Source: Candidatus Gottesmanbacteria bacterium | GTDB lineage: Bacteria > Patescibacteriota > Microgenomatia > UBA10105 > UBA927 | Reading direction: 5' to 3' | Assembly (NCBI GenBank): GCA_903821745.1 | Contig: CAIJMI010000005.1 | Coordinates: 135,802 to 199,801, forward strand | DNA length: 64,000 nucleotides | Part shown: positions 1-64,000 of the stretch, piece by piece | How the letters are laid out: each line of letters opens with the position of its first letter | Numbering within the stretch: the stretch's first letter is position 1 | The notes under the pieces: model-generated | What the model was told of the DNA's origin: nothing | The model's database searches: none | Seen by the model: only the letters and a program-made list of their open reading frames with translations | Made by a program: the position numbers and the translations under genes

Positions 1-489
1 TCAGACACTCAACAATTGGGAAATGGCAAAACCATAGTTATCAAGCCAATCAATGATGTATTTGGCATCGTCATTCCAAAAATACGGGCAAATGCCGCAA
101 TTATTCCAAATGTGGATCCATATGATAGTTCTGCTTATCAACGAGCGCTCACCAAAGGAGTGGCACATGCAAAAGGTTCGGTATTTCCAGGGCAAGTAGG
201 GAACGTGTTTATTTTTTCTCATTCCTCAGTTAATTTTTTTGAAGCCCTACGATACAACTCAATCTTCTATCTCCTTGATAAACTGGAAGTGGATGATCTT
301 ATTTATGTATATTTTAATAAAGAACAGTTTATCTACCGCGTTACTGAAAAAAAACTTATTACTCCAGATCAGGTCTATTATTTAGCCGAAAAAACAAATG
401 ACAGACTAATCACGCTTATGACCTGTTGGCCACCTGGCACAACATTCAAACGCCTTATTATCCGTGGTATACTGACAACTCAACCATAA
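1..489 (+). CDS. Sortase family transpeptidase, 5'-partial: the reading frame is open to the window edge.
   Basis: C-terminal half of a sortase fold. Catalytic TLxTC-type motif (LITLMTCWP) followed by the conserved Arg (RLIIRG). No stop between position 1 and the TTG at 16. Confidence 0.7.
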   Translation, partial: SDTQQLGNGKTIVIKPINDVFGIVIPKIRANAAIIPNVDPYDSSAYQRALTKGVAHAKGSVFPGQVGNVFIFSHSSVNFFEALRYNSIFYLLDKLEVDDLIYVYFNKEQFIYRVTEKKLITPDQVYYLAEKTNDRLITLMTCWPPGTTFKRLIIRGILTTQP

Positions 490-496
490 AACTATT

Positions 497-1024
497 ATGC
501 TTCCCTGGATTTTTCTTGTCATGCAGTTGTTATTCGCTTTACTATTTTTTTATCTTGCACTCGCGTTTCTCACCGGTGCACCGTTTGTCCCTTCAACAAA
601 CACAGTATCGGTAACTATGGTCAATATGGCCCAACTGAAAAAGGGCAATCGTATTTACGATTTAGGATCAGGTGATGGCAGATTATTGTTTCTTGCGGCC
701 GCGCGTGGCGCAAAAACAATTGGATTGGAAATAAACCCGTATTTAGTGCTGTATTCGAACCTCAAAGCCATGTTTTCTCCATTTAGAAAAACCGTACGCA
801 CTTATTGGAAAAATTTTTGGGCTACGGATTTTACCAATGCTGATGTTGTTTTTGTGTATCTTCTTCCATGGAAAATGGAAAAACTGGAAAAGAAACTCTT
901 AAAGGAAATGAAACCCGGCAGTAAAATCGTATCCAATAGTTTTATTTTTCTTCATTTGCCCTGCACCAAAAAAGATCCAATCAATCATGTGTATCTGTTT
1001 ACTATACCCAAAAAGCGAATATAA
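497..1024 (+). CDS. Class I SAM-dependent methyltransferase with an N-terminal TM helix.
   Basis: Motif I DLGSGDGRLL of Rossmann-fold methyltransferases. Hydrophobic N-terminus. Confidence 0.6.
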   Translation: MLPWIFLVMQLLFALLFFYLALAFLTGAPFVPSTNTVSVTMVNMAQLKKGNRIYDLGSGDGRLLFLAAARGAKTIGLEINPYLVLYSNLKAMFSPFRKTVRTYWKNFWATDFTNADVVFVYLLPWKMEKLEKKLLKEMKPGSKIVSNSFIFLHLPCTKKDPINHVYLFTIPKKRI

Positions 1025-1035
1025 TAAGGAGGCAT

Positions 1036-1599
1036 ATGAAATTTGACGGACAACAATCAGACGAAAAAGTATTATACGTCATTACTCCACATAACAGCAA
1101 ACTGATTCTTTCCATTTTTTTCACCACTATTTCCATTCTGGCTGTCGGCGCATTCTTGTTTGGCGTCACAACATTTTTTCCTGAATTTATTAATCTCCTT
1201 CGAACCATCATTGTTCTCATGCTATTGTTGGGAACAATCATTGCAGGCTGGTGGATCTGGCAAGCACAAGTTCATGACCGAACCTACATCACTGACCGGC
1301 GGATCATTCGTTTTGACGTAGTGTCACCGTTTTTTACGAACAAACGGGCGTTGTTTTGGAATGAAGTCTTAAAAGCAAAAGCATACGCACCGAATATGAT
1401 CATACGAATTTTAAAAATTGGCGTACTCCAAATAGAACCCGTTGCAGCAGAACATGAAAGCATTATTATTCCTGATGTCTATTATCACGAAGACTTGGCA
1501 AATTATCTAGATAAAATTTTATTTACGTTTAAAAATAAACCAGCAGATATGACAACAATCAAACCCTTCATTGCAAAACCAAAAGGCAAGAGGGATTGA
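1036..1599 (+). CDS. Membrane protein with a bacterial PH-like (DUF304/bPH_2-like) domain.
   Basis: Two predicted TM helices followed by YITDRRIIRFD, typical of bPH_2 domains. Preceded by a good RBS (AAGGAGG). Confidence 0.45.
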   Translation: MKFDGQQSDEKVLYVITPHNSKLILSIFFTTISILAVGAFLFGVTTFFPEFINLLRTIIVLMLLLGTIIAGWWIWQAQVHDRTYITDRRIIRFDVVSPFFTNKRALFWNEVLKAKAYAPNMIIRILKIGVLQIEPVAAEHESIIIPDVYYHEDLANYLDKILFTFKNKPADMTTIKPFIAKPKGKRD

Positions 1600-1782
1600 A
1601 AAGTATTGGGCAATGGGGTACGATACATATATTCTCGTTTGCATGAGATATAACTAACCTCAAAGAGAATCGCTGCATCCCGCGTAAAGATGTTGTAATG
1701 AAGTCACAAGAAGTTGGATGGAACCTTCCGAAGCACTCGGAATCCAACAGAAGGTGACTTTTTTGTATATAAAGGAGTATCT

Positions 1783-3576
1783 ATGTCACAAGTACTAGAA
1801 GAAAAATTAGAAAAACTATCCAAAGAAGAACAACAACTGTGGGCACTGCGCCATACGGCAGAACATATTCTTCATACTGCCATGCAAAATCTCTACCCAC
1901 CCTTAAAAAAAGCAATGGGACCTGCAACGGAAGACGGATTTTACAATGATTTTGACTTAGACGAAAAGATCTCAGAAGCAGATTTTCCAAAAATTGAAAA
2001 AGAAATGCAGCGGCTTATTGATGCAGACTATCCAATGGAGCAATCATTAATTAGTCCTTCCGAAGCCAAAGAATTATTTAAAAATAATCCATACAAACTC
2101 GAATGGATTGATGAAATTGAAAAACGGGGAGAAAAAGTGTCAGTGTTCACAATGGGAAAAGAAGACACGGATCTTTGCAGCGGCCCACATGCATCATCAA
2201 CGGGCGCTGTTAAAGCGTTTAAGCTCCTCTCAATTGCCGGTGCGTATTGGCATGGGGATGAAAAAAATAAAATGCTAACGAGAATCTACGGCACTGCATT
2301 TAGCTCCAAAAAAGAACTGGATGAGTATCTTGCTCGCATCGAAGAAGCCAAAAAACGCGATCACAGAAAAATTGGAAAAGATTTGGGACTGTTTGTATTT
2401 GCCGATCTTATCGGTAAAGGACTTCCGATGCTTACGGCAAAAGGGGCAACCATCAGACGGGAACTGGAGCGGTTTATTGTTGATGAAGAACTCAAACGCG
2501 GATACAGCCACGTCATCACGCCGCCGCTTGCAAAGGTAGATTTATATAAAACGAGCGGCCACTATCCATATTATAAAAATACCATGTATCCTCCAATGAA
2601 AGTAGATGAAGAGGAACTGATTCTGCGTCCGATGACCTGTCCGCATCATTTTATGCTTTACAAATCGGAACAGCATAGCTATCGCGAACTTCCAATTCGT
2701 CTGGCAGAATTATCCCCTCAATTTCGTTATGAAAAAAGTGGGGAACTGACCGGCCTTATGCGCGTCCGCATGTTTTGTCTTGCAGATGCCCATATTATTA
2801 GTCAGCCTGAGAATGCAAAAGATGAAATTAAAAAAGTATTGGACCTGATCGATTTTGTGAACGCAACCCTTGGAATGAAAAAAGGAGTTGATTACTGCTA
2901 TCGTCTCTCGCTTGGCGACAGAAACGATACAAAAAAATATTACAAGGATGATGCCGCATGGGATCATGCAGAACAAGTACTCAGGGAGGTACTTGTTGAA
3001 ACAAAGGCACCATTTTTTGAGGCACCAAATGAAGCAGCGTTTTACGGACCGAAAATTGATATACAGGTCAAAAATGTTGCGGGTCACGAGGAAACCGCAT
3101 TTACGGTGCAATATGACTTTGTCATGCCGAAACGGTTTGAACTAACGTATATTGACTCCGACGGGAAAGAAAAAGAACCAATCGTTATTCATAGGTCAAG
3201 TCTTGGTGCATTTGAACGGACCATGGCATTTTTGCTAGAACATTTTGCCGGTGCACTCCCAACCTGGTTGAGCCCAGTCCAAGTACAGGTGTTACCAATT
3301 GCCGACCGTCACGCAGAATATGCAACAAAGGTCGTAGAATCCCTTAAAAAGAACAATATACGTGCGGTCCTTGATGATAGATCAGAAACTCTTGGATCAC
3401 GAATACGGGATGCCCAACAACAAAAAGTGTCCTATATGCTCATCATTGGAGACAATGAGGTCAAAAATAATACGGTTACCGAACGGGGAAGAAGTGGAAA
3501 AAACTTTGGAGAATTCCCACTTGATGCATTCATTACGGACATCCGGAAAGAAATTGATGAAAAAATCATCAATTAA
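1783..3576 (+). CDS. thrS: Threonyl-tRNA synthetase lacking the N-terminal TGS domain.
   Basis: The long ORF is 1714..3576. Start is placed at ATG 1783, preceded by AAAGGAG. Class II aaRS core, second-additional-domain HxxxH motif (HTAEHIL) and a C-terminal anticodon-binding domain. Confidence 0.92.
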   Translation: MSQVLEEKLEKLSKEEQQLWALRHTAEHILHTAMQNLYPPLKKAMGPATEDGFYNDFDLDEKISEADFPKIEKEMQRLIDADYPMEQSLISPSEAKELFKNNPYKLEWIDEIEKRGEKVSVFTMGKEDTDLCSGPHASSTGAVKAFKLLSIAGAYWHGDEKNKMLTRIYGTAFSSKKELDEYLARIEEAKKRDHRKIGKDLGLFVFADLIGKGLPMLTAKGATIRRELERFIVDEELKRGYSHVITPPLAKVDLYKTSGHYPYYKNTMYPPMKVDEEELILRPMTCPHHFMLYKSEQHSYRELPIRLAELSPQFRYEKSGELTGLMRVRMFCLADAHIISQPENAKDEIKKVLDLIDFVNATLGMKKGVDYCYRLSLGDRNDTKKYYKDDAAWDHAEQVLREVLVETKAPFFEAPNEAAFYGPKIDIQVKNVAGHEETAFTVQYDFVMPKRFELTYIDSDGKEKEPIVIHRSSLGAFERTMAFLLEHFAGALPTWLSPVQVQVLPIADRHAEYATKVVESLKKNNIRAVLDDRSETLGSRIRDAQQQKVSYMLIIGDNEVKNNTVTERGRSGKNFGEFPLDAFITDIRKEIDEKIIN

Positions 3577-3653
3577 CTCGTGGTATTCTCTTAGGGGAAT
3601 GAATTTGGTATAATAGGAGTCAAGCGCCAGGGGAGCGCATTTATCAAAAACGC

Positions 3654-4178
3654 GTGAACACAGCATTCAAACACTACCGCATTAATTACCAAATCATTAG
3701 TCCAACCTTACGGCTATTGGATGAGGAAGGAAAACAGATCGGTATTCTTTCTAAAATTGAAGCACTCCAAAAAGCAAAAGAGCTTGACATGGATGTCGTG
3801 GAAATAGCTTCAAACGCCGTGCCGCCGGTAGCCAAACTGATTGATTTTAAGAAGTTTAAATATCAAGAACAAAAAAAGGAACGGGACAACAAAAAAAACC
3901 AGAAGAATGTCGGGGTCAAGGAAGTCAGACTTCGACCATTTATCGGTCAACATGACTTCGATACGCGATTGAAGCAGGCAACAGACTGGCTTGCTGATGG
4001 CAATCAAATCAAAATTAACGTAGTGTTTAAAGGCCGGGAAATTACGAGAAAAGAATTTGGGTTTGACGTCATGAAACGATTTCTTGGCAGTCTTGAGTCC
4101 ATCAAAGTTGTCAGAGAACCGCATCTGGAAGGAAAAGTACTTTCCGCAATGGTCGTCCCCGCAAAAAAAGCCGCATAA
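3654..4178 (+). CDS. infC: Translation initiation factor IF-3.
   Basis: RINYQIISPTLRLLDEEGKQIGIL aligns with the IF3 N-domain ([24 protein letters not shown] in E. coli), and the C-domain follows. GTG start at 3654. Atypical starts are the rule for infC. Confidence 0.88.
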   Translation: MNTAFKHYRINYQIISPTLRLLDEEGKQIGILSKIEALQKAKELDMDVVEIASNAVPPVAKLIDFKKFKYQEQKKERDNKKNQKNVGVKEVRLRPFIGQHDFDTRLKQATDWLADGNQIKINVVFKGREITRKEFGFDVMKRFLGSLESIKVVREPHLEGKVLSAMVVPAKKAA

Positions 4179-4222
4179 TATTTGTCTTGCGTCATGCGCA
4201 AAATTGCCGTATAATACACTCT

Positions 4223-4420
4223 ATGCCAAAAGTAAAAACGAGAAAAATCGCAACAAAACGCTTTAAAGTCAGCAAAGGCGGAAAGGTCATGCACCGAGTT
4301 CAAGGCGCACGGCATTTGCGTTCAACTAAAAGTGCCTCCCGAAAACGGAGACAGGATAAAATTAAATCATTGACGAATCACAAATATATTCAGAACATGA
4401 AGCGCTTTTTAGAAACATAA
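4223..4420 (+). CDS. rpmI: Ribosomal protein L35.
   Basis: MPKVKTRKIATKRFKVSKGGKV is a canonical L35 N-terminus. Start is moved from 4187 to ATG 4223. Classic infC-rpmI-rplT order. Confidence 0.9.
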   Translation: MPKVKTRKIATKRFKVSKGGKVMHRVQGARHLRSTKSASRKRRQDKIKSLTNHKYIQNMKRFLET

Positions 4421-4425
4421 ATACC

Positions 4426-4776
4426 ATGAGAGTTAAACGAGGAGTTACCAGTCACGCGAAGCACAAAAAAATATTCGAAGCCAACAAAGGCTATCGGATG
4501 ACAAAACGCAGGCTTATTCGGGTCGCTAAAGAAGCATATCTTCATGCTGGAGAATACGCATTTGCTGGCCGAAAAAACAAAAAGAGAGATTTCCGTGCAA
4601 CATGGATCAGCCGTATCTCACATGCTGTCGTCATCAAAGGAACATCCTACAGCAAATTTATGAACGCAATCAAAAAAGCAAATATTGTCATTGATCGAAA
4701 AATCATGGCATATCTTATCGTCAACAAACCAGAAAGTTTTGATGCCATCTTTAAAACCGCAACCGGGACAAAATAA
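4426..4776 (+). CDS. rplT: Ribosomal protein L20.
   Basis: MRVKRGVTSHAKHKKIF... is a typical L20 sequence. Operon context also fits. Confidence 0.95.
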   Translation: MRVKRGVTSHAKHKKIFEANKGYRMTKRRLIRVAKEAYLHAGEYAFAGRKNKKRDFRATWISRISHAVVIKGTSYSKFMNAIKKANIVIDRKIMAYLIVNKPESFDAIFKTATGTK

Positions 4777-4801
4777 TACTGAAAAAATAAACAGTATTAT
4801 A

Positions 4802-4831
4802 AAATCCCGCGAATAGGCGGGATTTTTTTTG
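4802..4831 (+). terminator. Rho-independent terminator after rplT.
   Basis: Stem ATCCCGC / GCGGGAT (4804-4810 / 4817-4823), loop GAATAG, followed by a run of 8 T. Confidence 0.65.
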
Positions 4832-4861
4832 GCAAAATATGTACAATAGATACATACGCGT

Positions 4862-5944
4862 ATGAAAAAAATTGTGACAAAAGAAGAACCAATTGCAAAG
4901 GATCAGTTGATCCGGCTTCTGTTAACACTCCAGGAGGATGCTGTTGGCGCAATTACGGAAAGCACGGAATCCGTTGATACCCTTCGTCTCACATGGCTTG
5001 GAAAAAATAGTGAATTTTTGAAACTTGCCTCATCCATGCGGTCCGTTACTCCTGAAGATAAACAACAAATAGGAGCAGTCTTAAACGGTGTCAAAAAAAG
5101 CATAGAATCAGCGCTTGCTAGCAAACAACAGCTGACCAACCAACAGGCGGAAAGTACCGCTGACTGGTTTGATACAACGGAGCCCGGGGAACAACCGCCA
5201 CAAGGACATCTTCATATCGTCACGCAGGCAATTGCCGAAATTACTGATATTTTTAATCGCCTTGGGTTTACCAGAGTGAGACACCCAGAAATTGATTGGG
5301 ACTGGTATCCATTTGAAGCGTTAAATATGCCCCATAGCCATCCGGCAAGCGATGAATGGGAAACCTTTTATATCCGCTATCCTGGGAGTCCTGGAAAAGA
5401 ATATAAAAAACAAAAAATAGTACTCACACCCCATACGTCAAATGGCCAGGTACGGGAAATGGAAAAAGGTGTCCTTCCCATCCGTATGATTAACATTGCC
5501 AAATGTTACCGAAGACAAATTGATATTTCTCATACCCCGATGTTTCATCAATTTGAAGGACTCTACGTTGATAAAAATGTTTCGATCGGCCATTTAAAAG
5601 GCGTCCTTGATTATTTTGCCAAACATTTTTTTGGACCTGACAGAACTACACGCATTCGTCCGTATCATTTTCAATTTACCGAACCGTCATTTGAAATTGA
5701 TATCTCCTGCGGCATTTGTCACGGCAAAGGATGCAAACTCTGCAAAGAAGGCTGGTTGGAACTGGGGGGAGCGGGCATGACCCATCCCCAGGTATTAAAA
5801 AATGGCGGCGTTGATACGACAGTCTATAACGGATTTGCATTCGGTTGGGGAGTAGAGCGGACGTATATGATGAAATCCAATTCCAATCTTGATGATATAC
5901 GACTTATTTACGGAAATGATATACGTTTTTTAAAACAATTTTAA
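4862..5944 (+). CDS. pheS: Phenylalanyl-tRNA synthetase alpha subunit.
   Basis: Class II aaRS catalytic core (FQFTEPSFE, GWLELGGAGM, GFAFGWGVER motifs). Directly followed by pheT. Confidence 0.92.
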   Translation: MKKIVTKEEPIAKDQLIRLLLTLQEDAVGAITESTESVDTLRLTWLGKNSEFLKLASSMRSVTPEDKQQIGAVLNGVKKSIESALASKQQLTNQQAESTADWFDTTEPGEQPPQGHLHIVTQAIAEITDIFNRLGFTRVRHPEIDWDWYPFEALNMPHSHPASDEWETFYIRYPGSPGKEYKKQKIVLTPHTSNGQVREMEKGVLPIRMINIAKCYRRQIDISHTPMFHQFEGLYVDKNVSIGHLKGVLDYFAKHFFGPDRTTRIRPYHFQFTEPSFEIDISCGICHGKGCKLCKEGWLELGGAGMTHPQVLKNGGVDTTVYNGFAFGWGVERTYMMKSNSNLDDIRLIYGNDIRFLKQF

Positions 5945-5945
5945 T

Positions 5946-7943
5946 ATGAATATACTTGTTCCTGATCAGTGGCTCCGTGACTTTCTCAAAACGGATGCCA
6001 CACCAAAACAACTCAAAGAATATCTCTCACTCTGCGGCCCTTCTATTGAACGCATCAATACGGTAAATGGAGAGATTGTCTATGACGTAGAAATTACCAG
6101 TAATCGACCTGATGCAATGTCTATTGTTGGCGTTGCCCGCGAGGCAAGTGGTATCTTGCCACGATTTGGTATTGCAGCAACGCTTCTTGATGATCCATAT
6201 ACCGAGAAAATACACACAGAAAAAAAAGACTATAAAAAAATTCCACTCACCATTACAACAACCGAAGCATTAAATCCGCGTTGGACCAGCGTCATTTTTG
6301 ACGATATTAAAATCGGTCCGTCACCTTCTTGGCTTGTCAAACGCCTCGAACTTGTCGGGGTTCGGACAATCAACAATGTTATTGATATCACCAATTACCT
6401 CATGCATGCCTATGGACAACCCGCACATGTGTTTGACTTAGACACCATTCATCAAGGAATTATGAAGCTTCGACCGGCCAAAAAAGGAGAGCAGGTCACA
6501 ACATTAGATGGAAAAACACATACGCTACCAGGCGGGGACATCGTTATTGAAGACGGCTCAGGGAACCTCATTGATCTTTGCGGCATTATGGGAGGCAAAT
6601 CGTCATCTATAACGGATAAAACAACCCGAGTGTTATTGTTCGTTCAAACCTATGATCCTGCACAAATTCGAAAAACATCCATGAATCTTGCACACCGCAC
6701 AGAAGCAGCAGGACTGTTTGAAAAAGGACTCGACCCGGAACTTGTCATGCCCGTGTTTCAAAAGGGAATTGATCTGATCAAAAAACTAGCCGGTGGAAAC
6801 ATTGTAAGTGAGGTTACGGATATATATTCAAAACCATACAAAGCAAAATCTGTTGTTGCGAAACGGGCAAAAATTGATAGTTATATCGGCGTACACCTTG
6901 AGACAAAAGAGATTCAGAACATACTGTCGAATCTTGGCTGTAAAACAAAAATAACAGAGAATGAAGTTATCGTGACACCGCCAAGCTTCCGTCGGGATAT
7001 CGAACTGGATGTTGATATCATTGAAGAACTTGCGCGCATTTACGGCTATCACAAAATTCCCACAAAACTGCCGGATACAGAACCGCCAACAATATATGAA
7101 GAACCAATTCTAGGGATTGAACAAAAAATAAAACAGAAATTAGGTGATTGGGGATATACCGAAACCTATACGTATTCCATGATTTCCAAAGAACTGCTTG
7201 ATCTCGTGCATTATGATGAGCAAGAAACCTATATGATTACCAATCCCATTTCAAATGATTGGGTATATATGCGGCCAACGTTATTGCCAAGCATGCTCAT
7301 GGCAATCAAACAGAATACCTCCTTTGAACAGGACTTAAAATTATTTGAACTATCCATGACCTACGCCTACCGAAAAAACAATATTCCGCTTGAGGAGTCA
7401 ACCCTTATTGTTGCAGTATCCGGCAGTCGGTATGGAAAAATCAAAGGCATCGCAGAAAGCCTATTCACCCTTTTTGGTATTCCACTGCCTGAAATGACAG
7501 AACCTGCAAATTCCTCCTATCAAAAAAGTCGCTCACTCCGATTAGGAATTTATGGACAACTTGGAGAAATTGACCTTGCGGTATTACAACAACTTGGGAT
7601 ACCAAAACCAGTAACAATGCTTGAATTATCCATCGATCGACTTCTGGAACATAAGAAGTCGGTAACGCATTACACCCCAATTCCAAAGTATCCTGCAAGC
7701 TTTGAAGATCTCGCATTTGTGGTTCCGGAAAAAACACACGTTGCGCCAATGATGAAAAAAATTCAGACGATAGATCCAATGATTAAAGACGTATCACTAT
7801 TTGACAGTTACAAAAATATCCGTACGTTTCATGTGACCTATCAAAGTAGTACCCAAAATTTAACAAAAGAAGAGATAAATAGAATTAGAGAAAAAATTAT
7901 CAGCCAGATGAAAAAAGAATTTGGCGCCACACTCAAAAATTAA
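5946..7943 (+). CDS. pheT: Phenylalanyl-tRNA synthetase beta subunit, short form (665 aa).
   Basis: B3/B4 and B5 domain similarity plus a C-terminal anticodon-binding-like domain. Start is 2 nt after the pheS stop. Confidence 0.9.
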   Translation: MNILVPDQWLRDFLKTDATPKQLKEYLSLCGPSIERINTVNGEIVYDVEITSNRPDAMSIVGVAREASGILPRFGIAATLLDDPYTEKIHTEKKDYKKIPLTITTTEALNPRWTSVIFDDIKIGPSPSWLVKRLELVGVRTINNVIDITNYLMHAYGQPAHVFDLDTIHQGIMKLRPAKKGEQVTTLDGKTHTLPGGDIVIEDGSGNLIDLCGIMGGKSSSITDKTTRVLLFVQTYDPAQIRKTSMNLAHRTEAAGLFEKGLDPELVMPVFQKGIDLIKKLAGGNIVSEVTDIYSKPYKAKSVVAKRAKIDSYIGVHLETKEIQNILSNLGCKTKITENEVIVTPPSFRRDIELDVDIIEELARIYGYHKIPTKLPDTEPPTIYEEPILGIEQKIKQKLGDWGYTETYTYSMISKELLDLVHYDEQETYMITNPISNDWVYMRPTLLPSMLMAIKQNTSFEQDLKLFELSMTYAYRKNNIPLEESTLIVAVSGSRYGKIKGIAESLFTLFGIPLPEMTEPANSSYQKSRSLRLGIYGQLGEIDLAVLQQLGIPKPVTMLELSIDRLLEHKKSVTHYTPIPKYPASFEDLAFVVPEKTHVAPMMKKIQTIDPMIKDVSLFDSYKNIRTFHVTYQSSTQNLTKEEINRIREKIISQMKKEFGATLKN

Positions 7944-10564
7944 TCCCCTGGGGTTGGCGCAACTGTGGGAACGGGAGTAGGTTCCGCCCATGCAGTATTC
8001 ACACCAATATGAATATTCGATTCCGTTGTACCACCTTTTGAGTCTGTTGCTTTTGCCCGTATCTCACGGTTTGCTCCATTGGTAACAGGAACAGTGTCGG
8101 AAAAACTATCACCGCTGGACTCTTTTTTCTTATCTCCGTCAACATAAATTTCAATTTTTGAAATGCCGTTCGGTGACGTTGCTTTCACCGTAACCTTCAC
8201 ATCATTGGTGTTCACTTGGGAATGGTTTCCCGGTTCTTTAATGGATAATGCAAACGTATCACCGCCGCTATACGTTTCTGTTGGCGGATGAAACTTCGCA
8301 TCACTTTGTGTTGCAATCCATGCGTTAATCCCGTCCTGCCAGCGATTTTTTCCGTCGCCTGAAACGGGATCTATCTCTTTAAAAATAACAAACTGTTTTG
8401 TTTGGTATTCGCCGCGGACAATTTCAACAGCGCTTGCCAGTTTATTGGAATCGTGGTTTGAAATTTTCACGTTTTGATAAATAACAGATGGCGTTGTCGG
8501 TTCGGTGCCTTTCACGAAATATTCTTTTCGTGTCGTTCCGCCTGATACCGGTGTACCACCACCATACGCATCAATATCCATTTGCATCACATTATCCGGT
8601 TTCATAAACGGTTCATCCGCTGTTTTTGCAAGTGCTTCCCGCATAATACGGTTCCAAATTGGAGCAGCACCGGTAATACCAGAGGCAAGTGCCTGGTTCA
8701 TCGGGGAGTTATCATTATTCCCAACCCACACGCCAACAGCAAAGGATGGCGTATAGCCAATCGTCCAGTTATCTCGTTTGTCATCCGTCGTTCCGGTTTT
8801 CACAGCAACGGACCGACCAGCAATATTTAAATACGAATTTGTCCCGAAGGTATCTTTTCTGGCATCATTGTCTGATAACATACTCGACATAATAAATGTG
8901 ACATCCTGACCCAAAACACGTTTTGGCTGCACCGAATGATATTGATACAATACTTTTCCTTTTGTATCTTCCACTTTCAAAATAGAAACAGGTTCCGCGC
9001 GTAATCCACCGGTCGCAAAGACACCATACGCACTTGTTATATCAATAAGTTTTACCTCGCCGCCTCCCAACGTTAGGGATAATCCAATACGTTTGATGTT
9101 ATCGCTATTTGGTTCAAGAGAGGTGATACCCATATCAAACGCTGTTTGCAACACATCTTTCACCCCAACCAGTGCTGATACTTTTACGGCAATAGTGTTT
9201 ATGGAATTGCCGAGTGCAAACCGAAGCTGCATGGGACCTCGAAATTTTCCGTCATAGTTTTTTGGATTATATTCCGGCTTCGTAATGTCACCCGACGGGT
9301 ACTTCGTATCCACATCCAGAAGCAGCGTAGAAGCTGTGTACCCCTTTTTAAGGGCTGTCACATAGGAGATAGGCTTAATAGATGATCCCGGCTGACGCAA
9401 GCCCTGCGTGACCACGTTAAACTTGAGTCCTGACGCATCGGTAGCTTCATAATCTTTTGATCCAACCATGGCTAAAATTTCACCGGTTTTGGGGTTAATC
9501 ACAATTGCCGCACCGTTTGAAACTTTCAAATTCTTCACTTTGTCGACTTCTTCTTTGACAATTTTCTGTGCAGCTTTCTGTAGTTTTAAATCCAAGGTGG
9601 TCGTCACCCGAAGTCCTCCGGCATCAACCATTTTCTGTCCGAATTTTGTCACGAGCTGATCTTTAATATAGGCAACAAAATGCGGGGCATTGAGTCCGGC
9701 ACTGCCCGATGCAAACTTGACCGTTTCAATTTCTTTTTTTAAATCAGTTTCTTGCTGCGCCGTAATATAGTTGTCTTCCTTCATGCGGGCCAAAACATGT
9801 TGTGTCCGTGGGATATACGCTTTTGGGTTATCACCAAACGGCGAATATGCAGACGGGGATTGCGGAAGTCCTGCCAGAATGACGCATTCAGGAACTGTCA
9901 TGTCCTTTGCATGTTTATCAAAATAATAAGAAGCAGCTGCTTCAACACCTGCCGCTGTTCCGCCATAGGGAATTTCATTTAAGTACATTTGCAAAATTTC
10001 ATCTTTGCTATATTTCCGTTCAATCTGAATTGCAAGAATTGCTTCTTTCATCTTCCGAGGAAGCGTCTGTTCCTGAGAAAGAAGCGCATTTTTAACCAGT
10101 TGTTGTGTAATCGTAGATCCACCTTGAAGGTTATGAAACACAAAAATACTAAACATTGCCCGAAGTAAACCGGACGTCGAAAGACCTTTATGTTTGTAAA
10201 AATCTTTGTCTTCAACAGCAATCGTTGCATCTTTTAACGATTTTGGAATATCGGCAAATGTAACAGGAATTCTGTTTTCATTTTGAAAGATGTCATACAC
10301 AGTGTCACCATTTCGGTCAAGAACCACAGTTGATAGACCCTCAGTTCTGGACACTTTATCAGGTCGGGGAAGATCTTTTGCATACCAGGCAAATAAAATA
10401 CCAACACCAAGGACACAAGCTATAACAAAGATAAAAGCAGCCGTGGCAAGCGTACTAAACGTTTTCAAACGACCACGCTCCGTCCCGAAGCGTTTTTTTA
10501 ATTGCCGTTCCCAAAAAATCTGCTGCATAGAGACTATTGTACGAAGAACTGACACGTTTGACAA
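7940..10564 (-). CDS. Class A penicillin-binding protein (GT51 transglycosylase plus transpeptidase) with a C-terminal Ig-like extension.
   Basis: GT51 motifs (EDKDFYKHKG, QGGSTITQQLVKN). Transpeptidase motifs SSIKP (SxxK), SMN and KTGTT. N-terminal TM anchor. The true start may be the internal Met 36 nt downstream of 10564. Confidence 0.88.
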   Translation of the reverse strand: MSNVSVLRTIVSMQQIFWERQLKKRFGTERGRLKTFSTLATAAFIFVIACVLGVGILFAWYAKDLPRPDKVSRTEGLSTVVLDRNGDTVYDIFQNENRIPVTFADIPKSLKDATIAVEDKDFYKHKGLSTSGLLRAMFSIFVFHNLQGGSTITQQLVKNALLSQEQTLPRKMKEAILAIQIERKYSKDEILQMYLNEIPYGGTAAGVEAAASYYFDKHAKDMTVPECVILAGLPQSPSAYSPFGDNPKAYIPRTQHVLARMKEDNYITAQQETDLKKEIETVKFASGSAGLNAPHFVAYIKDQLVTKFGQKMVDAGGLRVTTTLDLKLQKAAQKIVKEEVDKVKNLKVSNGAAIVINPKTGEILAMVGSKDYEATDASGLKFNVVTQGLRQPGSSIKPISYVTALKKGYTASTLLLDVDTKYPSGDITKPEYNPKNYDGKFRGPMQLRFALGNSINTIAVKVSALVGVKDVLQTAFDMGITSLEPNSDNIKRIGLSLTLGGGEVKLIDITSAYGVFATGGLRAEPVSILKVEDTKGKVLYQYHSVQPKRVLGQDVTFIMSSMLSDNDARKDTFGTNSYLNIAGRSVAVKTGTTDDKRDNWTIGYTPSFAVGVWVGNNDNSPMNQALASGITGAAPIWNRIMREALAKTADEPFMKPDNVMQMDIDAYGGGTPVSGGTTRKEYFVKGTEPTTPSVIYQNVKISNHDSNKLASAVEIVRGEYQTKQFVIFKEIDPVSGDGKNRWQDGINAWIATQSDAKFHPPTETYSGGDTFALSIKEPGNHSQVNTNDVKVTVKATSPNGISKIEIYVDGDKKKESSGDSFSDTVPVTNGANREIRAKATDSKGGTTESNIHIGVNTAWAEPTPVPTVAPTPGD

Positions 10565-10605
10565 ATATCCTTCACAGAAAGCATATTTAATGATAAAGTA
10601 TCACT

Positions 10606-11793
10606 ATGGATGCAATTGAAGGAATTATTACTCGCGGCGTTGAGAATATCATTCCGAACAAAGAAACCCTCAAAAAAATTCTTGCTTCGGGACGAAAACT
10701 CAATGTCTATTTAGGCATTGATCCCACGGCAACCAACATTCATGTCGGGCATGCTGTGCCGCTTCGAAAATTGCAGGCGCTCACAGATCTTGGTCATCAC
10801 GTCACATTTTTGATCGGCGATTTTACTGCCCTTATTGGAGATACGTCAGACAAAGACGGGGAACGGCCGGTGTTAACGAGCGAACAAATTGAACAAAATT
10901 TTCAAACCTACAAAAAACAGGCAAGTAAAATTTTGGATTTTTCAAAAGTTACCGTTGTCCATAATAGTGAATGGCTCAAAAAACTCACGTTTACCGACAT
11001 CGTCAAACTCACACAGCATTTCTCAGCTGGAGAATTCGTGGGCAGGGAACTGATTAAAAAACGATTACAAGAAGGCAAAAAAGTGGGATTGCATGAACTC
11101 CTGTATCCGGTTATGCAAGGGTATGACAGCTACGTGATGGATACTGATATTCAACTGGGCGGTACGGATCAAACATTTAATATGCAGGCTGGTCGCACAC
11201 TCCAAAAAGATTTACGGCAAAAAGAATCCTGTATTATTGCCAACGGATTTCTCGAGGGAACGGATGGACGCAAAATGAGCAAATCCTGGAATAATGCAAT
11301 TTGGCTGACCGATGAACCATCCGATATGTTTGGGAAAGTCATGTCGCTCAAAGATGAACTCATTGCACAGTATTTCTTGCTTGCAACAAATACGCCAATG
11401 GAAAAGATTGAAGAAATCAAAAAACGACTGAAGTCAGGTGAAAATCCAATGGTTATCAAAAAGGAACTGGCGTTCATCATGGTTTCAGAGTTGCATTCCA
11501 AAAAAGATGCAGAGGCAGCACGAAACTCTTTTGAATCAAAATTTCAAAAGAAAGCACCGATTGCCTCCGATATTCCGGAATTTAAAACCAAAGAGACGAA
11601 ATGGAAACTTGCAGATCTTTTGATGGCAACAGCAATGGTCGCCAGTAAATCCGAAGCCAGACGACTTATCGAACAGGATGCCATTGAAATAAACGGAATC
11701 GGAATCAAATTCCAAACTGCTGACGTGACGGTCAAATCCCATGATATAATCAAAGTCGGTAAAAAAAAGTTTGTGAAAATACATATTATATGA
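10606..11793 (+). CDS. tyrS: Tyrosyl-tRNA synthetase.
   Basis: HIGH-type motif (HVGHAV), KMSKS present, C-terminal S4-like domain. Confidence 0.92.
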   Translation: MDAIEGIITRGVENIIPNKETLKKILASGRKLNVYLGIDPTATNIHVGHAVPLRKLQALTDLGHHVTFLIGDFTALIGDTSDKDGERPVLTSEQIEQNFQTYKKQASKILDFSKVTVVHNSEWLKKLTFTDIVKLTQHFSAGEFVGRELIKKRLQEGKKVGLHELLYPVMQGYDSYVMDTDIQLGGTDQTFNMQAGRTLQKDLRQKESCIIANGFLEGTDGRKMSKSWNNAIWLTDEPSDMFGKVMSLKDELIAQYFLLATNTPMEKIEEIKKRLKSGENPMVIKKELAFIMVSELHSKKDAEAARNSFESKFQKKAPIASDIPEFKTKETKWKLADLLMATAMVASKSEARRLIEQDAIEINGIGIKFQTADVTVKSHDIIKVGKKKFVKIHII

Positions 11794-11903
11794 ACTTTTT
11801 CAGAAAACATCAGACAGTGTGGAAAGTGATTGTTGTTATTGCATCTTTAGCACTGATTGCAACATCATTTATTCCGCTTCTGTCCATAAAATAACAATAA
11901 CTC

Positions 11904-13952
11904 ATGACCCTTGCTGCAACCTCTCCCGTACAATATGTACCAAGGATCGGTCCGTCGTTTGCTAAAAAATTAGAGCATCTCGGTATTTTGACCGTTCGCG
12001 ACCTCTTATATCACACCCCCTTTCGGTATAACGACTTTTCACATACAACAAGCATTGCAAGACTGCATCCTGGCATGATGGTAAGTGTTAACGGAGAAGT
12101 CAAACAAATAAAAAATATTTTTACAAAAACGGGCAGGAAGATTCAGGAAGCCGTGGTTACGGATGACACGGGAAGTATTACCGTCATTTGGTTTAATCAG
12201 TTATTCCTTCCTAAAATAATCCATGCAGGAGATCAAATTGCACTGTCTGGATCTGTTGGGTTTTTTGGAAACAAACTCGCAATAGAATCTCCGGAATATG
12301 AACTCATTGTAGCCGACAAAATCCATCTTCACACCGGCCGTGTTGTGCCCATCTATTCGGAAACTGCGGGCATTTCGTCCAAATGGTTACGGTCACGCAT
12401 TTATTTTTTACTAACGGAATACCCAAATCTCATACACGAATATCTTCCAGACAATATTCGAAACATCTACAAACTGCCAAAACTCGAGGATGCGATACAA
12501 ACAGTCCATTTCCCAAAAACCGTGCAAGAAGGAGAAGCATCGGAAAAACGCCTTACGTTTGATGAACTTGTACTCATGCAATGTACATCATTTGAACAAA
12601 AGCGCATCTGGGAAGAAACAAAACGGGCGTCCGCATTTACGATACCCGAGTCAATACAAAATACATTTATCCAGGCACTTCCCTTTGCACTCACAAATGA
12701 TCAACACCGAGCCATACAGGATGTGACAAATGACCTAAAAAAAACTATACCAATGAATAGACTTCTGGAGGGCGATGTGGGAAGCGGAAAAACGGTTGTT
12801 GCGGGAGCCGCCATGTTTACTACTGCAAAAAACGGTTACCAATCTATTCTCATGGCTCCAACGCAAATTCTTGCAGAACAACATTATCAAACCATTTCCT
12901 CGCTCCTTACGCCGCTGGGACTAACGGTGGAGTTAATTCTTGGAGGGACAAAACAGGATCTTACCAAACAAAACAAAACCGATATTATGATCGGTACGCA
13001 CGCATTACTGCAAAATACCGTTCTTTTTTCTCATGTAGGACTTATCGTCATCGACGAACAACAACGCTTTGGTGTCTATCAACGTGCACTTTTGCGTTCA
13101 AAAGCGCCATCTGACCTCACACCGCATCTTCTCACCATGACGGCAACCCCAATTCCACGAACGCTTGCGTTGACCATGTATGGTAATCTCTCGCTTTCCA
13201 TACTCAAAGAAATGCCAATCGGAAGGTTACCGATAAAAACGTGGGTGGTTCCAAAAGAAAAGCGTGACGCTGCGTACGAATGGATCCGAAAAGAAATAAC
13301 GGCTCAAAATGCACAAGCGTTTATCGTCTGTCCATTTATTGAAGAATCGGAGTCCATGACCAGCGTAAAAGCTGCAACAAAAGAATTTGAACATCTAAAA
13401 AAACAGGTGTATCAAGATCTCACGCTCGAGCTTCTTCATGGCAGAATGAAACAGGCAGAGAAAACAAAACTACTGAACGATTTTCGCTCCGGAAAAACGA
13501 ATATTCTCGTTTCAACGCCCGTTGTAGAAGTTGGTATTGATATTCCAAATGCAACAGTGATGATGATTGAAGGGGCAGAACGGTTTGGGTTGTCACAACT
13601 TCATCAACTCCGTGGCCGTGTCGGTAGAGGGGATAAACAATCGTATTGTTTATTATTTACTGAATCCATGGAATCAACAACCATTGATCGGCTTAAAATT
13701 CTTGAAACAGTCCATAACGGTCCGGAGCTTGCGGAACACGATATGAGAATCCGCGGGCAGGGAGATTTGTTCGGAAACAGGCAACATGGCATTCCGGAAA
13801 TGGTGTTTTCTGCACTCGGAGATGACCGGATAATACAAAATTCCAAGGAGGTTGCTCAAAAACTCATAACCAGCGATCCGACGTTTATTTCATTTCCCCA
13901 CTTGAGAGAACGTCTAAATGAGAGTAAAATACAAGATATTGCACAGGATTAA
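11904..13952 (+). CDS. recG: ATP-dependent DNA helicase RecG.
   Basis: N-terminal OB wedge region. Walker A GDVGSGKT. DEQQ box (VIDEQQRFGV), which is RecG-specific. Helicase C motifs. Confidence 0.9.
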   Translation: MTLAATSPVQYVPRIGPSFAKKLEHLGILTVRDLLYHTPFRYNDFSHTTSIARLHPGMMVSVNGEVKQIKNIFTKTGRKIQEAVVTDDTGSITVIWFNQLFLPKIIHAGDQIALSGSVGFFGNKLAIESPEYELIVADKIHLHTGRVVPIYSETAGISSKWLRSRIYFLLTEYPNLIHEYLPDNIRNIYKLPKLEDAIQTVHFPKTVQEGEASEKRLTFDELVLMQCTSFEQKRIWEETKRASAFTIPESIQNTFIQALPFALTNDQHRAIQDVTNDLKKTIPMNRLLEGDVGSGKTVVAGAAMFTTAKNGYQSILMAPTQILAEQHYQTISSLLTPLGLTVELILGGTKQDLTKQNKTDIMIGTHALLQNTVLFSHVGLIVIDEQQRFGVYQRALLRSKAPSDLTPHLLTMTATPIPRTLALTMYGNLSLSILKEMPIGRLPIKTWVVPKEKRDAAYEWIRKEITAQNAQAFIVCPFIEESESMTSVKAATKEFEHLKKQVYQDLTLELLHGRMKQAEKTKLLNDFRSGKTNILVSTPVVEVGIDIPNATVMMIEGAERFGLSQLHQLRGRVGRGDKQSYCLLFTESMESTTIDRLKILETVHNGPELAEHDMRIRGQGDLFGNRQHGIPEMVFSALGDDRIIQNSKEVAQKLITSDPTFISFPHLRERLNESKIQDIAQD

Positions 13953-13979
13953 GACGTGTGCACTATTTTTTAATCGTAT

Positions 13980-14180
13980 ATGACACCACTACCAAAACGA
14001 AGACATTCAACCAGACGCGGTGGAAAACGCCATGCAGCAATTAAGCTGAGTTCCGTTGCACTTTCCATTTGTGCAAACTGCCATAAATCACGACGGCCAC
14101 ATACCATTTGCCCAAACTGTGGATTCTACGACGGCAAGGAAATACAGAAAAAAAAGATCAAAAAAGCAAAGAAAAAATAA
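13980..14180 (+). CDS. rpmF: Ribosomal protein L32.
   Basis: PKRRHSTRRGGKRHA plus a four-Cys zinc ribbon (C..C....C..C) and a K-rich tail. Confidence 0.8.
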   Translation: MTPLPKRRHSTRRGGKRHAAIKLSSVALSICANCHKSRRPHTICPNCGFYDGKEIQKKKIKKAKKK

Positions 14181-14187
14181 CGTCCTC

Positions 14188-14538
14188 ATGAAGACAGCGC
14201 AGGACCCCAGGCATCAACATCGCATTAACACCATGCAAAACTTGTTTGCATACAGTTTTGGGGGTAACGTCGACGCCAAAGAAATCCAAAGCGTACTCCC
14301 GCATCTTTCCGTCCTTGATCAAATGATTGCAAAAGCCGCTCCGGAATGGCCAATTGCAAAAATTGCAAAAATTGATCTTGCTATTCTTCGACTTGCTGTG
14401 TTTGAAATGACGGAGGAAAAAGAAACCCCAATGAAAGTAGTCATTGATGAAGCAATCGAAATTGCAAAAGCATACGGCAATCCAAATAGTGCGAAGTTTA
14501 TAAATGGCGTCTTAGGTACGATTGTCCAAACTCTATGA
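14188..14538 (+). CDS. nusB: Transcription antitermination factor NusB, short form.
   Basis: The ORF track extends the frame to 14056, overlapping rpmF. The NusB-like sequence (ARHQ...LDRL-type helices, KVVIDEAIEIAKAYG) starts at ATG 14188. Its stop overlaps the rnc start. Confidence 0.72.
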   Translation: MKTAQDPRHQHRINTMQNLFAYSFGGNVDAKEIQSVLPHLSVLDQMIAKAAPEWPIAKIAKIDLAILRLAVFEMTEEKETPMKVVIDEAIEIAKAYGNPNSAKFINGVLGTIVQTL

Positions 14539-15221
14539 CATTTGAAGCATTACAAAAAAAAATCAACGTCACATTTTCCAATCAGGAATTATTGAAAAAT
14601 GCCTTTTTTCACAGATCCTACCTGAATGAAGCCAAGCATATTCAACATTCCAACGAACGCCTGGAGTTTTTAGGTGATTCTATTCTTTCGTTCATCACTA
14701 GCAAATTTCTATATGAAACCTATCCGGATTATCCGGAAGGAACACTCACAAACATCCGGTCAAGCCTGGTCAAAACGAAAACGCTGGGGGAAACCGCCCA
14801 AGAATTGGGATTTGGTGAATTACTGTTTTTAAGCCATGGAGAAGAAGAATCAGGAGGGAGACACAACGTTTCTCTGCTTGCCGATTCATTTGAAGCATTC
14901 TTAGGAGCGCTGTGTCTTGACCAAGGAATTAACATAGCCAAGACATTCCTCGAAACGTACCTTTTTCCCAAAACTGCGTCCATTGTTGAAGCTAAATCGT
15001 ACATAGATTACAAAAGTTTACTCCAGGAAATTATTCAGGGAGAAACCAAGATTTCCCCCACATACACCGTTTCAAATACCGAAGGACCAGACCATAATCG
15101 CGTGTTTTACATTGACGCATTTATCGGAACAAAAAAACTCGGAACAGGAAAAGGGAAGTCCAAACAAGAGGGAGAACAGGCTGCTGCGCAAAATGCGCTT
15201 GAGAAGATAGGCAAAATATGA
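14535..15221 (+). CDS. rnc: Ribonuclease III.
   Basis: RNase III signature ERLEFLGDSIL. C-terminal dsRBD. Confidence 0.92.
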   Translation: MTFEALQKKINVTFSNQELLKNAFFHRSYLNEAKHIQHSNERLEFLGDSILSFITSKFLYETYPDYPEGTLTNIRSSLVKTKTLGETAQELGFGELLFLSHGEEESGGRHNVSLLADSFEAFLGALCLDQGINIAKTFLETYLFPKTASIVEAKSYIDYKSLLQEIIQGETKISPTYTVSNTEGPDHNRVFYIDAFIGTKKLGTGKGKSKQEGEQAAAQNALEKIGKI

Positions 15222-15236
15222 TATTCTTAGCATCTT

Positions 15237-15470
15237 ATGGTGAAAATTAAACTAACACAAACAGGATCACGCAACAGAAAAACATACCGCATTGTCGTCA
15301 TGGAAGAAGGCAAACGACGGGATGGCCGGCATATTGAGATTTTGGGTGTATATAACCCACTCGTAAAACCAGCACAAGTTACTATCAAAGAAGACCGATT
15401 AAAATACTGGCTTTCCGTAGGTGCTCAAGAGACAGACGGTGTTAAAAATATCCTTGCGAAAAAATCATGA
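15237..15470 (+). CDS. rpsP: Ribosomal protein S16.
   Basis: MVKIKLTQTGSRNRKTYRIVV is a canonical S16 sequence. Confidence 0.93.
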   Translation: MVKIKLTQTGSRNRKTYRIVVMEEGKRRDGRHIEILGVYNPLVKPAQVTIKEDRLKYWLSVGAQETDGVKNILAKKS

Positions 15471-15742
15471 AAGATACACTCATTTTTCTTGTGTCCAACA
15501 TCGTTGATCATCCTGAAGATATTGTTGTTGAAGTAAAAAAAGAAGAGACCCGAGATGTTTTGATTCTCCATGTTCATCCCGACGATATGGGAAAAGTGAT
15601 CGGAAAACAAGGACGAATTATCCGTGCGCTTCGGGATTTACTCAAATTGATGGCAGCAAAACAAAATGCATACGTCGATATTGAACTTTTTGAAGAACCA
15701 ATCGAAGGAACTCCTGTTCCTGAACCCGTTGATACGGTGTAA
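15467..15742 (+). CDS. KH-domain RNA-binding protein (YlqC/UPF0109 family).
   Basis: GKVIGKQGRIIRALRDL, i.e. a KH GxxG motif. Sits between rpsP and trmD as in Firmicutes-type operons. Confidence 0.75.
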   Translation: MKDTLIFLVSNIVDHPEDIVVEVKKEETRDVLILHVHPDDMGKVIGKQGRIIRALRDLLKLMAAKQNAYVDIELFEEPIEGTPVPEPVDTV

Positions 15743-15747
15743 TTTCC

Positions 15748-16431
15748 ATGAATATCACGATTCTAACCCTTTTCCCGGACATGTTCCGAGGTCCATTTGA
15801 TACATCCATTATTAAACGAGCAATTGTAAAAGGTGCTGTGACCATTACGTACGTTGATATTCGGGATTTTGCAACAGACAAACATAAAAGCGTCGATGAA
15901 CATCCCTATGGTGGAGGAGCGGGTATGATTTTGCGCGTCGATATCGTCGCCCGCGCAATTGATTATGCAAAAAACCTCCATCCAAAAGAAAAAACGTACA
16001 GTATTCTTATGGATCCGCAAGGAAAACAATTTGTTCAGCCAATGGCAAAACACCTTGCCGCAACGGTCGAGCATCTCATTTTACTTTGTGGTCATTATGA
16101 AGGAGTTGATGAACGTATCAGAACACTTGTTGATGAGGAACTCTCAATCGGTGATTATGTATTAACCTGCGGAGAACTTCCGGCAATGGTCGTTGTAGAT
16201 GCCGTTGTTAGACTACTTCCAGGAGTGTTAAAAAAAGAAGGAGTAACGGCAAACGAATCCTTTGAAGAACATCTTCTCGAATATCCACAATATACGAAAC
16301 CTGACATGTTTAACGGTAATGCAGTTCCCGAAGTGCTTCGTTCTGGAGACCACAAAAGAATTAAAACGTGGCAAACACAGCAAGCGATTATCAAAACAAA
16401 AATGCGGCGACCAGACTTAATAAAAACTTAA
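15748..16431 (+). CDS. trmD: tRNA (guanine37-N1)-methyltransferase.
   Basis: SPOUT-fold TrmD motifs (DERI..., SIGDYVLTCGELPAMVVVDA). Confidence 0.93.
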   Translation: MNITILTLFPDMFRGPFDTSIIKRAIVKGAVTITYVDIRDFATDKHKSVDEHPYGGGAGMILRVDIVARAIDYAKNLHPKEKTYSILMDPQGKQFVQPMAKHLAATVEHLILLCGHYEGVDERIRTLVDEELSIGDYVLTCGELPAMVVVDAVVRLLPGVLKKEGVTANESFEEHLLEYPQYTKPDMFNGNAVPEVLRSGDHKRIKTWQTQQAIIKTKMRRPDLIKT

Positions 16432-17177
16432 GGAGAGAATGGATCAATAGTAACTGGCTCAGTTTGAATGATTGCACTTCCAGAACTGACCGGTGTCTCA
16501 GGAGTTAAGAGCGGAAAAGACGCTACCTTATCAAGAATTTCTATCTCCTCAGCACTGAGTGTTGTTAATGAATCAGTGACTTTACTTAATAGTTTTGGAT
16601 CAGGAACATAATAGGCATCCATTGCAAGTGTCGACTTCGTCACCCCCGTTTTATTATCAAACGTTAAATCAAAACTCCGTACACGAAAAAATCTTCGAAT
16701 CTTCACTGCGCTGTCAACAACATTACGTACCCGATCAATTGATCCTTCGATAATAATAGAAAAAGGAACAATATTCACTCCAATTTTTTTTTCGTCCGCG
16801 CTCAACGATCTGGCTGATTCTGTTGCAACCGAGCCAACATGCCCGAGAGATACACCGGTAACAGTCACCCCTTCCCGTGCTGTTAATGCATCAACGGTCG
16901 AAAACAATGAGCCTAATGACTTATCAGCAGGAACTGCTGAAATAGCAGCCTTTGCATAAGAGGTAAGTACAGTTACATCAAGTTCATCCAAAATTCGTTT
17001 TTTTGTTTCAAGAGTTTTGACGGTACTTCGAAGTGTTTGCGTTTCCTTAAACAGTTTTATCGTCATTTTTATGCCAGGAGATACGCCGACAAAAAAAGCG
17101 ATCAGGCAAAAAACAAGAATTGTTCCAGATACAACAAAACTTTGATACATCCGTAAAAATCTTCGTATAGTTCTCAT
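16428..17177 (-). CDS. Type IV pilus assembly protein, PilO-like.
   Basis: Single N-terminal TM then a periplasmic-type domain. Position immediately downstream of pilM-pilN. Confidence 0.5.
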   Translation of the reverse strand: MRTIRRFLRMYQSFVVSGTILVFCLIAFFVGVSPGIKMTIKLFKETQTLRSTVKTLETKKRILDELDVTVLTSYAKAAISAVPADKSLGSLFSTVDALTAREGVTVTGVSLGHVGSVATESARSLSADEKKIGVNIVPFSIIIEGSIDRVRNVVDSAVKIRRFFRVRSFDLTFDNKTGVTKSTLAMDAYYVPDPKLLSKVTDSLTTLSAEEIEILDKVASFPLLTPETPVSSGSAIIQTEPVTIDPFSP

Positions 17178-17182
17178 ACTAT

Positions 17183-17734
17183 CTACAAAACGGTTATATA
17201 CATAAATCCCATGGTTACCGTCCCGTCTTTATTTAAAATAATCGAGGTAATCGTTGAATTTTTAATCTTGTTCTCATTCGTTAACCGTAACACGGTTTTA
17301 ACAATCGTAATTGCTTCTTCCAGTGTTTTTGTTTCAATTGCGATATGCACTGAATTTCCATCACCCAATGAAAAAGAGGTCAAACGGGGCGGCGCTGCGA
17401 TAAGAAGTGTTGTATCAATATACGGCGCAATGGATACTTGAAACAACATAATTTTTTTAAGCGATGTTACACGAGAACGAAGTGCAAGAAGCATGGCTTC
17501 TTTCGTCATATTTTCAGAAACGGAAGCAAACAATGTTTTTCTTTGAGTATCAAGAGATTGCTGTTGCAAACGAAGAACAAAAAAAACACTGAGTGTGGCA
17601 ACACCAACACCCATAAGGATAAAAAGAAGAATATATCGGGCTGTACGAAGATATCGCTCTGCCATCGATAAAACAGGAGAGTAGGAAACCTGACTTTGAA
17701 ATAAATTAATCGGATTTTTTTCCATACATATCAC
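17183..17734 (-). CDS. Type IV pilus assembly protein, PilN-like.
   Basis: Short cytoplasmic N-terminus (INLF..), one TM, then a coiled-coil region. Follows pilM. Confidence 0.6.
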   Translation of the reverse strand: MICMEKNPINLFQSQVSYSPVLSMAERYLRTARYILLFILMGVGVATLSVFFVLRLQQQSLDTQRKTLFASVSENMTKEAMLLALRSRVTSLKKIMLFQVSIAPYIDTTLLIAAPPRLTSFSLGDGNSVHIAIETKTLEEAITIVKTVLRLTNENKIKNSTITSIILNKDGTVTMGFMYITVL

Positions 17735-18753
17735 GAACGCATCGCAAGTCCAACAGCAACTGCAAATAACGGTCCTTCGGTCGATAACACATTAAAGCGT
17801 GCATCTTTAACAACACCAACCCAAGGATTGGCAAGTTGCGTTTCAATAGTAACGCTTTCCGTCATATACGAAACGATTCCTGGTAATTTTGCACTGCCTC
17901 CAGATAAAACAATAGCCTCAAGACGTTCGTTTGCATATTTTTCTCCAAAAAATGCAATAGCACGTTTTACTTCATTCATAATCGTTGCCATAATCGGTTC
18001 CATAGCCGTAACTAACTTTCCTTCTAAAAGTCCTTTTTGTAATCCATATGTTTTTTTGTATTCTTCGGCCTGAACTACCGTAAAATCTAAGGATTGTGAT
18101 AGTGAACGTGACAACGCTTCACCACCTGCACTAATGGAACGCACAAAAGCGATAACGCCGTTATGAAGGATAGTCATATCCGTTGTTTGCGCTCCTATGG
18201 AAACCAGCATAACATTGTTCACCATAGCCATAGACTTACTAATAGCACGAGACCCCGCAATAATTTCAGTTTCAGCAAAAACTGGAACCAGATCTGCAAG
18301 TTCTAACATAGTCATGTACCGCTCAATTAATACTTTTGGCGCTGCAATAAGAAGAACTTCCATTTTTCCGGTTGTTGTAGCCTTTGCGTCCCGAAGAATT
18401 GTAAAATCCATATTTACCTGGTCCAACGGAAGTGGAATATATTGTTCCGCTTCCCACTGAATTGCAGAAGTCAGTTCACGATTAGAAAGTTGCGGCACTT
18501 CAATAACTCGGGTAAACACCTGAGATTCAGGAAGTGCAATATTTACTTTATCGGATTTTGCTCCCGTCTCTTTCACGAGTTGTTTAATCACAAATGCAAC
18601 AGCCTCTGCATCAGCACTGACCGTTGAAGACAGTGTTTTACTGGGAGTTGGCATACTGCCTGCTGCAAGAAGCGTTCGGACCTCTTTTTCATGTCCGATC
18701 TCAATCAGCTTAATACTATGAGTCCCGATATCAATTCCTAAAATACTTTCCAT
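17731..18753 (-). CDS. pilM: Type IV pilus assembly ATPase-fold protein PilM.
   Basis: Actin-like fold. N-terminal ILGIDIGTHSIKLIEI. Start placed at the Met of MESILGIDIG. Confidence 0.85.
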   Translation of the reverse strand: MESILGIDIGTHSIKLIEIGHEKEVRTLLAAGSMPTPSKTLSSTVSADAEAVAFVIKQLVKETGAKSDKVNIALPESQVFTRVIEVPQLSNRELTSAIQWEAEQYIPLPLDQVNMDFTILRDAKATTTGKMEVLLIAAPKVLIERYMTMLELADLVPVFAETEIIAGSRAISKSMAMVNNVMLVSIGAQTTDMTILHNGVIAFVRSISAGGEALSRSLSQSLDFTVVQAEEYKKTYGLQKGLLEGKLVTAMEPIMATIMNEVKRAIAFFGEKYANERLEAIVLSGGSAKLPGIVSYMTESVTIETQLANPWVGVVKDARFNVLSTEGPLFAVAVGLAMRS

Positions 18754-18769
18754 AGGCAGGGTATAAAAA

Positions 18770-19588
18770 CTAATGTATAAACGAATTTTGACTATAGACA
18801 CTATAATCAAATATCGAAGCCGGCCAAGGATATTGTCGTTTTACAACAATTTTCCTCGTAACTCCACCGTCTGTTCTTCCGGTAGACGTAATTTCAACAC
18901 CCTGTTTTGGTAGCGTTATATCCGTTCCAACCGGTGCAACCGTAAATGTTGTATTGCCATAAAAAGGGCGAAGCCGAACTAAAAGGGGAATACCACCAGG
19001 AAGGGTAATATTTTGTCTATACACATTCATCACTGTTCCACAGCTACCATTAATTTCTGTTATAGAAGAAAAATTGTTTTGTGGGCGAGAAGCAATATCA
19101 GGATCATATGCACCGCGACTTACCATATAAACTCCGGCTAATTTATAGTACACAATCACTTCTATCGCTGGAGTCGGAAAACCACTAAGTGCTGGTGTCC
19201 AACAAATATTTAAGGACGTCCCTTTATAATAATCTGATTCATCAATTGCATTTAAACTCGTATGCCCAACTAACCAAACAGATTCCACTTTTCCTACATT
19301 CGTTGTGGGAAGCGTGTATGTTCCTGTGGTGCCGCCAATAATCGTTGACGTTGATGAATAACTTACTCCGGGAGCATAATTTTGCACATTAGTAACGGTC
19401 CCTGTTTTCAACGCCGCTTCAAGTCCTGCCTCAGCAGCACTAAACGCACGAGCAGATTCTTCTAAATTCCGACTCATAGAAACATCTGTAACACTCCGAC
19501 CAATAAGAGAAAGTGCAATGGTTATTGCAATGGATAACACCAAGACAGTAATAAGCAATACCTGTCCATGGACTCTATATGTTCTCAT
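18770..19588 (-). CDS. PilX-N-like type IV pilus minor component.
   Basis: N-terminus GQVLLITVLVLSIAITIALSLIGRS resembles the PilX_N domain. No canonical G|FTLxE site. Confidence 0.5.
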   Translation of the reverse strand: MRTYRVHGQVLLITVLVLSIAITIALSLIGRSVTDVSMSRNLEESARAFSAAEAGLEAALKTGTVTNVQNYAPGVSYSSTSTIIGGTTGTYTLPTTNVGKVESVWLVGHTSLNAIDESDYYKGTSLNICWTPALSGFPTPAIEVIVYYKLAGVYMVSRGAYDPDIASRPQNNFSSITEINGSCGTVMNVYRQNITLPGGIPLLVRLRPFYGNTTFTVAPVGTDITLPKQGVEITSTGRTDGGVTRKIVVKRQYPWPASIFDYSVYSQNSFIH

Positions 19589-19634
19589 ATATCTAGTATA
19601 CGGTTAAGCTTGGAAAAGACGCAAGTTCTTTTCA

Positions 19635-20222
19635 TCAATTATTCCGCGTTGTACCGGTCGACTGAAATGTCTCTGTCGCACCTTCAAATACTCCTGTTGT
19701 TGCATTTTGCTGTCGCAAACGAAAGAAGATGGAAACAGACGTTACTTTATCACCAATTGATGTACAGACAAATTGAAGCGCTGCATCCTCGGTATCAGCA
19801 ATACCGCATCCTGCATCTCCAGCGTTAGCAACTAACGTCACATTTCCGCTTGAAATAAATGAAGTTGTTGAAAGTGTTGCGCTTTCTGAAGCAATACGAA
19901 ATACACTTCGTGTTGTATATTGGGTATCCGCTGCACATCGAAAGGTAGTTTCAATACCATCAATATTAACAATCGTTAATTCTGATAGGATTGTACCGGT
20001 ACAGGGTGAGGAAACACCTCGAGCATTTTGAATCATTCGTCGTACGGTTTCCATCGTTGCTGTTCCAGTTTGTTTCATTTCTTTTAACTGTTCCGTCTTT
20101 GTATTCAACCGAACCGTTGTAAACAAAACCTGAGCTATAATAACTGAAACAAGAGAAAGGACACCTGCTGATACCAAGAGCTCAAGAAGCGTAAACCCGT
20201 GTTTCTGTTGACAGATGGTCAT
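19635..20222 (-). CDS. Prepilin-type minor pilin (PilW/FimT-like).
   Basis: Class III signal peptide MTICQQKHG|FTLLELLV. Confidence 0.7.
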   Translation of the reverse strand: MTICQQKHGFTLLELLVSAGVLSLVSVIIAQVLFTTVRLNTKTEQLKEMKQTGTATMETVRRMIQNARGVSSPCTGTILSELTIVNIDGIETTFRCAADTQYTTRSVFRIASESATLSTTSFISSGNVTLVANAGDAGCGIADTEDAALQFVCTSIGDKVTSVSIFFRLRQQNATTGVFEGATETFQSTGTTRNN

Positions 20223-20223
20223 A

Positions 20224-20643
20224 TTATTTCCAATTCGTTAATGTGGTTTGTAGTATCACTTCTTTTTGTATTCCAGATTCAATCCAGGAAACAGTTGATA
20301 TCACTACAACCGATTGCGTTCCCACGTCATAGGAATACGTTAAAAGTCTGGTATACCGATTATCTATTTGCGCGCAAGAATTAGGCAAAATAACACCTGC
20401 TGCATCGGCGCAAAATGTTCCAGAACGCGCAAACACTGCCCAACCTGCATCTCGCTCTTTTCTCGCAAGTTCCAAGCCTTCCTGTGCATACTGTGTGGCG
20501 TATGTTCGCAATCTACTTGTTTCTGCATATCGAAGCGATGCCGTTGTTCCAACAATAAGTCCAGTCACTAACAAAACAACAACACCAAGTGTTACTACTG
20601 ATTCAACAAGCGATTGTCCATGATACACCATCTGTCTCGTCAT
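20224..20643 (-). CDS. Prepilin-type minor pilin (PilV-like).
   Basis: Leader MTRQMVYHG|QSLVESVV with Glu at +5 and a hydrophobic helix. Confidence 0.55.
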   Translation of the reverse strand: MTRQMVYHGQSLVESVVTLGVVVLLVTGLIVGTTASLRYAETSRLRTYATQYAQEGLELARKERDAGWAVFARSGTFCADAAGVILPNSCAQIDNRYTRLLTYSYDVGTQSVVVISTVSWIESGIQKEVILQTTLTNWK

Positions 20644-21146
20644 AAGGTATTATAGTCACTAATGACTCCTGATTGCGTCACGCTAACGGAATATGTTCCA
20701 CCTTTACCGGAAAGCACAATAATCTGATCTCCCGTTAAATCAGTAACTCCCGTCACCGTAAAAAAACGAATAATGGGGTATGTTCCGCCAAATGTTATAC
20801 CTGCCGGTAAATACTGATACGAAATTTCATTACTGGTATCAATGGCAGTCCCATTTTGTGAACATACCGGCTTCGTGGTATAGCAAGGACCCTTTCCATT
20901 ACAATTCGCTAAAAAATCAATATCATAACCTTCCAATGTCGAATCATTAACACATAAGGCTGTCTTTTGACCGGACGTTGCTTTTGTTCGTGCAAGACGT
21001 AAATCCGTCCGAAGCGTCAATCCTGCTTGTTTTACCTTTTGCTTATCCGTATACAAATTGTAATTTAAAATAGTGAGGACAGAAATAATAAGAATAACAC
21101 CAATCACAACGATAAGTTCAATGAGCGTAAATCCTGTATGTTTCAT
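20640..21146 (-). CDS. Prepilin-type pilin.
   Basis: Leader MKHTG|FTLIELIVVIGV. Confidence 0.75.
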   Translation of the reverse strand: MKHTGFTLIELIVVIGVILIISVLTILNYNLYTDKQKVKQAGLTLRTDLRLARTKATSGQKTALCVNDSTLEGYDIDFLANCNGKGPCYTTKPVCSQNGTAIDTSNEISYQYLPAGITFGGTYPIIRFFTVTGVTDLTGDQIIVLSGKGGTYSVSVTQSGVISDYNTL

Positions 21147-21568
21147 GGATTTCTTCGACCGTAGTTATACCCACCTAAATCTGTTACCCCGCAGGTTGTA
21201 TCGGTTGTGGTAGATGGTTCCATAGAAGCAGCGACACAATAGCCATAATATTGACCATTATTTATATCTGTTGCAACATACAAATAGGGAAGTCCTTTCG
21301 GATCTGTTGGAATCGCTGGCATATAGGTATCAATAACTCCCGATAAATTTGTTGCTGTATCAATACTTCCAGGATTCACATTTGGATAATAACCAAAATC
21401 CGCGCGGTATAATTCGAGTGCCGATCGCATTTGTTCGATGTCACTTCGCCGTTTCGTGTTTCTCGCGTTTTTGTTAATACTGGTATACGACACAACACCA
21501 ATTGCCGTAAGTATAGCAATAATTGCAATAGCAATTAATATTTCCATGAGCGTAAATCCTTTTTTCAC
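21143..21568 (-). CDS. Type IV pilin, PilA/GspG-like.
   Basis: KKG|FTLMEILIAIAIIAILTAI...ARNTKRRSDI. Start moved to GTG 21568, which has AAAGGA 7 nt upstream, instead of ATG 21616 that overlaps the upstream pilin. Confidence 0.72.
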   Translation of the reverse strand: MKKGFTLMEILIAIAIIAILTAIGVVSYTSINKNARNTKRRSDIEQMRSALELYRADFGYYPNVNPGSIDTATNLSGVIDTYMPAIPTDPKGLPYLYVATDINNGQYYGYCVAASMEPSTTTDTTCGVTDLGGYNYGRRNP

Positions 21569-21581
21569 AGTATGTCCTTTC

Positions 21582-21986
21582 TTATTGCCGTTGATGAATA
21601 CAATAAAAATTCCCATCCGTTACTGTTCCGTCACAATTTGATGCACTATTTCCACTTTCCACTTCAAGAGTCGCGCAAACACAATAGGAGGTTGTATCAG
21701 GACAAGACATGGAATACCCTTCCTTCGTTTTTGGGTCAAACGGATAGTTGTCCGGCAAATACATTGTATCAATAACACATCCATCCCCCGATGGGTAGCT
21801 TTGTGTATCAGCAAAGGACTGCTCAATTCCTTGTTGGACAGCTTTCAAATCTGAGACTCTTCTGCTATCCCGCGCTTTTTTTTGCATAGTCGTATATGAA
21901 GCTGTTGCTATAGCCGTTAAAATTGCGATAAGTGCAATAACAATAAGAAGTTCGATGAGTGAGAATCCGTTTTTACGCGTTACCAT
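21582..21986 (-). CDS. Type IV pilin PilA-like with a Cys-rich C-terminal region.
   Basis: MVTRKNG|FSLIELLIVIALIAILTAIA... Start at Met 21986 just after the pilD stop. The long upstream extension of the ORF-track call overlaps pilD. Confidence 0.75.
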   Translation of the reverse strand: MVTRKNGFSLIELLIVIALIAILTAIATASYTTMQKKARDSRRVSDLKAVQQGIEQSFADTQSYPSGDGCVIDTMYLPDNYPFDPKTKEGYSMSCPDTTSYCVCATLEVESGNSASNCDGTVTDGNFYCIHQRQ

Positions 21987-22738
21987 AATGTATTCCATAT
22001 ACGGAGTATTGGTTCGCTCCATAATAGGGCCGTACCCATTCCAAAAATAAGGAATGGTCCGAACGGAATATGACTTTTCAGCTTCCGCATCCGCCCTAAA
22101 ATTAGTATGACACCCACTATTGCACCCGTCAAGAAAGCAGTGTAAAACGCAATAATTAAATTCGGATAACCACAAACTAAACCAATGAGGAACGCAAGAA
22201 GAATGTCTCCATCTCCCATAGCTTTTCCTCTTGAAAAAAACCAGAGTAAGTAAAAAAAACTCGCTCCAATGCAAGCAGGCAATAATGCAAATGAAACAAG
22301 ATGGAGAAGGGGAACAGTAAGAAATAACCGTAAGACAATACCGACCCCCGCAACATACAACATTTCAATAGGAATAAATTCTGTTTTTAAATCCACAACA
22401 AAAATAACGAGAAATGAGCAAAATAAAATCAGCGAAGAAAGAAAGAACAATGGGGAAGTATGGGCAGCATAAAGCAGCATAAACCCAACACCCGTAACTA
22501 GTTCAATAAGCGGATATTGAAGAGAAATAGGTTTACGGCAACATCGACTCTTTCCTCCTTGAATAACCCAGGAAACAAAAGGGATAAGTTCGTACCATAC
22601 AAGTGTGCGCTTACAATAATCACAATGGGAACGGCCATGGACAACATCCTGACCAACGGGTAAACGATCAATAAGAACGTTTAAAAACGATCCAATTGCA
22701 CAACCAAAAATAAAAATAATAATACTCAATTCATTCAT
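21980..22738 (-). CDS. pilD: Prepilin peptidase / N-methyltransferase (A24 family).
   Basis: N-terminal CxxC...CxxC zinc motif, polytopic membrane protein, and A24 family Asp residues. Confidence 0.9.
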   Translation of the reverse strand: MNELSIIIFIFGCAIGSFLNVLIDRLPVGQDVVHGRSHCDYCKRTLVWYELIPFVSWVIQGGKSRCCRKPISLQYPLIELVTGVGFMLLYAAHTSPLFFLSSLILFCSFLVIFVVDLKTEFIPIEMLYVAGVGIVLRLFLTVPLLHLVSFALLPACIGASFFYLLWFFSRGKAMGDGDILLAFLIGLVCGYPNLIIAFYTAFLTGAIVGVILILGRMRKLKSHIPFGPFLIFGMGTALLWSEPILRIWNTLW

Positions 22739-22767
22739 ATCATCATTATACGTATTTACAAAAACAA

Positions 22768-24807
22768 TTACTGTTGATCATTTTGTATATCCTTAGGGAA
22801 TTTTTTCTCATAAAATGCCGCAAAGGGATCCACATCTGTATCGCTTCCACAAACCTGCTTCCATTTATAATATTGCCGAAGTATCGCACGATCATATCCC
22901 CATTTTTTAACAAATAATGAAAGAAGGATCTTCGCATCTCCACAACGATTATGTTGATACAAAATAACAATAGGATACAAATACGATTCCGGAACCACAT
23001 TCAACTCTAACGCTAATGCCTTCTGCAACTCATTTTCTATATCTGAAAGTGATAAATCTGCCAATGCCATTTCCCGAACAACTATAGAGCGGTGTTGCCC
23101 GTACACTCGTAGGACATCCGATATCATTGGTATTTGTTTATGAAACGGAATGAGCACTGTTGGCGGAACAAATTGTTCCCAGAGTGGTAACGTATCCTGA
23201 ACGATTTTCTTATGATCCAACGAAACAGTTGAGTCAGGAGAATAGAGAAATAATAACCCATGCGCAGTCCATTGACCCGGTAACAAATTCGATTCGGTAT
23301 CGCAAACCAGAGGATGAGTTGCGATATTTGCAGTCACAAATGATTCTATCAATAACCGGTAATCCGAATTTTTTGGTTCAGGAACAATCAAATCAGGATA
23401 TTGCAAACGAAGAAACGATCGGTAATGGATATTTCCAAACCACCGGAAAAAAACGAACCGAATATCCGGCCTCTTTTTCTGAATAAAGTAAGTATAGTAC
23501 ATCGCATACGTCGATGTGTCTTCAAACAAAAATAAAATTCCATTTTGTGGCGTACTTTTTGCGATGTCGGTTGCAAGCTGTTCCATGGATGTATCGGTAC
23601 GTAACAAAGAAAACGCTTGATAATTATGTTTCCACTGAGAAAATCCGAGAAGGACAAAAAGAAGAAATACCACCAGCATATAAATACGTTTTTTCGTCTT
23701 CAACACCATCGCAATACCATATGCAACACACACGGCAAGTAATTGATACGGAACGATAAAAAACCGTTCAGTCGTTCCAATTTGATAATTCAACAGTTGC
23801 GTAAATCCTGCTATAAAGAAAAATAGTATCCAGCTACAGAGCGATACGGTTATAAAATCATACAGATGTGCTGCACGTTTCCGTAATACAAAAAGGCCAA
23901 GCAATATAAAAACGACGCCAACTAAAGAAAAATCGCGAACAATAAATTGAAAAAACGTATAGACATTCAATATTCTATTGAGAAACATTGGGGGACCGCC
24001 TGCTGTCGCCTGAAATGTCCCATATGATGCGCGCGTTACAAGTCGAATAAATCCTTCTCGTGTTGCTGCATGCTCGATATCAAATAATGTTCCACGAAAT
24101 GAAACAATGGGAGCATATATATAGGGAAGAAATCCTAATAAACCAAACAGAAATATTTTCCACCATGCATGAACAAGATGGGGAAGAACATCACGTCGTC
24201 TCCAAAAAATAAACATGATTGCTGGAAGGATAGTAAAAAGAATAGCGTGATGATGCGTCAATGCAATCCCTGTCCAAAAAGCTAAAAAGAGAAGTTGTGT
24301 TTGTTTCCCTTCTTCAAACCATGCAACCAGTTGATCTAACAATACGATGCTCATAAAACTATAGAGTCCGAACACCTCCTGCGATATAGCGTTGAGCCAA
24401 ACGGGACTGGTAAATCCAAATAAAACTGCTGCCACCGTGGAAGCAAAAAATGATGTTGTACATCGATAACATAGTCGCCACAAAAAATATAACGCCAGAG
24501 CGCTGGGGAGAGAAGAAAGAAAACAAGCGCGCCATGCAACAGTTCCCCATGAAAGTGCATGAATGAACAATCCGGATAAAAAGGTATAAAGTGGATAGCC
24601 AGGAGGGTGAGGGATACCCCACACATACGAGGCAAGTGTTACATCTCCTGCATCACCCCCATAAATACTATGCATCTGCATAGATATATATATCCATGCA
24701 AAACAGAAAGCTATAATGCTTGGAATACCATAAACCGCGAAAGTTACCAATCGCGGTTTAGGTTGAATCATTTGTTTCACAACGATTATTGAACACACCA
24801 GAAACAA
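22768..24807 (-). CDS. Large polytopic GT-C-fold membrane protein (DUF2723 / PMT-like glycosyltransferase family), embedded in the pilus locus.
   Basis: About 12 or more TM helices. The first-loop acidic motif (YGGDAGDV), then GIPHPPGYPLYTF, is typical of the DUF2723 / protein O-mannosyltransferase-like superfamily. Confidence 0.55.
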   Translation of the reverse strand: MFLVCSIIVVKQMIQPKPRLVTFAVYGIPSIIAFCFAWIYISMQMHSIYGGDAGDVTLASYVWGIPHPPGYPLYTFLSGLFIHALSWGTVAWRACFLSSLPSALALYFLWRLCYRCTTSFFASTVAAVLFGFTSPVWLNAISQEVFGLYSFMSIVLLDQLVAWFEEGKQTQLLFLAFWTGIALTHHHAILFTILPAIMFIFWRRRDVLPHLVHAWWKIFLFGLLGFLPYIYAPIVSFRGTLFDIEHAATREGFIRLVTRASYGTFQATAGGPPMFLNRILNVYTFFQFIVRDFSLVGVVFILLGLFVLRKRAAHLYDFITVSLCSWILFFFIAGFTQLLNYQIGTTERFFIVPYQLLAVCVAYGIAMVLKTKKRIYMLVVFLLFVLLGFSQWKHNYQAFSLLRTDTSMEQLATDIAKSTPQNGILFLFEDTSTYAMYYTYFIQKKRPDIRFVFFRWFGNIHYRSFLRLQYPDLIVPEPKNSDYRLLIESFVTANIATHPLVCDTESNLLPGQWTAHGLLFLYSPDSTVSLDHKKIVQDTLPLWEQFVPPTVLIPFHKQIPMISDVLRVYGQHRSIVVREMALADLSLSDIENELQKALALELNVVPESYLYPIVILYQHNRCGDAKILLSLFVKKWGYDRAILRQYYKWKQVCGSDTDVDPFAAFYEKKFPKDIQNDQQ

Positions 24808-25319
24808 TTAATACCTGTTGCATCTTTACTCTTACAAGCGGTTGCTCCTGACGTTACGGTATTTTCTACTCCTGACTGATCATATTTTGTTGCTGGATCA
24901 ACCTGGAATGATTTTGAACCTGGCTGATAACACACACGTACTTCCACTGACGACGTTGGAGATGAAGGCAGATAAGTAACAAACACTTTGTCAAGTTGCC
25001 CACTGTAAATCTCTTTAAAATTCGATTTCATTTCTCCTGCTGCCATCATGTTTGATAATGCAGTATTAATTGTTGCTGCACTAAGATTGGTGGAACTGAA
25101 CGTGGTTGTCTGATCTGTCCATGGCATTTTATTTGTTGTTGCGTAATACCGCAACACTGCCGTTTGAACTTGATTGACCAAATCTCGTGTTCCTGTATCT
25201 GTGCCCTTTTTCAATTGTTCAAATGGATCAAGTGCACCAATAAGACCGATAGCGAGAGCTCCTAATAAGGCGATAACGATAAGAAGCTCGACGAGCGTAA
25301 AACCTTTTTGTCTTTTCAT
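24786..25319 (-). CDS. Type IV pilin, candidate major pilin.
   Basis: Leader MKRQKG|FTLVELLIVIALLGALAI. Strongest SD in the locus (GGAGGTGATAACAAT-ATG). Own upstream intergenic region. C-terminal Cys pair (CKSKDATGINCFWC). Confidence 0.75.
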   Translation of the reverse strand: MKRQKGFTLVELLIVIALLGALAIGLIGALDPFEQLKKGTDTGTRDLVNQVQTAVLRYYATTNKMPWTDQTTTFSSTNLSAATINTALSNMMAAGEMKSNFKEIYSGQLDKVFVTYLPSSPTSSVEVRVCYQPGSKSFQVDPATKYDQSGVENTVTSGATACKSKDATGINCFWCVQ

Positions 25320-25398
25320 ATTGTTATCACCTCCTTACAATAAAATCTCTTCTCTTATTACTGTATAAGAACGTCTCTTCAATTGTCAACACAAATAC

Positions 25399-26607
25399 CT
25401 ATTTAAATTGCGATGTCAAATTATAAATTGGCGTTATGACCGATATGACAATAAAACCAATACCAACTCCCAAAACGACCATAATAATTGGTTCAATTGC
25501 CGTGGTGAGTCCTTTCACCATTCCTTCTGTTTCCATTTGAAAATATTTAGAAATTTTCAATAGAGTGTCATCCAATTTTCCTGTTTCTTCTCCAACCTTC
25601 ACCATTTGGGACACAATAGGTGGAAATTCTTTATGCGCAGCAAACATATCACCAAGTGGAAACCCTTTCTCAACCTTTTTTGCAATATCTTCAATAGCGT
25701 TTTGAAACAAAATATTATTCAGTGACCCTTTTAAAATACGTAGTGCATCAAGAATATGAATACCGGACCCAATTAACATCGAAAGTGTTCTCGTAAACTC
25801 AACAAGAATCAGCTTTTGCTGTAAAACACCAAAAATAGGAAGTTTTAATACGAGTGAATCCAACAAATATTGTCCGGATTCTGTCTTTTTCCACCGAGCA
25901 AACCCTAATGAAACACCACCGAGAAGAATAATCATGATCCACCATTTATATAAAATAAAGTTTGATAATCCGATTAACAATTTTGTAGACCAGGGAAGCT
26001 CAATACCAAAATCTTTGTATAAATCCGTAAGTCTTGGCATAACAACGATCATCATAATGATAACAACCGCTATCATACCAACAACGATAATGGCAGGATA
26101 AATCAATGCACCAACAACTTTATTCCGAAATTCCCGTTGTCCCTCAAGTGAATCGGCAAGCTGTACTAACACTTTATCCAGTTGTCCTGACGCCTCTCCA
26201 GCACGGACAAGCGAGATATAAATATTAGAAAAATATTGCGGATATTTGGATAAAGCATCGCCTAAATTTCCACCACCAACGATATTTCGTTCAATTTCCC
26301 CCAATACTTGTGCAAGTTGGGGATTTGGCGATTGGGTCTTTAAAATACCAAGTGAATCTGGAATAGAAAGACCCGATGTAACCATGGTCGATAACTGACG
26401 AGTAAAATTCACGATGTCAGAAAAACTCACTTTTTGCATTTTGGTAAATGCGGAAGATAAGGCTTTTTCCTGTGTTTGGGATAGAGAAACAACAAACAAC
26501 TGTTTTTCTTTTAAGAGTTTAATCGCTTGATCCTGACTACTTGCTTCAACCAACCCCGTTGCTTCTTTTCCATCCGGGGAGAATGCTTTGTATTTAAAAA
26601 ATGCCAT
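25399..26607 (-). CDS. pilC: Type IV pilus inner-membrane platform protein (GspF/PilC family).
   Basis: Two GspF repeats. Three-TM topology typical of PilC. Confidence 0.9.
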   Translation of the reverse strand: MAFFKYKAFSPDGKEATGLVEASSQDQAIKLLKEKQLFVVSLSQTQEKALSSAFTKMQKVSFSDIVNFTRQLSTMVTSGLSIPDSLGILKTQSPNPQLAQVLGEIERNIVGGGNLGDALSKYPQYFSNIYISLVRAGEASGQLDKVLVQLADSLEGQREFRNKVVGALIYPAIIVVGMIAVVIIMMIVVMPRLTDLYKDFGIELPWSTKLLIGLSNFILYKWWIMIILLGGVSLGFARWKKTESGQYLLDSLVLKLPIFGVLQQKLILVEFTRTLSMLIGSGIHILDALRILKGSLNNILFQNAIEDIAKKVEKGFPLGDMFAAHKEFPPIVSQMVKVGEETGKLDDTLLKISKYFQMETEGMVKGLTTAIEPIIMVVLGVGIGFIVISVITPIYNLTSQFK

Positions 26608-26613
26608 ATGAAA

Positions 26614-27669
26614 TTATCCTCGCTTCAGCAATCTACCAATGTCTTCTGGCCGAAGAGCATAGGCTGTTGCGACATCCACACTAATGTTCCCATCGTTTAC
26701 TGCCTTGGCAAGCGCCGCTTCCAAAGTCATCATACTAAATTCAGCAGATGTTTGTATCACGTTATCCAACTGATGTGTTTTCCCCTCACGGATGACTGAC
26801 CGAACAGCAGGTGTTGCAGTCATAACTTCACATACTGCAATTAACCCACCTTTAATTGCTGGAACCAATCGTTGGGAAATAACACCTTCAAGAACATTAG
26901 ATAACTGTAACCGTATCTGCTGTTGTTGATGCTCAGGGAATACATCGATAATACGATCAACGGTTTGGGCGGCTGAATTCGTATGAAGCGTTGCCAAGAC
27001 CAAATGTCCAGTTTCAGCAATGGTAATTGCAGCTGCAATAGTTTCATAATCACGCATTTCACCAATAAGCACAACATCCGGATCTTCACGGAGAACACTT
27101 CGAAGTGCAATGGACCAGGAATGGGTATCACCGTGCATCTCGCGCTGCGAAACGATCGACATTGCCGATGGATATATATATTCAACAGGATCTTCTATCG
27201 TTACAATATGTGATGCTTTCGTTTGATTAATGCGATCAATCATTGCAGCAAGAGTTGTTGATTTTCCTTGTCCTGTTGGACCGGTAACCAAAATCAGACC
27301 CTGACGAAGTTTCACAAAATCATGGAGCACTTCAGGAAGTCCTAACTCTTCAATGGAACGAATTTTTTCCGGAATATACCGAAATGCTCCTGCTGGAGTC
27401 CCACGCTGATTATATAAATTGACACGAAATCGCCCGGTTGGTGCAACATACGAAAAATCAACTTCTTTATTGGTCAAAAATAATTCTTTTTGTTCCTCCG
27501 AACAAATAGACAAAAGAAGCTCATGTACATCTGATTCCGAAAGTACGGCCTGTCCACTGATCATCTGTAATTTTCCCGATACACGAAGCATAGGGGGATA
27601 TCCAACGATCAGATGAATATCCGATGCTACAATACGCGATGCTTCTGCACATAATTCCTGCATGTTCAT
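26614..27669 (-). CDS. pilT: Twitching motility retraction ATPase PilT.
   Basis: Walker A GPTGQGKST, Asp box and His box of the PilT/GspE family. About 350 aa with no N-terminal GSPII_E_N domain. Confidence 0.9.
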   Translation of the reverse strand: MNMQELCAEASRIVASDIHLIVGYPPMLRVSGKLQMISGQAVLSESDVHELLLSICSEEQKELFLTNKEVDFSYVAPTGRFRVNLYNQRGTPAGAFRYIPEKIRSIEELGLPEVLHDFVKLRQGLILVTGPTGQGKSTTLAAMIDRINQTKASHIVTIEDPVEYIYPSAMSIVSQREMHGDTHSWSIALRSVLREDPDVVLIGEMRDYETIAAAITIAETGHLVLATLHTNSAAQTVDRIIDVFPEHQQQQIRLQLSNVLEGVISQRLVPAIKGGLIAVCEVMTATPAVRSVIREGKTHQLDNVIQTSAEFSMMTLEAALAKAVNDGNISVDVATAYALRPEDIGRLLKRG

Positions 27670-27680
27670 AATTGCTTCTC

Positions 27681-29402
27681 CTAATCCTGCGCAACGCGCA
27701 ACACTTCTTCAATTGATGTTAGGCCTTCCAATGCTTTCATATAGCCATCTTGTTTCATGGTTATCATTCCTTCAGAAATTGCTTGTGTTTCAATATCTTT
27801 CATGGTCGCACGAGACAAAGTCAACCGACTAATGGCATCTGTGACGGCAAATACTTCAAATATACCAAGTCTTCCATGATACCCTGTGCCTGCACAGGTA
27901 GAACAGGACACATCACTAACCGTTCCTTTTCCGCGATACAATTTTATTGGTTTATCTTTTTGAAGCAGGGGTCCCAACACTGCACGGACATCATCTTGTA
28001 TCGGCTGTTCTGGAATATATTCTTCTTTACAGGTTTCGCAAATTTTTCGTGCAATACGTTGACCAACAACTGCGTTAAGTGCCGATGCGATAAGGAATGG
28101 CTCAGCCCCAAGATCTATAAGCCGTGGAATTGCACCTGAGGCGTTATTTGTGTGCAGCGTTGAAAACACCAAATGACCGGTAAGTGCAGCCTGTACAGCC
28201 AGTTCCGTTGTTTCCTGATCCCTAATTTCTCCAACAAGAATAATATTTGGATCCTGACGCAAAAATGATCGTAAACCCGTTGCAAACGTTAATCCTGCTG
28301 GTGCGTTCACTTGGACTTGATTCACCCCTGCAATCTGATACTCAACCGGATCTTCCAGCGTCATTATATTAACCCGAGCATTATTGAGTTTATTCAGCAC
28401 AGAATACAATGTCGTCGTTTTTCCGGAACCAGTTGGTCCGGTCACAAGAATAATGCCGTGTGGCCGGGTAATGGATGTTTCCAAATTTTTTAATGCAAGA
28501 CCGCGAAGCCCAAGTTCCGGCAAGGAGGGAACCCCGCCAGATTTTTTCAAAAGCCGCATAACGATTTTTTCTCCAAACACTGTGGGAAGAGAGGATACAC
28601 GAAGATCAACCTCTTCATCTCCCATTTTAAAATTAAACCGTCCATCCTGTGGAATACGCCGTTCATCAATTTTCATATCGCCTAAAATTTTAATACGCGA
28701 TATGACGGCTTCATGGAGTCGTCTTGGAAGCAAGAGTCGTTCTTGCAAAATCCCATCCACCCGATACCGAACACGCGTTTCCGCATCCTGTGGTTCAATA
28801 TGAACATCTGATGCACGAAGCCGGATTGCCTGCTCAAGAATAGCAGAAACGATTTGTGCAATAGGAGCTTCCCGAATCACTTCATTTAAATGTCCCGCTT
28901 CATAAGTCTTTATATCAGACGGTGCTGTTTCTTTGAGCGCTGCAGTAACATCTTCTCCCAAATGCTGTGTGTACAAATTATTAATTGCCGTAAGTATCTT
29001 TTCTTTTACTGCCATATACGCAGTAATCGTTTTGTTTGTTTTCTTCTCCAAAAAATCAATAATCTGCGCATCGAGTGGATCTGCCATTGCAACTAAGAGC
29101 GTATTCGTCTTAGTATCAAATTCAAACGGCACAAGAATATATTTTCTTGCAACCGCCTCTGGAACATAGGTGATCAATTCCGGAGAAAAAGCGAGGGAGG
29201 AAACGTCAGCAAAGGGAATATTGAGGACTGCTGCCCGCGCACGAAGGATATCTTCTTCTTTTACTAATCGTTTTTGAAGCAGCAATGATTCGACGGATTC
29301 ACCAACATTTAAGGATTGAAGCAGTATTTCATCTGCCTGTTCCTTCGAAAGGTTTTTATTTTGAACCAGCTTATTTAATAATTCTTGGGCAGCGGCAGGC
29401 AT
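27681..29402 (-). CDS. pilB: Type IV pilus assembly ATPase PilB (GspE family).
   Basis: N-terminal GSPII_E_N domain, Walker A GPTGSGKTT, and a tetracysteine motif (CETC...CSTC). Confidence 0.92.
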   Translation of the reverse strand: MPAAAQELLNKLVQNKNLSKEQADEILLQSLNVGESVESLLLQKRLVKEEDILRARAAVLNIPFADVSSLAFSPELITYVPEAVARKYILVPFEFDTKTNTLLVAMADPLDAQIIDFLEKKTNKTITAYMAVKEKILTAINNLYTQHLGEDVTAALKETAPSDIKTYEAGHLNEVIREAPIAQIVSAILEQAIRLRASDVHIEPQDAETRVRYRVDGILQERLLLPRRLHEAVISRIKILGDMKIDERRIPQDGRFNFKMGDEEVDLRVSSLPTVFGEKIVMRLLKKSGGVPSLPELGLRGLALKNLETSITRPHGIILVTGPTGSGKTTTLYSVLNKLNNARVNIMTLEDPVEYQIAGVNQVQVNAPAGLTFATGLRSFLRQDPNIILVGEIRDQETTELAVQAALTGHLVFSTLHTNNASGAIPRLIDLGAEPFLIASALNAVVGQRIARKICETCKEEYIPEQPIQDDVRAVLGPLLQKDKPIKLYRGKGTVSDVSCSTCAGTGYHGRLGIFEVFAVTDAISRLTLSRATMKDIETQAISEGMITMKQDGYMKALEGLTSIEEVLRVAQD

Positions 29403-29498
29403 ATATAAATCTCAAAAATACACAAATACAACAAAAATATTGTCCTTTAGTTATTATTGAATGTTTTATGATATATTGCAAGAGAAACGTAGACCTCT

Positions 29499-30161
29499 AT
29501 GCATACATTTTTAATTATTGGCGGTTCTTTAGAAGATCGCAAAAACAAAATTACGAGTCTTTTGAATCGAGATGACATCAGGGCCATTGATATAAAAACC
29601 CTTGAGTTATCCGAAAATACCGCATCCCTTGGTATTAAAGCAGTCAAAGAGTGGCAAAAACAACTGCTCCTTATGCCGCGCATGTCGCCCTTCACTGCCG
29701 GGCTCATCATGTCTGCTGATCTTTTGACGACAGAAGCACAAAATGCACTCCTGAAAACGCTTGAAGAGCCACCAAAACATACGCGTATATATATGGAAGC
29801 GCCGTCAGATGTAGTATTTCTTCCAACCATTCTTTCCCGATCAGAGATTATGCAACTTCCCACGCACGCGCTCATTATTGAAACGGCAGCACAAATTCTG
29901 GAACAACTCAAACAACTGACCGACCCGAAAACATCGACAGGACAGGTTGTCCATATGATTGATTCAGACATAAAAAATAAAGAAGAAGCAGCGACGTGGC
30001 TTTCCAATGCGATCACTGTACTCCATAATGCACGACAAAATTTTTCCAAAACCACTTATATTTCCCTCATGAACCATCTCCTGTTGGGACTCAAACAACT
30101 GCATGCCAACGTTTCATATAAACTGGTTCTTGATCAGGTATTTTTATCCGAAAAACACTAG
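29499..30161 (+). CDS. holB: DNA polymerase III delta-prime subunit-like, short form without a P-loop.
   Basis: QNALLKTLEEPP and TILSRS motifs of clamp-loader delta'. No GxxGxGK(T/S). Confidence 0.68.
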   Translation: MHTFLIIGGSLEDRKNKITSLLNRDDIRAIDIKTLELSENTASLGIKAVKEWQKQLLLMPRMSPFTAGLIMSADLLTTEAQNALLKTLEEPPKHTRIYMEAPSDVVFLPTILSRSEIMQLPTHALIIETAAQILEQLKQLTDPKTSTGQVVHMIDSDIKNKEEAATWLSNAITVLHNARQNFSKTTYISLMNHLLLGLKQLHANVSYKLVLDQVFLSEKH

Positions 30162-30230
30162 ACAAACCCAGTTCCTTTGTATACAATGAATATAGTTTGA
30201 GCTTCGTAAGTGAGGCTCCTTTTTTCTTAA

Positions 30231-32168
<1,938 letters not shown>

Positions 32169-32236
32169 GGAAAATATTTATATAATAGGAAGGTTCAAAC
32201 AGGAGATATTCGTATAAAAATTTTATAAGGAGAATT

Positions 32237-34261
32237 ATGGATATACAGTTAATTGCTCTTTTCACTGCCCCAGCAACAGCACTTATTGCTCTTATTTATG
32301 GAGCGATGCTCGTCAAACGAACACTCAAGGAAGAAGAGGGGTCAGATAAGTTAAGGCAAATTGGAAAAGCCGTTTCTGACGGAGCAATGGCATATCTTGC
32401 CAAACAATTTAAAGTAGTCATTCCATTCATGGTTATCCTTGGAATCGTCATTGCCCTCACACTCGGCACTGGTATGGCAGCAACGTTTCTTCTTGGCGCC
32501 ACATTTTCAGCCATCATTGGCTACGTTGGTATGTGGGTGGCCGTCAAAGCAAACGTTCGAACTGCAAATGCTGCCATTAAAGGATTAAACCCAGCACTTC
32601 GGGTGGCATTCGGCGCAGGAACCGTCAACGGCATGCTTGTTGTGGGCCTTGGACTATTAGGTGTTTCCATTGTCTACATGTGGTCATACTTTTCATTCAT
32701 TGGACAGGGTGCTGATGCGGTCGCAAAATCTGCAACGAACGTCCTTGTCGGATATGGATTTGGAGCAGCATTATTAGCCCTGTTCATGAGAGTCGGTGGA
32801 GGAATTTTTACAAAAGCTGCTGACGTCGGAGCAGATCTTGTCGGAAAAGTAGAAAAGGGAATTCCTGAAGATGATCCACGAAATCCAGCAACTATTGCTG
32901 ACAACGTCGGAGATAACGTCGGAGACTGTGCTGGTATGGCAGCAGACGTCTTTGAATCCTACGCGTTAACCATCGTTGCTGCTATGATTTTAGGTGGTAA
33001 TTTATTCGGACTTAAAGGGGTGGTATTCCCACTTCTTGCCAGATCCGGAGCAATTTTAACCTCCATTTTAGGATCATTCTTCGTGAAAGCGAAAAATGAC
33101 AAAGAGTATCCAATCAAACCGTTAATCCGAGGATTCATGGTTTCTGCAGTTGCAGCCATCATTATTTTTATGGGACTTGCAACATTCCTGCTTAATGAAC
33201 CACGAGCTGGATATGCAGCCATTATGGGTATCGTAGCAATGGTCGCACTGCTCTTAATCACAAAATTCTATACCGGACCGGGAGAAAAACCAATTGTTGG
33301 TATTGCCCAAGCATCCAGAACTGGTGCAGGAACCAACATTATCGCGGGTCTGGGATACGGAATGGAATCAACATTCGTTTCCGTTTTGGTTGTCGCAGCC
33401 GCCATTTATGCGGGCTATGCAATCTTTGGATTCTACGGTATTTCCCTAGTCGGCATGGGAATGCTGGCAACAACCGGTATTATTATGGCACTTGATACCT
33501 TCGGACCAATTTCTGACAATGCCCAAGGCATGGTCGAAATGGCAGGACTCAAAGGAAAAGCACCAGAAGTAACTGGAAATTTGGATGCCGTTGGAAATAC
33601 GACAAAGGCACTGACAAAAGGATTTGCAGTGGGATCAGCAGCGGTGGCTGCATGTTCCCTGTTTGCAACATATTTTGAAGCAACAGGGCTCACAACAATC
33701 GATATTGCCAATCCAAGAGTCTTTGTAGGAGTTCTGCTTGGAGGAGCACTGCCATTCTTGTTTAGCTCGAGACTCATCAATTCTGTTGGTCGAGCAGCAT
33801 TTGAGGTGGTCGAAGAGGTAAGACGACAATTTAAAGAAATCAAAGGAATCATGGAAGGAAAAGCCCTTCCTGATTATTCCCGCGCCGTTGCCATCGTCAC
33901 AACTGCTGCGCAACGAGAGTTGGTTATCCCAGCACTGATGGTTGTCTCCATGCCAATTGCCGCAGGGCTTCTTGGAGCACAAGCGCTCGGAGGATTTTTA
34001 GGCGGGGTCGTCGTCGTCGGACTTATGCTTGCATTTTTTATGTGCAACACCGGTGGAGCATGGGACAATGCCAAAAAATATGTTGAGGATGGAAATTTTG
34101 GTGGCAAAGGCAGCGACACGCATAAAGCTGCAGTTGTCGGAGACACAGTCGGCGATCCGTTAAAAGATACCGCTGGTCCAGCCTTAAATCCAATGATGAA
34201 AATCGTACAAGTCGTGGCGCTGCTTGTCGCCCCATTTGTCATCCAATTCATTGGGAAATAA
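32237..34261 (+). CDS. hppA: Membrane-bound proton- or sodium-translocating pyrophosphatase.
   Basis: GGIFTKAADVGADLVGKVE, DNVGDNVGDCAGMAADVFESY, DTVGDPLKDTAGPALN and about 16 TM helices. Confidence 0.92.
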   Translation: MDIQLIALFTAPATALIALIYGAMLVKRTLKEEEGSDKLRQIGKAVSDGAMAYLAKQFKVVIPFMVILGIVIALTLGTGMAATFLLGATFSAIIGYVGMWVAVKANVRTANAAIKGLNPALRVAFGAGTVNGMLVVGLGLLGVSIVYMWSYFSFIGQGADAVAKSATNVLVGYGFGAALLALFMRVGGGIFTKAADVGADLVGKVEKGIPEDDPRNPATIADNVGDNVGDCAGMAADVFESYALTIVAAMILGGNLFGLKGVVFPLLARSGAILTSILGSFFVKAKNDKEYPIKPLIRGFMVSAVAAIIIFMGLATFLLNEPRAGYAAIMGIVAMVALLLITKFYTGPGEKPIVGIAQASRTGAGTNIIAGLGYGMESTFVSVLVVAAAIYAGYAIFGFYGISLVGMGMLATTGIIMALDTFGPISDNAQGMVEMAGLKGKAPEVTGNLDAVGNTTKALTKGFAVGSAAVAACSLFATYFEATGLTTIDIANPRVFVGVLLGGALPFLFSSRLINSVGRAAFEVVEEVRRQFKEIKGIMEGKALPDYSRAVAIVTTAAQRELVIPALMVVSMPIAAGLLGAQALGGFLGGVVVVGLMLAFFMCNTGGAWDNAKKYVEDGNFGGKGSDTHKAAVVGDTVGDPLKDTAGPALNPMMKIVQVVALLVAPFVIQFIGK

Positions 34262-34303
34262 CGAAACTCGTACAAATTAGTAACGGTTACGTCGGTAGGT
34301 ATC

Positions 34304-36805
34304 ATGAATATCGGAAAAATTATTCAATCAGAAATCGTGACAGAAATGCAAAAGTCATATCTTGACTATGCTATGTCGGTCATCGTATCCCGCGCCCTTC
34401 CTGATGTTCGTGATGGCATGAAACCAGTGCACCGACGCATTTTGTATGCAATGCACACAACCGGTCTTGCGCATAACGCAAAATATAAAAAAAGTGCATC
34501 GGTGGTCGGAGAAGTGCTGGGAAAATACCATCCACATGGTGATTCTTCCGTGTATGAGGCATTAGTCAGACTTGCACAAGAATTTTCCATGCGGTATCCA
34601 CTCGTTGATGGGCAAGGAAACTTTGGTTCCATTGATGGAGATCCACCAGCAGCCATGCGGTATACCGAGTGTCGGCTTGCTGCAATATCAGGAGAAATGA
34701 TGCTTGATATTGAAAAAGATACCGTGGATTTCTTGCCGAATTTTGATGGATCAACCAAAGAACCAGCATATTTACCAGCAAAATTACCCAATCTTTTGCT
34801 CATGGGATCAGAAGGTATCGCGGTTGGAATGGCAACAAAAATTCCACCGCATAACTTAGGAGAAATCGTGGATGCCCTAGTCCACATGATTGATAAAATT
34901 ACGATCGTGAAAGGAAAAGATAAAAGCCATGATACGCCGGAATATTCCTTCAATAGCACTCTTGATGATCTCATGGAATTTGTGCAGGGCCCGGATTTTC
35001 CAACAGCTGGAGCCATTTATGATATTAATGAAATTAAATCTGCGTATGGAACCGGAAAAGGCAAAATTGTCATGCGCGGTAAGGCAGAGATTGAAGAAAT
35101 TGGGCAGGGAAAATCCGCAATTTCAATAACGGAGCTTCCATATCAGGTCAACAAAGCAAATCTCGTCATGAAGATTGCCGACCTCGTGAAAGATAAAAAA
35201 TTGGACGGCATTTCTGACCTTCGGGATGAATCAGACCGACACGGTATTCGCGTCGTTATTGAACTCAAACGGGATGCACATCCAAAACAGGTATTAAACA
35301 ATTTATACAAATACACTGATCTCCAAACCACATTCCCGGTAAACATGGTAGCCCTCGTTGATAACACACCACAAACCTGTACATTAAAACTGATTCTTGA
35401 AGAATACTTAAAACACCGCCAATTTGTTATCCGCCGAAGAAGCGAATTTGAACTCGCGGAAGCAAAAAAACGGGAACACATTTTGGAAGGATTAAAAATT
35501 GCCGTTGATCATATTGATGAAGTCATCGCCATCATTAAAAAAAGCAAAGATGCGGATGAGGCAAAAACAAAGTTAATGACACGGTTCAAGCTCTCTGAAA
35601 TTCAAGCAACCGCAATTTTGGATATGCAGCTGCGGAAACTTGCAGCCCTTGAACGAGAAAAAATTGAAGATGAACTTGCCATGATTCGGGAAACCATTGC
35701 ATACCTCAATGATCTTCTGGAACACCCAGAAAAAATATTTAAAGTCATCAAAGATGAACTGTTAAAACTCAAAGAAAAATACGGGGATAACCGACGGACA
35801 AAAGTATACAAAAGCAAAGTCGGAGAATTTAGTGAAGAACAGCTCATTCCAAATGAAGACACCATCATAACCATGAGCACCTCAGGATATATTAAACGGG
35901 TTCCGCCAACATCATTCAAAACCCAAGAACGAGGAGGCAAAGGGGTCATCGGTATGACCACAAAAGAAGAAGATGCCATTGATATGGTGGTTTCTGCAAA
36001 AACACACGATAACTTGTTGTTCTTTACGGAAAAAGGGAAAGTCTATCAGGTACGTGCCTGGGACCTCCCAGAGGCCTCCAGACAGTCCAAAGGTCAGGCA
36101 GTTGTCAATGTGATCAACGTTGAATCCGGAGAAAAAGTAACATCCATGTTGACCTACACCTTAGATTCCAAACAACAGAAAGAACAAGGCGTCAAATTCA
36201 TCATCATGGCAACCAAAAAGGGTGTCATCAAAAAAAGCAAACTCACCGAATATGAAAACATCCGAAGAAACGGACTGGTCGCAATAAAACTTGATAGTGG
36301 AGACGAACTAGAATGGGTCAAACTCACAGGCGGCGATGATGAGATTCTATTGGTTACCCATGAAGGAAAATCCATTCGGTTTAATGAAGAAGAAGTTCGA
36401 GGAACCGGTCGAGACACCATGGGAGTTCGAGGAATACTATTAAAAGGCAATGATTATCTCGTCAGTATGGATGTCATCACAAAAGAAAACAAATCCCATG
36501 ATTTCTTAACCATCATGGAAAAAGGCATTGGTAAAAAAACCGCTATTACCGGTTTTCCAAAACAACGCCGTGGTGGACAGGGAGTGAAAGTTGCAGAAGT
36601 AAAGGATAAAACAGGAAAAGTGGTTGTCTCACAAATTGTTCCATCAGAAACAGAATCCATTATTATTACATCCATGAAAGGCCAGGTGGTTAAGCTTCCC
36701 ATTGATTCCATGCCACGGTTAGGTAGAGCAACATCAGGTGTGATTCTTATGCGGTTTACTGATAAAACGGATACTGTCGCCGCTGCCACATGTCTGACAA
36801 AGTAA
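34304..36805 (+). CDS. gyrA: DNA gyrase subunit A.
   Basis: Active-site AAMRYTE (Tyr). QRDR-like region. C-terminal beta-pinwheel repeats with the GyrA box QRRGGQG. Confidence 0.95.
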
Positions 36806-36828
36806 GAGATCTTATTTGAATACAGATT

Positions 36829-37731
36829 ATGCATACCAAGGAACAACTCCTCGGATCGTTAAGCATTTTCACTGCAACAGTTATATATGGATTTTTTAGT
36901 ATTCTTGCACGCGTCGTTGGCTATTCCATTCCAATCTTTTACCAAAACTGGACAAGGGAGGCTGTTGCAACTCTGCTTCTTATTCTCATGGTTGTTGCAA
37001 CAAAAACAGCATGGAAACCTTTATCTCCATCCGCAACAAAATGGATATTACTTCGTACCGTTGTTGGAAGTGCCACATTCTTAACCTATTTTTACTGCAT
37101 CAATCACATGCCAATCGGCACTACCTATTTCTTGTTTTATGGAGGAACGGGCGTCTTTGGTTACCTTCTTGGGATGATGCTATTCAATGAAAAACTCACC
37201 CCGGTAAAATGGATATCGATCATGCTTGCGCTCAGCGGGCTGTTGTTGATTTTTTCACTCAATTTTACCAACACCCCATTGTATCTTATCCTTATGGCGC
37301 TCGCGGCTGGAGCAGGAAGTGCATTCTGGTATTCTATTGTTAAAAAAGTAACCACATATCCCGTTATACAATTAACACTATTGGACAATCTTATTCCAAT
37401 ACCCGTATATATTATTATTTCGCTGTCTATTGGTGAACAATGGATAATACCAACGTTTACTCCTGTATGGATCGCAAGTTTCATCTATGGCGCGTTATTT
37501 GTTATCACCGGATCTCTTGTGGTCTATGGATTTCACCGAGTCGAAGCACAAATTGGAACCATTATTATGCTTGCGGAAGTTCCCATCGCTATCTTCTTAG
37601 CATTTCTGTTTTATAAAGAAACCATATCACTAACTGCTGTGATCGGTGGCATACTCATTCTCTCGGCCATTCTTATTCCTGAAATTTTAATGTTACGAGC
37701 AAATCACAAAAAAAGAAAAAACAACACATGA
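36829..37731 (+). CDS. EamA/DMT-family transporter.
   Basis: Ten predicted TM helices in two EamA-like halves. Confidence 0.7.
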   Translation: MHTKEQLLGSLSIFTATVIYGFFSILARVVGYSIPIFYQNWTREAVATLLLILMVVATKTAWKPLSPSATKWILLRTVVGSATFLTYFYCINHMPIGTTYFLFYGGTGVFGYLLGMMLFNEKLTPVKWISIMLALSGLLLIFSLNFTNTPLYLILMALAAGAGSAFWYSIVKKVTTYPVIQLTLLDNLIPIPVYIIISLSIGEQWIIPTFTPVWIASFIYGALFVITGSLVVYGFHRVEAQIGTIIMLAEVPIAIFLAFLFYKETISLTAVIGGILILSAILIPEILMLRANHKKRKNNT

Positions 37732-38219
37732 CCCCGGAAATATCAAAACATCTTATTCCAATAAGATTAATGGAATTTGTGAACCTTGAACCCTCAAATG
37801 GAGTCAATCGATTTAAATTAGAGGGAGCAGACAATGGTCATGCACATGTAGATGCAATAACTGGATTATTCGAACACACAACCCCGCTTGGAACCATGCT
37901 TTCACTCAACCAATATATTTGTACCCCTGAAAAAGAAAGTAATTTAAATTATTTATCTCGGATTATGCATATGACAGTTCCTGCCAAATATACTGAATAT
38001 AAGGAAAACGAAGCGCAACGACTGTGGTATGGAGAACGATGTACAAAAAATGGATTACCTATTGTTGCAGTGCTTTTTGGAACAGAGTTGGATTCAATAA
38101 CAAAACAACCTACTGACATTCCGTTTGTGCAACTATGTGTGATACGAGGCATGACACCTCACGTTGCATTAAAAAGTATACAAAATGTCGCTAAAATGTA
38201 TTTAGCAGATAATAATTAA
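37728..38219 (+). CDS. Hypothetical cytoplasmic protein.
   Basis: ORF with a 4-nt overlap to the upstream gene. No motif recognised. Confidence 0.4.
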   Translation: MTPEISKHLIPIRLMEFVNLEPSNGVNRFKLEGADNGHAHVDAITGLFEHTTPLGTMLSLNQYICTPEKESNLNYLSRIMHMTVPAKYTEYKENEAQRLWYGERCTKNGLPIVAVLFGTELDSITKQPTDIPFVQLCVIRGMTPHVALKSIQNVAKMYLADNN

Positions 38220-38263
38220 AGCATCTAACTATTTCTCAAATATTTTTGCTATACTAGATCTAT

Positions 38264-38998
38264 ATGAAAAACACCATTACTGGACTCTTACTATTTTTTG
38301 TATCACTTTTTGTCTATACCAAATTTGCAGGTCCCATACCCTTTAGTATTACTAATGTAACAAGTAATAAGTCAGAAGCGTTTACTGTAACAGGGGAGGG
38401 GAAAGTTTCCGTCAAACCAGATATTGCCACCATCAATGTTGGCGTCCAAGCAAACGGAACAACAGTGCAAAATGTGCAAGATAATTTAAACAAAAATATC
38501 AATGCAATAACTGCTGCAGTAAAAAAGACTGGAATCGACGAAAAAGACATCCAAACATCAAATTATAACCTCTCCCCGACTTATGATTTTACAAACAGTG
38601 TACAACGAATTACTGGATATCAAGCATCCAGTAATTTAACAATCAAAGTGAGAAAAATTGATACCGCAAATAATGTTGTTGATGCGGCAACCGCAGCTGG
38701 GGCAAACACAGTTGGCGGAATCAGTTTTGACGTTGATGACAAAACAAAAGCAATGGATGATGCAAGGAAATTAGCCGTTGCTGATGCAAAAGCAAAAGCT
38801 GAACAAGCGGCACAAACAACAGGATTTACTCTAGGTAAAATTATCAACTACCAAGAGTCTACCAACAATATCCGACCCATGCCGATGTACGCAAAAACAG
38901 ACGTCGCAACCGGAATGGGAGCAGGCGTCGCTACGGAGCTCTCAACAGGGACAACGGATATCACGTTAACCGTAACCTTAAGTTACGAAGTGAAGTAA
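38264..38998 (+). CDS. SIMPL-domain (DUF541, YggE-like) protein with an N-terminal TM or signal.
   Basis: SIMPL-type repeats (VSVKPDIATINVGV..., DITLTVTLSYEV) after an N-terminal hydrophobic helix. Confidence 0.7.
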   Translation: MKNTITGLLLFFVSLFVYTKFAGPIPFSITNVTSNKSEAFTVTGEGKVSVKPDIATINVGVQANGTTVQNVQDNLNKNINAITAAVKKTGIDEKDIQTSNYNLSPTYDFTNSVQRITGYQASSNLTIKVRKIDTANNVVDAATAAGANTVGGISFDVDDKTKAMDDARKLAVADAKAKAEQAAQTTGFTLGKIINYQESTNNIRPMPMYAKTDVATGMGAGVATELSTGTTDITLTVTLSYEVK

Positions 38999-39103
38999 AA
39001 CGCCAAAAAAGCAGGATTTAGCCTCATTTTTTGCCTCTTGTCGTGGACGGTCTAGCGCGATAGAATGATCCATACCCCCAAGTTAAGGAAAAAAGGAACG
39101 TGT

Positions 39104-39703
39104 ATGGGAAGAAGTAAAGCACAACCGATTCAACAACCCGACGACACAACGTGTGGTCCAAGCGCGCTTAAAATTGCGCTGTCTATTTTCGGTGTTAAGA
39201 AATCCCTAAAAAGTCTTATTGAACTTTGCAAGACAAACAGTAATGGAACATCTACCAAAAATCTCATTCATGCGGCAAACAGTCTAGGATTTTCCTTGTT
39301 GGCTGTTGAATATTCAACGCTTTCACACCTGCAAAGTGCACTAAAATACACACCAAACAACCTTCGAGCCACCATGGTGAGCTATCTTTATGACCTCGAC
39401 GAAAAAGATCAGCCACATCCAGATAGTGGCCATTGGGCAACCGTAGCATCATATCTGCCAAGCAAAAATAGAATCGTTCTTTTGGATAGTGCAACTTCAA
39501 AACGAAAATCCTACAATTGGCAGGATTTTCGGGAACGCTGGTTTGATTTTGACCTCAAGAGGAAAAAGCTCTCAAAAACAGGGAAGAAATTTAAACTCAT
39601 CCGTCATTGGCAGCCGCAACTCATGCTTGTCCTAGCTAAAGATGTAAAACATTTACCAAAATTTGAAACATCAACATCCAAATTATTTGAGGCCATTTCG
39701 TAA
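39104..39703 (+). CDS. Stand-alone C39-like cysteine peptidase domain protein.
   Basis: QQPDDTTCGPSALKIAL matches the C39 catalytic Cys motif (Q..D.CG.A.L), with His in DSGHWATV downstream. Start moved to ATG 39104 with AAGGAA upstream. Confidence 0.5.
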   Translation: MGRSKAQPIQQPDDTTCGPSALKIALSIFGVKKSLKSLIELCKTNSNGTSTKNLIHAANSLGFSLLAVEYSTLSHLQSALKYTPNNLRATMVSYLYDLDEKDQPHPDSGHWATVASYLPSKNRIVLLDSATSKRKSYNWQDFRERWFDFDLKRKKLSKTGKKFKLIRHWQPQLMLVLAKDVKHLPKFETSTSKLFEAIS

Positions 39704-40696
39704 CTTGCCGGCTCTTCTCATACACGACTGAACAATCTTCCACACAAAATCGGCAAATGTCATACCGACCGCCATATAGGAAACGGTCATACCGTAAAGT
39801 GGATGGTCGGATAATCCTGGATTTGCGTTTGCCTCAAGAATCAAAAGTTGGTCTTTGTCATTGAATCGAGCATCAATCCGGGTAAAATCATCAAACTGAA
39901 ATGCAGTAAACGCTACTTTACATATTTTTTCAAAATCATTGAGCTGTTCTTTCGTGAGTTTAGCAAGTGCCATCCCGGACGTATGAAAATCCGGATGATC
40001 TTCATTCCACCGACTCTCATAAGAAAGCATCGCCTGTGTTCCTTGCACTTTATACGTTACTTCTGCCGGAGGCAGCATAATAAGCCCTGTTATATCTTCA
40101 TAGAGTGTAATTTGAAATTCGCGTCCGGAAAGAAACTCTTCTGCAATAATGGGTTGTGTATATGTTATAAGCTGTTCCCGAACCTTTACTATAAGTTCTT
40201 CCGCATTGTTTACTATAGACCCTGATCCCAGTCCCACACTGCAATGTTCCTTTGCAAGCTTCACAATGCACGGGTACGAAAAATCGTTCCGTACCAATTC
40301 ATTTCCAATTTCAAACAATTGCCACTTCGGCGTTGGCAACTGATGGGCACCCATGGTTTGTTTCATGAGTACTTTATCTGCCCCCCTGGCAAATGCATCA
40401 CGGGATGCGCCGGTAAACGGAATGCCAGTTTGAACAAGAACATCCATCGCTTCAATACTTAACGGTAGATCAAGTCCGGTCCAATCAATAATATTGACGA
40501 TACAATCAGCCTGAATTCCCATAATGGTTTTTTCGATGGAATCTTCAGCAACCGCAACTAAGAATGCGTCCGCACCTTTTTCCTTCAGCGCTTCTTCCAC
40601 TTCATGGGCGGACTCAACAGTATCATCATCCGTTGCAATAAATTTACTTTCTGTTGCGCGTTTTGTTGGAAGACTGAATAAGACTGCAATTTTCAT
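39683..40696 (-). CDS. ddl: D-alanine--D-alanine ligase (ATP-grasp).
   Basis: KIAVLF N-terminus. ATP-grasp motifs CIVKLAKEHCSVGLG and LEANANPGL. Confidence 0.85.
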   Translation of the reverse strand: MKIAVLFSLPTKRATESKFIATDDDTVESAHEVEEALKEKGADAFLVAVAEDSIEKTIMGIQADCIVNIIDWTGLDLPLSIEAMDVLVQTGIPFTGASRDAFARGADKVLMKQTMGAHQLPTPKWQLFEIGNELVRNDFSYPCIVKLAKEHCSVGLGSGSIVNNAEELIVKVREQLITYTQPIIAEEFLSGREFQITLYEDITGLIMLPPAEVTYKVQGTQAMLSYESRWNEDHPDFHTSGMALAKLTKEQLNDFEKICKVAFTAFQFDDFTRIDARFNDKDQLLILEANANPGLSDHPLYGMTVSYMAVGMTFADFVWKIVQSCMRRAGKLRNGLK

Positions 40697-40701
40697 AGTG
40701 T

Positions 40702-41736
40702 TTAATGTCTGTGAAACCGCTCATGAATTGACCGAAGTTGTGGATTAGTAATGTGGGTATATATTTGCGTTGTTGAGATATTTTTGTGTCCTAACATCTC
40801 CTGAATAGCACGAAGATCAGCTCCTGCAGACAACAGATCCGTCGCAAAACTGTGCCGCAGTCCATGTGGTGTAATCTTAATCGGCAGCCGTGCTTTCTTG
40901 ACATATTTTTCAACCAACCGTTCAACGCTTCGGGCAGAAAGCCTGATACTTTCACCATGTGGATCATGCTCGTCCGGCTTCTTTCCAGAATACCTTATAA
41001 ATAAAGGATCCAAATCATCATCACGCGTTTCCAAATACCGTTTTGTCCAATCAACCGATGAGTCAGATAAAAAGACAACCCGGGCCCGTCGGCCCTTTCC
41101 AATAACGCCAAATTCCTTTCGTTCCAGATTAATCTGATCTCGATTAAGCTTCGTAAGTTCTGAAACACGGAGCCCTGTTGAAAACAACATTTCAAGAATT
41201 GCTTTGTCCCGAAGTCCTTCATTGGTAGAAATTTCCGGCATATTCAACAGTTGTTCCACCTGATCCCGTTCCAAGAATTTGATGCTTCTGCTTTCTGCCT
41301 TTGGGAGGTCAATTTTATCTGCAGACACTGTGCCAACATCTCGTTTTGCGCAATATTTGAGGAATGATCGGACAGCGATCAGATGGTAATTCTGCGTCAC
41401 GCGTTTGAGACTCATATTATGCTCATCCACGTATCTCGACAAAAACAACCGATATTGTCGGATTGACTCGGATGTAACTGCAGAAACCGGAATTGTTTTT
41501 CGTTTGTCCGATTGTTCTTTTACTGCTTCCTCCGATTTTTTATCTATCAAAAGGGGAGTCCCAACAAGATAATCCAAAAACCGGTTCAAATAATGACCAT
41601 AGTTACGGATTGTCAGCGGTGAAACATTCCGCTCAATTTCTAAATATTCTAAAAATTCATTAATAAGTTGTGTAAGCGGCATAGTAATATACGACGTCTT
41701 TACAATTATTGTTGTACGACGTCTGACAAAAAGCAA
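40702..41736 (-). CDS. Xer-like tyrosine site-specific recombinase.
   Basis: N-terminal SAM-like core-binding domain. Catalytic residues R (GLRVSEL)...K...HGLRHSFAT...RAIQEMLGH...Y (TQIYTH). The start may be the internal Met at 41682. Confidence 0.88.
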   Translation of the reverse strand: MLFVRRRTTIIVKTSYITMPLTQLINEFLEYLEIERNVSPLTIRNYGHYLNRFLDYLVGTPLLIDKKSEEAVKEQSDKRKTIPVSAVTSESIRQYRLFLSRYVDEHNMSLKRVTQNYHLIAVRSFLKYCAKRDVGTVSADKIDLPKAESRSIKFLERDQVEQLLNMPEISTNEGLRDKAILEMLFSTGLRVSELTKLNRDQINLERKEFGVIGKGRRARVVFLSDSSVDWTKRYLETRDDDLDPLFIRYSGKKPDEHDPHGESIRLSARSVERLVEKYVKKARLPIKITPHGLRHSFATDLLSAGADLRAIQEMLGHKNISTTQIYTHITNPQLRSIHERFHRH

Positions 41737-42576
41737 TATATCAAATCACGGTACGTATATATTCATTATGATTTCTATACTATTTTGTATTTCCATTGAG
41801 TACTAGTTTTAGCTCTTTCGCATCGTTACAGACGACCATGGTATGCTGACAACAATAGGCACGTTTTTACGTTGTACCCATCACCATTGAAGAAGATAAA
41901 CACCCGCTAAAGGAAGCTATTTTTGAGCCTCTGTAGTGACCTAGAAATTGAATATCCTTGGTGCAATAAGTGTTAGGTCATCAACTTTTGATTTAGCGCG
42001 TCCAAACCGCACATTTCACGCAATATATATAGAGATTTCACAAAATACGGGCAGGGAAGTCAAATACCAAAAATAGCCTCAACGGCCAACCAAGGGAAAT
42101 ACCGTATATGTTTACCTAAACAATGGGTAATTGTTGTTTTGAAATAGAAATAAAAATAAGAAAACATTGATGACAAACAATGGGGATAAAATACCACTTC
42201 TCCCAAGTTCTGAAGCTACCGGACGTCGTAAAAGTATTATTGTGCGTCATTAGCCATTATGCTTCCCACCATGGGTTATCCATCAAAAACGCCAGGTATC
42301 GTTAACCAACTAACATAGACCTTGGGTCTATGGAGATATCCTGTGGTTCTTCCTAAACCTCCGGATACCTCTCAACGAACCCATAAGAACTTTCTTTAAG
42401 AAACCCTAGGTGTAATATCCAGAGAAGAACAAGACCTCTCTCTTTTGTAAGATGCTCACTTCCTAACACGGTCATACGTCTTATTCGTCCTCGAGATAAG
42501 CGTCAACAAACGGTAGAAAAACGTGCACTCCTTAGACACTGACATAAGAACCTCGTTCGGGTTTTTTATAGTTTAC

Positions 42577-43060
42577 AGTTAGCGCGTATTAATGCGCTAA
42601 ACTGTTAATTTCGAGGCTAAATGTTTTTATATTTAACAACACGGATAACAAGAGAAATAGAGCGTCAGAATGCGCTGTCTTTAAGCTTTCGAGGCCACTT
42701 TCACCCCCTAGGGAGATACACGCCTAAAACAAAGAATTGAACGTCGGAATATGTTTTATTTAGCGCGTAATAACGCTCCAAATACACATTTTCGAAGCTA
42801 AATACAACAAATATCGCATGTCTTACAAAGAGAGAGTTGGAGCGTTAATACGTGCTAAACGTAGTAATTCAAGGCTACCGTAATACGAATTGAGTACAAT
42901 TATTAGCAGTCAGCAATCAAGAGCTGATAGTATAGGCCTATTTAGAGCGTATTAATGCGCTAAACTGTTAATATCGAGGCTAAAAACAGAATACTCTGAC
43001 GCTATCGAGAGTAGAGGTTTAGAGCGTACTGATGCTCTATATAAGCAATTCTGAAGCTGC
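42577..43060. repeat. Diverged higher-order tandem repeat. Six ~41-nt units (R1 42577-42621, R2 42659-42698, R3 42758-42803, R4 42839-42879, R5 42941-42984, R6 43018-43060). Degenerate remnants continue to ~43185.
   Basis: Consensus TTTAGAGCGTATTAATGCGCTAAACTGTTAATATCGAGGCTAAA. R1 and R5 are near-identical; the others are about 60-75 percent identical. Spacers alternate ~37 and ~65 nt, so odd and even units each recur every 180-182 bp. Confidence 0.75.
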
Positions 43061-43136
43061 ACGCTACGCGAGATTGAAGCTACTTGAAGCTATATAAGAG
43101 CAGCGTGAAAAGTATCTTATAGTATCGTGAAATTAA

Positions 43137-43145
43137 TTATCCACA
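43137..43145 (+). promoter_or_regulatory. Perfect DnaA-box nonamer TTATCCACA.
   Basis: Exact match to the consensus DnaA box. A 7/9 match (TTATCCATC) lies at 42276-42284. Confidence 0.3.
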
Positions 43146-43224
43146 TCAACTATAGGATACATGCCTTTCGAAGCTAACAACTATATCAAACTATATCATG
43201 CCCCTCTTCCCTATCTCCCGCCAT

Positions 43225-44073
43225 TTAGATACCACGCCATCTGGTTGTAAACAATGCTGCAATAAAAACAAAAATGCAAACAAGGAAAAATCCGATCACT
43301 GTTTTTTTATACAACTTATTTGCTAAGTATTCCTGTCCCATCCCGACCGTGCTGTAAAAGACTGAGGACATTAACAAGGCAATCATGGCAGTGGGCACCG
43401 GCCAGAACGATAACACCCAAGCAAGCTCTCCCAACACAACAGATAAGGCAATGCTCATTGCAATAATTCGCCTACTCACCTGCCCCGTTAATTCCATAAG
43501 CCAGAGTGACGGAAAAATATGCAAGAAACTTAATCCGGAAATAATAATGGTCGTTCCAACAGGATATGCACGAAATGATATGACCGTCAGGGTCAGGAGA
43601 TAAAACGTAAAAATCGTCAAAAGAAAACCAACGGATCTGGCAGCCCGAAGTAAGGCAATAGTCCTATTTGCTGCAACATTATAAATATTTTCTGTCAGTA
43701 AAAATGCATAGAGACCGATTGCATATAATGCAGCAATTGGAATACGGGTTAACCACCGTGGGGGTAAAAGAAAATAAAACAAGGCAACTGCTGCGCTATA
43801 TAAAGTTGGTGGAATAAGGAGTGTCATCCACTCTATTCCTCCTAAATCTTCTCGAAGAGCAAATGCCGCACCAAGGTACGTCATAGCTGCAAGAAGGACA
43901 ACCATTGGATAACGAACAACATCAACTGGTGCAAGTTGGGTAAGCATGAGGCCAAGCGTTAAAACAAAGGTAACTAAAACAAACTGCTGCCGCTTCGTAA
44001 GTTGTATGTGGCGTTCCCATCGTTTCCATCGCTTTTCGATCCAAACTAAAAATTTATGGATTGCTGTTTTCAT
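43225..44073 (-). CDS. Polytopic membrane protein, hypothetical.
   Basis: About 8 TM helices. No motif recognised. Confidence 0.5.
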   Translation of the reverse strand: MKTAIHKFLVWIEKRWKRWERHIQLTKRQQFVLVTFVLTLGLMLTQLAPVDVVRYPMVVLLAAMTYLGAAFALREDLGGIEWMTLLIPPTLYSAAVALFYFLLPPRWLTRIPIAALYAIGLYAFLLTENIYNVAANRTIALLRAARSVGFLLTIFTFYLLTLTVISFRAYPVGTTIIISGLSFLHIFPSLWLMELTGQVSRRIIAMSIALSVVLGELAWVLSFWPVPTAMIALLMSSVFYSTVGMGQEYLANKLYKKTVIGFFLVCIFVFIAALFTTRWRGI

Positions 44074-44076
44074 ATA

Positions 44077-44829
44077 TTATGCAAGGTTTGAGTACACTTC
44101 CTGTACATCATCAAGATCTTCTAATCGTTCGAGAACTTCACTCACTATATCATGTTTTTCACTGGTCAGTTCAACCGTGGTCATAGGAATCATGACAAGT
44201 CTTGCAGCATCACTTGCGATCCCTTTTTCATCAAACACTTTTTTTATTTTAAAAAGATCTGTTGGCTTTGTATATACTTCAATCATGTCCGCAGTTTCCA
44301 AAACATCCAGTGCTCCTACATCAACCGCGACCCCAAACACCGAATCAAAGCTCGCACTTCCAACAGGAATAGTAATAACCCCTTTCCGTTCAAACAAATA
44401 AGAAACTGCACCAGGTGTTGCCATCGATCCCCCTGCATGGTCAAGAATTTGTTTAATAAAGGAAACTGTTCGATTTCCATTATCTGTTGCACCTTCGATA
44501 AATATAGCAACACCAAAGGGAGCATACCCCTCATAGGTAACGGTCATAATGGCATTTCCACCCTCCCCTTTTGCCTTATCTATAATCCGTTCAATATTTT
44601 CCTTCGGCATGTTCACCGCACGCGCTTTTTCAATTGCCAGACGAAGATGAAAATTATCATCGGGATTCGTAATTCCTCCCCCTTCCTTAACCGCAACGAG
44701 GATAGCTCGGGATGCTTGGGTAAAATGAGCGGCTTTTACAACGTCAGTTGTTGCCTTTTGATGTTTCACTTTTGACCACTTAGAATGTCCGGACATAGCG
44801 TGTTCATATTCTATCTTCTCTATTGACAA
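44077..44829 (-). CDS. YebC/PmpR-family DNA-binding transcriptional regulator.
   Basis: N-terminal GHSKWSKVKHQK signature of the YebC family. Confidence 0.9.
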   Translation of the reverse strand: MSIEKIEYEHAMSGHSKWSKVKHQKATTDVVKAAHFTQASRAILVAVKEGGGITNPDDNFHLRLAIEKARAVNMPKENIERIIDKAKGEGGNAIMTVTYEGYAPFGVAIFIEGATDNGNRTVSFIKQILDHAGGSMATPGAVSYLFERKGVITIPVGSASFDSVFGVAVDVGALDVLETADMIEVYTKPTDLFKIKKVFDEKGIASDAARLVMIPMTTVELTSEKHDIVSEVLERLEDLDDVQEVYSNLA

Positions 44830-44858
44830 TTCTCAAGAAAAACGTAAACTGAATCATT

Positions 44859-45563
44859 ATGATTGACGCCTCAATACTCGAAGACGCCATACAAGCCGCG
44901 CTCAAACAGGATTGGAAAGAAGCCATTCGTTTAAATACGAATATCCTCAAAATAGATAAAAAAAACGTTGATGCATATAATCGCCTCGGATTTGCATACC
45001 TCAAAAGCGGACAGATTAAAAAATCCAAAGAAACGTTTGAAAAAGTGATTTCCCTTGATGCCTACAACCAAATCGCATTAAAAAATTTGCATAAACTGGT
45101 CTCCACAAAACGCGATGCGCTCGTTACAACCAATACGTGTGACATCTCACCGCTTCTGTTTTTGGAAGAACCTGGAAAAACAAAAGTTGTTGACTGCATT
45201 AATGCAGCACCAATGAATACCCTGACCTGTTTAACCTGCGGACAGGAAGTATTTTTAAAACCCAAAAAACATACTATTGAAGTTCGAGATCAGCATAATA
45301 AATATCTTGGCGCCCTTCCCGATGATGTAGCGTTTAAACTTCTTAAACTGCTTACTGCTGGCAATACGTACTCGGTATTTGTGCGTGGGGTATCAAAAAA
45401 TTGTATCTCCGTGTTTATCCGGGAACTCACCCGAGGAAAAAAACTGATTAATCAACCGTCATTCATCGGAACCACTAACTACATGCCGTACCAGCATGAA
45501 GCAGCAAATGTTCCAACAAAACCTGCAGTGGATGAGGAAACAGAAGAAGAGAACCAAGAGTAA
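44859..45563 (+). CDS. TPR-repeat protein with a C-terminal domain of unknown function.
   Basis: N-terminal TPR-like helices (AYNRLGFAYLKSGQIKKSKETFEKVISLD). Acidic C-terminal tail. Confidence 0.45.
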   Translation: MIDASILEDAIQAALKQDWKEAIRLNTNILKIDKKNVDAYNRLGFAYLKSGQIKKSKETFEKVISLDAYNQIALKNLHKLVSTKRDALVTTNTCDISPLLFLEEPGKTKVVDCINAAPMNTLTCLTCGQEVFLKPKKHTIEVRDQHNKYLGALPDDVAFKLLKLLTAGNTYSVFVRGVSKNCISVFIRELTRGKKLINQPSFIGTTNYMPYQHEAANVPTKPAVDEETEEENQE

Positions 45564-45568
45564 ATGCG

Positions 45569-46528
45569 TTATTTTTCAGGCAAAAACCGTCGTTCTATAC
45601 CCTTCCCTAACCGAACAACCAAATCAGCCCGTTCCCGTGTTTGCCGTTCAACAAGTGAACAACCAAACTGAGAACGAAAAAAATTAGCAGTCAGAGATGC
45701 TATCTGTGGTTTCATTCCGGACACTTCGCAAAGCCCTTCATACGGATTATCATCATTACCAACGGAAACCACAAAGCCGCCACTAAGTTCAATTTCGCGG
45801 GCAATCCGTTGCGCTATCCCTGGCGTTCCTGTAGTGTTGTAGAGAGCTATGCGCATGCCCTCCTGACGAAGTGGTGTATCTTCTAAATTATTCCCTACAA
45901 TAGCATCATACTTTTCGCTGTCAAACCGCCATACGGATGTTTGGTCTGGAAGTTCAAATGCTCCTGCAATCTGCCCCTGACGAAAATCAAAAACCGTCGT
46001 CTTGTCAAAACCCATGATTTGAAATTTTTTCCAAACATATGGAACATCTCCAAGAGGAATATTCGTTTTTCCAGTCAACACCATGTGGAGACAATTTGAA
46101 AATGAAAATATTCCTTTTAATTGAAAAACAATCTCGTCTGACGATCCGGTCCAATTACTAAACGTATTTGCACTATGCCATTGGATTGGTGTTGCAAGCG
46201 CATCTTCAAGTGACGACCGAAATAGAATCCCTTTTCGAGCATCCATGCTATCAAGTTTCCATAACGCATCAAGCCCATACCATCCATATCCTTTGATGGC
46301 ATTAATCTGCATGGTTTCTGGAAGGATGAAAACGGCAAAGCGTTGACGTTCAGATTCCCATGAGACAACGATTGTTGGGTTACCAGGAAGCACCAAACCA
46401 AGGCGCCCCCGCGGGGGTTTGGAAGAAAAAAGGAAAAAACAACTACCCAAAAGAAACAGGGCAGTAATACAAAAAATCAAAACGCGAGATCCCCCACGTT
46501 TTTTCCTCCAATCTTGCCGATTCACCAT
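45569..46528 (-). CDS. Membrane-anchored protein with a C-terminal LytR_C-like domain.
   Basis: N-terminal TM. The C-terminal block RIALYNTTGTPGIAQRIAREIELSGGFVVSVGND resembles the LytR_C domain. Confidence 0.5.
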   Translation of the reverse strand: MVNRQDWRKKRGGSRVLIFCITALFLLGSCFFLFSSKPPRGRLGLVLPGNPTIVVSWESERQRFAVFILPETMQINAIKGYGWYGLDALWKLDSMDARKGILFRSSLEDALATPIQWHSANTFSNWTGSSDEIVFQLKGIFSFSNCLHMVLTGKTNIPLGDVPYVWKKFQIMGFDKTTVFDFRQGQIAGAFELPDQTSVWRFDSEKYDAIVGNNLEDTPLRQEGMRIALYNTTGTPGIAQRIAREIELSGGFVVSVGNDDNPYEGLCEVSGMKPQIASLTANFFRSQFGCSLVERQTRERADLVVRLGKGIERRFLPEK

Positions 46529-46665
46529 TCTTTTTTTCCTTTTTTGATAATTTCAACTTGTGGTAATTGCCATGGACTGTTTCCCATCTGGCGCATTGCT
46601 TTCTTTTCAAGCTCTGATTTTTTTATCTTTTTCTTTTCATGTGTACGAAAATCACTGGAACCCAT
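46522..46665 (-). CDS. Small Lys-rich protein (47 aa), translationally coupled to the downstream LytR_C gene.
   Basis: ATG at 46665 preceded by AGGAGGAG with 6-nt spacing. Its TGA overlaps the ATG of the 45569..46528 gene (ATGGTGA). Below the ORF-track length cutoff. Confidence 0.35.
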   Translation of the reverse strand: MGSSDFRTHEKKKIKKSELEKKAMRQMGNSPWQLPQVEIIKKGKKEW

Positions 46666-46707
46666 AGATGTCTCCTCCTATGTTAAAAAATTACTACAAT
46701 ATATCTA

Positions 46708-47886
46708 TTATACGGTCATCCATTGCGATTTCAATTGCTGATACTTCCCCTTCGCAATTGCACCTCGAATGGAAAAAACGAGGTTGTTAATAAAGGCAAT
46801 ATTATGAATCGTTGCCAGACGATATGCCAAAAGTTCCCGTACATGAAATAAATGATACAAATAGCCTTTGGAATAATGCGTGCAGGTATAACACTGACAG
46901 TTAGAATCAATTGGATTTGTGTCCTCTGCGTACTCTTTTTTTGTAATATCGAAAACAAAATTCGCTTTGACATTTTTAATAAAAAGATGTCCCATACGAG
47001 CAAGCCTCGTTGCCTGTACACAATCAAACGTATCTACCCCTGCGTCAACAAGTGTAAAAATATCATCAATCTCTCCAACCCCAAGCAAATGTCGCGGTTT
47101 GTTATCAGGCAGTAAAGGCATCACCCATGAAAGCACACTGGCCATATCTTTTTTACTTTCCCCAACTGCTACTCCTCCTATTGCAAATCCATCAAAGGGA
47201 AGACGAGTAATAAATTTGGTTGATGCAATTCGTAAATCTTCAAACACACTTCCCTGAATAGATCCATACAAGGCCTGATACAAGTCATATTTTTTGGCAA
47301 GTGCAGTATGTGCATCTAAACTTCGTTTTGCCCATGCATGCGTTCTATCCATGGACTTCTCCGCCTGTTTTTTCGTTACAGGATACGGAGTGCAATCGTC
47401 AAATGCAATATGAATATCCGATCCGAGGTCCCACTGATACTGCATGGAATTTTCTGCAGTAAATACATGTTCTTTTCCATCCCAATGAGAATTGAATGTC
47501 ACACCATCATCAGTAATGCGAACTAAACTCGCTTCTCCCTGTCCATCTTCATTCTTGCGGGCAAACCGCTTTGCACCAAGGGAAAATACCTGAAATCCGC
47601 CGCTGTCAGTAATAAGTGGCCGATCCCAATGCATAAATGCATGTAATCCTCCAAATCTCTTAATAACAGCAATCCCTGGACGCATAACCATGTGATAGGT
47701 ATTGACAAAAAAAAGATGCACATCGAGATCCTGCAGGTCTTCCGGAGTAAGAGATTTAACCGTTGCCTGGGTGCCCACAGGCACAAATGCGGGTGTTTGA
47801 ATATCCCCGTGTGGCGTGTGAATAACCCCAGTTCGAGCTTGGCTTTTTTGATCTTTTGCGGTTACTTTAAAGCTAAAATCGTGCAT
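46708..47886 (-). CDS. tgt: Queuine tRNA-ribosyltransferase.
   Basis: Tgt TIM-barrel motifs (TPAFVPVGTQATVK, LLGVGEIDDIF). Zinc site CxCxxC...H (CQCYTCTHYSKGYLYHL). Confidence 0.92.
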   Translation of the reverse strand: MHDFSFKVTAKDQKSQARTGVIHTPHGDIQTPAFVPVGTQATVKSLTPEDLQDLDVHLFFVNTYHMVMRPGIAVIKRFGGLHAFMHWDRPLITDSGGFQVFSLGAKRFARKNEDGQGEASLVRITDDGVTFNSHWDGKEHVFTAENSMQYQWDLGSDIHIAFDDCTPYPVTKKQAEKSMDRTHAWAKRSLDAHTALAKKYDLYQALYGSIQGSVFEDLRIASTKFITRLPFDGFAIGGVAVGESKKDMASVLSWVMPLLPDNKPRHLLGVGEIDDIFTLVDAGVDTFDCVQATRLARMGHLFIKNVKANFVFDITKKEYAEDTNPIDSNCQCYTCTHYSKGYLYHLFHVRELLAYRLATIHNIAFINNLVFSIRGAIAKGKYQQLKSQWMTV

Positions 47887-47907
47887 GAGCTGTATTGTAC
47901 CATGCTT

Positions 47908-49641
47908 TTATCCCAACCCGTGCTCAATCTTAAGACGAGAAATCTTCCCTTCAATATCCTCTGCAGTAACACCAAATTGTGTAAGCAATTTGTGGCTTAT
48001 GGAAAGAGCCGCTTCAAATTCTGGCTGCACAATGGTTTGCACGCCAAGCGTCCGTAACCGAAGCTGATCTGCTTCATGGTGTGTCCGACAAATAATTTTG
48101 ATTGATTTATTTAACGTTTGTGCATTGGCAATCACCATTTCCTGCGTATGCCGATCTGGAATTGCAATAACAACGGCCTTTGCAAAATCCACTTGTGCAA
48201 AATCCAGAACATCCATATCTGCAGGATCTCCGTAAATCACCTGAATATTTTTCTCCCGCAGGATTTTGACGGTTGTGTGATCATAATCAACAACGATAAA
48301 CGGAATACCGGCCATGGCAAGAGCGCGTCCGACATATTTACCCACTCTTCCGTATCCGCAAATGACCACATGATCCTTCAGCGGTATTTCTTTTTCAAAC
48401 AATTCTTTTTCACTCTGTTTTTCCGGTAGAAAATTAGGATACAAAAACGGTACTTTTTTTCGAAGGAAGTAAAAGATATTTTGGGCTTTTGCAAACAAAG
48501 GCGAACTGACCATAATTGTCACGAATACCAGAGCCACGATGATTGCATACTGCTGTTCACTCAGTGCCCCCTGAGTTAGTCCAACACGGGCGATGATAAA
48601 CCCAAACTCACTCATTTGGGTCAGTCCTAATGCGACAATGAATGCTGTCTTTTTGTGATATCCTAAAAACCGAGACAACAAATATACAATGATGGCTTTT
48701 ACCATAAAAATAAGGACGGTCATGAGAAGGATGGTTGGCAAAACCGGAAGTAAAATTGCAGCAGGAAGTGCCATTCCAAGTGATACAAAAAAGACAACAG
48801 CAAACAAATCACGGAGCGGCCGAACCTCCGCAAAAATCGCGTGGTTTTGACTCGTCTCTGCAACCAATATTCCTGCAATAAACGCACCCAAGGCTGCAGA
48901 AAGTCCTGCCATGTAGGCAACCGTGCCGGACAAAAACACCAGTCCAATAACCGTCACTAAAAATATTTCCCTGCTTCCAAGGGCCGCAATTTTGTTTAAT
49001 ATCCACGGCACGCCGGTTTTACCAAGGAATATAATCGCTCCAATGGCAATGGCTGCTTTTATAAGATTGACTCCCAATAAACTAACAGTCATCACAATCG
49101 AAGCAGATCCTGACATGTAGATTGATCCAATCGTTGGAATCATCATCATAATAGGAATCACTGCCAAATCCTGGACAATGAGCCACCCCGTCAATACTTC
49201 ACCCGGAATCGTTTCCATCTCTCCCCGTTCGGATAAAAGCCGGACAACTACCGCGGTTGATGAGAGTGATGCAGCAATTGCAATAAACAGGGCTGGAAGA
49301 AAAGAAAATCCGAGTGACAAAAATATTGGTAAAAATACACAAAAAGACAAAAGCATTTGGAGTGTAGCAGCCCAGGAAACCGTTCCTAATATTTTTTTCA
49401 ACCGTTGAAACGAAAACTCAACACCAAGGGTAAAAAGAAGGAGTGTCACACCGCTTTCCGCAATATGGCCAATGAGTGTTGGGTCAATAGCTGACGAGAA
49501 CAGATTTCCGACCAACACACCAACCGCAATATATCCCAGGATAAGTGGCAACCGCAACGATTTTGCAATGAGCCCACCGGCAAGACTCGCAAATAAAATA
49601 AGAAACAGAGTGGTAAATAATGGCAGTGATGATGAAATCAT
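47908..49641 (-). CDS. CPA2-family cation/proton antiporter with a C-terminal RCK (TrkA-N) domain, KefB/KefC-like.
   Basis: About 12 TM helices. Rossmann motif VVICGYGRVGKYVGRAL in the C-terminal domain. Confidence 0.85.
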   Translation of the reverse strand: MISSSLPLFTTLFLILFASLAGGLIAKSLRLPLILGYIAVGVLVGNLFSSAIDPTLIGHIAESGVTLLLFTLGVEFSFQRLKKILGTVSWAATLQMLLSFCVFLPIFLSLGFSFLPALFIAIAASLSSTAVVVRLLSERGEMETIPGEVLTGWLIVQDLAVIPIMMMIPTIGSIYMSGSASIVMTVSLLGVNLIKAAIAIGAIIFLGKTGVPWILNKIAALGSREIFLVTVIGLVFLSGTVAYMAGLSAALGAFIAGILVAETSQNHAIFAEVRPLRDLFAVVFFVSLGMALPAAILLPVLPTILLMTVLIFMVKAIIVYLLSRFLGYHKKTAFIVALGLTQMSEFGFIIARVGLTQGALSEQQYAIIVALVFVTIMVSSPLFAKAQNIFYFLRKKVPFLYPNFLPEKQSEKELFEKEIPLKDHVVICGYGRVGKYVGRALAMAGIPFIVVDYDHTTVKILREKNIQVIYGDPADMDVLDFAQVDFAKAVVIAIPDRHTQEMVIANAQTLNKSIKIICRTHHEADQLRLRTLGVQTIVQPEFEAALSISHKLLTQFGVTAEDIEGKISRLKIEHGLG

Positions 49642-49649
49642 GAAAATAA

Positions 49650-50372
49650 TTACCCGACAAACGGAATAATACTATTCATATCATCTGGTATTGGAGCATC
49701 TATTGCAAGTTCTTTTCCTGTTTGTGGATGTTGAAGTACCATCTTCCATGCATGAAGCATGACGCGTGGTGCCCATTCCCGATCATCCCGGCTGGTTTTT
49801 CTCCCTGCATACAAATAATCACCAAGCAGTGGATGATTAATATATTTCATATGAACCCGAATCTGATGCGTTCTTCCCGTTTCTGGATATAGCGAAACGA
49901 GTGTTAATTTTTCACCTTCTTTTTCAATGGTTTTAACCACTGCATATTTCGTGACAGAGTCTTTGCCTCCTGGCCCAATACCGAACCGTTCCTTGTTCCA
50001 AGGAAGTCGACCAACAGGCGCCCGTACTTCTCCTTCTTTTGGCACGAGTTCCCCATGGACAATTGCAAGATAGGTTTTTTTAATGATATGTTCTTTAAAC
50101 TGCCGTTGAAGTTCAATAAAACTAATAATGGTTTTTGCGATAAGAAGAATCCCGGATGTTTCCTTATCAATCCGGTGCACTACCCCTGACCGATCAACAA
50201 ATGCAGATTGTTCTGGTGTTTCCCCCTGCTGGTGAACAAATATTGGATACTGTTGTTCCATCCAGTCCTGAATGGTTTCCCCTTTTACAGATTCTGCACG
50301 GTTAACCACAACACCAACGGGTTTATTTATCGCAAGAAACGATTCGTCTTCAAAAAGAATGGAAATATCCAT
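49650..50372 (-). CDS. RluA-family pseudouridine synthase.
   Basis: Catalytic motif HRIDKETSGILLIAKT. Start placed at the Met of MDISILFEDESF, just after the dksA-like stop. Confidence 0.85.
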   Translation of the reverse strand: MDISILFEDESFLAINKPVGVVVNRAESVKGETIQDWMEQQYPIFVHQQGETPEQSAFVDRSGVVHRIDKETSGILLIAKTIISFIELQRQFKEHIIKKTYLAIVHGELVPKEGEVRAPVGRLPWNKERFGIGPGGKDSVTKYAVVKTIEKEGEKLTLVSLYPETGRTHQIRVHMKYINHPLLGDYLYAGRKTSRDDREWAPRVMLHAWKMVLQHPQTGKELAIDAPIPDDMNSIIPFVG

Positions 50373-50377
50373 ACAAT

Positions 50378-50740
50378 TTACTTCTTCTTTTTTGCTTCGC
50401 AGGAAAGACAAAGCGTTGCCATGGGAAGGACACTCAACCGTTCCGTATCAATCATCTGTCCGCAATCACTGCAAAAACCATACGTTCCTGCATCAATACG
50501 GGCAAGTGCGTCATTTGTGGTTTCTAATTTTTCTTTCAATTCATCAACCATTGCTGAAACACGATCATGATTGGATTCTTCACTTGCGTCAGTATCTGAT
50601 GCGGCGTTGTCGTTCGCTCGATCCATATCAGTAAACGGATCCTGTTTTTGCAATTCCGCAATACGCGTCATGAGCGTTTGTTTTTCTGCTACAATATGTG
50701 TTTTAATTTCCTTGAGTATTTCGTTTGGAAAACTTTGCAT
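50378..50740 (-). CDS. DksA/TraR-family C4 zinc-finger protein.
   Basis: C-terminal CSDCGQMI...CLSCE four-Cys finger after a coiled-coil. The N-terminal start is uncertain and may be the Met at 50671. Confidence 0.75.
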   Translation of the reverse strand: MQSFPNEILKEIKTHIVAEKQTLMTRIAELQKQDPFTDMDRANDNAASDTDASEESNHDRVSAMVDELKEKLETTNDALARIDAGTYGFCSDCGQMIDTERLSVLPMATLCLSCEAKKKK

Positions 50741-51545
50741 ATATACCTCCTATACTTTTTTTTGCTTGTACCAAAATCCCGCTTCCTACTGTTACAATTC
50801 GCTCCTTCCCGCCTCCGCGAACGTAAAAAGCGCCGAGTGATTGTCCGAAAATTCCGACCAAGACCCATTGATTGGCGCTTAGGTGTCCCCAGTATACCGT
50901 ATGTTCCCCAAAGAACTCAACTGCAAATGCGGAGAGGGAAAACAAAATAAAAAACCACATCGCAATACTGCCATCCTGCCAGGCATGTTTTTTTGCAGCG
51001 CGCTTCACCAGAACAAGAATACCAATAATACCAATCATGGCAAGTAAACTATACAGTTGTATCGGATGCCGCCTCCCAAGAAACCCACCATAGAAAACTG
51101 CCCATTTGACCGCAGCAACTTTTCCAACAATTGACCCATCAAGAAATCCTCCGATAAGTCCAACAACATACGCCCACATAAACGAAAGAGAAAATGCATC
51201 AAGTATATGGGCAACACGAATTTTGTGCTTCATAGCAAAAAAGACGAGCATCACCACCGCACCAAGGAGAGCTCCATAAAGGGATAATCCCGGTTGTACC
51301 CACAGCGCGACTACTCGAAGCCAGTTTGCAAAAAATAAGGACACATGACTGATCACAAACCCAAAACGAGCAACGACAAGTGCCACAAGCGTTGTTGCAA
51401 ACATCGCATCAAAGGTCTGTTCATCATGTATAGCCAGAGATCGAAGATGTCGCCAAAAGGTAAATGACCAGATAATCCAAGCAAAAATCAAAAAAATACT
51501 AAAACTATACAAGTGAAATGAACCGATTGAAAAAAGTATTGGCAT
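50703..51545 (-). CDS. lgt: Prolipoprotein diacylglyceryl transferase.
   Basis: Lgt signature GRRHPIQLYS (RHPSQLYE-like) and a polytopic membrane profile. The ORF-track N-terminal extension (to 51734) is not Lgt-like, so the start is moved to Met 51545. Confidence 0.78.
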   Translation of the reverse strand: MPILFSIGSFHLYSFSIFLIFAWIIWSFTFWRHLRSLAIHDEQTFDAMFATTLVALVVARFGFVISHVSLFFANWLRVVALWVQPGLSLYGALLGAVVMLVFFAMKHKIRVAHILDAFSLSFMWAYVVGLIGGFLDGSIVGKVAAVKWAVFYGGFLGRRHPIQLYSLLAMIGIIGILVLVKRAAKKHAWQDGSIAMWFFILFSLSAFAVEFFGEHTVYWGHLSANQWVLVGIFGQSLGAFYVRGGGKERIVTVGSGILVQAKKSIGGIYAKFSKRNTQGN

Positions 51546-51617
51546 CATACATAAAAAGTATACCCCACATGGTGCAGTTGCTTCCAGTAGGCAGTTTGCC
51601 ATACAATAAGAGAACAT

Positions 51618-52091
51618 ATGATGGCTACCGCTCACACCTTGGTTGCAGGCGCAATCGCTGCAAAAGTCGGAAATCCCAGCCTCGCCCTGCCACTCGCCCT
51701 CACCTCGCATTTTATCCTTGATAGCATTCCACACTGGGATTTTGGAACCAGTTGGCGAAAACGAACGAAATTTGCAACGGGCGCATTTGCAATAGTCGAT
51801 ACCGTCATCGGCATTTCCCTTACCTGGTTTATGTTTGCACCCAAAGTTACCCCACTACTTCTTGCGAGCTGTTTGATGCTTTCCGTTATACCAGATTGGA
51901 TGGAAGCGCCTTGGTATATCTTTTTTGCAGATCCGAAACACAAAGGACCCAAAAAAAACGCGGGTCTGTTTGAAAAAGTATTTTACGGAGTCTACAAATG
52001 TACAAATAAAGCACATACAAAAGCACCATTTCCTTGGGGACTTATCTCACAAATTGCAACCGTTACATTTTTTTTGCTTGTGCTTCAATAA
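51618..52091 (+). CDS. Hypothetical membrane protein.
   Basis: Four predicted TM helices. No motif recognised. Confidence 0.4.
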   Translation: MMATAHTLVAGAIAAKVGNPSLALPLALTSHFILDSIPHWDFGTSWRKRTKFATGAFAIVDTVIGISLTWFMFAPKVTPLLLASCLMLSVIPDWMEAPWYIFFADPKHKGPKKNAGLFEKVFYGVYKCTNKAHTKAPFPWGLISQIATVTFFLLVLQ

Positions 52092-53583
52092 AGGATAAGA
52101 TTGTCCGAACACCAAATCCTGTGCCACCATACCGTGTCAATGCTGTTTCTTTTTCCGCAAATGCTGGTCCTGCAATATCAATATGTGCCCATGGCATATG
52201 TTCATTCACGAATTCTTTCAAAAATAATGCACCCGTTATTGCACCCCCATAATGTACTTTTGAAACATTTGCAATATCTGCAATCGGGCTTTTTAAATCT
52301 TTCTCATATGCTGTTGCAATCGGCATTCTCCATAACTTTTCCCCTGCAATTAGACCGGCCGCAAGGATTCCCTGAGCCAGGGCAGTATCATCAGAAAATA
52401 CACCAGCAATATCCTCGCCAAGCGCAACCACACACGCTCCGGTGAGCGTTGCAAGGTCGATAATACAGTCGGATATAATATATTTTTCCGCATACGATAG
52501 TGCATCAGCCAAGATAAGTCTACCTTCTGCATCGGTATTTAACACTTCAATGGTTTTTCCATTCATTGCCCGGACAACATCTCCTGGCTTCATTGCGTGT
52601 CCGCTGGGCATATTTTCACACGCAGCAATCAATCCGACAACGTTAATTTTTGGTTTAAGCGATGCGAGTGCCTCAAAAACACCGAGAATTGCGGCGGCTC
52701 CCGCCATATCACACTTCATCGTTTCCATACTTGAAGAAGGTTTGATGGACAATCCACCCGAATCATACGTAATGCCTTTTCCTACCAAACAAATCGTTTT
52801 CTTTCCCCCGCCGTGATAGGAAAGTTTGATAAACTTTGGTTCTTCGTTGGATCCTCTGGAAACACCAAGCAACGAACCCATACCGAATTTCGTTATTTCT
52901 TTTTTACCAAATACCCTACACATGATTGTTTTTTGTTTTGCAAGAGATTTTGCAGCACGTGCAAGTGCAGACGGTGTCATCACAGAAGACGGTTCATTGA
53001 CGAGATCACGCGCAAATATCGTTCCTGAAGCACGATTTGATCCGTCAATAATCCCCTTCATGGTTTCGGTCACCTGAGATGCTGATACGACAACCGTCAC
53101 AATTGCAATATCTTTTTCTTTTTCCTGAATTTTTTTACTTTTATACGGCAAAAATGCATAGGAACCGAATCCGACTGCTTCCGTCAATAAGCGTGCCGTC
53201 AAAAATGAAGTAAAACGCTCTAAAATTTCCTTAGGAAGAGAAAGTACAACAGATGCCGCATGGCTTTGTTTTGCACGTACTATTGAAGCAGCAACAGCGG
53301 ATTGAAAATCAAATGCCGTCATCTCCTGGAGCCTGCCACATCCGACAATAATCACCCGCGTATACGGAAGCATACCATGTGACTGCACGACAAATATTGC
53401 ACCAACTGTCGGTTCAAAGTCTTCTGACTTCAATAACTTCTTCACTTCCCCTTTCAGTCGTTCATCAACATATGCACTATCCGAAAAATAAACGGGAGAT
53501 GAATTTGTATCAGATCCAACAAACACGACAAGCGTGTCAGCAGCAACTGAAAACAAGGATTTCGCGGTGGTATAGAATTTCAT
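52063..53583 (-). CDS. pepA: Leucyl aminopeptidase (M17 family).
   Basis: M17 signature NTDAEGRL (VLNTDAEGRLILADAL) and metal-ligand context. Confidence 0.9.
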   Translation of the reverse strand: MKFYTTAKSLFSVAADTLVVFVGSDTNSSPVYFSDSAYVDERLKGEVKKLLKSEDFEPTVGAIFVVQSHGMLPYTRVIIVGCGRLQEMTAFDFQSAVAASIVRAKQSHAASVVLSLPKEILERFTSFLTARLLTEAVGFGSYAFLPYKSKKIQEKEKDIAIVTVVVSASQVTETMKGIIDGSNRASGTIFARDLVNEPSSVMTPSALARAAKSLAKQKTIMCRVFGKKEITKFGMGSLLGVSRGSNEEPKFIKLSYHGGGKKTICLVGKGITYDSGGLSIKPSSSMETMKCDMAGAAAILGVFEALASLKPKINVVGLIAACENMPSGHAMKPGDVVRAMNGKTIEVLNTDAEGRLILADALSYAEKYIISDCIIDLATLTGACVVALGEDIAGVFSDDTALAQGILAAGLIAGEKLWRMPIATAYEKDLKSPIADIANVSKVHYGGAITGALFLKEFVNEHMPWAHIDIAGPAFAEKETALTRYGGTGFGVRTILSFIEAQAKKM

Positions 53584-53639
53584 AATTATCTCGTACGGAG
53601 CGTATTATAGCACCAGGAAGAAAAATGTTAGACTTTTTG

Positions 53640-53724
53640 TGCTGAGAGAGGGACTCGAACCCTCACGGAGTATTATCTCCACAAGTTTTTGAGACTTGCG
53701 CGTATACCATTCCGCCACCTCAGC
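53640..53724 (-). tRNA. tRNA-Leu (anticodon CAA) with a long variable arm.
   Basis: Reverse complement is GCTGAGG-TG-GCGGAATGGTATACGC-GC-AAGTC[CTCAAAA]ACTTG-TGGAGATAATACTCCGTGA-GGGTTCGAGTCCCTC-TCTCAGC-A. 7-bp acceptor stem, U33, anticodon CAA, T-loop TTCGAGT. No encoded CCA. Confidence 0.85.
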
Positions 53725-53778
53725 AGCACGTTAAATTATACAACGAAGTAACGATTTAGCGAAGAACAGTTGTCCTTA

Positions 53779-55134
53779 CTATGGACTCTCCCCTTGTTTA
53801 TGTTCAACGCCGAAGAATCGGATTCGGTCACCACGAAACACCAAATCAATTTCACCAAGTGGCCCGTTTCTGTGTTTTGCAACACGAAGTTTGGTAGGAA
53901 TTTGATCACCCCATTGCGTCATATCCGCTTCTTCGCGGTACAAAAACATAACAACGTCCGCGTCCTGTTCAATGGATCCTGACTCCCGAAGGTCGGATAA
54001 TTCTGGAACTCGGGTTCCACGGGATTCAACGGCACGCGACAGTTGTGAGCAAGCAAGAACCGGAACGTTGAGTTCACGGGCTAAATTTTTAAAACTTTGT
54101 GAAATCATGGAGACCTCCTGCACCCGGCTATCAAGACGCCTTCCAGGATCAGCAAGTTGCAAGTAGTCGATGATAATCAGTTTTACCCCAAATTCCATTT
54201 GTAGTCGTCTTGCTTTCGTCCGCATTTCCAAAATATTTAATCCCGGTGTGTCATCAATATAAATAGGAGCTTCTGCCAGTTGTCCCATAGCATCAGACAG
54301 TTTCGTAAAATCATCATCAGATAACTTCCCGGTTTTTAGCTTCCATGCATCGATATCTGCTTGCGCAACAAGCAGACGATCTACTAACTCTTCTTTGCTC
54401 ATTTCAAGAGAAAAAATGCCAACCGGAACTTTTTCATGAACCGAGACATATTGGGCAATGTTTAAAATCATTGCGGTCTTTCCAGTACCCGGACGGGCTG
54501 CAAGAATAATTAAGTTGGCATCCTGCATACCGGCAAGTTTCATATCCAAATCATGAAACCCGGTAGCAACTCCGCGAAGTCCTCCAGCCCGTTTATGGAG
54601 TTCATCCAAACGGTCAAAAGAAGATGCAAGTGCGTCTTTAATCGGAATAAAATCCCGCTTCATCGCATGCTGGGAAATAGAAAAGATATGCTGCTCTGCA
54701 CTATCAAGAATGGACTGCACTTCCCCGGATTCCTTAAATGCCAGTTCATTTATTTCTGCAGCAGCTGAAATTAACAACCGTTTCGTGTTGTATTCTTTAA
54801 TAATCCGACCGTACTGTTCAGCGTTTGCTGCCGTTGGAACAACGTTCACGAGTTCATTAATAACCGATGCTCCCCCAACGCTCGTGAGATTCCCCTGTTT
54901 TTTGAGCTCATTGACAACAGTGACTACATCAATAGGATCATGCCGTTCATACAGGGCCATCATGGACGCAAATATGAGTCCGAAGTGTTCGTTATAAAAA
55001 TGTTCCGGACGAAGAAACTCCACCACATCAATCATGGCATCCTTATCAAGAAGAATGGCACCTAAGACCGACTGCTCGGCGCTGTCGTCATGCGGAGGAA
55101 CTTTTGGATTTTGCATATCACTCAAGAACAACAA
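53779..55134 (-). CDS. dnaB: Replicative DNA helicase DnaB.
   Basis: N-terminal DnaB domain (AEQSVLGAILLD). RecA-like Walker A ARPGTGKTA. No intein. Confidence 0.92.
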   Translation of the reverse strand: MLFLSDMQNPKVPPHDDSAEQSVLGAILLDKDAMIDVVEFLRPEHFYNEHFGLIFASMMALYERHDPIDVVTVVNELKKQGNLTSVGGASVINELVNVVPTAANAEQYGRIIKEYNTKRLLISAAAEINELAFKESGEVQSILDSAEQHIFSISQHAMKRDFIPIKDALASSFDRLDELHKRAGGLRGVATGFHDLDMKLAGMQDANLIILAARPGTGKTAMILNIAQYVSVHEKVPVGIFSLEMSKEELVDRLLVAQADIDAWKLKTGKLSDDDFTKLSDAMGQLAEAPIYIDDTPGLNILEMRTKARRLQMEFGVKLIIIDYLQLADPGRRLDSRVQEVSMISQSFKNLARELNVPVLACSQLSRAVESRGTRVPELSDLRESGSIEQDADVVMFLYREEADMTQWGDQIPTKLRVAKHRNGPLGEIDLVFRGDRIRFFGVEHKQGESP

Positions 55135-55747
55135 TCTGCATCTCTTCTGGAATTTTGCCTTTGGAGATAGCTAGTTTCGGTTGGGCAACGACCGTTTCTT
55201 TTTCCATTTCTTTTAAGAACGCTGAAACCGGTGATAATTCTTTTATGGTAATACCCGGACGATCATAATGCATAGGAATGACAATTTTTGGTTCTATCTC
55301 AGCAATTATTTTTTTTGCCTGCGCTGCATCAATCGTATATGTTCCGCCCACCGGAATAAACAAAATGTCCACGCCATCAAGAAGATCAATTTCGGCTGTT
55401 GTTAACAGTCGTCCCAAATCGCCAAGATGCACAATGTTTAAATCTTCCATTTCAATCCGAAAAACAGTACTTTTCTCTGGAGCGTCTCCACCGTGTTCTG
55501 TATTAAATCCAATCACACCAACACCTTTAATGTCATATTCTCCTGCGCCCTGGACAACAAATGGATCGCCTTCAAGCTGTGATACATCATTGTGATCTTT
55601 GTGCGTATGTGAGACCGTTACAATGTCACATGCGGTATGTTTTGGAAATTTTAAACCGGTGAAATTTGAATCAAACGGATCCATAACCAACGTCACGGAT
55701 TTTCCTTTTAATTTGAATGACGAATGACCTAAAGATATGATGTCCAT
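55118..55747 (-). CDS. MBL-fold metallo-hydrolase.
   Basis: HxHxDH motif (VSHTHKDHND) and downstream His/Asp ligands. Confidence 0.8.
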   Translation of the reverse strand: MDIISLGHSSFKLKGKSVTLVMDPFDSNFTGLKFPKHTACDIVTVSHTHKDHNDVSQLEGDPFVVQGAGEYDIKGVGVIGFNTEHGGDAPEKSTVFRIEMEDLNIVHLGDLGRLLTTAEIDLLDGVDILFIPVGGTYTIDAAQAKKIIAEIEPKIVIPMHYDRPGITIKELSPVSAFLKEMEKETVVAQPKLAISKGKIPEEMQIVVLE

Positions 55748-55802
55748 ATGCTTGCATTTTATACCACGTCTCGTGTATGCTTAGCAACACCTCAAAAAAA
55801 TT

Positions 55803-56273
55803 ATGAACAAGGACGCGCTATTTGCAACATTAATCGGACTTGGTATCGGACTCTTGCTCACCGGTATTATTCTTGTCGGTCCATCAGTAGCAAAATCATT
55901 ACCCACGATTAAATTACCAACGATTTCCAAAATTAGTCTTCTCTCTTTTTCATTCCCCAAAAAAGCAACACCCACACCCACCGTTGATACCACAAAACAA
56001 TCAAGACACAAACTTACTATCGATAGTCCGCTTCCTGATGCCATTGAAACAACAGAGAGTCTCCTTATTTCAGGCGCTACATCAACCAGCGCAACCGTTG
56101 TCATTCAAGGACAACTTGATGATAGTGTCATCGTAACAACCGCTGATGGAAAATATGCGGGAAAGATTACGCTTGTTGAAGGGAAAAACGACATAACTGT
56201 CACCAGTTATAGCACCGCCAAAGAACAAAAGGTACAAACAGTCACCGTCTACTTTACACCGGAACAATGGTAA
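55803..56273 (+). CDS. Membrane-anchored hypothetical protein with a Thr-rich linker and a beta-rich domain.
   Basis: N-terminal TM, TPTPT linker, Ig-like C-terminal region. Confidence 0.4.
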   Translation: MNKDALFATLIGLGIGLLLTGIILVGPSVAKSLPTIKLPTISKISLLSFSFPKKATPTPTVDTTKQSRHKLTIDSPLPDAIETTESLLISGATSTSATVVIQGQLDDSVIVTTADGKYAGKITLVEGKNDITVTSYSTAKEQKVQTVTVYFTPEQW

Positions 56274-57037
56274 GAACTATGAAAACAACATTCTCTATTT
56301 TTATTACGATACTTTTTCTTGCAAGCGTATGTTCACCGGTTGTTGCACAAACTGCAACATTGTCTGCAACTCCAACGACTGCAACAGATAAAGCACAACA
56401 GCTCGAAAGTCTCAAAGACCGTCTCGCAACAAAAGTTGCAGAGCTTCGACAATCACAACGTATGGCAGTATTTGGGACTATTAAATCCGTCAGCATTTCA
56501 ACATTTACCGTTGAAACCAAAACCAAAGATTTAAAAATTGAACTGACCGATGATATTAAAGTCTTTCAAATGCTCAAAGGAAAACGAACAGCTCTCAAAA
56601 CAGACAATCTGGAAAAGGGTGATATCGTAACGGTCTTTGGAGAATACGACAACACGTTAGAACTTTTAAAAACAAGCGTCGTCTTTATTCAAGGAGTAGC
56701 ACCACTTCAGGTTTCAGGAACAATTACAGAAACAAACAAAACTGACTACACCATTACCATCACAGCGCCAGACAGTAAAACATACATCATTGATTTTGAA
56801 ACAACTACCAAAACATCCTTGTGGAATGGAAGTGCCCTTGTCAAAGGCGGATTTTCCACGTTTACAGTTGGTGACATCATTCATGTAACAGGATCCGCAG
56901 TTGCTAAAAAAGAAAACCGAATCAGTGCCAGCCGAATTGTCGATATCACACCACAAGTAAAAGGTGCGTCAACATCGGCAACTCCAACAAAAGCAGCAAC
57001 ACCAACTACAATCCTCAAAACAACCCCTACGCCGTAA
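56267..57037 (+). CDS. Secreted hypothetical protein.
   Basis: Signal peptide (FLASVCSPVVAQT), coiled-coil, then beta-rich repeats. Thr/Pro-rich C-terminus. Confidence 0.4.
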   Translation: MVRTMKTTFSIFITILFLASVCSPVVAQTATLSATPTTATDKAQQLESLKDRLATKVAELRQSQRMAVFGTIKSVSISTFTVETKTKDLKIELTDDIKVFQMLKGKRTALKTDNLEKGDIVTVFGEYDNTLELLKTSVVFIQGVAPLQVSGTITETNKTDYTITITAPDSKTYIIDFETTTKTSLWNGSALVKGGFSTFTVGDIIHVTGSAVAKKENRISASRIVDITPQVKGASTSATPTKAATPTTILKTTPTP

Positions 57038-57116
57038 CATTTTTTTCTTTCGCTTCAAAAATCAGGAATTGAACTAAGAGGTATAAACCTTGTATGATGA
57101 ATAAGGAGTACATTTT

Positions 57117-58325
57117 ATGATGAAAGCACAAACACTCAAAGGATTTCGAGATTTCTTGCCGGAGGAAGCTTCAAAACGCCAACGCGTGATGGAAATATTT
57201 CGGTTGGTCTTCACACGCTTTGGATTTGAACCCCTTGAAACACCGGCACTTGAATACGCAGAAACCCTCACCGGAAAATACGGATCAGAAGCAGATAAAT
57301 TGTTGTATTTATTTAAAGATAACGGTGACCGCGAAGTGGGACTTCGCTATGACCAGACCGTTCCCCTTTCTCGGGTGATGGCCGAGTACCAGGATATTCC
57401 GCTTCCATTTAAGCGGTATCAAATGCAACCAGTGTGGCGTGCAGAAAATACACAAAAAGGGAGATTCCGGGAATTTATGCAGTGCGACATCGATATCGTT
57501 GGCGCTGCAAACGAAACAGCAGATGTAGAGATTATCACCGCTACAATCGAGGCACTTCGTGCACTCAAATTGCCTGATCCGATGATTACCATCAATGACC
57601 GAACTTTGTTTGATTATTACAAAGTTTCAAAACAAGAAATTATTGCAATTGATAAACTCGATAAGATCGGCAAAGATGCAGTCATTGAACTGTTGGAAAA
57701 AGGTGGACGAAAAGATGCAAAAAATCTGTTTTCAACATTTGAAAAATCTGCAAAAACGGCAAAGCTCAAAAACATATTTACCATGCTTTCCAGTCAAGGG
57801 TACAAGGAAGGCGTTGATTACCGGTTCTCCCCGTTTCTTGCCAGGGGCCTTGATTACTACACGTCAACCATTTTTGAAGCAAATATTCCAAGTTATCCAG
57901 CAGGATCCATTGCAGGTGGCGGCAGATATGATGACCTCATTGGGCTTTTTAGTGGAAAACCCCTACCAGCTGTCGGTATTGCATTTGGATTTGACCGCGT
58001 CATAGAAATTCTTGAAGAAAAAAAGCTTCTGGAAACAAAAGAAACGGGTGCAACCGTACTTGTTACTGTCTTTGATGAAAGCTCACGTATCGCATCCGGA
58101 GAAATTGCTTCTAAATTGCGATCTGGCGGCGTCAATACCGACCTCTACCTTGAACCAGCAAAACTCGAAAAGCAACTGAAATATGCAGACAAGAAAAAAA
58201 TCCCATACGCAATTGTACAAGGACCGGATGAAAAAACAAATGAAGTAGTTCAACTTAAAAACATGAAGACAAGGGAAAACAAACTGATGACTATAGAAGA
58301 TGTCATCAAAACGCTTGGGATATGA
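57117..58325 (+). CDS. hisS: Histidyl-tRNA synthetase, short form.
   Basis: HisRS motifs GLRYDQTVPLSRV and GGGRYDDL. Class II core plus a C-terminal anticodon-binding domain. Confidence 0.9.
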   Translation: MMKAQTLKGFRDFLPEEASKRQRVMEIFRLVFTRFGFEPLETPALEYAETLTGKYGSEADKLLYLFKDNGDREVGLRYDQTVPLSRVMAEYQDIPLPFKRYQMQPVWRAENTQKGRFREFMQCDIDIVGAANETADVEIITATIEALRALKLPDPMITINDRTLFDYYKVSKQEIIAIDKLDKIGKDAVIELLEKGGRKDAKNLFSTFEKSAKTAKLKNIFTMLSSQGYKEGVDYRFSPFLARGLDYYTSTIFEANIPSYPAGSIAGGGRYDDLIGLFSGKPLPAVGIAFGFDRVIEILEEKKLLETKETGATVLVTVFDESSRIASGEIASKLRSGGVNTDLYLEPAKLEKQLKYADKKKIPYAIVQGPDEKTNEVVQLKNMKTRENKLMTIEDVIKTLGI

Positions 58326-59257
58326 CTTCTGTCCAAAAAGGGGTGTTAAGTCTCATCATCGCAAACATCATCTGGGGATTTGCCTCTCCTATTTTTAAGT
58401 GGAGTCTGACCAACATTCCCCCATTCACTCTCGCGTTCCTCAGATTTTTTATCGCGGCTATTCTTCTTGCTATTATTCTGAGAAAAAAATTAACCATGCC
58501 GATTACCAATTCCCACGACTTCTGGCTTTTGATGATCAATGCACTCACCGGAATTACTGCAAATATCACATTCTTTTTCCTTGGGCTGCGACTTACTCTT
58601 GCCATGAATGTTCCAGTCATTGCATCTTCACAACCTATTATGGTTTTTTTATTTGCGTATCTGTTCTTAAAAGAAAAACTCAAATTCAAAAAAGCATTAG
58701 GTATGATTATCGGAACTATCGGTATTCTCATTATCGTCCTTGAACCGATTTACTATCGTGGGATTGATGGAAATGCCATTGGTAATTTTCTCATTATTCT
58801 GGCAACCATCAGCGGCGCAATTGGCATATTGACAGGTCGTCAGGTATTTCAAAAGTATGATCCGTTTATCCTGACGTTTTGGACATTTATCATTGGTGCG
58901 ATATCCTTTTTACCCCCTGCAATAGTCGAGTACATCAGACAACCAACCCTCTACCAACAACTGGATATTCGCGGCATTACCGGTATCGTATTTGGCTCGA
59001 TATTTTCAAGTATGATTGCCTATTCGCTCCTTTCCTACGGACTTTCCAAGGTTCAAGCAAGTGAAGCATCACTGTTTACCTATATAGACCCGATTGCAGG
59101 CACAATTCTTGCCTATTTCATGCTGAAGGAACCCATTACCATTCCTTTTATCATCGGGGGTGCATTTATCTTTCTGGGTATTTATATCGCTGAACGCAGG
59201 ATTAATTACCATCCGTTTGCAAAATTACGCCGAGATTTAGCCTCCAAAACTCCCTAA
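58322..59257 (+). CDS. EamA/DMT-family transporter.
   Basis: Ten TM helices with a duplicated EamA architecture. 4-nt overlap with hisS. Confidence 0.75.
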
Positions 59258-59295
59258 TTCCAATTTTGCTTTCGTTTGTGTATAATAGACTTCTT

Positions 59296-59604
59296 ATGCA
59301 AGCCGGAATTCATCCAACATGGTTTGAAGACGCAAAAGTGACGTGTGCCTGTGGCAACACGTTTACTGTTGGCGCATCAAAAGCAGAAATCCGTGTCGAT
59401 ATCTGTTCCAAATGCCACCCGTTCTTCACGGGAGAAATGAAGTTTGTTGACACCATGGGTCGCGTTGAAAAATTCCAACAGAAACAAAAAGAAGCAGCTG
59501 CAAAAGTGTCTATGCTTATGGAAAAGAAAAAGAAAAAGAAAGAACACGAAGAACAACTCCGCAATCCAAAATCACTCCGTGAGATGCTCATGGGAGCAAA
59601 GTAA
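59296..59604 (+). CDS. rpmE: Ribosomal protein L31 with a ~35-aa Lys/Glu-rich C-terminal extension.
   Basis: [20 protein letters not shown]...[14 protein letters not shown] is canonical L31 with its zinc ribbon. ATG 59296. The ORF-track TTG at 59266 is rejected. Confidence 0.88.
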
Positions 59605-59623
59605 AAAAATTCGAGTACAGACT

Positions 59624-60322
59624 ATGAACCCCAATATTGTTACGCTTGAATTCCGCGCAGGCCCTGGAGGCGAAGAGGCAAAAATCTGGTCCATGGATCT
59701 CATGCGTATGTACACGCGGTATGCCAATATGTTAGGCTGGAAAGTCGAAGAAATTGCAGACAATGCAATCCGCATAAAAGGTGAAGGAGCATTTACAAAA
59801 CTCCAGTATGAAGCAGGCACCCACAGGGTTCAGCGAATACCTACCACAGAGCGTCAAGGACGAATCCACACATCAACCGCAACCGTCGCAGCACTTCCTG
59901 AAATTCCAGAAGCAGATATTGAAATCCATCCGGAAGATATTACCTGGGAATTTTACCGGGCAGGAGGCAAAGGCGGACAAAATGTCAATAAAGTTAGCTC
60001 TGCAGTCAGACTTCGCCATATGCCAACAGGACTCGTCGTCACCTGTCAATCAGAACGGGATCAGTTTCAAAATCGACAGGTTGCATTATCCCTTCTCCGG
60101 GCAAAACTTTGGGAAAAACGGGAAATGGAACAATCAGCAGCACTATCAGAACAGCGGTCAATCATTGGTCGAGGGATGCGGGCGGAAAAAATAAGAACGT
60201 ACAATTTTCCTCAAGACCGCGTGACAGATCACCGAATCAACAAATCATTCCATAACATTGATGGAATCATGGATGGAAAACTACAGAAAATAACGGAATC
60301 AATGACCGAATTACTTAAGTAA
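59624..60322 (+). CDS. prfA: Class I peptide chain release factor, RF1-like, lacking N-terminal domain 1.
   Basis: PxT-type tripeptide motif region RIPTTERQGRIHTS (RF1 has RVPATESQGRIHTS). GGQ motif (GGKGGQNVNKV). Begins at the equivalent of E. coli RF1 residue ~108. The upstream in-frame ORF-track extension is a K-rich sequence overlapping rpmE. Confidence 0.8.
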   Translation: MNPNIVTLEFRAGPGGEEAKIWSMDLMRMYTRYANMLGWKVEEIADNAIRIKGEGAFTKLQYEAGTHRVQRIPTTERQGRIHTSTATVAALPEIPEADIEIHPEDITWEFYRAGGKGGQNVNKVSSAVRLRHMPTGLVVTCQSERDQFQNRQVALSLLRAKLWEKREMEQSAALSEQRSIIGRGMRAEKIRTYNFPQDRVTDHRINKSFHNIDGIMDGKLQKITESMTELLK

Positions 60323-61591
60323 TAATTCAATTGCCTTCAGAAGTTGTGCATCATGTGTCGCCTCTGGAGAATCCAGTTTCACTTCAACATCCGGTGTAAT
60401 GCCTTTTTTGTGAATCCAATCACCATTTGGCAACAACCATTTTCCTGTGGTGATATGCACGCTCGCTCCTCCGGACAAATCCTGTGGTGTTTGCACGGAA
60501 CCTTTTCCAAACGACGTGACTCCAACAATAGTTGCCCGTTTATGATCTTTAAGCGCTCCAGCAACGATTTCAGCCGCAGATGCACTTCCCTTGTTAATTA
60601 AGACCACAAGTGGAATATCCGTTAGTTTTCCTTTTCGGTCAATAGACAGTGCTTCTTTTGATCCATCACTGTTTGTTTGGGTGACAACGATGCCGCTTTT
60701 CAAAAATTCACTGGCAATAAATACAGCCCCATCCAGATATCCACCTGGATTATTTCGTAAATCAAATACCAATCCTTTTGCACCCTGTGCTGCTGTTTTT
60801 GCAATGATATCGTCAACCGCCGTTAACCATTCTTCATTGGTTCGATCGCCAAACCGGGAAAGGTAGATATAACCAACAGCGTTCTTGTTTGAAAATAACG
60901 CTGGTGTTACAACACCTGATATTTCAGTAATGTCTGCCGGCGTCTTCACCCAATATTCGACCGATGGAACAACTATGGCATCGCGAATAATCGTGACGTC
61001 TTCAGGTGTTTTTGACTTATCATGCAAAATCGTCAATGTCACTTTCGTTCCTTTTGTTCCACGAATTTTGGTAACAGCCTGATTTAAGGTCCACCCAACT
61101 GTTTCATCACCATTTACTTTCATGATCCAATCCATTGATTTTAATCCCACCTTTTCAGCAGGCGATCCCTTCAGAGGTGCTTGGATAATAATTTTATTAT
61201 CAATAAGCCCGAGTTGTGCACCAATTCCTTGGAAGGATCCACCAATATCTTCCTTAAATTCCGTATTCTCTTTCGGAGTCAAAAAGGTGGTGTAAGGATC
61301 ATCCAAAGAATTCACCATGCCAGAAATTGCCCCATAGACCATTTTCTGTGCATCTATGCTCGGTGCATCGATATAATAGGTACGAAGCCGTTGCCACACA
61401 TCCCAAAACAGAGAAAAATCGACTTTTACGTTGGAGGGTACGTCCTGATTAATAACAGCTGTTGCAGAAAGTGTTGGAGCCTTGGAAAAGACGCGGTTCT
61501 CTCCCAAACGATATCCAATGCCACCAATTAACACAGAAACAGCGATAGCAAGGATAATGGTACGGATTTTTGAAAACGGCAGAGTCTTCAT
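60311..61591 (-). CDS. C-terminal processing peptidase (S41, CtpA-like) with a PDZ domain.
   Basis: S41 catalytic region NKGSASAAEIVAGALKD. PDZ domain. N-terminal TM. Confidence 0.88.
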   Translation of the reverse strand: MKTLPFSKIRTIILAIAVSVLIGGIGYRLGENRVFSKAPTLSATAVINQDVPSNVKVDFSLFWDVWQRLRTYYIDAPSIDAQKMVYGAISGMVNSLDDPYTTFLTPKENTEFKEDIGGSFQGIGAQLGLIDNKIIIQAPLKGSPAEKVGLKSMDWIMKVNGDETVGWTLNQAVTKIRGTKGTKVTLTILHDKSKTPEDVTIIRDAIVVPSVEYWVKTPADITEISGVVTPALFSNKNAVGYIYLSRFGDRTNEEWLTAVDDIIAKTAAQGAKGLVFDLRNNPGGYLDGAVFIASEFLKSGIVVTQTNSDGSKEALSIDRKGKLTDIPLVVLINKGSASAAEIVAGALKDHKRATIVGVTSFGKGSVQTPQDLSGGASVHITTGKWLLPNGDWIHKKGITPDVEVKLDSPEATHDAQLLKAIELLLK

Positions 61592-61611
61592 TAATTTTTA
61601 AGTGTATACCT

Positions 61612-61851
61612 TTATGCGCGGACAATAAATGGCAACATTGCCATAAATCGTGCTCTCTTCAATTCTCGACCAATGGACCGTTGGTGGGTACTGCAGATAC
61701 CAGTACGTGCTTTTCCAAGAATTTTTCCCCGTTCACTCGTATATTTTAACAGTGCATTGACTTCTTTGTAGTCTGGTTCTGTTTTGTTTGCACAGAATGG
61801 ACAATTCTTTGCTACTGGTCGAAGTTTTGGTGCGCGTCGTGCAAATGCCAT
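61612..61851 (-). CDS. rpsR: Ribosomal protein S18.
   Basis: CPFC...DYKEVNALLKYTSERGKIL is canonical S18. Confidence 0.92.
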   Translation of the reverse strand: MAFARRAPKLRPVAKNCPFCANKTEPDYKEVNALLKYTSERGKILGKARTGICSTHQRSIGRELKRARFMAMLPFIVRA

Positions 61852-61864
61852 AAATATCCTTTAC

Positions 61865-62347
61865 TTAAAATGGTATATCGTCGGGATTAACTTGTTCGTT
61901 AACCTGTTCGGTAACCGGTGTTGTTTCTACGGGTGTTTCTACTTGTTTTTCAACGACTGGTGTTTCATCAACTGGTTCTGCCCCATGGGTTTCTTCTCCG
62001 TTTACTGGTCGTTTTGAATCCAAAATAATCATGTCCTCAATCACAACTTCCGTGGTGTTTCGTTGTGATCCATCTTGTCCCTGCCATTGATTCGTTCGAA
62101 GTCGTCCTTCAACATAAATCTTGCGCCCCTTTACCAAAAGTTGGCTGCAAAGTTCTGCAAGCTTGTTCCAGGCAACAACGCGGTGAAATTCTGTTTCTTC
62201 TTTCTTTTCTCCTGCTTCCGTTGTCCATTGGCGATTGGTTGCAAGACCGATCGTACAAACTGCAGCACCAGTTGGGGTATACCGAAGTTCTGGGTCGCGG
62301 GTTAAATTACCTATAAGCTGTACTTTATTTAAAGATCGAGATGACAT
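61865..62347 (-). CDS. ssb: Single-stranded DNA-binding protein.
   Basis: OB fold (LNKVQLIGNLTRDPELRYTPTGAAV) and an acidic C-terminal tip DDIPF. Start at the Met of MSSRSLNKV. Confidence 0.9.
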   Translation of the reverse strand: MSSRSLNKVQLIGNLTRDPELRYTPTGAAVCTIGLATNRQWTTEAGEKKEETEFHRVVAWNKLAELCSQLLVKGRKIYVEGRLRTNQWQGQDGSQRNTTEVVIEDMIILDSKRPVNGEETHGAEPVDETPVVEKQVETPVETTPVTEQVNEQVNPDDIPF

Positions 62348-62348
62348 A

Positions 62349-62633
62349 TTACCCCTCCTTTTCAAGCAACATAAACCGAATTATGTCTGTTCCAAGCTTT
62401 GATTCCGTTTCAAGATCACCGGTTTTAAGAGCTGACCCAGCAAGTGTTGCAAGGATATAAATACCTTCTTTGTGTTTTTTAATGGGGTATGCCAATTCTT
62501 TTTTCCCAAGTACTGTCACTTCTTTCAGTGTTGCGCCTTTTACCAGCTTCAAAAGAAGCTCATCACGTTTTTTTGTGTCTTCCACAGGAAAATCGCTTTT
62601 GACAATGACCATCAATTCATAGGTTCGTTTCAT
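62349..62633 (-). CDS. rpsF: Ribosomal protein S6.
   Basis: MKRTYELMVIVKSD is canonical S6. Order rpsF-ssb-rpsR. Confidence 0.92.
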   Translation of the reverse strand: MKRTYELMVIVKSDFPVEDTKKRDELLLKLVKGATLKEVTVLGKKELAYPIKKHKEGIYILATLAGSALKTGDLETESKLGTDIIRFMLLEKEG

Positions 62634-62681
62634 ACGAGGGATAATATCACAAAAGAAGGACTTGAGGCAATAAGAAAAAGC

Positions 62682-63764
62682 TTACGCTCCTATCTTAAAC
62701 TCAACCACATCCCCATCCTGCATCACGTACTCTCTTCCCTCTTGCCGTACATGTCCATGCTCCCGAGCGCCTTTCCATCCAGAAGATGCAATAAAGTCAG
62801 AAAAGGTGACACAATCGGCTTTAATAAATTTCTTTTCAAAATCCGTATGGATGACTCCTGCTGCCTGCGGTGCTTTGGTTCCCCGAACAATCGTCCAGGC
62901 TCTGGCTTCAATCACACCGGTTGTTAAAAACGAAATCAACCCCAGCATGTCATACGTTTTTTGAATCAAACGGTCAAGTCCAGACGTGGAAAGCCCAAGA
63001 GACGCAAGATAATCTTTTTGTTCTGCAGCAGAAAGACTGGCAAGTTCACTCTCGGTTTTTGCACAGATGACAATGGCATTCCCCAATTGTTTGATGACAT
63101 CTTCTTCCGCAGTTATCTGCGCTTCAGAGACATTCAGCACGTAGAGTACCGGTTTCATGGATAACAAATGCAAGTCATTGATCAATGCCCGCTCATCTTC
63201 ATCCGTAATGACATCTCGTGCGTTCTTTCCCTGATTCAAGGCTTCCTTCAAACGAACAACGAGATCCCATTTCTTTTGCGTATCATGATCAATTTTTCCT
63301 CGTGGTTCCTGTTGTTTCTCCAGAGTCTGCATGTCAGAAAAAATCAGTTCTGTTTCAATAATATCGCGGTCCCGAAGCGGATTAATTTCTCCCGCAACGT
63401 TAACGACCGTTGAGTCTTCAAAATACCGGACGACGTGACAGATAATATCGGTTTCTCGAATGTGGGATAAGAATTTGTTTCCCAAGCCCTCTCCCTGTGA
63501 TGCACCTTTCACCAAACCTGCAATATCGACAAACTCCACAATTGCTGGAACCAAGGGAGGCAATTTTTCCATTTTCTCTTCTGCTTTGGTAACTTCAGCA
63601 AGGGCAGCAAGCCGTACGTCCGGAACTGGAACGACACCGACGTTTGGCTCAATCGTACAAAACGGATACGGCGCGGCGTCAGCAACCTGTTTTTTTAAGA
63701 GTGCATTAAACAACGTACTCTTTCCTGCGTTTGGGAGACCAACGATGCCAATTCGTAAATTCAT
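62682..63764 (-). CDS. ychF: Ribosome-binding ATPase YchF (Obg-family).
   Basis: G1 GLPNAGKST. YchF-specific N-terminus MNLRIGIVGLPNAGKSTLFNAL. C-terminal TGS domain. Confidence 0.92.
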   Translation of the reverse strand: MNLRIGIVGLPNAGKSTLFNALLKKQVADAAPYPFCTIEPNVGVVPVPDVRLAALAEVTKAEEKMEKLPPLVPAIVEFVDIAGLVKGASQGEGLGNKFLSHIRETDIICHVVRYFEDSTVVNVAGEINPLRDRDIIETELIFSDMQTLEKQQEPRGKIDHDTQKKWDLVVRLKEALNQGKNARDVITDEDERALINDLHLLSMKPVLYVLNVSEAQITAEEDVIKQLGNAIVICAKTESELASLSAAEQKDYLASLGLSTSGLDRLIQKTYDMLGLISFLTTGVIEARAWTIVRGTKAPQAAGVIHTDFEKKFIKADCVTFSDFIASSGWKGAREHGHVRQEGREYVMQDGDVVEFKIGA

Positions 63765-63766
63765 AC

Positions 63767-63979
63767 TCAGATTCTATCATGGACGTACCCAAATAACACA
63801 TCCTCAACTTGGTTTCTGTTCTGTTTAGTAAGTACATCTATGCGACAACGGGATAATACTATTCGGTTATCGATAGATATAGATTCATCAATGAGGGACA
63901 AAATGATATATGGATCATCATCCCCTGCAATACGGTTGACAGAAATTGCACCACAACCGAGACATCGATGAATAATCAT
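63767..63979 (-). CDS. Small CxxC-containing hypothetical protein.
   Basis: 70-aa ORF. Only a CLGCG motif is recognised. Near the window edge. Confidence 0.3.
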   Translation of the reverse strand: MIIHRCLGCGAISVNRIAGDDDPYIILSLIDESISIDNRIVLSRCRIDVLTKQNRNQVEDVLFGYVHDRI

Positions 63980-64000
63980 AAGTTCTCCACTTATCTTTCC

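Follow-up and report, generated by a model that had tools for sequence, protein, structure and literature searches.

What is the role of a 1.5-kb stretch of DNA that has no substantial open reading frame (ORF) and lies among tightly packed genes? The question is posed by positions 41737-43224 (1,488 bp) of the DNA analyzed here, a 64-kb stretch that we call the window. This gap, as first noted, separates the gene for a Xer-like recombinase (xer) from a gene for a DUF5656 protein. A first-pass annotation held that it represents either a structured non-coding RNA or a cis-acting DNA locus. We favor, with moderate confidence and from comparative sequence evidence, the reading that it is a cis-acting Xer/dif-type DNA region of the adjacent recombinase, in a bacterium of the Microgenomates (candidate phyla radiation), with an unusually long accessory part.

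The gap and its neighbors

The interval and the genes around it are the following.

39683-40696, minus strand: Ddl, the gene downstream of xer
40702-41682, minus strand: Xer-like tyrosine recombinase of 326 aa (Pfam Phage_integrase and SAM-like N-terminal domain)
41683-43224, no strand assigned: whole non-coding interval from the DUF5656 stop to the xer ATG, 1,542 bp
43225-44073, minus strand: DUF5656, the gene upstream of the gap
44077-44829, minus strand: YebC, the gene upstream of DUF5656

The first-pass annotation described an ORF-free island of 1.5 kb within a gene-dense run, flanked by genes that are all on the minus strand, and both observations hold. The longest ORF in 41737-43224 is 48 aa, none reaches 60 aa in any frame, and annotators call no gene within the gap on identical contigs. 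The gap is 7.6 times larger than the runner-up among the spacers of the window, which is 195 bp long with a tRNA-Leu inside, and the median spacer is 8 bp. Ddl, xer, DUF5656 and YebC are on the minus strand throughout. By itself, the absence of an ORF of at least 60 aa from 1.5 kb of this composition is not improbable: when sequences of the gap's length and composition were shuffled, 23% had no such ORF, and the longest ORF was at most 48 aa in 3.9%. The gap is significant because its neighbors are gene-dense and because it is kept in relatives, and not because of the ORF statistic. We also considered hidden small proteins or a pseudogene and rejected them after a tblastn search in which 758 ORFs, taken from the corresponding region in relatives, served as queries and the sole notable match was an ORF of the relative L004 that is frameshifted here.

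The extent of the non-coding DNA depends on where xer begins. The longest xer ORF starts at a TTG and encodes 344 aa, and an ATG at 41682 gives 326 aa. We place the start at this ATG, as gene callers do on identical contigs and as the conservation of the N-terminus indicates, and the non-coding interval therefore spans 41683-43224.

Comparison of the gap with relatives L004 and L005 reveals 64-68% identity across about 1,365 nt. More broadly, the order YebC, DUF5656, at least 1 kb of non-coding DNA and xer is repeated in about 70 Microgenomates species, and the same gene order is present in all 80 of the metagenome contigs examined. A synteny comparison, which the first-pass annotation had proposed, thus finds the gap conserved in relatives, so that it is not a recent insertion. 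The accompanying claim that the gap is not slack is borne out by the repetition of the gap and its motifs in about 70 species, and judging from this sequence evidence the gap is a conserved DNA control region.

The Xer-like recombinase

The best NCBIfam matches of the Xer protein are XerC (236 bits), XerD (230 bits) and XerA, all of them under the equivalog cut-offs, and the XerS equivalog, which demands 267 bits, reaches 129. All catalytic residues are there, namely R (in GLRVSE), K (GKG), HxxR (HGLRH), H (LGH) and Y (IYTH), and the nearest solved structures are those of Pyrococcus abyssi XerA and Escherichia coli XerD. A "Cand" subgroup among Xer-like recombinases has already been described (PMC8138268). 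The 64-kb window has no xer paralogue, and this recombinase gene probably belongs with the sites of the gap that are described below.

A 28-bp dif-type core site

The most conserved element of the gap is a 28-bp palindrome, ATGTCGCACAA-TAATAC-TTTTGCGACAT, in which 10/11 arm positions are symmetric.

42223-42250, minus strand: dif-type core ATGACGCACAA-TAATAC-TTTTACGACGT, with 11-bp inverted arms and a 6-bp center

This core site is about 540 bp upstream of xer and has one match in the 64-kb window, where the chance expectation is 0. It is present in 64/80 species loci when searched by pattern and in 68/80 by profile. There is one copy per 13-kb locus, in constant orientation and always upstream of xer. 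At least 120 metagenome contigs carry the site, again with one copy per contig, and in the 80 of these that were examined DUF5656 is upstream and xer is downstream wherever the contig extends there. The distance from core to xer ranges from 0.25 to 5.5 kb among the contigs that hold both, the core being upstream in every one. The site is intergenic in every locus, and the genes that separate it from xer vary by lineage. No second copy that might delimit an invertible or excisable segment was found in the loci, even with up to 5 mismatches allowed, and a search of phage contigs gave 0 matches.

In an unbiased species set, the core arms are near-invariant, with about 2 bits per position, and the center is lineage-dependent. 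One arm position is non-complementary throughout, and the variable arm position differs independently between the two sides, a pattern that suits a protein site with distinguishable arms and not a hairpin. Because the arms are nearly symmetric, they suggest that a single recombinase acts on the site. The core consensus is identical to the dif sites of E. coli and Bacillus subtilis at 14-15 of 28 positions (P about 0.002-0.013), with composition-matched shuffles averaging 7.7-8.2. Notable stretches of agreement are CGCAYAA (left arm) and TT.TG...A.AT (right arm).

Two species, L012 and L044, have no core site. Each has two Xer-like genes, the second of which occupies the same place as the missing site and is immediately preceded, before its ATG, by a perfect 11-6-11 palindrome of its own. 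Both loci keep the accessory motifs upstream of the replaced module.

The xer promoter

A second palindrome with a related arm is found near the start of xer.

41693-41723, minus strand: palindrome GACGTCGTACAA-CAATAA-TTGTAAAGACGTC, read from the sequence, 11-41 nt upstream of the xer ATG

In its left arm this palindrome carries the dif-arm motif, which overlaps the xer promoter at the -10 region. The motif GTCGYAnAWT is found at most 130 nt upstream of xer in 51/79 loci (median position -38), and 30 of those 51 have a TTGACA-like -35 element 15-19 nt before the YAnAWT hexamer. The first-pass annotation had argued that the gap is not a divergent promoter region; this is correct, but the gap does include the promoter of xer itself. 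The promoter palindrome is probably an operator for Xer, and since the arm motif overlaps the xer -10 box, autoregulation of xer through its own arm motif is suggested. Alternatively, the shared arm motif could be bound by a dedicated repressor instead of Xer. The promoter palindrome and the core site probably do not recombine with each other, because their 6-bp centers differ.

Accessory motifs around the core site

The remainder of the gap is rich in short repeated motifs.

41913-41947, minus strand: conserved block TTTCTAGGTCACTACAGAGGCTCAAAAATAGCTTC, found in 11 loci by iterated nhmmer
42074-42080, plus strand: TAGCCTC box in reverse orientation, downstream of the core site
42212-42218, minus strand: TAGCTTC box, adjoining the right arm of the core
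42553-42567, minus strand: motif AAAAAACCCGAACGA, a variant of the CGAAAAAAAWNCGAA of other lineages, invariant in a three-way alignment
42579-43061, minus strand: six 43-bp repeats, each with a TTAGCCTCRAAA box, 7 nt and an inverted repeat TTTAG-N14-CTAAA
43076-43092, minus strand: two TAGCTTC boxes in tandem with a 10-bp period
43104-43133, minus strand: direct repeat TTTCACG-N14-TTTTCACG, conserved in block A
43137-43145, plus strand: perfect DnaA box TTATCCACA (TGTGGATAA on the minus strand), read from the sequence
43170-43176, minus strand: TAGCTTC box
43179-43198, minus strand: tandem TGATATAGT-T-TGATATAGT, beginning about 25 nt past the DUF5656 stop

The accessory motifs are strongly and specifically enriched near the core site. 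The 43-bp repeats, whose box can also be written TAGCCTCAAAA, lie upstream of the core and alternate between spacings of 78 and 103 bp, forming three 181-bp units. They are 60-95% alike and are absent elsewhere in the window; such repeats are likewise confined to the equivalent intergenic region, in the same orientation, in about 30 loci. The half-sites of their inverted repeats change together within a genome, and not unit by unit.

Closer to the DUF5656 gene, TGATATAGT is present in 53/69 loci, with 69/70 copies sharing the same orientation, and each copy resembles an extended -10 element. TTTCACG is found in 61/69 loci, and its pair is located 230-1000 nt upstream of the core in about 50 loci. 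The DnaA box appears once and in constant orientation in 42/69 loci, at a density of 0.49/kb inside the region versus 0.01/kb outside. Levybacteria-type loci carry the motif of 42553-42567 as CGAAAAAAATACGAA. On the xer side, the block TTTCTAGGTCACTACAGAGGCTCAAAAATAGCTTC is directly 3′ of a variable extra gene in other lineages. Gottesmanbacteria-type loci repeat the reversed box copy at +167 to +390, and a box located 30-48 nt from the start of a 24-nt core is repeated in 13 loci. The core site itself is often trailed by a short GGAGAAG hairpin with a T-run. Between lineages, the orientation of the TAGCCTC box flips and the modules are rearranged, and the stretch between array and core (the 300 nt next to the core) is poorly conserved.

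We tried two other descriptions of these repeats and rejected both. In the window, as in L004 and L005, inverted TTTCACG pairs stand at either end of 42013-43135 and might be taken for terminal inverted repeats, but other loci have no downstream pair. A CRISPR array is equally unsuitable, given that the repeats are only 60-95% alike, that the "spacers" are conserved between species and that no cas gene is among the identified flanking genes.

Position relative to the replication terminus

Single-Xer modules sit at the replication terminus, and for this reason an inversion of skew would be expected at the core. We examined whole-sequence skew, GC3 skew by gene strand, breakpoint regression, a set of 54 loci and a 10-kb leftward extension, and a skew-defined terminus was rejected, as every test left the sign unchanged. 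In this genome, skew at third codon positions (GC3) does not change sign across the core, for 51 kb one way and 22 kb the other, and it is also without inversion in 54 other species within about 5 kb. The core is therefore not a classical terminus dif and is located away from the skew-defined terminus, the usual seat of bacterial dif. The dif site of Legionella can be as far as 79 kb from the skew inflection (PMC9765430), and a terminus farther away is compatible with the skew of the window.

Alternative explanations

Of the two possibilities offered by the first-pass annotation, the cis-acting DNA locus is upheld by the core site, the xer promoter with its putative operator and the motif arrays. 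The structured RNA, which would be either a transcript of roughly 1 kb or a series of tandem 181-nt RNAs running from TGATATAGT toward xer, with the palindromes as hairpins, appears unlikely. It would be favored by the extended -10-like character of TGATATAGT and its conservation right after the DUF5656 stop, by the hairpin and T-run that often follow the core, and by G.T wobbles that could preserve a hairpin of this strand in some Levybacteria-type units. Given the first two of these features, the region may be transcribed. The array is also more stable than its shuffles (z -6.2), but the opposite strand is equally stable (z -5.9), and such equal folding of both strands is as expected of DNA palindromes. 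There is no covariation: in both palindrome classes the Watson-Crick fractions equal the expectation if the halves vary independently, and a left half pairs with its own right half at 2.24/5 positions versus 2.31/5 with the right half of another unit in the same locus. The flipping boxes and reshuffled modules noted above likewise speak against an RNA, as do the poorly conserved 300 nt by the core, which fold no better than shuffles (z -1.8 and -0.7). The Rfam search that the first-pass annotation had recommended matched no family. Over the gap, Rfam 15 gave chance-level matches only, both at the gathering threshold and at E≤10, and ARAGORN detected no tmRNA. It is also quite improbable that the gap consists of degenerate coding DNA, left over from a gene or integrated element that once occupied the slot between core and xer. 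This slot elsewhere holds genes for AP-endonuclease-like, PMT, acyltransferase and GH18 proteins, L004 has a 117-aa ORF in it whose counterpart in the window is frameshifted, and breaks at 41960 and 41991 are seen in two assemblies of the same population. However, decay could cover only about 41730-42220 and not the 1 kb upstream, tblastn matched none of the lineage-specific genes, and the L004 ORF begins in the core-consensus ATG and has an amino acid identity (71%) no higher than its nucleotide identity.

The arrangement of the xer promoter raises the prospect that the arm motif is an operator for another transcription factor, acting on xer and the neighboring promoter, in which case the 28-bp palindrome would be regulatory and no recombination would occur. 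The overlap of the motif with the xer -10 box and the position of the core away from any skew inversion are consistent with this scenario. Nevertheless, we assign it a slim chance, since the 11-6-11 organization with conserved arms and a freer center is the architecture of a tyrosine-recombinase core, and since in some lineages as much as 5.5 kb, with unrelated genes in it, separates the core from xer. Moreover, the second Xer-like gene described above comes with its own 11-6-11 palindrome, and no conserved regulator gene adjoins the core. Very improbable, in our estimation, is a DnaA-related element, that is, an origin or a titrating or reactivating locus like E. coli datA or DARS, with the repeats serving as initiator or accessory sites. 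The conserved perfect box with its fixed orientation, the direct repeats and A+T-rich stretches close by, and the presence of gyrB, gyrA and dnaB inside the same window would fit such an element. In opposition to this, the gap and most loci have a single box and no cluster, dnaA and dnaN are not neighbors, and the lack of GC3 skew inversion here and in the 54 other species excludes a bidirectional origin. A DnaA-related element would also leave unexplained the dif-type site and its repetition in the xer promoter.

Discussion

If the gap is indeed a Xer/dif-type region, then its parts could operate in the following manner. Xer would bind the arm motif at its promoter, which in this genome is a full palindrome, and repress its own transcription. 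Two Xer monomers would bind the 28-bp core, and two cores, located on a chromosome dimer or on a mobile element, would form a synapse with strand exchange across the center. Beyond the core, as seen from xer, the roughly 1 kb of accessory DNA would be bound by at least one further protein. Like the accessory sequences of cer and psi, such proteins might control synapsis or the direction in which recombination proceeds. Alternatively, these proteins may organize the chromosome around the core, as does the DNA flanking dif in Thermococcus.

A more speculative proposal, to which we attach only a low probability, is that Microgenomates carry out dimer resolution or another essential Xer reaction away from the terminus. 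The accessory array, in which polar TAGCCTCA boxes point toward the core, would then replace guidance by FtsK and KOPS, and the locus would also act as a docking or cargo slot for mobile DNA.

Xer/dif systems are near-universal devices of genome maintenance. Full-text literature searches on Xer, dif and chromosome dimers in Patescibacteria and the candidate phyla radiation gave us no description of the Xer target site of these organisms. If our interpretation is true, the target site would be known for a large uncultured lineage, and the recombinase promoter would be built from the target motif of the recombinase itself. There would also be a bacterial dif-type site that is off the skew-defined terminus and is accompanied by a kilobase of conserved accessory DNA, an arrangement nearer to the surroundings of archaeal dif. 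In practical terms, the 28-bp sequence would serve as a marker of integrated elements in such genomes.

Comparison with known systems

The core resembles the classical dif of XerC/XerD in length, arm and center architecture, non-coding position and part of its sequence. Unlike classical dif, it has near-symmetric arms, is tightly linked to xer and is not at a GC-skew inversion. Linkage of dif to a xer gene is known from the XerS and XerH modules (PMC5357621). As with XerS/difSL of streptococci and lactococci and XerH/difH of Helicobacter and Campylobacter, a near-symmetric core is found in non-coding DNA upstream of one linked Xer gene (PMC5357621, PMC1914069). In those systems the two act as a module, and here the linkage of gene and site is strict. 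However, the protein belongs to neither family (129 bits for XerS versus the required 267), and the center of the core is 6 bp versus 11 bp in difSL. Moreover, difSL and difH are located at the terminus and depend on FtsK, whereas the skew around the present core keeps its sign for tens of kb. Conserved accessory motifs over about 1 kb, and a further arm motif that overlaps the promoter, likewise set this region apart from the two known modules.

Accessory DNA on one side of a Xer core is known from cer and psi, where it binds other proteins and makes recombination FtsK-independent and selective for resolution (PMC5357621). The region described here is similar in having non-coding accessory DNA on one side of the core, but that of cer and psi is about 160-200 bp long, adjoins the core and binds PepA together with ArgR or ArcA. 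The main array of the present region is 330-840 bp from the core, the accessory DNA spans about 0.5-1 kb, the motifs match no named ones and the site is chromosomal. In addition, one TAGCTTC box adjoins the other core arm. The window includes a Peptidase_M17 (PepA-type) gene at 52063-53583, which is a housekeeping gene and no evidence for likeness to cer and psi.

The archaeal system shares with this region a 28-bp site of 11-6-11 organization, and XerA is the closest solved structure. Archaeal dif sites match bacterial dif at 14-18 of 28 positions (PMC2958812), and the 14-15 matches found here are at the low end of that range. In haloarchaea and crenarchaea dif is near xerA, and in Sulfolobus dimer resolution at dif is unlinked from replication termination (PMC3020120). 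The dif of Thermococcus kodakarensis ("boundary 1") is located in a 1.9-kb intergenic region, in which a nucleoid protein binds the DNA other than dif and this DNA acts as a boundary for SMC (PMC11840125). Unlike these examples, the present region belongs to a bacterium, whereas TrmBL2 is archaeal, and its flanking motifs are discrete, oriented and repeated.

A conserved noncoding interval upstream of xer

The first-pass annotation singled out 41737-43224 as an exceptional gap among tight spacers, free of ORFs of 60 aa or more and flanked only by minus-strand genes. These observations stand: the longest ORF is 48 aa, and the gap is 7.6 times the size of the next largest spacer in the window (195 bp, containing a tRNA-Leu gene; median spacer 8 bp). 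Taken by itself the ORF statistic carries little weight, because 23% of shuffled versions of the gap also lack an ORF of at least 60 aa. One boundary does require revision. The 344-aa xer ORF opens with TTG, and gene calls on identical public contigs, together with the conserved N-terminus MPLTQLINEFLEYLE, place the xer start at an ATG at 41682; the true noncoding interval is therefore 41683-43224 (1,542 bp). The locus is organized as follows.

39683-40696, minus: D-Ala-D-Ala ligase-like gene
ATG at 41682, minus: Phage_integrase/Xer-like gene (xer)
41693-41723: promoter palindrome GACGTCGTACAA-CAATAA-TTGTAAAGACGTC
42223-42250, minus: core site ATGACGCACAA-TAATAC-TTTTACGACGT, the sole match in the 64-kb window (none expected by chance)
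42579-43061: six 43-bp repeats between the core site and block A, with spacing alternating between 78 and 103 bp
43104-43133: TTTCACG-N14-TTTTCACG, in block A
43137-43145: perfect DnaA-box sequence TGTGGATAA (also written TTATCCACA), in block A
43179-43198: TGATATAGT-T-TGATATAGT, in block A
43225-44073, minus: DUF5656 membrane protein gene
44077-44829, minus: YebC gene

Several public metagenome contigs carry sequence identical to the window. DUF5656 and the nearest Xer relatives assign the window to the Microgenomates group (candidate phyla radiation): Xer shares 87% identity with its counterpart in a Microgenomates MAG and 60-78% with those of Gottesmanbacteria. The order TPR, YebC, DUF5656, noncoding stretch, xer is kept in about 70 of 80 species-representative genomes, with at least 1 kb of noncoding sequence and sometimes one lineage-specific extra gene before xer. 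The gap aligns over ~1,365 nt with the equivalent loci L004 (68%) and L005 (64%), and dozens of loci match it in shorter blocks. The gap is therefore not slack, in line with the first-pass annotation, and it is not a recent insertion, which its absence from close relatives would have indicated.

The extra genes, unrelated between lineages, occupy a slot between the core site and xer (L009 5250-5948, L011 5045-6016, L006 4381-5601, L045 4742-5749 and L078 4377-5903). They encode an AP-endonuclease-like TIM barrel, a PMT-type glycosyltransferase, an acyltransferase, a GH18 chitinase-like protein and, in L009, a protein with no Pfam match; the window carries none of them. This slot behaves like a cargo position flanked by two Xer-motif sites. 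Two independent assemblies of one population match the window at 100% right up to where they stop, within the gap: contig k141_260813 (177.8 kb), coming from the left, at 41960, and scaffold_158 (73 kb), coming from the right, at 41991. Their 32-bp overlap has no further copy in the window, and these breaks, 230-260 bp beyond the core site, suggest strain-level structural variation.

A probable dif-type core site and its putative recombinase

Iterated profile searches of the 80 loci, seeded with the best-conserved block, recovered that block in 68, without exception ahead of xer and on the same strand as the gene. The consensus at its heart, ATGTCGCACAA-TAATAC-TTTTGCGACAT, comprises a 6-bp center between two 11-bp inverted arms, symmetric at 10 of 11 arm positions. 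Its architecture is that of a dif-type tyrosine-recombinase core site. It is present once per locus in fixed orientation, and across an unbiased species set the arms are near-invariant while the center takes about 10 forms. An exact-pattern scan of metagenome contigs gave at least 120 matches; all 80 contigs examined among these carry a single site, with DUF5656 upstream and xer 0.25-5.5 kb downstream on every contig long enough to include them. At the variable arm position, C/T in the left arm and G/A in the right, the two sides vary independently (complementary at a frequency of 0.56, versus 0.50 expected), and one arm position is never complementary. This pattern is consistent with a protein site whose arms are distinguishable, and inconsistent with a hairpin.

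The consensus is identical at 14-15 of 28 positions to the established dif sequences of E. coli and B. subtilis (composition-matched shuffles ~8; P ~0.002-0.013). For archaeal dif sites validated by experiment, 14-18 of 28 has been reported (PMC2958812), and the present match falls at the bottom of that range. The recombinase retains all catalytic residues. Its top models are XerC, XerD and XerA, with scores under every equivalog cut-off; among solved structures, P. abyssi XerA and E. coli XerD come closest.

Upstream of the xer start, most loci carry TTGACA, 15-18 nt and ATGTCG-YAYAAT, and thus the -10 hexamer of xer is supplied by the core-site arm motif. In 51 of 79 loci GTCGYAnAWT occurs no more than 130 nt before the xer start (median -38), and 30 of the 51 have a correctly spaced TTGACA-like -35 element. 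In the window, L004, L005, L007 and L011 a full palindrome includes the arm motif. Most simply read, Xer would bind its own promoter. The promoter palindrome and the core site probably do not recombine together, because their centers differ.

The putative accessory kilobase

Block A, directly after the DUF5656 stop codon, was found in 42-50 loci. In the 1.3 kb before the core site every one of its motifs is enriched, by 10- to 80-fold, and nearly always has one orientation, with an order that varies by lineage. Of 69 related loci, 42 have the DnaA-box sequence, as one copy in fixed orientation.

Each 43-bp repeat consists of a TTAGCCTCRAAA box, 7 nt and the inverted repeat TTTAG-N14-CTAAA. The rest of the window has no copies, the repeats are confined to this intergenic region in about 30 loci, and L004 and L005 share the 78/103-bp pattern. 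The gap holds 9 of the window's 16 TAGCYTC matches, and over 69 loci the box shows 10-25 times enrichment between -1000 and +400 relative to the core site. Gottesmanbacteria-type loci have every upstream copy facing the core site and a single reversed copy 170-390 nt past it; Levybacteria-type loci have mixed orientations and palindromic pairs. In the window, L004 and L005, ATTTCACG-N14-ATTTCAC (42013-42047) and its inverted counterpart (43104-43133) enclose ~1.1 kb containing the repeat array and core site. Terminal inverted repeats were considered for these pairs and rejected, as the downstream pair is missing from other loci.

DNA or RNA

Of the two possibilities originally raised, a structured RNA or a cis-acting DNA locus, the core site and oriented motifs favor the latter, and nothing supports the former. 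An Rfam search of the gap gave no family match. The Watson-Crick fraction observed in the inverted repeats is the one predicted for halves that vary independently. Among 158 distinct units the inner half-site type differs by lineage (GAGCG/CGCTC versus GATTGA/TCAATC), and a left half is complementary to its own right half at 2.24 of 5 positions, versus 2.31 for the right half of another unit in the same locus; this is a concerted shift of recognition sequence and not compensation one hairpin at a time. Both strands of the array fold more stably than shuffles, and equally so (z -6.2 and -5.9), and the poorly conserved 330 nt adjoining the core site are no more stable than their shuffles (z -1.8 and -0.7). 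Conserved small-protein genes, which would have counted against the original reading, are likewise not indicated: no coding signal was found in the gap, and the sole ORF common to a relative begins in the site-consensus ATG and is frameshifted in the window. Transcription of the gap is nevertheless conceivable, as TGATATAGT looks like an extended -10 element.

Module replacement and matching arms on a phage contig

Two species with complete flanks, represented by L012 and L044, lack the core site, and a second Xer-like gene occupies its position after the same upstream motifs (L012 3352-4929; L044 4654-5700). Its product shares 34% identity with the main Xer; between the two species the second genes' products match at 72%. 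Upstream lie TTGACA-17-TATAAT and a perfect 11-6-11 palindrome, ATCGAGTATAA-TAWCCC-TTATACTCGAT, abutting the ATG. Two unrelated 11-6-11 palindromes, each with its own xer-like gene, share one chromosomal slot, an arrangement which argues that each palindrome is the cognate site of its recombinase. In L012, a 178-aa ORF follows the second gene.

Palindrome arms (11 bp) identical to those of L012 and L044 also occur between the terminase genes of a phage contig (L209 8850-8945; IMG/VR UViG_3300002460_000953) that codes for portal, large and small terminase and capsid. They adjoin a TAGCCTCA box and an arm motif resembling the xer promoter. The fragment has no recombinase gene, and the element may be a phage attachment site that exploits a host Xer.

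Chromosomal position

Modules of the XerS and XerH types are located at the terminus (PMC5357621), and the same location, expected here, is contradicted by the skew data. Cumulative GC skew is monotonic over the whole window. Third-codon GC skew, in plus-strand terms, is negative on both sides of the site for genes of either orientation, and remains so 9 kb further left on a larger contig. In 54 other species the sign is also the same on both flanks (+0.21 and +0.18 for plus- and minus-strand genes on one, +0.14 and +0.17 on the other). In a genome of ~1 Mb, the nearest switch therefore lies beyond 51 kb on one side and beyond 22 kb on the other. The lack of an inversion excludes a bidirectional origin, the DnaA box notwithstanding. 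A terminus farther away than the skew range covered is still conceivable: in Legionella as much as 79 kb separates dif from the inflection (PMC9765430). In Sulfolobus dimer resolution is unlinked to termination (PMC3020120).

The surroundings are an ordinary chromosomal context for these bacteria, with RecG at 11904-13952, a minus-strand type IV pilus gene run at 16428-29402 (PilM, two T2SSE ATPases, T2SSF) and gyrB, H+-PPase and gyrA at 30240-36805. On identical public contigs a 47-aa gene without family assignment is called at 46522-46665, between TGT and a LytR_C gene.

Proposed function and relation to known systems

The gap is probably, although by no means securely, a cis-acting Xer/dif-type locus with a long accessory region. 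Xer dimers would bind the 28-bp site and the promoter palindrome, the latter providing autoregulation. In a dimeric chromosome, two copies of the site would synapse and exchange strands across TAATAC. The upstream arrays would be bound by at least one further protein; YebC, a conserved neighbor, and DnaA, for which there is a candidate box, are guesses. By analogy with the accessory sequences of cer and psi, array-bound proteins might give resolution selectivity or FtsK-independent activation. Alternatively, they might form a nucleoprotein structure organizing the chromosome around the site; in T. kodakarensis, a 1.9-kb intergenic region with dif makes an SMC boundary via its non-dif DNA (PMC11840125).

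A "Cand" subgroup of Xer-like recombinases has been recorded from candidate phyla (PMC8138268), and the literature searched contained no description of the site of such enzymes. The recombinase belongs to neither the XerS nor the XerH family, and by its skew the core site lacks the terminus location of classical dif. In function, the closest likeness is to single-recombinase xer-dif modules, and archaeal XerA/dif resembles the locus in protein similarity, site similarity and a large functional intergenic setting.

Follow-up and report, generated by a model that had tools for sequence, protein, structure and literature searches.

A conserved, DnaA-box-linked repeat module in Gottesmanbacteria and its relatives: a candidate protein-docking array on double-stranded DNA

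Why should a compact bacterial genome keep a long gene-free interval, and why should that interval carry a series of diverged direct repeats? The genomes of CPR/Patescibacteria are about 1 Mb in size and densely coding, and to our knowledge nothing is known of cis-acting chromosome sites (centromeres, DnaA-titration sites) or of large non-coding RNAs in these uncultured bacteria. The question arises from a 64-kb stretch of a Gottesmanbacteria genome (CPR, Microgenomates), here called the window, whose largest ORF-free gap (41737-43224, 1488 bp) stands out in a compact genome where the other gaps of the window are at most 363 bp. A first-pass annotation had described six direct repeats in this gap and had offered three candidates for them: an iteron- or centromere-like DNA array, a structured-RNA repeat locus, or a string of recombinase target sites.

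The repeat array and its parts

A repeat search of the window recovers all six repeats as one family of 43-nt units, all on the plus strand within 42579-43061, with the starts given earlier off by at most 2 nt. The units begin at 42579, 42657, 42760, 42837, 42942 and 43019, and successive starts are 78, 103, 77, 105 and 77 nt apart. Odd units recur at 181-182 nt and even units at 180-182 nt, in agreement with the two-unit super-period of about 181 nt that had been proposed. The repeat search confirms this period, whereas Tandem Repeats Finder is blind to the array and reports only the 10-mers at 43074-43092 and 43179-43198, because the copies are too diverged and interspersed. Identity of the other units to R1 ranges from 60 to 95%, with R5 at the top (2 mismatches), the near-identity that the annotation had noticed. 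The repeats exceed chance: the palindrome pattern has 4 matches in the window against 0.00 expected, TAGMGCGT has 8 against 1.37 (6 of the 8 within 41994-43027) and GARGCTA has 16 against 6.9 (9 of the 16 within 41913-43176). When the three blocks are aligned, odd units share 79% pairwise identity and even units 52%, against only 39% among the short spacers and 33% among the long ones, with 27% expected by chance; conservation thus lies in the units, not in the spacers. The spacers after the odd units had been called visibly homologous, a likeness that comes down to a purine-rich AGAG stretch they share ahead of the even units. The degenerate remnants seen as far as about 43185 are genuine added copies of the unit's second half (TTGAAGCTA at 43074 and 43084, TTTCGAAGCTAA at 43166). 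In the window, the module runs in the order E1, T1, array, CGTGAAA motifs, DnaA box and invariant 10-mer pair, and its parts and neighbours are as follows.

40702-41736, minus strand: gene for an Xer-type tyrosine recombinase (Pfam Phage_integrase), the left neighbour in Gottesmanbacteria only
41903-42303, plus strand: E1, a conserved non-coding element upstream of the array, with two ATTTCAC motifs, a unit-like left box at 41994 (TAGCGCGT), and box 2 in both orientations, inverted at 42074 (TAGCCTC) and direct, with CGTCGTAAAAGTATTATTGTGCG behind it, at 42208-42250
42548-42567, plus strand: T1, an intrinsic-terminator-like hairpin (GAACC-TCGTTC-GGGTT) with a T-run, 10 nt 5' of R1
42579-42621, plus strand: unit R1, a near-perfect 22-bp palindrome, TTAGCGCGTATTAATGCGCTAA, followed by box 2, TTTCGAGGCTAAA
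42657-42699, plus strand: unit R2, of the GCGTCAGAAT type, followed by the conserved CTTTCACCCCC; orthologues recognisable across genera
42760-42802, plus strand: unit R3, from the repeat search
42837-42879, plus strand: unit R4, from the repeat search
42942-42984, plus strand: unit R5, 95% identical to R1
43019-43061, plus strand: unit R6, whose arms read AGAGC/GCTCT where those of R1 read AGCGC/GCGCT, a compensatory change
43074-43092, plus strand: two added copies of box 2, TTGAAGCTAC and TTGAAGCTAT, without the left half; GAAGCTA is conserved in relatives
43104-43111 and 43126-43133, strand unassigned: two direct CGTGAAA motifs, 22 nt apart, around a TATAGT
43137-43145, plus strand: a perfect DnaA box, TTATCCACA
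43165-43177, plus strand: an added copy of box 2, TTTCGAAGCTAAC, a lineage-specific insertion
43179-43198: an invariant tandem 10-mer, AACTATATCA twice; read on the minus strand, two TGATATAGT extended -10-like boxes
43199-43224: a conserved pyrimidine-rich block of the CACTTCCCTNTCTCCC type, abutting the DUF5656 stop codon
43225-44073, minus strand: DUF5656 membrane-protein gene (Pfam PF18900), whose 3' end is the constant right neighbour of the module

E1 is 81% identical to its counterpart in relative L004 and 71-77% identical to those in L008, L010 and L014. No reading frame stands out in tblastx, all six scoring equally, and E1 is therefore not coding; an nhmmer profile built on it finds matches 5' of the array in most loci, Roizmanbacteria included. 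A ACCACTTCTCCC stretch in E1 (42192-42205) resembles the pyrimidine-rich block listed above. Several smaller readings of the units were tried and set aside. A sigma-70 promoter within the units lacks a -10 box in a fixed place with T at position 6; sigma-28, ECF and sigma-54 promoters were rejected by comparison by eye; and a small ORF after R1, GAGGCTAAATG, varies in frame and length among units and species and is absent from L011 and L012.

Conservation across Microgenomates

The distribution of the module was followed with a 37-bit degenerate unit pattern, which was run over genome assemblies, metagenome contigs and viral contigs. Matches were found in 20 genome assemblies, in one stretch each (contigs of 1.02, 0.80 and 0.46 Mb among them), and in 40 metagenome contigs. 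On the 1.02-Mb contig, JBAQFJ010000001.1, the locus lies at 301-314 kb. Viral contigs gave 0 matches, and a phage or plasmid origin was rejected on this result. The annotation had suggested looking for other copies of the unit in the same genome; none appeared outside the one stretch per assembly, and the window holds no second locus.

Given enough contig, the common layout consists of the units, usually a perfect DnaA box and then the 3' end of DUF5656 on the opposite strand. Roizmanbacteria share this layout though their DUF5656 is only about 30% identical; loci of this type have a converging IMPase-like gene as left neighbour, with no Xer gene there. In more distant Gottesmanbacteria an AP-endonuclease gene lies between Xer and the module. 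This AP_endonuc_2 gene has been lost from the interval in the window's lineage, with a remnant left in L011, and a tblastn search of the window for it found no trace.

Arrays hold between 1 and 8 units. Orthologues of R1 and R2, flanks included, can be followed from genus to genus, and the units keep their order; the array is not the product of a recent amplification at this site with later divergence. Block duplication is still ongoing, as relative L006 shows with a pair of 184-nt blocks that are near-identical even in their spacers. Unit spacing in 50 distinct arrays is bimodal, with one mode at 75-79 nt (51 cases, of which 40 are 77-78 nt) and another at 103-106 nt (24 cases). The box 2 core GARGCTA occurs in modules at 2.44 per kb on the plus strand and 0.65 per kb inverted, against 0.09-0.11 per kb in the flanks, and the orthologue alignment contains invariant blocks of 9 to 17 nt. 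The target of selection is the unit motifs and their spacing, not the spacer sequence.

The DnaA box TTATCCACA, the sole perfect one in the 64 kb, is unchanged in each of the 10 aligned loci. Of 40 distinct arrays, 33 have a perfect box, oriented the same way, at most 450 nt beyond the last unit. When a cluster of DnaA boxes was sought in the module, only this one conserved box was found, a 1-mismatch box at 42181 not being conserved. The pair of CGTGAAA motifs does not vary among the 10 loci of the distal alignment and recurs in further loci, and Roizmanbacteria-type loci carry inverted copies of box 2 on both sides of the DnaA box. A hairpin around the box (GTATCTTATAGT/ACTATAGGATAC) was discarded, being conserved only in the closest relatives.

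Judged from these comparisons, the module is apparently a single-copy, Microgenomates-specific element of about 1.3 kb that occupies one chromosomal site in at least two candidate phyla. This single-copy stretch of 1.3-1.5 kb of non-coding DNA at one site is almost certainly functional, given that at least two candidate phyla have retained it and that some of its blocks, up to 17 nt long, are invariant.

Double-stranded DNA, RNA and other readings

The explanation that we lean towards, with slightly less than even confidence, is that the array is a double-stranded-DNA array of putative composite protein-binding sites, iteron- or centromere-like, and among the three candidates of the first-pass annotation this one fits best. 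Each unit would be a composite site with three TTTAG/CTAAA pentamers, the first in TTTAGNGCGT, the second as CTAAAC about 19 bp on and the third in TTNGARGCTAAA about 20 bp further, and the sites would be held at fixed distances of 77-78 and 103-106 bp. The units would thereby form the core of a cis-acting, single-copy, Microgenomates-specific chromosomal module, on which one or more sequence-specific proteins, together with DnaA at its box, could build a higher-order nucleoprotein complex. Such a complex may be likened to those at iteron arrays, plasmid centromeres or DnaA-regulatory loci of the datA/DARS type, but would lie away from origin and terminus. The position of T1 just 5' of R1 is consistent with shielding of the array from incoming transcription. 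The data show the motifs, the constraint on spacing, the single copy, the conservation and the lack of a skew switch and of an RNA-structure signal; that proteins bind, that DnaA takes part and what the module does for the cell are inferred.

This reading is favoured because of the single-copy conservation, the fixed spacing, the lack of an RNA-structure signal and the occurrence of box 2 in both orientations, and also because the module includes a genuine double-stranded-DNA motif, the DnaA box, and lies in the largest ORF-free gap of the window. Against it stand the absence of par, rep and dnaA genes from the scanned ORFs of the 64 kb, the single consensus DnaA box where a cluster might be looked for, a 77-78 bp spacing that amounts to about 7.4 helical turns and hence a non-integral phase, the reality of the R1 orthologue hairpin, the promoter-like boxes, and the split box 2 of L006. 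In that relative a GC-rich hairpin separates GAG from GCTAAA with the spacing kept, which hints at looping-out at the nucleic-acid level.

The main rival, possible though doubtful, is that the module consists of one or more non-coding RNA genes, giving either a minus-strand RNA that runs from the TGATATAGT/TATAGT boxes through the units or a plus-strand RNA. Single-stranded UUUAG.../GARGCUA motifs would then act as a multivalent platform or sponge in the manner of CsrB/RsmZ, and DnaA would regulate the promoter. The invariant tandem TGATATAGT fits the extended -10 type of this organism, whose promoters read TGnTATAAT (for example upstream of tRNA-Leu). Promoter-like (sigma-70-like) calls were made in L008 and L012, TATAGT/TATAGG elements lie around the DnaA box, and on the minus strand of L008 and L033 the DnaA box comes 5-10 nt after a TATAGT. 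The T1 sequence, GTTCGGGT, is invariant in the alignment; in 20 distinct orthologues its stem has 41 G.T pairs against 3 A.C pairs, and its fifth pair covaries (GC/AT/TA/CG). This pattern therefore indicates an RNA hairpin on the plus strand, so that E1 at least is probably transcribed, and from T1 and the promoter-like elements together the region is probably transcribed at its edges. Orthologues of R1, found in all Gottesmanbacteria-type loci, keep a 9-bp hairpin with compensatory changes, and one-sided, G-U-preserving changes, few in number, are seen in the predicted helices of E1.

The units and spacers tell against an RNA. The inner palindrome arms, compared over 149 distinct units, show no more Watson-Crick pairing than expected from independent columns, and among arm mismatches in 72 units G.T and A.C are equal (50 vs 57). 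A unit hairpin as an RNA element was accordingly rejected, since per-unit folds are inconsistent and covariation is absent in both the 72 and the 149 units. The 32 short and 24 long spacers fold like shuffled sequence on either strand (mean z -0.1 to -0.5), and spacer hairpins, with z-scores of about 0, were dropped as well. E1 was also rejected as a structured RNA, its consensus fold being weak (-17 kcal/mol over 400 nt). An Rfam scan gave nothing at the gathering threshold and two chance matches at E <=10, and ARAGORN found no tmRNA in the window. The structured-RNA repeat suggested earlier is not supported by these results; structure conservation is seen in the T1 and R1 hairpins, is weak in E1 and is not seen in units and spacers. 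Box 2 is enriched in both orientations, which is unexpected of an RNA motif, and spacer lengths are fixed although the spacers are unstructured and unconserved. A minus-strand promoter with -35 TTGATA and -10 TATAGT was rejected, as the distance between the two varies from 10 to 29 nt among species, and a search for a terminator of the minus-strand transcript found none.

It is improbable that the module is a chromosomal oriC or an iteron-type origin. A perfect and invariant DnaA box, short AT-rich direct repeats beside it (in the window and in Roizmanbacteria-type loci), a direct-repeat array and one locus per genome would all suit an origin, but this reading is already largely refuted by the skew. 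Measured on the plus strand, GC3 skew is negative (-0.06 to -0.29) in all gene blocks to the left and right of the locus, whichever strand the genes are on; cumulative skew has no extremum at 42-43 kb; and a breakpoint model departs by only +/-0.026 from a constant -0.07. Both flanks are also negative in 10 other genomes (left mean -0.075, right mean -0.113). Without a flip in GC3 skew, the module is therefore not oriC, ter or dif. Further, the genes to the right point at the locus, the DnaA box is single, and the units (43-47 nt at 78/104 nt) are unlike phased iterons of 17-22 bp. Most ORFs of 90 aa or longer in the 64 kb, apart from some pilus-cluster ORFs at 17-21.6 kb, were scanned against Pfam, and these scans turned up no cas, par, rep, dnaA, dnaN, ParA or ParB.

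It is very unlikely that the neighbouring Xer-type recombinase acts on the units, either as a dif-like site or as a string of recombination sites. The Xer gene lies 850 nt to the left and the R1 palindrome is of the 8-6-8 to 11-6-11 type. However, Xer adjoins the module only in Gottesmanbacteria, and even there an AP-endonuclease gene intervenes in the more distant members; Roizmanbacteria-type loci have the IMPase-like gene on the left instead. The absence of a skew switch means that there is no terminus, six direct sites would excise each other, R1 lacks the ATAA-N6-TTAT core in our reading of the published dif consensus, and the palindrome arms are not kept in other units. The earlier suggestion of recombinase sites is not supported.

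There is equally little to recommend functionless repeats, whether a decayed gene, selfish REP/MITE-like DNA or the relic of an integrated element between ACCACTTCYCCC direct repeats. The loss of AP_endonuc_2 with its L011 remnant, the CACTTCYCC-type direct repeats on both sides of the module and the variable copy number (1 to 8) could be read this way. Yet motifs and spacing persist between lineages that share only about 30% identity in the flanking protein, the alignment has unchanging blocks of 9 to 17 nt, and the module is single-copy, not dispersed as REP, BIME or MITE elements are. There is also no coding signal, and the annotation's exclusion of a decayed gene holds, given the equal six-frame tblastx scores and an AP-endonuclease gene that left no trace in the window. 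A degenerate or orphan CRISPR array, which the interspersed repeat-plus-spacer layout and a repeat length in the CRISPR range (23-50 nt) bring to mind, can be dismissed almost entirely, as the annotation had done, since the repeats are 60-95% identical (149 distinct units being as diverged), the spacers fall in two alternating length classes, units and order are orthologous across genera where CRISPR spacers would be acquired, and neither cas genes in the scanned ORFs nor viral contig matches were found.

Relation to known systems and meaning

The double-stranded-DNA array can be compared with several known systems. Like the iteron plasmid origins (pSC101, P1 oriR, RK2 oriV, F oriS), the module has spaced direct repeats by a DnaA box and AT-rich repeats, and is predicted to be a cis-acting site for a multi-protein complex. 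Unlike them, it is built of 43-47-nt composites at 78/104 nt in place of 17-22-bp iterons in helical phase, and it is chromosomal and vertically inherited, without a rep gene or skew switch. With plasmid centromeres it shares repeated units of about 43 bp with an inverted repeat, as in F-plasmid sopC, and TTTCAC-type heptamers that flank the array, as in the Box A/parS half-sites of P1 parS. The TTTAGC half-site of the module resembles the KorB operator, TTTAGCSGCTAAA, a likeness that serves as a lead only. In contrast to sopC, P1 parS and R1 parC, the units are non-contiguous (35- and 60-nt spacers), the palindrome arms are mostly not maintained and the inner arms pair at chance; there is no parA/parB near the module, and no canonical parS was found in the window with up to 3 mismatches. 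E. coli datA, DARS1 and DARS2 are likewise unique intergenic loci off oriC with conserved synteny, in which a consensus DnaA box is combined with sites, here putative, for other DNA-binding proteins. Those loci, however, have at least three DnaA boxes and defined IHF/Fis sites, whereas the module has one box and another repeat family, and there is no sequence relationship between them. Sponge RNAs (CsrB/RsmZ) and tandem sRNA arrays (NsiR1, LhrC) resemble the module in being non-coding, with a short motif repeated many times at semi-regular distances and promoter-like elements nearby, but in the module the motifs are not displayed on hairpins, the units lack promoters and terminators of their own, covariation is absent, and the motif occurs in both orientations.

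A literature search found no publication on DUF5656, GC skew in Gottesmanbacteria, or repeats or non-coding RNA in Microgenomates, and terms for origin, skew and dnaA are absent from the Roizmanbacteria genome paper. As a tentative proposal, and one that we hold less firmly than the DNA-array reading, the module could be an undescribed, Microgenomates-wide chromosome-maintenance element (a non-canonical centromere or a datA/DARS-like regulator) or else a new DnaA-controlled long non-coding RNA. The module accounts for the frequent assembly breaks at this locus in these genomes. It also offers a sequence-defined handle, in which the units and the DnaA box can be used for protein-binding work, for metatranscriptome mapping and as a lineage marker. 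A chromosome-maintenance element, if that is what the module is, would be a non-origin locus linked to a DnaA box, with a new family of composite repeats and a lineage-specific binder.

Repeat array and its setting

A repeat search of the window recovered six 43-nt copies of one family, all on the + strand (starts at 42579, 42657, 42760, 42837, 42942 and 43019) and separated by start-to-start distances of 78/103/77/105/77, matching the unit coordinates and the super-period of about 181 nt claimed by the first-pass annotation. Relative to the first unit, R1, the others (R2-R6) are 60-95% identical. Pairwise identity in the window is 79% for odd units and 52% for even units, and 39% and 33% for short and long spacers, respectively, against 27% by chance. 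The repeat signal is far above chance: a palindrome pattern matched 4 times (0 expected), TAGMGCGT 8 times (1.4 expected; 6/8 inside the array region) and GARGCTA, the core of the second-half motif of the unit (box 2), 16 times (6.9 expected; 9/16 within 41913-43176). Tandem Repeats Finder did not report the array in the window, its copies being too diverged and interspersed. The array sits inside a 1488-bp gap without ORFs (41737-43224), by far the largest in the window, with the following features and neighbours.

Features of the gap and its flanks
40702-41736, - strand: Xer-type recombinase gene, left neighbour of the gap
about 41903-42303, ~400 nt: E1, element upstream of the array, 71-81% identity in relatives
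42548-42567, + strand: T1, conserved hairpin (GTTC loop) with T-run, 10 nt 5' of R1
43104-43133: two CGTGAAA motifs, distal block
43137-43145: perfect DnaA box, distal block
distal block: CTATAG motifs
43179-43198: invariant tandem AACTATATCA x2, distal block
abutting the DUF5656 stop codon: pyrimidine-rich block, distal block
43225-44073, - strand: DUF5656 membrane-protein gene, right neighbour, 3' end facing the gap

Judging by the names its homologues carry, the organism belongs to Candidatus Gottesmanbacteria (Microgenomates, CPR). The ORFs scanned in the window proved to be housekeeping genes (aminoacyl-tRNA synthetases, gyrA/gyrB, dnaB, ssb, type IV pilus genes and others), with no cas, parA/parB, rep or dnaA among them. 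The gap has no Rfam match with the cut-off relaxed to E <=10, the window's sole match being a tRNA, and ARAGORN found no tmRNA. Elsewhere in the window, a type IV pilus/T2SS-like cluster (16428-29402, - strand) encodes PilM, a prepilin peptidase, an N_methyl-motif pilin, T2SSF and two T2SSE ATPases, and a 47-48-aa ORF without a Pfam match (~46528-46708; 7409-7552 in the related contig L001) is called between the TGT and LytR_C genes in every syntenic relative.

Conservation across Microgenomates

The finding holds up and goes well beyond a local repeat: the six-unit array forms the core of a non-coding chromosomal module that is single-copy and lineage-wide. This module matches no Rfam family, and no description of it was found in the literature searched. 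All contigs fetched for DUF5656 homologues of 59-85% identity carry a non-coding interval of 1.3-1.7 kb at the corresponding place, in which a six-unit profile finds 3-8 units per contig with the orientation and alternating spacing of the window. Across genera, R1 and R2 can each be recognised individually together with their flanking sequence, so the array is older than these lineages. The unit pairs that follow differ in number among relatives, and one locus (L006) contains a recently duplicated 184-nt block. At R3 and R5 of L006, the short spacer gives way to a 35-nt GC-rich palindrome (CCTGCC...GGCAGG) that divides box 2 as GAG|GCTAAA and leaves the 78-nt spacing intact.

Three collections were scanned with a degenerate unit pattern of 37 bits (TAGMGCGT-N10-TAAA-N8-TTNNRRGCTA), giving 20 stretches in a one-genome-per-species collection, each in a different assembly (n=20), 40 in metagenome contigs and 0 in viral contigs. 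Wherever the contig was long enough, an opposite-strand DUF5656 homologue followed the match; in Roizmanbacteria this protein is only ~30% identical, yet still lies next to the array. Near-complete contigs of 1.02, 0.80 and 0.46 Mb have one locus each. The left neighbour is variable: Gottesmanbacteria have Xer there, and Roizmanbacteria-type loci have an IMPase-like gene in convergent orientation. In more distant Gottesmanbacteria, Xer is separated from the module by an AP_endonuc_2 (xylose-isomerase-like TIM barrel) gene (L012 7945-8865, L013 7733-8644); this gene is reduced to fused N- and C-terminal remnants in L011 (IGR 90-220) and deleted in the window's lineage. Many independent assemblies end within the module or at its edge (L002, at window ~41990, L006, L042, L047, L049, L053, L065, L068 and L074), short-read assemblies of these genomes apparently being broken by repeats or copy-number variation.

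E1 is detectable in most loci from Gottesmanbacteria through Roizmanbacteria and has the invariant blocks CCCCTGTAGTGACCTAGAA, GCACATTTCACGCAAT, GGCAGGGAAGTC, AAAATAGCCTCA and GACGTCGTAAAAGTATTATTGTGCGAC. The 3' portion of E1 and the beginning of the distal block are paralogous (GAAGCTA-N10-CGTNAAAAGTAT). E1 is non-coding, with tblastx scores equal across six frames, and no AP-endonuclease remnant was found in it.

DNA-level and RNA-level readings

The unit consensus, derived from 72 and later 149 distinct units, is ATTTAGAGCGTAATAACGCTCTAAAC-N8-TTTCGAGGCTAAAT, with its information content concentrated in TAGNGCGT, CTAAA and TTNGARGCTA. Spacing lengths are tightly constrained: short spacings are 77-78 nt in 40/51 cases, and 24 long spacings fall at 103-106 nt. 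Inside modules the box 2 core is enriched ~27-fold in sense and ~6-fold in inverted orientation. In neither unit set do the inner palindrome arms pair by Watson-Crick rules more than expected from independent columns, and their mismatches are balanced (G.T 50 vs A.C 57). Only R1 orthologues retain a real hairpin, of 9-13 bp with two compensatory changes. Spacers (32 short, 24 long) do not fold better than shuffles on either strand (mean z -0.1 to -0.5). Conserved motifs at fixed spacing, free spacer sequence, use of either orientation and the lack of a structure signal match the predictions for double-stranded DNA bound by protein as an array, and not those for a structured RNA.

An RNA-level role of the module is the main rival, and one we consider less likely. 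In 20 distinct orthologues the T1 stem has 41 G.T pairs vs only 3 A.C and one pair covaries, so T1 appears to be an intrinsic-terminator-like hairpin of RNA type on the + strand. The organism uses TGnTATAAT promoters, for example upstream of tRNA-Leu. TATAGT and TATAGG boxes lie on either side of the DnaA box, the - strand of the invariant 10-mer pair gives TGATATAGT twice about 30-45 nt past the DUF5656 stop, and a simple promoter scanner called promoter-like sites at the distal block in L008 and L012. Together with T1, such boxes indicate that the module edges are probably transcribed, which keeps this rival in play. However, the -35 to -10 spacings of the candidate promoters are not conserved, and no terminator matching them was found.

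The DnaA box and replication

The DnaA box is the sole perfect one in 64 kb and is invariant in 10/10 aligned loci. In 33/40 distinct arrays it follows the last unit within 450 nt, its orientation never changing, and Roizmanbacteria-type loci have inverted box 2 copies on both sides of it. In L030 (~1406-1440), which lacks the ACTATAGG motif and one 10-mer, it lies inside a palindrome (ATCCAC-ATTA-GTGGAT) of two inverted DnaA-box-like sites. The Roizmanbacteria-type loci L017, L027 and L029 have 3-5 tandem ~10-nt AT-rich repeats (e.g. TATAAACTT / AAAGTTNATA) between the DnaA box and the CTATAG/TTCACG motifs, similar to DNA-unwinding-element repeats.

A DnaA box beside repeats suggests oriC, but a bidirectional origin or terminus at the locus, and with the terminus a dif site, is ruled out by skew and gene orientation: + strand GC3 skew is negative (-0.06 to -0.29) in all gene blocks on both sides irrespective of gene strand, cumulative skew declines monotonically across the locus, a breakpoint model adds just +/-0.026 to a constant -0.07, both flanks are negative in 10 other genomes, and right-hand genes are oriented towards the locus. 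Since the skew is uniformly negative, the entire window belongs to a single replichore in which the - strand is leading; with respect to fork direction, the units point the same way in 10 other genomes.

The module would work in the manner of an iteron, a centromere or a datA-type locus, but by the membership tests of each family it falls outside all three. The best-supported mechanism, with function and binding partners that are inferred rather than shown, is a DNA-level one in which an array of composite protein-binding sites would act jointly with the DnaA box.

Follow-up and report, generated by a model that had tools for sequence, protein, structure and literature searches.

A conserved non-coding module of repeat units, a DnaA box and a putative Xer-type site in Candidatus Gottesmanbacteria and other Microgenomates

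The DNA analysed here is a 64-kb stretch of a Candidatus Gottesmanbacteria genome (hereafter referred to as the window), in which six repeat units of 43 nt lie at positions 42579-43061, within an ORF-free gap of 1.5 kb. Genomes of the Candidate Phyla Radiation (CPR) are about 1 Mb in size and tightly packed, and the next largest ORF-free gap in the window measures 683 nt, as compared to about 1.5 kb at the array. The gap is flanked by a gene that encodes a polytopic membrane protein with a DUF5656 domain (43225-44073, minus strand) and by a gene that encodes a tyrosine recombinase of 326 aa (40702-41682, minus strand), the product of which has XerA and XerD as its best solved relatives; a first-pass annotation, made from the letters of this stretch, had placed this recombinase in the Xer family, an assignment that we confirmed for 40702-41682. 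The DUF5656 gene is the second member of a conserved pair, the first being a yebC/pmpR-family gene (44077-44829, minus strand), and the neighbours of the array are YebC, the DUF5656 membrane protein, Xer, and Ddl. The flanking genes and all units are co-oriented. Downstream of the DUF5656 gene, the window and related loci share a conserved module that consists of a perfect DnaA box, between one and eight units in a common orientation, a spacer that is constrained to a length of about 230 nt, and a 28-bp palindrome.

On the minus strand, the unit consensus reads TTAGCCTCAAAA-N7-TTTAG(A/C)GCRT-N4-AYGCKCTAAA (43 nt), and units start at 42579, 42657, 42760, 42837, 42942, and 43019, with spacings that alternate as 78/103/77/105/77. 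R1 (42579-42621; TTAGCCTCGAAA-TTAACAG-TTTAGCGCATTAATACGCGCTAA) is closest to the 28-bp palindrome and R6 (43019-43061) is farthest from it; between these two lie R2 (42657-42699), a degenerate copy, as well as R3 (42760-42802), R4 (42837-42879), and R5 (42942-42984), all on the minus strand. R5 is 95% identical to R1, a likeness that probably reflects local gene conversion, and a related locus (L004) has two units that are identical over the 40-nt unit core. Each unit contains three TTAG(C/A) elements, of which two are in direct orientation at a distance of 20 bp and the third is inverted and completes a palindrome. The description of six palindrome-bearing repeats beside a Xer-family gene is borne out. 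The palindrome pattern yields six matches, both strands counted, in the 64 kb (0.02 expected), all of them within five units and none outside the units. The sequences that had been given for R1 (TTAGCGCG-TATTAAT-GCGCTAA at 42579-42600) and for R6 (TTTAGAGC-GTACTGAT-GCTCTATA) are likewise correct, including the double change of C to A and G to T in R6. By contrast, the arms of 8-9 bp around a 7-nt centre that the first-pass annotation had proposed give way, in the consensus of 150 units, to arms of 9-10 bp around a 4-nt centre. The second conserved block that it had placed after the palindrome of the units is confirmed, with TTCGARGCTAA following the palindrome in R1, R3, and R5 and occurring once more at 43167. 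This additional copy belongs to an isolated copy of box 1, the first conserved block of the unit (43166-43177, minus strand; TTTCGAAGCTAA on the plus strand), which is situated on the DUF5656 side of the DnaA box and precedes two conserved tandem 10-mers (TGATATAGTT on the minus strand; 43179-43198) just 3' of the DUF5656 stop codon. Between successive units lie 35-70 bp of sequence that is not conserved. Dispersed palindromic repeats of the REP/BIME or MITE type are scattered over a genome in many copies, whereas the units are confined to one locus in the 64 kb.

Homologous units, 150-170 in number, were gathered from about 120 genomes and metagenomes; an HMM search detected units in some 30 of 80 genome loci, and a pattern scan detected them in 95 metagenome loci. 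Units keep their sequence, orientation, and order across species, and the palindrome owes its symmetry to its outer bases (TTTAG...CTAAA), which are invariant; at the inner positions, the two arms change independently of each other, and these bases are lineage-specific (GCGC-type versus ATTG-type). The spacing 77/105/77/103-105/78 is common to the window and two related loci (L003 and L004), although the DNA of the array region is only about 68% identical. The number of units per species ranges from 1 to 8; where the Xer proteins of two species are 81-87% identical, most units have their ortholog at the corresponding position of the other array, and the array is thus structurally stable. Across loci, unit spacings cluster at 72-78, 84-90, 92-97, 100-106, and 111-117 nt, with a best period of 9.7 bp (R = 0.44) that was matched by 1 of 5000 jittered sets, or by 184 of 5000 when the dominant 72-78 class was left out, the spacings in this test not being phylogenetically independent. 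Relative to the 28-bp palindrome, matches to box 1 pile up on one strand between -600 and -200, with none between -200 and 0.

With regard to genomic context, the yebC-DUF5656 pair is located directly upstream of the module almost always among the 95 unit-bearing metagenomic loci (in at least 80 of the 95 unit matches), whereas xer is absent nearby in 63 of them; the link between xer and the array is therefore weaker than their adjacency in the window suggests. In lineages without xer, downstream genes vary and no conserved gene is found 3' of the module. A link to mobile elements was rejected, as viral contigs gave no match to the pattern of the 28-bp block and three single matches to the unit pattern, which is about the level expected by chance. 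As a non-coding module of this size has retained its order, its orientation, and its geometry in Gottesmanbacteria as well as in many other Microgenomates, it is almost certainly functional. The literature searched contained no description of this module or of dif in CPR.

The perfect DnaA box (TTATCCACA; 43137-43145, plus strand) lies at the end of the array that is farthest from the 28-bp palindrome. Among 110 loci, 73 carry a perfect 9/9 box at most 260 nt upstream of the first unit, as compared to about 0.002 expected by chance, and the box is often 18-19 nt from a unit. In the window, DnaA boxes are fewer than expected by chance, and the 1.5-kb gap holds one perfect box and one box with a single mismatch. 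GC skew at third codon positions (GC3) does not change sign over 42 kb to one side of the 28-bp palindrome or over 22 kb to the other, flanks that are shorter than the 50 kb that make up 5% of a genome of about 1 Mb, and in 49 of 55 loci the two sides of the palindrome agree in the sign of the skew. As neither the window nor these 49 related loci show a GC-skew switch, the locus is not a chromosomal origin; oriC was thus rejected on GC3 skew, GC skew, and the count of DnaA boxes, which form no cluster. At the opposite end of the array, a spacer (42251-42578) extends from the last unit to the 28-bp palindrome and contains a AAAAACCCGAACG motif (42552-42568) on the side of the array. Among 109 loci, the spacer has a median length of 230 nt with an interquartile range of 221-252, a length that is thus constrained between genomes, unlike the sequence, which is not conserved. 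A structured RNA in this spacer was ruled out by folding z-scores of -1.6, -0.4, +0.7, and -0.8, which are no better than those of shuffled sequence.

The 28-bp palindrome (42223-42250) reads ATGACGCACAA-TAATAC-TTTTACGACGT on the minus strand, lies about 330 bases from the units in the window, and is far better conserved than these. The pattern ATGWCGYACAA-TAATAC-TTTTRCGACGT is found in 65 of 80 genome loci, where it is linked to a xer gene, and other lineages carry the variant ACGTCGTAAAT-TGTATC-TTTTACGAYGT. Its layout is that of a dif-type site, with two near-invariant 11-bp arms that are more conserved than the 6-bp centre, in which substitutions gather; the Y and R positions of the arms vary independently, a pattern that is the one expected for a protein site. 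One copy is present in the 64-kb window and one in each fetched locus, at 0.25-4 kb from xer and sometimes with other genes in between. One assembly breaks between the palindrome and xer, at window position 41991. Exact matches to the arm consensus occur in the window in two places only, namely in one arm of the palindrome (the other arm has one mismatch) and in the xer promoter, where an arm-type half-site (ACGTCGTACAA; 41712-41722, minus strand) is positioned 30-40 nt upstream of the start codon. A weaker second half-site (ACGTCGTATAT; 41687-41697, minus strand) is found 5 nt upstream of the start codon, and among 81 loci 53 have an arm-type half-site at most 150 nt upstream of the xer start. 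On a position matrix for the arms, the elements of the units score -5 bits or less, as compared to 14-17.5 bits for the arms of the palindrome and 18 bits for the half-site in the xer promoter. The arm motif was rejected as a general promoter element, as it is confined in the window to the block and the xer promoter; apparent extra copies of the arm downstream of xer in one clade were traced to conserved coding sequence within a folD-like gene, and a small ORF from the ATG of the block is not conserved, with a stop codon following directly in some loci.

The first-pass annotation had reported compensatory changes between copies and had suggested selection on an RNA hairpin. Under such a reading, each unit would be transcribed, and the hairpin formed by its palindrome would serve as a small RNA present in several copies, as a signal for processing, or as a sponge for a protein. 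R1 has a folding energy of -16 kcal/mol (z -4.4), R6 keeps pairing through a double change, and the palindromic consensus is kept in all lineages; R6, however, is the sole such case among the units of the window, R1 is the sole unit that is clearly more stable than shuffled sequence (z for R1 to R6: -4.4, -0.6, -2.7, -0.7, -1.7, -2.3; R2 at -0.64), and three of the six (R2, R4, and R5) fold like shuffled sequence. Among 150 units, 77.1% of cells are paired versus 76.5 ± 0.7% after shuffling (96 of 500 shuffles were as high), the covariation score is 0.167 versus 0.158, and with 170 units the observed pairing equals the expectation under independence at every variable pair position; the larger alignment thus holds no excess of covariation, an outcome that the first-pass annotation had named as one that would refute it, and selection on a hairpin is unsupported. 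A spacing ladder of about 9.7 bp would also be meaningless for RNA. The units are not intrinsic terminators, because on either strand the stem is preceded by the T-tract and followed by the A-tract. Known RNA families were ruled out, as Rfam returned tRNAs and chance matches of the microRNA type only, at the gathering threshold for the whole window, at a permissive E-value for 41600-43300, and for 12 related loci, and ARAGORN, applied to the region and to 14 loci, detected neither a tRNA nor a tmRNA. An RNA function of the units is hence very improbable. The reading that the first-pass annotation had preferred, in which the units are core sites of the adjacent Xer-like enzyme and undergo deletion, amplification, or inversion between units, fares even worse and in our judgment is barely credible. 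It would accommodate the adjacency of units and xer in the window, the palindromic architecture, the range of 1 to 8 units between species, and the near identity of R1 with R5 and of the two units in L004, which suggests exchange between units. A tyrosine-recombinase core site, on the other hand, has two inverted arms of about 11-13 bp around a central overlap of 6-8 bp, and the units have a 4-nt centre, their half-sites score below 0 on the arm matrix, the array is stable in structure between species, and most unit-bearing metagenomic loci lack a nearby xer. There is, moreover, a separate 11-6-11 site with unrelated arms, and it is the arm motif rather than the unit motif that recurs at the xer promoter; the dif-like site that the first-pass annotation had said would count against its reading, if present elsewhere, is one that the palindrome at 42223-42250 appears to supply.

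Two further explanations take the units as DNA sites. In one of them, the units would be operators or upstream activating sites of a transcription unit and the palindrome in each unit a repressor or activator site; the target could be a small RNA that starts at the 28-bp block or close to it, xer, or the long region 3' of yebC-DUF5656. The co-orientation of units and flanking genes would fit, as would the arm motif ATGTCGYACAAT, which holds a -10-like TACAAT 18-40 nt upstream of the xer start in many loci, and a hairpin-like stretch, GGAGAAG, and a T-run that follow the block in most loci. Nevertheless, lineages without xer have no conserved downstream gene, sigma-70 promoters and terminators in the array do not exceed chance (the array has no sigma-70-like promoter, and the whole scanned region has 1 versus 5.7 expected), Rfam gave no match, RNAalifold predicted zero pairs and hence no consensus structure around the block in 67 loci, and eight operators over 600 bp with a 230-bp spacer would be unusual for simple regulation; such a regulatory role is therefore distinctly unlikely. 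A role of the module in replication control or chromosome organisation rather than recombination is also unlikely, if less so. Under this explanation, DnaA at the perfect box would nucleate the assembly of a protein on the phased units or cooperate with that protein, as at iteron-type origins, at DnaA-control loci of the datA/DARS type, or at a centromere-like array such as sopC, and the 28-bp palindrome would be an operator or boundary. The frequency and position of the DnaA box near the first unit favour such a role, and box 1 (TTAGCCTCA) differs from the DnaA box at only two of nine positions, but these are positions 4 and 7, which are usually conserved in DnaA boxes. Iteron plasmid origins have a DnaA box, phased direct repeats, an inverted repeat, and then a gene with a half-repeat in its promoter, an order that the module parallels. 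Small repeat arrays and DnaA-box-like sequences have also been described for CPR origins (PMC7111523, PMC4736985), which is in line with a replication role. Set against this are the lack of a GC-skew switch in the window and in 49 of 55 loci, the presence of only one perfect and one one-mismatch box in the region, the lack of an adjacent initiator or ParA/ParB-type gene, and a spacer that in the window is not AT-rich.

Having weighed these explanations, we favor a helically phased, one-sided array of putative protein-binding sites that is coupled to a Xer-type site, a reading of the sequence to which we assign a probability of roughly 0.45. The units, in which symmetry is kept without covariation and spacing falls into classes, quite probably form a protein-binding array at the level of DNA rather than RNA hairpins or Xer core sites, i.e., they would be double-stranded DNA sites for a sequence-specific protein. 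Among the readings offered by the first-pass annotation, it is the protein-binding site with two-fold symmetry, similar to an operator or a centromere, that is supported by the invariant outer bases, the independent inner bases, and the spacing classes at about 9.7 bp. One to eight co-oriented units, set at steps of about a helical turn, would form a one-sided arm that ends about 230 bp from the 28-bp palindrome, the distance to which is fixed. This palindrome, on balance, is likely a Xer site, and it rather than the units would be where Xer binds and crossover occurs; its arms are unlike the unit half-sites, so any contact of Xer with the units would be of another kind, and the arm motif recurs at the xer promoter. 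More tentatively, the array may be accessory to recombination at the 28-bp site, in that proteins on the array would form a phased nucleoprotein complex with an effect on this site, by which the timing or the direction of recombination is controlled. The conserved DnaA box at the far end of the array has no role in this accessory-arm model. Further points against the model are the spacer of about 230 bp, as known accessory sequences adjoin their core, the lack of a GC-skew switch at the palindrome, and the 63 of 95 metagenomic loci without a nearby xer. The neighbouring genes (YebC, the membrane protein, and Xer) nominate no unit-binding protein; DUF5656 was considered and rejected, being a polytopic membrane protein with no match to a DNA-binding domain.

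A broader and more doubtful proposal is that the DnaA box, array, spacer, and palindrome together make up a previously undescribed chromosome-maintenance locus of Microgenomates and CPR. Such a locus might be a Xer/dif system with an accessory architecture of its own, in which a topological filter provides FtsK-independent control on a chromosome, or it might be a device that couples DnaA, and hence the state of replication, to site-specific recombination. The module represents a concrete candidate Xer target in an unculturable group for which dif sites were not found in the literature searched, as well as a case, open to experiment, in which a recombination site on a chromosome would have its own helically phased accessory arm together with a DnaA box. 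Should the array control Xer recombination, control by accessory sequences would extend from plasmids and transposons to a chromosomal locus; should the module serve replication control or segregation, no cis element of this kind would have been defined for CPR before.

Among known systems, the accessory sequences of cer (ColE1) and psi (pSC101) resemble the array in that they are non-coding, lie on one side of the core at a fixed orientation and distance, and conserve the geometry of protein-binding motifs (putative in the case of the array) rather than the intervening sequence; their core also has the 11-6-11 layout of the 28-bp site. They differ in that they cover about 180 bp and abut the core, as compared to an array of up to about 600 bp with a spacer of about 230 bp, and in that the motifs of the array are regular repeats, which resemble neither the core arms nor, by their appearance, the ARG box (the ArgR-binding site). 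In cer and psi, the accessory DNA holds binding sites for PepA with ArgR or ArcA and is required for the selectivity of resolution. The locus described here is, in addition, chromosomal, conserved across a wide CPR group, and includes a DnaA box. Looser parallels to the array are provided by the arm regions of lambda attP and by the DR1/DR2 motifs of the Tn4430 TnpI resolution site. XerS/difSL, XerH/difH, and archaeal XerA/dif are similar in another respect, as the two nearly identical arms of the 28-bp site would fit a single recombinase, and the best solved relatives of the gene product include XerA. In single-recombinase Xer systems, the site is typically near the recombinase gene, and this linkage is a hallmark of XerS and XerH (PMC5357621). 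The linkage of the 28-bp site to xer in genome loci agrees with this, but the distance between the two can reach 4 kb with intervening genes, the site is not at a GC-skew switch, and the modules of single-recombinase systems contain neither the repeat array nor the DnaA box that are present here. The centre of difSL is 11 bp long, as opposed to the 6 bp of the 28-bp site, the latter being as in classical dif.

The F plasmid centromere sopC consists of twelve 43-bp repeats, each with an inverted repeat, and the iterons of pSC101, P1, and RK2 are accompanied by a DnaA box. The array shares with these elements direct repeats of about 43 bp with an internal inverted repeat, helical phasing, a nearby DnaA box, and a farther inverted repeat, of which one half is found again in the promoter of the gene that follows. 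It differs from them in that its units are not contiguous, no ParA/ParB, SopB, or Rep gene adjoins it, its farther inverted repeat (the 28-bp site) is unrelated in sequence to the units, and the locus is chromosomal and lies inside one replichore, not at an origin as judged by GC skew. The CIRCE operator of HrcA reads TTAGCACTC-N9-GAGTGCTAA. The units form an array and are not upstream of chaperone genes, and by inspection their outer pentamers are 12-13 bp apart rather than 17 and their inner bases differ from those of CIRCE, but the outer bases TTAGC...GCTAA of a long palindrome are common to both.

The six 43-nt repeat units R1 to R6 (starts at 42579, 42657, 42760, 42837, 42942, and 43019; spacings alternating as 78/103/77/105/77) share a palindrome pattern that occurs nowhere else in the 64-kb window. 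They are located in an ORF-free gap of approximately 1.5 kb, by far the largest of the window; the runner-up (4179-4861; 683 nt) and another such gap (15222-15747; 526 nt) had no match in Rfam. The gene order, all on the minus strand, is yebC (44077-44829), a gene for a DUF5656 polytopic membrane protein (43225-44073), the gap, a 326-aa Xer-family recombinase gene (xer; 40702-41682), and ddl. Among solved structures, XerA and XerD come closest to the recombinase, and its nearest relatives overall are from Candidatus Gottesmanbacteria and other Microgenomates; the window sequence is identical to ENA metagenome scaffold BUCK21-1. We gathered units by iterated nhmmer profile searches of 80 related genome loci, and a metagenome pattern scan yielded 95 further unit-bearing loci, at least 80 of which carry the units directly 3' of the yebC-DUF5656 pair and in the same orientation. 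The first-pass annotation emphasized that the units adjoin xer, which is true in the window, but 63 of the 95 loci from metagenomes have no xer nearby; since loci without xer retain the units as well as a 28-bp palindrome found in the same gap, adjacency to xer is a trait of Gottesmanbacteria and their relatives rather than of the array.

Read on the minus strand, the coding sense of the flanking genes, 150 homologous units have the consensus TTAGCCTCAAAA-N7-TTTAG(A/C)GC(G/A)T-N4-A(C/T)GC(G/T)CTAAA. TTCGARGCTAAA, previously described as a second conserved block, is the first element of the unit in reverse complement; each unit hence contains three TTAG(C/A) pentamers, two in direct orientation at a distance of 20 bp and the third inverted. 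R1 (42579-42621) and R5 (42942-42984) are 95% identical while their orthologues in the related locus L003 are not alike, two units of locus L004 (3644-3708 and 3826-3890) are identical across the 40-nt core of the unit (and 77% identical over 65 nt), and seven units are present in L148, a relative whose Xer is 88% identical; occasional gene conversion as well as gain or loss at the far end thus occur in an otherwise position-stable array.

While the sequences of R1 and R6 are as previously reported, the proposal that the two arms of the unit palindrome change in a compensatory manner, and hence that selection acts on an RNA hairpin, did not hold. At every variable position of the palindrome, standard pairs were as frequent among 170 distinct units as expected for arms that vary independently (e.g., 0.52/0.49, 0.49/0.49, 0.82/0.83, and 0.64/0.64, observed/expected). 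Pair counting over 150 units gave 77.1% paired as compared to 76.5 ± 0.7% in shuffled sets (96 of 500 shuffles reached 77.1%), with a covariation score of 0.167 versus 0.158; an absence of excess covariation had been named by the annotation itself as speaking against its proposal. The symmetry therefore stems from conserved outer bases and not from compensated change, and the double change in R6 is a single coincidence. When units of the window were folded, only R1 was clearly stable (z -4.4), and R2, R4, and R5 showed no gain over shuffled sequence; we consider it very improbable that the units represent RNA hairpins.

BLAST comparison of the gap with related loci identified a single island of extreme conservation, the 28-bp palindrome at 42223-42250, which reads ATGACGCACAA-TAATAC-TTTTACGACGT on the minus strand. 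Its 11-bp arms are near-identical inverted repeats, substitutions fall mostly in the central 6 bp, and conservation ends at both edges. The site is present in 65 of 80 genome loci, including Levy-, Curtiss-, Roizman-, and Shapirobacteria, as one copy in constant orientation; other lineages carry the variant ACGTCGTAAAT-TGTATC-TTTTACGAYGT. Y in one arm and R in the other were found in all four combinations, the pattern of a protein site rather than of a helix, and no consensus RNA structure was predicted around the site. A scan of the gap with a position matrix of the arms found, besides the two arms, only a third full-strength half-site (41712-41722; 30-40 nt upstream of the xer start codon) and a weaker one (41687-41697), both on the minus strand and forming direct half-sites 5-40 nt upstream of this codon; the repeat units scored below 0. 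Across the whole window, the arm consensus is matched exactly at only two places, in one arm of the site and in the xer promoter (the other arm has one mismatch). Of 81 loci, 53 carry a sense-oriented half-site in the 150 nt upstream of xer, which points to autoregulation of xer by whichever factor binds the palindrome. As the site in single-recombinase Xer systems is typically close to the recombinase gene (PMC5357621), we infer from these matches and from the scores of the units that the palindrome, a dif-like candidate, rather than the units is the putative Xer target. The annotation had itself named recombinase binding to a canonical dif-like site elsewhere, and not to the units, as speaking against its proposal; on these sequence grounds, the palindrome would be such a site, and the earlier view of the units as Xer crossover sites is hardly credible.

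The spacer between the end of the last unit and the palindrome measures 230 nt at the median (interquartile range 221-252; 109 loci), with a minor class, including the window, that is approximately 100 nt longer. Matches to box 1, the first conserved block of the unit, pile up on one strand from -600 to -200 relative to the palindrome; the stretch from -200 to 0 has none, and the downstream side has few. The sequence of this spacer is not conserved among genomes with 81-87% identical Xer proteins and folds no better than shuffles. Spacings between neighboring units fall into classes of 72-78, 84-90, 92-97, 100-106, and 111-117 nt, with a best period of 9.7 bp (R = 0.44) that was reached by 1 of 5000 jittered sets, or by 184 of 5000 when the dominant 72-78 class was omitted, statistics that are limited by the phylogenetic non-independence of the spacings. 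A perfect DnaA box, TTATCCACA, lies at the palindrome-distal end of the array (43137-43145, plus strand); 73 of 110 loci have such a box no more than 260 nt from the first unit, often 18-19 nt from a unit. In Gottesmanbacteria, the minus (sense) strand carries tandem TGATATAGTT 10-mers (43179-43198 in the window, after the DUF5656 stop codon), the DnaA box, and two TTTTCACG motifs, in this order; in other lineages, an ATCAC/GTGAT inverted repeat flanks the box and units are found on both sides. GC3 skew, at third codon positions, has a single sign across all 64 kb regardless of gene strand, and in 49 of 55 loci the sign of the GC skew does not change across the palindrome; the module formed by DnaA box, array, spacer, and palindrome is not an origin, nor does it lie at a skew-defined terminus. 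Its sense strand is the G-rich strand, which we take to be the leading strand.

Overall, we propose, with a probability of roughly 0.7, that the units are DNA-level sites that would be bound by a sequence-specific protein. Symmetry without covariation and with independent inner arm positions, unit spacings that step by about one helical turn, a spacer constrained in length and free in sequence, and a placement strictly on one side of, and in one orientation to, a recombinase-type core all fit such an array, even though a candidate binding protein was not found. More tentatively, and at less than even odds, the array may act as the accessory arm of a tyrosine-recombinase site at the palindrome, for which the accessory arms of cer/psi, attP arms, and TnpI accessory repeats provide the closest working analogy. 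The 230-bp gap between array and core, the location of the 28-bp site away from any skew switch, and the many lineages without Xer in the neighborhood argue against this role, which also leaves the DnaA box without explanation. A DnaA-linked element for replication control or organization, the main rival, accounts for this box and for the iteron-like layout, but has neither an initiator or partition gene nor a skew signal, and we regard it as unlikely. Genes downstream of the module vary from lineage to lineage, and a function of the units as transcriptional operators appears less likely still. The specific claims of the first-pass annotation were for the most part refuted, but the feature behind them is real and widely conserved, and its architecture is more elaborate than described; we rate it as probable phased protein-binding repeats linked to a core of the recombination type. 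In the literature searched, we found no description of this module or of dif sites in CPR bacteria, and only general remarks on small repeat arrays and DnaA-box-like sequences at CPR origins.

A number of additional motifs accompany the module. A conserved AAAAACCCGAA(A/C)G motif (42552-42568, minus strand) follows the last unit by 15-20 nt in most Gottesmanbacteria loci, with no conserved pairing partner. Around and downstream of the palindrome, 41913-42290 (approximately 380 nt) is 81% identical to L003 4376-4754, while the spacer upstream is not alignable between the two; within this stretch, 41913-41925 is complementary to 42068-42080 (13 bp, long-range), and both sequences resemble box 1. 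Some relatives carry extra arm-type half-sites, tail-to-tail, 50-90 nt downstream of the palindrome (L008, about 4000-4030; L009, about 4580-4610; L017, about 3624). At approximately 42185-42215 (minus strand), the window carries GGGAGAAGTGGTATTTT, an instance of a purine-rich GGAGAAG(T/A)SS motif with a subsequent T-run that is located 20-35 nt downstream of the 28-bp site in most loci. In lineages without adjacent xer, the last unit is followed by a similar GGAGAAGAGG; the purine-rich motif resembles FtsK/SpoIIIE-orienting motifs such as GAGAAGGG, or alternatively the 3' half of a terminator stem. Finally, a contig of identical sequence from a second sample (ERZ18644181; locus L002) stops exactly at window position 41991, inside the palindrome-xer interval, which may reflect strain heterogeneity or low coverage.

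Follow-up and report, generated by a model that had tools for sequence, protein, structure and literature searches.

Bacterial release factors RF1 and RF2 have been reviewed as nearly universally conserved four-domain proteins (PMC6514570). In a 64,000-nucleotide stretch of Candidatus Gottesmanbacteria DNA (hereafter, the window), the reading frame that resembles prfA encodes a protein of only 232 residues, beginning where the second of these domains would begin. This locus raises the question of whether a genuine RF1 can be made without domain 1, or whether the reading frame is an artefact, a paralog with a different task, or one part of a factor whose missing piece is encoded elsewhere.

The prfA reading frame, which extends from an ATG codon at position 59624 to a TAA codon ending at position 60322, aligned with residues ~106 to 349 of E. 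coli RF1 (Table 1). In alignments to solved RF1 structures, residue 7 of the protein corresponded to residue 112 of E. coli RF1 and to residue 89 of T. maritima RF1, and an identity of ~45–55% was maintained to the C-terminus. Comparison with Pfam revealed a complete RF-1 domain (PF00472, profile positions 2–116 of 116, E-value of 6.3e-38) and a match to PCRF that was restricted to the C-terminal half of the profile (positions 102–194 of 194). The NCBIfam prfA models matched from model position 106/113 to their end, with scores of 312.9 bits for TIGR00019 (cut-off of 423.25) and 318.1 bits for NF001859 (cut-off of 400). Both scores are below the curated equivalog cut-off because the N-terminal third of the protein is missing. 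The best NCBIfam model was nevertheless prfA, which exceeded prfB (TIGR00020, 212.5 bits for a cut-off of 370) by ~100 bits. Pfam, NCBIfam, and the structure alignments therefore bear out the original prediction of an RF1-type factor missing domain 1, the four-domain architecture with its N-terminal helical domain 1 not being found in the 232-residue protein. The accompanying expectation that a profile search would detect RF-1 and no PCRF was correct for RF-1 only, since the PCRF model covers domains 1 and 2 and the half corresponding to domain 2 is present.

The position at which translation starts is the linker that joins domains 1 and 2 in longer factors, and this linker reads (D/N)PN in the RF1 of WWE3- and Saccharibacteria-labelled sequences. 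The ATGAAYNCNRAY start is kept in loci L002 to L005, L083, and L084. Two further regions of the protein are reduced. Compared with solved RF1s, the β-hairpin of domain 2, modelled as strands 40–45 and 48–52, lacks ~10 residues, and a shortening of ~10 residues relative to E. coli RF1 also affects the C-terminus.

Table 1. Features of the rpmE-prfA locus (positions are those of the window).
Feature	Position	Strand	Remarks
rpmE (ribosomal protein L31, 102 aa)	59296..59604	+	Pfam PF01197, E-value 2.4e-26
rpmE-prfA spacer, 19 nt, no Shine-Dalgarno sequence	59605..59623	+	direct sequence
prfA without domain 1	59624..60322 (TAA stop included)	+	232-aa RF1, domains 2, 3, and 4 only
Start codon and first β-strand (MNPNIVTLEFRA)	59624..59659	+	ATG at former domain 1/domain 2 linker
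GPGGEE, tip of helix α5	59660..59677	+	G15, G16, and E18 in invariant columns (67-sequence alignment)
Shortened domain-2 β-hairpin, residues 40-52	59741..59779	+	gaps in alignments to 2fvo and 6orl
Codon-recognition loop QRIPTTERQGRIHTS	59831..59875	+	read directly from sequence
PTT (PxT) motif, P73-T74-T75	59840..59848	+	read directly from sequence
GGQ peptidyl-tRNA hydrolysis motif, G117-G118-Q119	59972..59980	+	direct read; columns invariant
S41 (CtpA-like) peptidase gene, convergent	60311..61591	-	3' end overlaps prfA 3' end by 12 nt

The residues involved in decoding and catalysis were located by transferring T. thermophilus RF1 numbering with the offset given by the structure-alignment table. 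G15 and E18 of the 232-residue protein correspond to G116 and E119, Q70 to Q181, P73-T74-T75 to the PxT motif at positions 184–186, I81-H82-T83 to positions 192–194, and G117-G118-Q119 to the GGQ motif at positions 228–230. In T. thermophilus RF1, we take G116/E119, Q181, PxT 184–186, and I192-H193-T194 to be the sites of contact with the stop codon, and GGQ 228–230 to be the site of peptide release. The roles of the decoding residues were reportedly established by Laurberg and colleagues in 2008, G116 and E119 being said to read the first base of the stop codon. In an alignment of 67 sequences mixing truncated and full-length RF1s, all of the mapped residues fell in invariant or near-invariant columns, and Q70, R71, P73, T75, E76, R80, T83, and S84 were invariant. 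The codon-recognition motif is PTT, and the SPF motif of RF2 was not found. Retention of the PxT codon-recognition region and of the GGQ domain, as originally proposed, can be read directly from the sequence. On this mapping, the 232-residue RF1 keeps every residue known to read UAA and UAG.

The AlphaFold2 model of the protein had a mean pLDDT of 85.8. Superposition on ribosome-bound, accommodated RF1 chains gave query-normalised TM scores of 0.80–0.84 and rmsd values of 3.0–3.5 Å. The TM scores were only 0.56–0.59 for compact crystal forms of RF1, a difference into which we read nothing about the conformation predicted. In the model, domains 2, 3, and 4 are complete. Most likely, decoding and catalysis would proceed as in canonical RF1, as predicted from both sequence and fold.

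Could the missing domain reflect misassignment of the start codon, an indel, faulty assembly, or the decay of prfA into a pseudogene? The reading frame is indeed open upstream as far as a TTG codon at position 59444, which would define a 292-residue product, and the HMM scores are below the curated equivalog cut-offs. However, this extension crosses the 3' end of rpmE in another reading frame, as originally noted, and is closed by stop codons in relatives, and the 292-residue reading was therefore rejected. In the four Gottesmanbacteria species representatives (L002 to L005), an in-frame stop codon is located 1 to 12 codons 5' of the conserved ATG. The spacers upstream from prfA are non-coding, unalignable, and mostly AT-rich in these four loci and in two large contigs of 1.22 Mb and 408 kb (JGI Ga0376277_0000162 for the latter). 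Stop codons and spacers together agree with the earlier claim that there is no room for domain 1 upstream.

Conservation of the protein leads to the same conclusion. An identical 232-residue protein is encoded, with the same neighbours, by 11 independently assembled contigs. Among the matches listed when 5.8 billion proteins were searched, more than 120 clusters displayed 74–100% identity and, with the exception of three shorter, possibly partial ones, lengths of 229 to 238 residues. The few clusters with a taxonomic name are assigned to Candidatus Gottesmanbacteria or Patescibacteria and annotated as 'release factor-like protein' or 'peptide chain release factor 1'. The truncation is thus common to related genomes. 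Comparison with a relative sharing 92% amino-acid identity gave a pN of 0.053 and a pS of 0.708 (dN/dS of ~0.03, with synonymous sites near saturation), and the same pattern of pN much lower than pS was observed for more distant pairs. Judging from these substitution patterns, prfA is under strong purifying selection and, from the sequences compared, the truncated RF1 is fixed across the Gottesmanbacteria-type clade. The fold prediction is also confident. An artefactual or decaying gene is refuted as far as sequence data can do so, and its probability is negligible; in particular, an upstream start or an assembly error, singled out in advance as what could undo the original prediction, is excluded by the 11 contigs, the clade-wide length, and the upstream stop codons.

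A real gene could still be a specialised paralog devoted to ribosome rescue or quality control, a normal four-domain RF1 being encoded elsewhere in the genome. RFH and ArfB, which are relatives of RF1 lacking domain 1 and have special roles, provide precedents. The genomic context argues against this explanation. The order hisS-EamA-rpmE-prfA-ctpA-rpsR-ssb-rpsF-ychF is kept throughout the clade, including the 1.22-Mb contig (ERZ25039480 contig_74641), which encodes P0104. The rpmE gene is located directly 5' of the RF1 gene in most of the CPR loci fetched, including those in which RF1 bears an N-terminal domain; the adjacency was found in WWE3-, Saccharibacteria-, Paceibacterota-, and Taylorbacteria-labelled loci, among others. 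Since the rpmE-prfA position is common to CPR bacteria, the window gene, which occupies this orthologous slot, is most likely an ordinary prfA rather than an ArfB- or RFH-like paralog. Moreover, the PxT motif and all RF1 decoding residues are kept, whereas the decoding elements of RFH and ArfB are altered or absent. The scores for the prfH model (TIGR03072, 77.5 bits for a cut-off of 166.65, GGQ domain only) and for the ArfB model (NF006718, 53.4 bits for a cut-off of 100, 36 residues around GGQ) are far under the cut-offs, and P0123, the closest sequence beyond the clade, is itself an RF1 whose N-terminal domain is reduced. A tblastn search with the window RF1 did not detect any RF paralog in the window, there was no second release factor gene in the window or its flanks, and comparison of two lists of RF1 matches by the length of the longest contig did not reveal a second one on the same contigs among the matches listed, the list of parcubacterial RF2s having been set aside as a different lineage. 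A specialised paralog is therefore unlikely. It is very improbable that domain 1 is supplied in trans, the role facing L11 and RF3 being taken over by a separate small protein of helical structure or by some other component of the ribosome or the translation machinery. The same idea was raised by Baranov et al. for the gene located upstream of prfH (PMC1586002), and L31 encoded by the window has an unusual Lys/Glu-rich C-terminal extension of ~35 residues. However, searching the window by tblastn for a stand-alone domain 1, with five CPR and canonical N-terminal domains as queries, gave nothing better than an E-value of 0.23. The Lys-rich tail of L31 was rejected as a form of compensation because it is also present in lineages in which RF1 keeps its N-terminal domain (WWE3 loci L006, L016, and L017), and L31 is located far from the A site and the L11 region in the ribosome. 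Finally, the 232-residue protein might be the sole class-I factor of the genome, an omnipotent minimal factor reading all three stop codons. UGA needs a reader, as TGA ends 15 of the 66 open reading frames of the window (TAA, 45; TAG, 6), and no RF2 was found in the Gottesman-type DNA examined, which covers the prfA neighbourhood only. The decoding loop is nevertheless that of a canonical RF1 (PTT, Q70, I-H-T) with none of the SPF features of RF2, an absence of RF2 from a single neighbourhood means little, and RF2 is present in other CPR bacteria. An omnipotent factor is, for these reasons, extremely improbable; because TGA, TAG, and TAA all end open reading frames of the window, an RF2-type activity is needed in addition to RF1. 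We consider it likely that the gene is an ordinary, orthologous prfA whose product has been pared down in the course of evolution to the working core of a class-I release factor.

Partner factors were sought in the same DNA. No RF2, RF3, or PrmC was detected in the window by tblastn with the window RF1 and a parcubacterial RF2 or by scanning for the DTPGH, NPPY, and SPF motifs. Likewise, RF2, RF3, PrmC, and L11 were absent from the window, its flanks of 9–10 kb, and ~415 kb of orthologous loci in relatives, all of which represent one neighbourhood. There was no prmC gene downstream of prfA and no NPPY methyltransferase motif within the window. The missing Shine-Dalgarno sequence is normal in this DNA since an SD-like motif precedes only ~8 of the 43 genes of the window. 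In the sub-lineage of P0119, a mini-ORF and a hairpin form a leader upstream of prfA. Translational bypassing, considered for the mini-ORF 5' of prfA, was not supported, as the candidate take-off and landing codons mismatch in L122.

To place the truncation in a broader context, RF1 sequences were extracted from 80 species-representative genomes, and examples were scanned with Pfam. Bacteroidota-, Chlorobi-, Ignavibacteria-, and Bradyrhizobiaceae-labelled RF1s have ~104–105 residues before the first β-strand and a PCRF match at profile positions 3–194. Most CPR RF1s comprise 312 to 342 residues, of which 69 to 89 precede the first β-strand, and match PCRF at positions ~40–194. Only 0 to 20 N-terminal residues are found in four types, the Gottesmanbacteria type (232 residues), the Roizmanbacteria type (228–239 residues), the C-type (P0126, P0435, and P0453; 232–240 residues), and the Nomurabacteria type (263–278 residues), in which a remnant of ~20 residues, MDWQEWKK…, persists and one member of which is labelled Woesebacteria. 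Representatives of the Roizman, C, and Nomura types have an in-frame stop codon 4 to 14 codons 5' of the start. The deletion in the domain-2 hairpin was also found in the Roizman type, P0123, P0125, and P0126, and was absent from the Nomura type. P0123 (303 residues, 60% identity), which is the nearest sequence outside the Gottesmanbacteria-type clade, combines the domain-2 deletion with an N-terminal helical segment of 73 residues and, on these features, looks like an evolutionary intermediate. The hairpin deletion is shared by P0123 and P0454 (303–304 residues).

A neighbour-joining tree of the shared RF1 region (200 bootstrap replicates) recovered the Gottesman type in 100% of the replicates and its grouping with P0123 in 86%; the Gottesman and Roizman types formed an exclusive pair in 3%. 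The C-type, also recovered in 100%, never grouped with the Microgenomates-type clade, and the short forms of the Nomura type were located inside a clade supported at 100% that also holds forms of 322–323 residues. Because these groupings separate the clades of short RF1s, domain 1 appears to have been lost at least four times independently, a provisional count given the simple tree method.

Reduction extends to RF2. The best 120 RF2 clusters were all of the Parcubacteria type and mostly comprise 292 to 295 residues. In L045, the RF2 gene starts directly after two tRNA genes and is devoid of the frameshift site; in comparison to solved RF2, its product is missing ~23 residues at the N-terminus and a stretch of ~47 residues inside domain 1. 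Full loss of domain 1 would then be the end point of a CPR-wide shrinkage affecting both RF1 and RF2. All of the CPR factors scanned were below the curated prfA or prfB equivalog cut-offs, and their names were 'release factor-like', 'PCRF domain-containing', or 'hypothetical'. Both prfA and prfB belong to common bacterial marker sets, and the CPR genes would be scored as missing where they are used as markers, owing to the HMM scores below the cut-offs and the vague names.

How might such a factor operate? When a UAA or UAG codon occupies the A site, the 232-residue RF1 would bind there and read the codon with the tip of helix α5, the Q/I-H-T residues, and the PxT loop. The GGQ motif would then swing into the peptidyl-transferase centre, and the peptide would be released as by canonical RF1. 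According to the account given in PMC1586002 of the work of Mora et al. (2003), codon recognition and peptide release do not require domain 1 in vitro, RF1 remains functional in vivo after N-terminal truncation, and the stimulation of nucleotide exchange on RF3 depends on domain 1. Cryo-EM has shown that helices α2 and α3 of domain 1 touch the N-terminal domain of L11, and that α2 touches domain 3 of RF3 (PMC3677378). A factor devoid of domain 1 would neither contact the N-terminal domain of L11 nor form a bridge to RF3. In the absence of these contacts, exit from the post-release ribosome would not involve RF3-driven recycling and might instead be spontaneous or depend upon ribosome rotation or upon RRF and EF-G. 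Loss of RF3 dependence, as originally proposed, is a reasonable inference from the published E. coli truncations and cryo-EM work. The prfC gene is noted to be non-essential and to be missing from small genomes (PMC1586002). Loss of the L11 contact is not obviously neutral, and compensatory changes are expected, since E. coli RF1 is reported to be inactive on ribosomes lacking L11 (W. Tate, reviewer comment in PMC1586002). In Roizmanbacteria, the prfA gene lacking the domain-1 region is followed by rpmE, rplJ, and rplL, and the encoded L10 (179 residues) and L7/L12 (143 residues, both Pfam domains present) look ordinary, indicating that the stalk proteins have not been lost together with domain 1. 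We lean towards the view that CPR bacteria have repeatedly stripped domain 1 from their class-I factors, with complete removal from RF1 in at least four clades, Gottesmanbacteria and Roizmanbacteria among them, and partial removal from RF1 and RF2 in other lineages. Their termination would operate without the contact between L11 and domain 1 or recycling by RF3, the truncated proteins representing natural 'minimal' factors, probably co-adapted with a modified stalk base.

The contribution of domain 1 and RF3 is still debated and, to our knowledge, the role of domain 1 has so far been studied only with artificial truncations of E. coli factors. Recurrent, lineage-wide loss provides a natural means of probing the functions of domain 1 and RF3. 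It offers a natural system for asking whether the L11 contact is needed for binding or accuracy, how a class-I factor departs from the ribosome without RF3, and which parts of the ribosome co-evolve with the loss of domain 1. In the literature that can be searched by full text, which excludes subscription journals, we came across no account of CPR release factors with such truncations, and the review of release-factor evolution by Burroughs and Aravind (PMC6514570) does not mention CPR factors lacking domain 1. The RF1 described here represents a new, naturally occurring form of a familiar factor rather than a novel type of system.

Comparison with known systems delineates this variant. With canonical RF1 (TIGR00019/NF001859; E. 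coli, T. thermophilus, and T. maritima), the window protein shares ~45–55% identity over domains 2, 3, and 4, the PxT motif, the G..E pair at the tip of α5, the equivalents of Q181 and I192-H193-T194, the GGQ motif, the long α7 helix, and the switch-loop region, and its predicted fold superposes on ribosome-bound RF1. It differs by the absence of the whole helical domain 1 of ~105 residues, by a hairpin and a C-terminus that are each ~10 residues shorter, by scores below the equivalog cut-offs, and by its switch-loop motif, which is GRGMRAE instead of GxGDRSE. The same slot next to rpmE is occupied by the N-domain-bearing RF1s of other CPR bacteria. Reduced RF1s (~312–342 residues) and RF2s (~292–295 residues) of other CPR/Patescibacteria also display trimming of domain 1 and rpmE-prfA synteny but, unlike the window protein, keep an N-terminal remnant of ~70–80 residues in RF1 or ~46 residues in RF2.

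RFH, encoded by prfH, is likewise a natural class-I release factor homologue that has no domain 1 and has kept the GGQ motif. However, RFH is an accessory factor with a divergent 'anticodon' region, and its gene is always located after an RtcB-like gene. In contrast, the window protein has the canonical RF1 decoding loop, and its gene is preceded by rpmE, with no RtcB-like gene immediately upstream. ArfB (YaeJ) and the mitochondrial proteins ICT1 and C12orf65 are also reduced, GGQ-bearing members of the superfamily, but they lack domains 2 and 4 and have a C-terminal basic tail for action at empty A sites, whereas the window protein has complete domains 2 and 4 and no basic tail. The closest parallel in design is provided by the engineered E. 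coli RF1 and RF2 consisting of domains 2–4 only (Mora, Zavialov, Ehrenberg, and Buckingham, 2003, via PMC1586002). As recounted in that source, these truncated factors are active in vitro in both stop-codon recognition and peptide release, and the truncated RF1 supports growth, indicating that a design limited to domains 2–4 is workable. The engineered proteins are artificial, and their host possesses both RF3 and a co-adapted L11. In contrast, the truncation in the window is natural, fixed in its lineage, kept by selection, and accompanied by additional trimming of domain 2.

In Gottesmanbacteria of the P0119 sub-lineage, relatives which also encode an RF1 devoid of domain 1, the gap between rpmE and prfA contains a mini-ORF of 19 codons that is not present in the window. 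The encoded peptide, MNTNIAIMEFR[Q/G]G[T/A]GGDE[A/S], is a copy of residues 1 to 19 of the truncated RF1, and the mini-ORF ends with a TGA codon. A conserved hairpin is located 3' of the mini-ORF, with this TGA enclosed by its stem, and is followed by the true prfA start. Comparison of three sequences gave a consensus folding energy of -21.7 kcal/mol and three compensatory pairs. The mini-ORF and the true 5' end of prfA differ at approximately 10 of the 19 codons. Since almost all of these differences are synonymous, the sequence comparison suggests constraint at the level of the peptide. The mini-ORF and the hairpin may constitute a termination-sensing leader. A search of Rfam with this leader returned no match.

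One contig of the same sub-lineage, L088, is identical to L086 apart from a deletion at the true prfA 5' end, which would shift the prfA ATG out of frame. Either strain variation or an error in the assembly could account for this deletion.

Coordinates of the features in the window and in loci fetched from other genomes or contigs (L-numbers)
Feature	Location	Remarks
Type IV pilus gene cluster	window 16428-29402	- strand
rpmE (L31)	window 59296-59604	102 aa versus ~70 usual
Mini-ORF/hairpin leader, P0119 sub-lineage	L086 7846-7972; L087 motif at 9956; L088 4657-4783; L090 7175-7316; L122 around 7480-7585	
Deletion in prfA	L088 4783-4800	29 nt
Roizmanbacteria prfA loci	L123/L124 6001-8210; L020 10730-12194	order hisS-prfA(235 aa)-rpmE-rplJ-rplL-gyrB
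Parcubacterial RF2	L045 1767-2654; proteins P0271-P0390	only ~292-295 aa (mostly 292-295 aa among the best 120 protein clusters matched)

Stop codon usage over the whole window (TAA, 45; TGA, 15; TAG, 6) indicates that the standard code is in use and that UGA is a stop codon. Shine-Dalgarno-like motifs were found ahead of only about 8 of the 43 start codons that could be confidently placed in the window.

The length of L31 in the window is due to a Lys/Glu-rich C-terminal extension, which is common to loci from Gottesmanbacteria, WWE3, and some other CPR bacteria and is missing from L31 at many Parcubacteria-type loci. In Roizmanbacteria, the gene order places rpmE downstream, not upstream, from prfA, and the truncated release factor gene neighbors the genes for the stalk proteins L10 and L7/L12. 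Parcubacterial RF2 lacks approximately 23 N-terminal residues and approximately 47 internal residues of domain 1. At L045, the RF2 gene begins immediately behind two tRNA genes, is followed by ftsE-ftsX-like ORFs, and displays no programmed +1 frameshift site.

Elsewhere in the window, the type IV pilus cluster encodes PilB-like and PilT-like ATPases, a PilC-like platform protein, a prepilin peptidase, and several pilins or pseudopilins bearing N-terminal methylation motifs. A gene for a TMEM260-like glycosyltransferase is embedded in this cluster. Type IV pili are an already known trait of the CPR.

Three database entries for RF1, P0122 (477 aa), P0124 (481 aa), and P0391 (374 aa), harbor an internal tandem duplication of approximately 90 to 170 residues. 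The duplicated copies are near-identical, and the duplications probably arose as errors of metagenome assembly, not as genuine fusions. Among the PDB matches listed, many ribosome-bound RF1 chains were deposited without domain 1 (chain lengths of 242 to 259), in agreement with a peripheral position and poor order of domain 1 when RF1 is bound to the ribosome.
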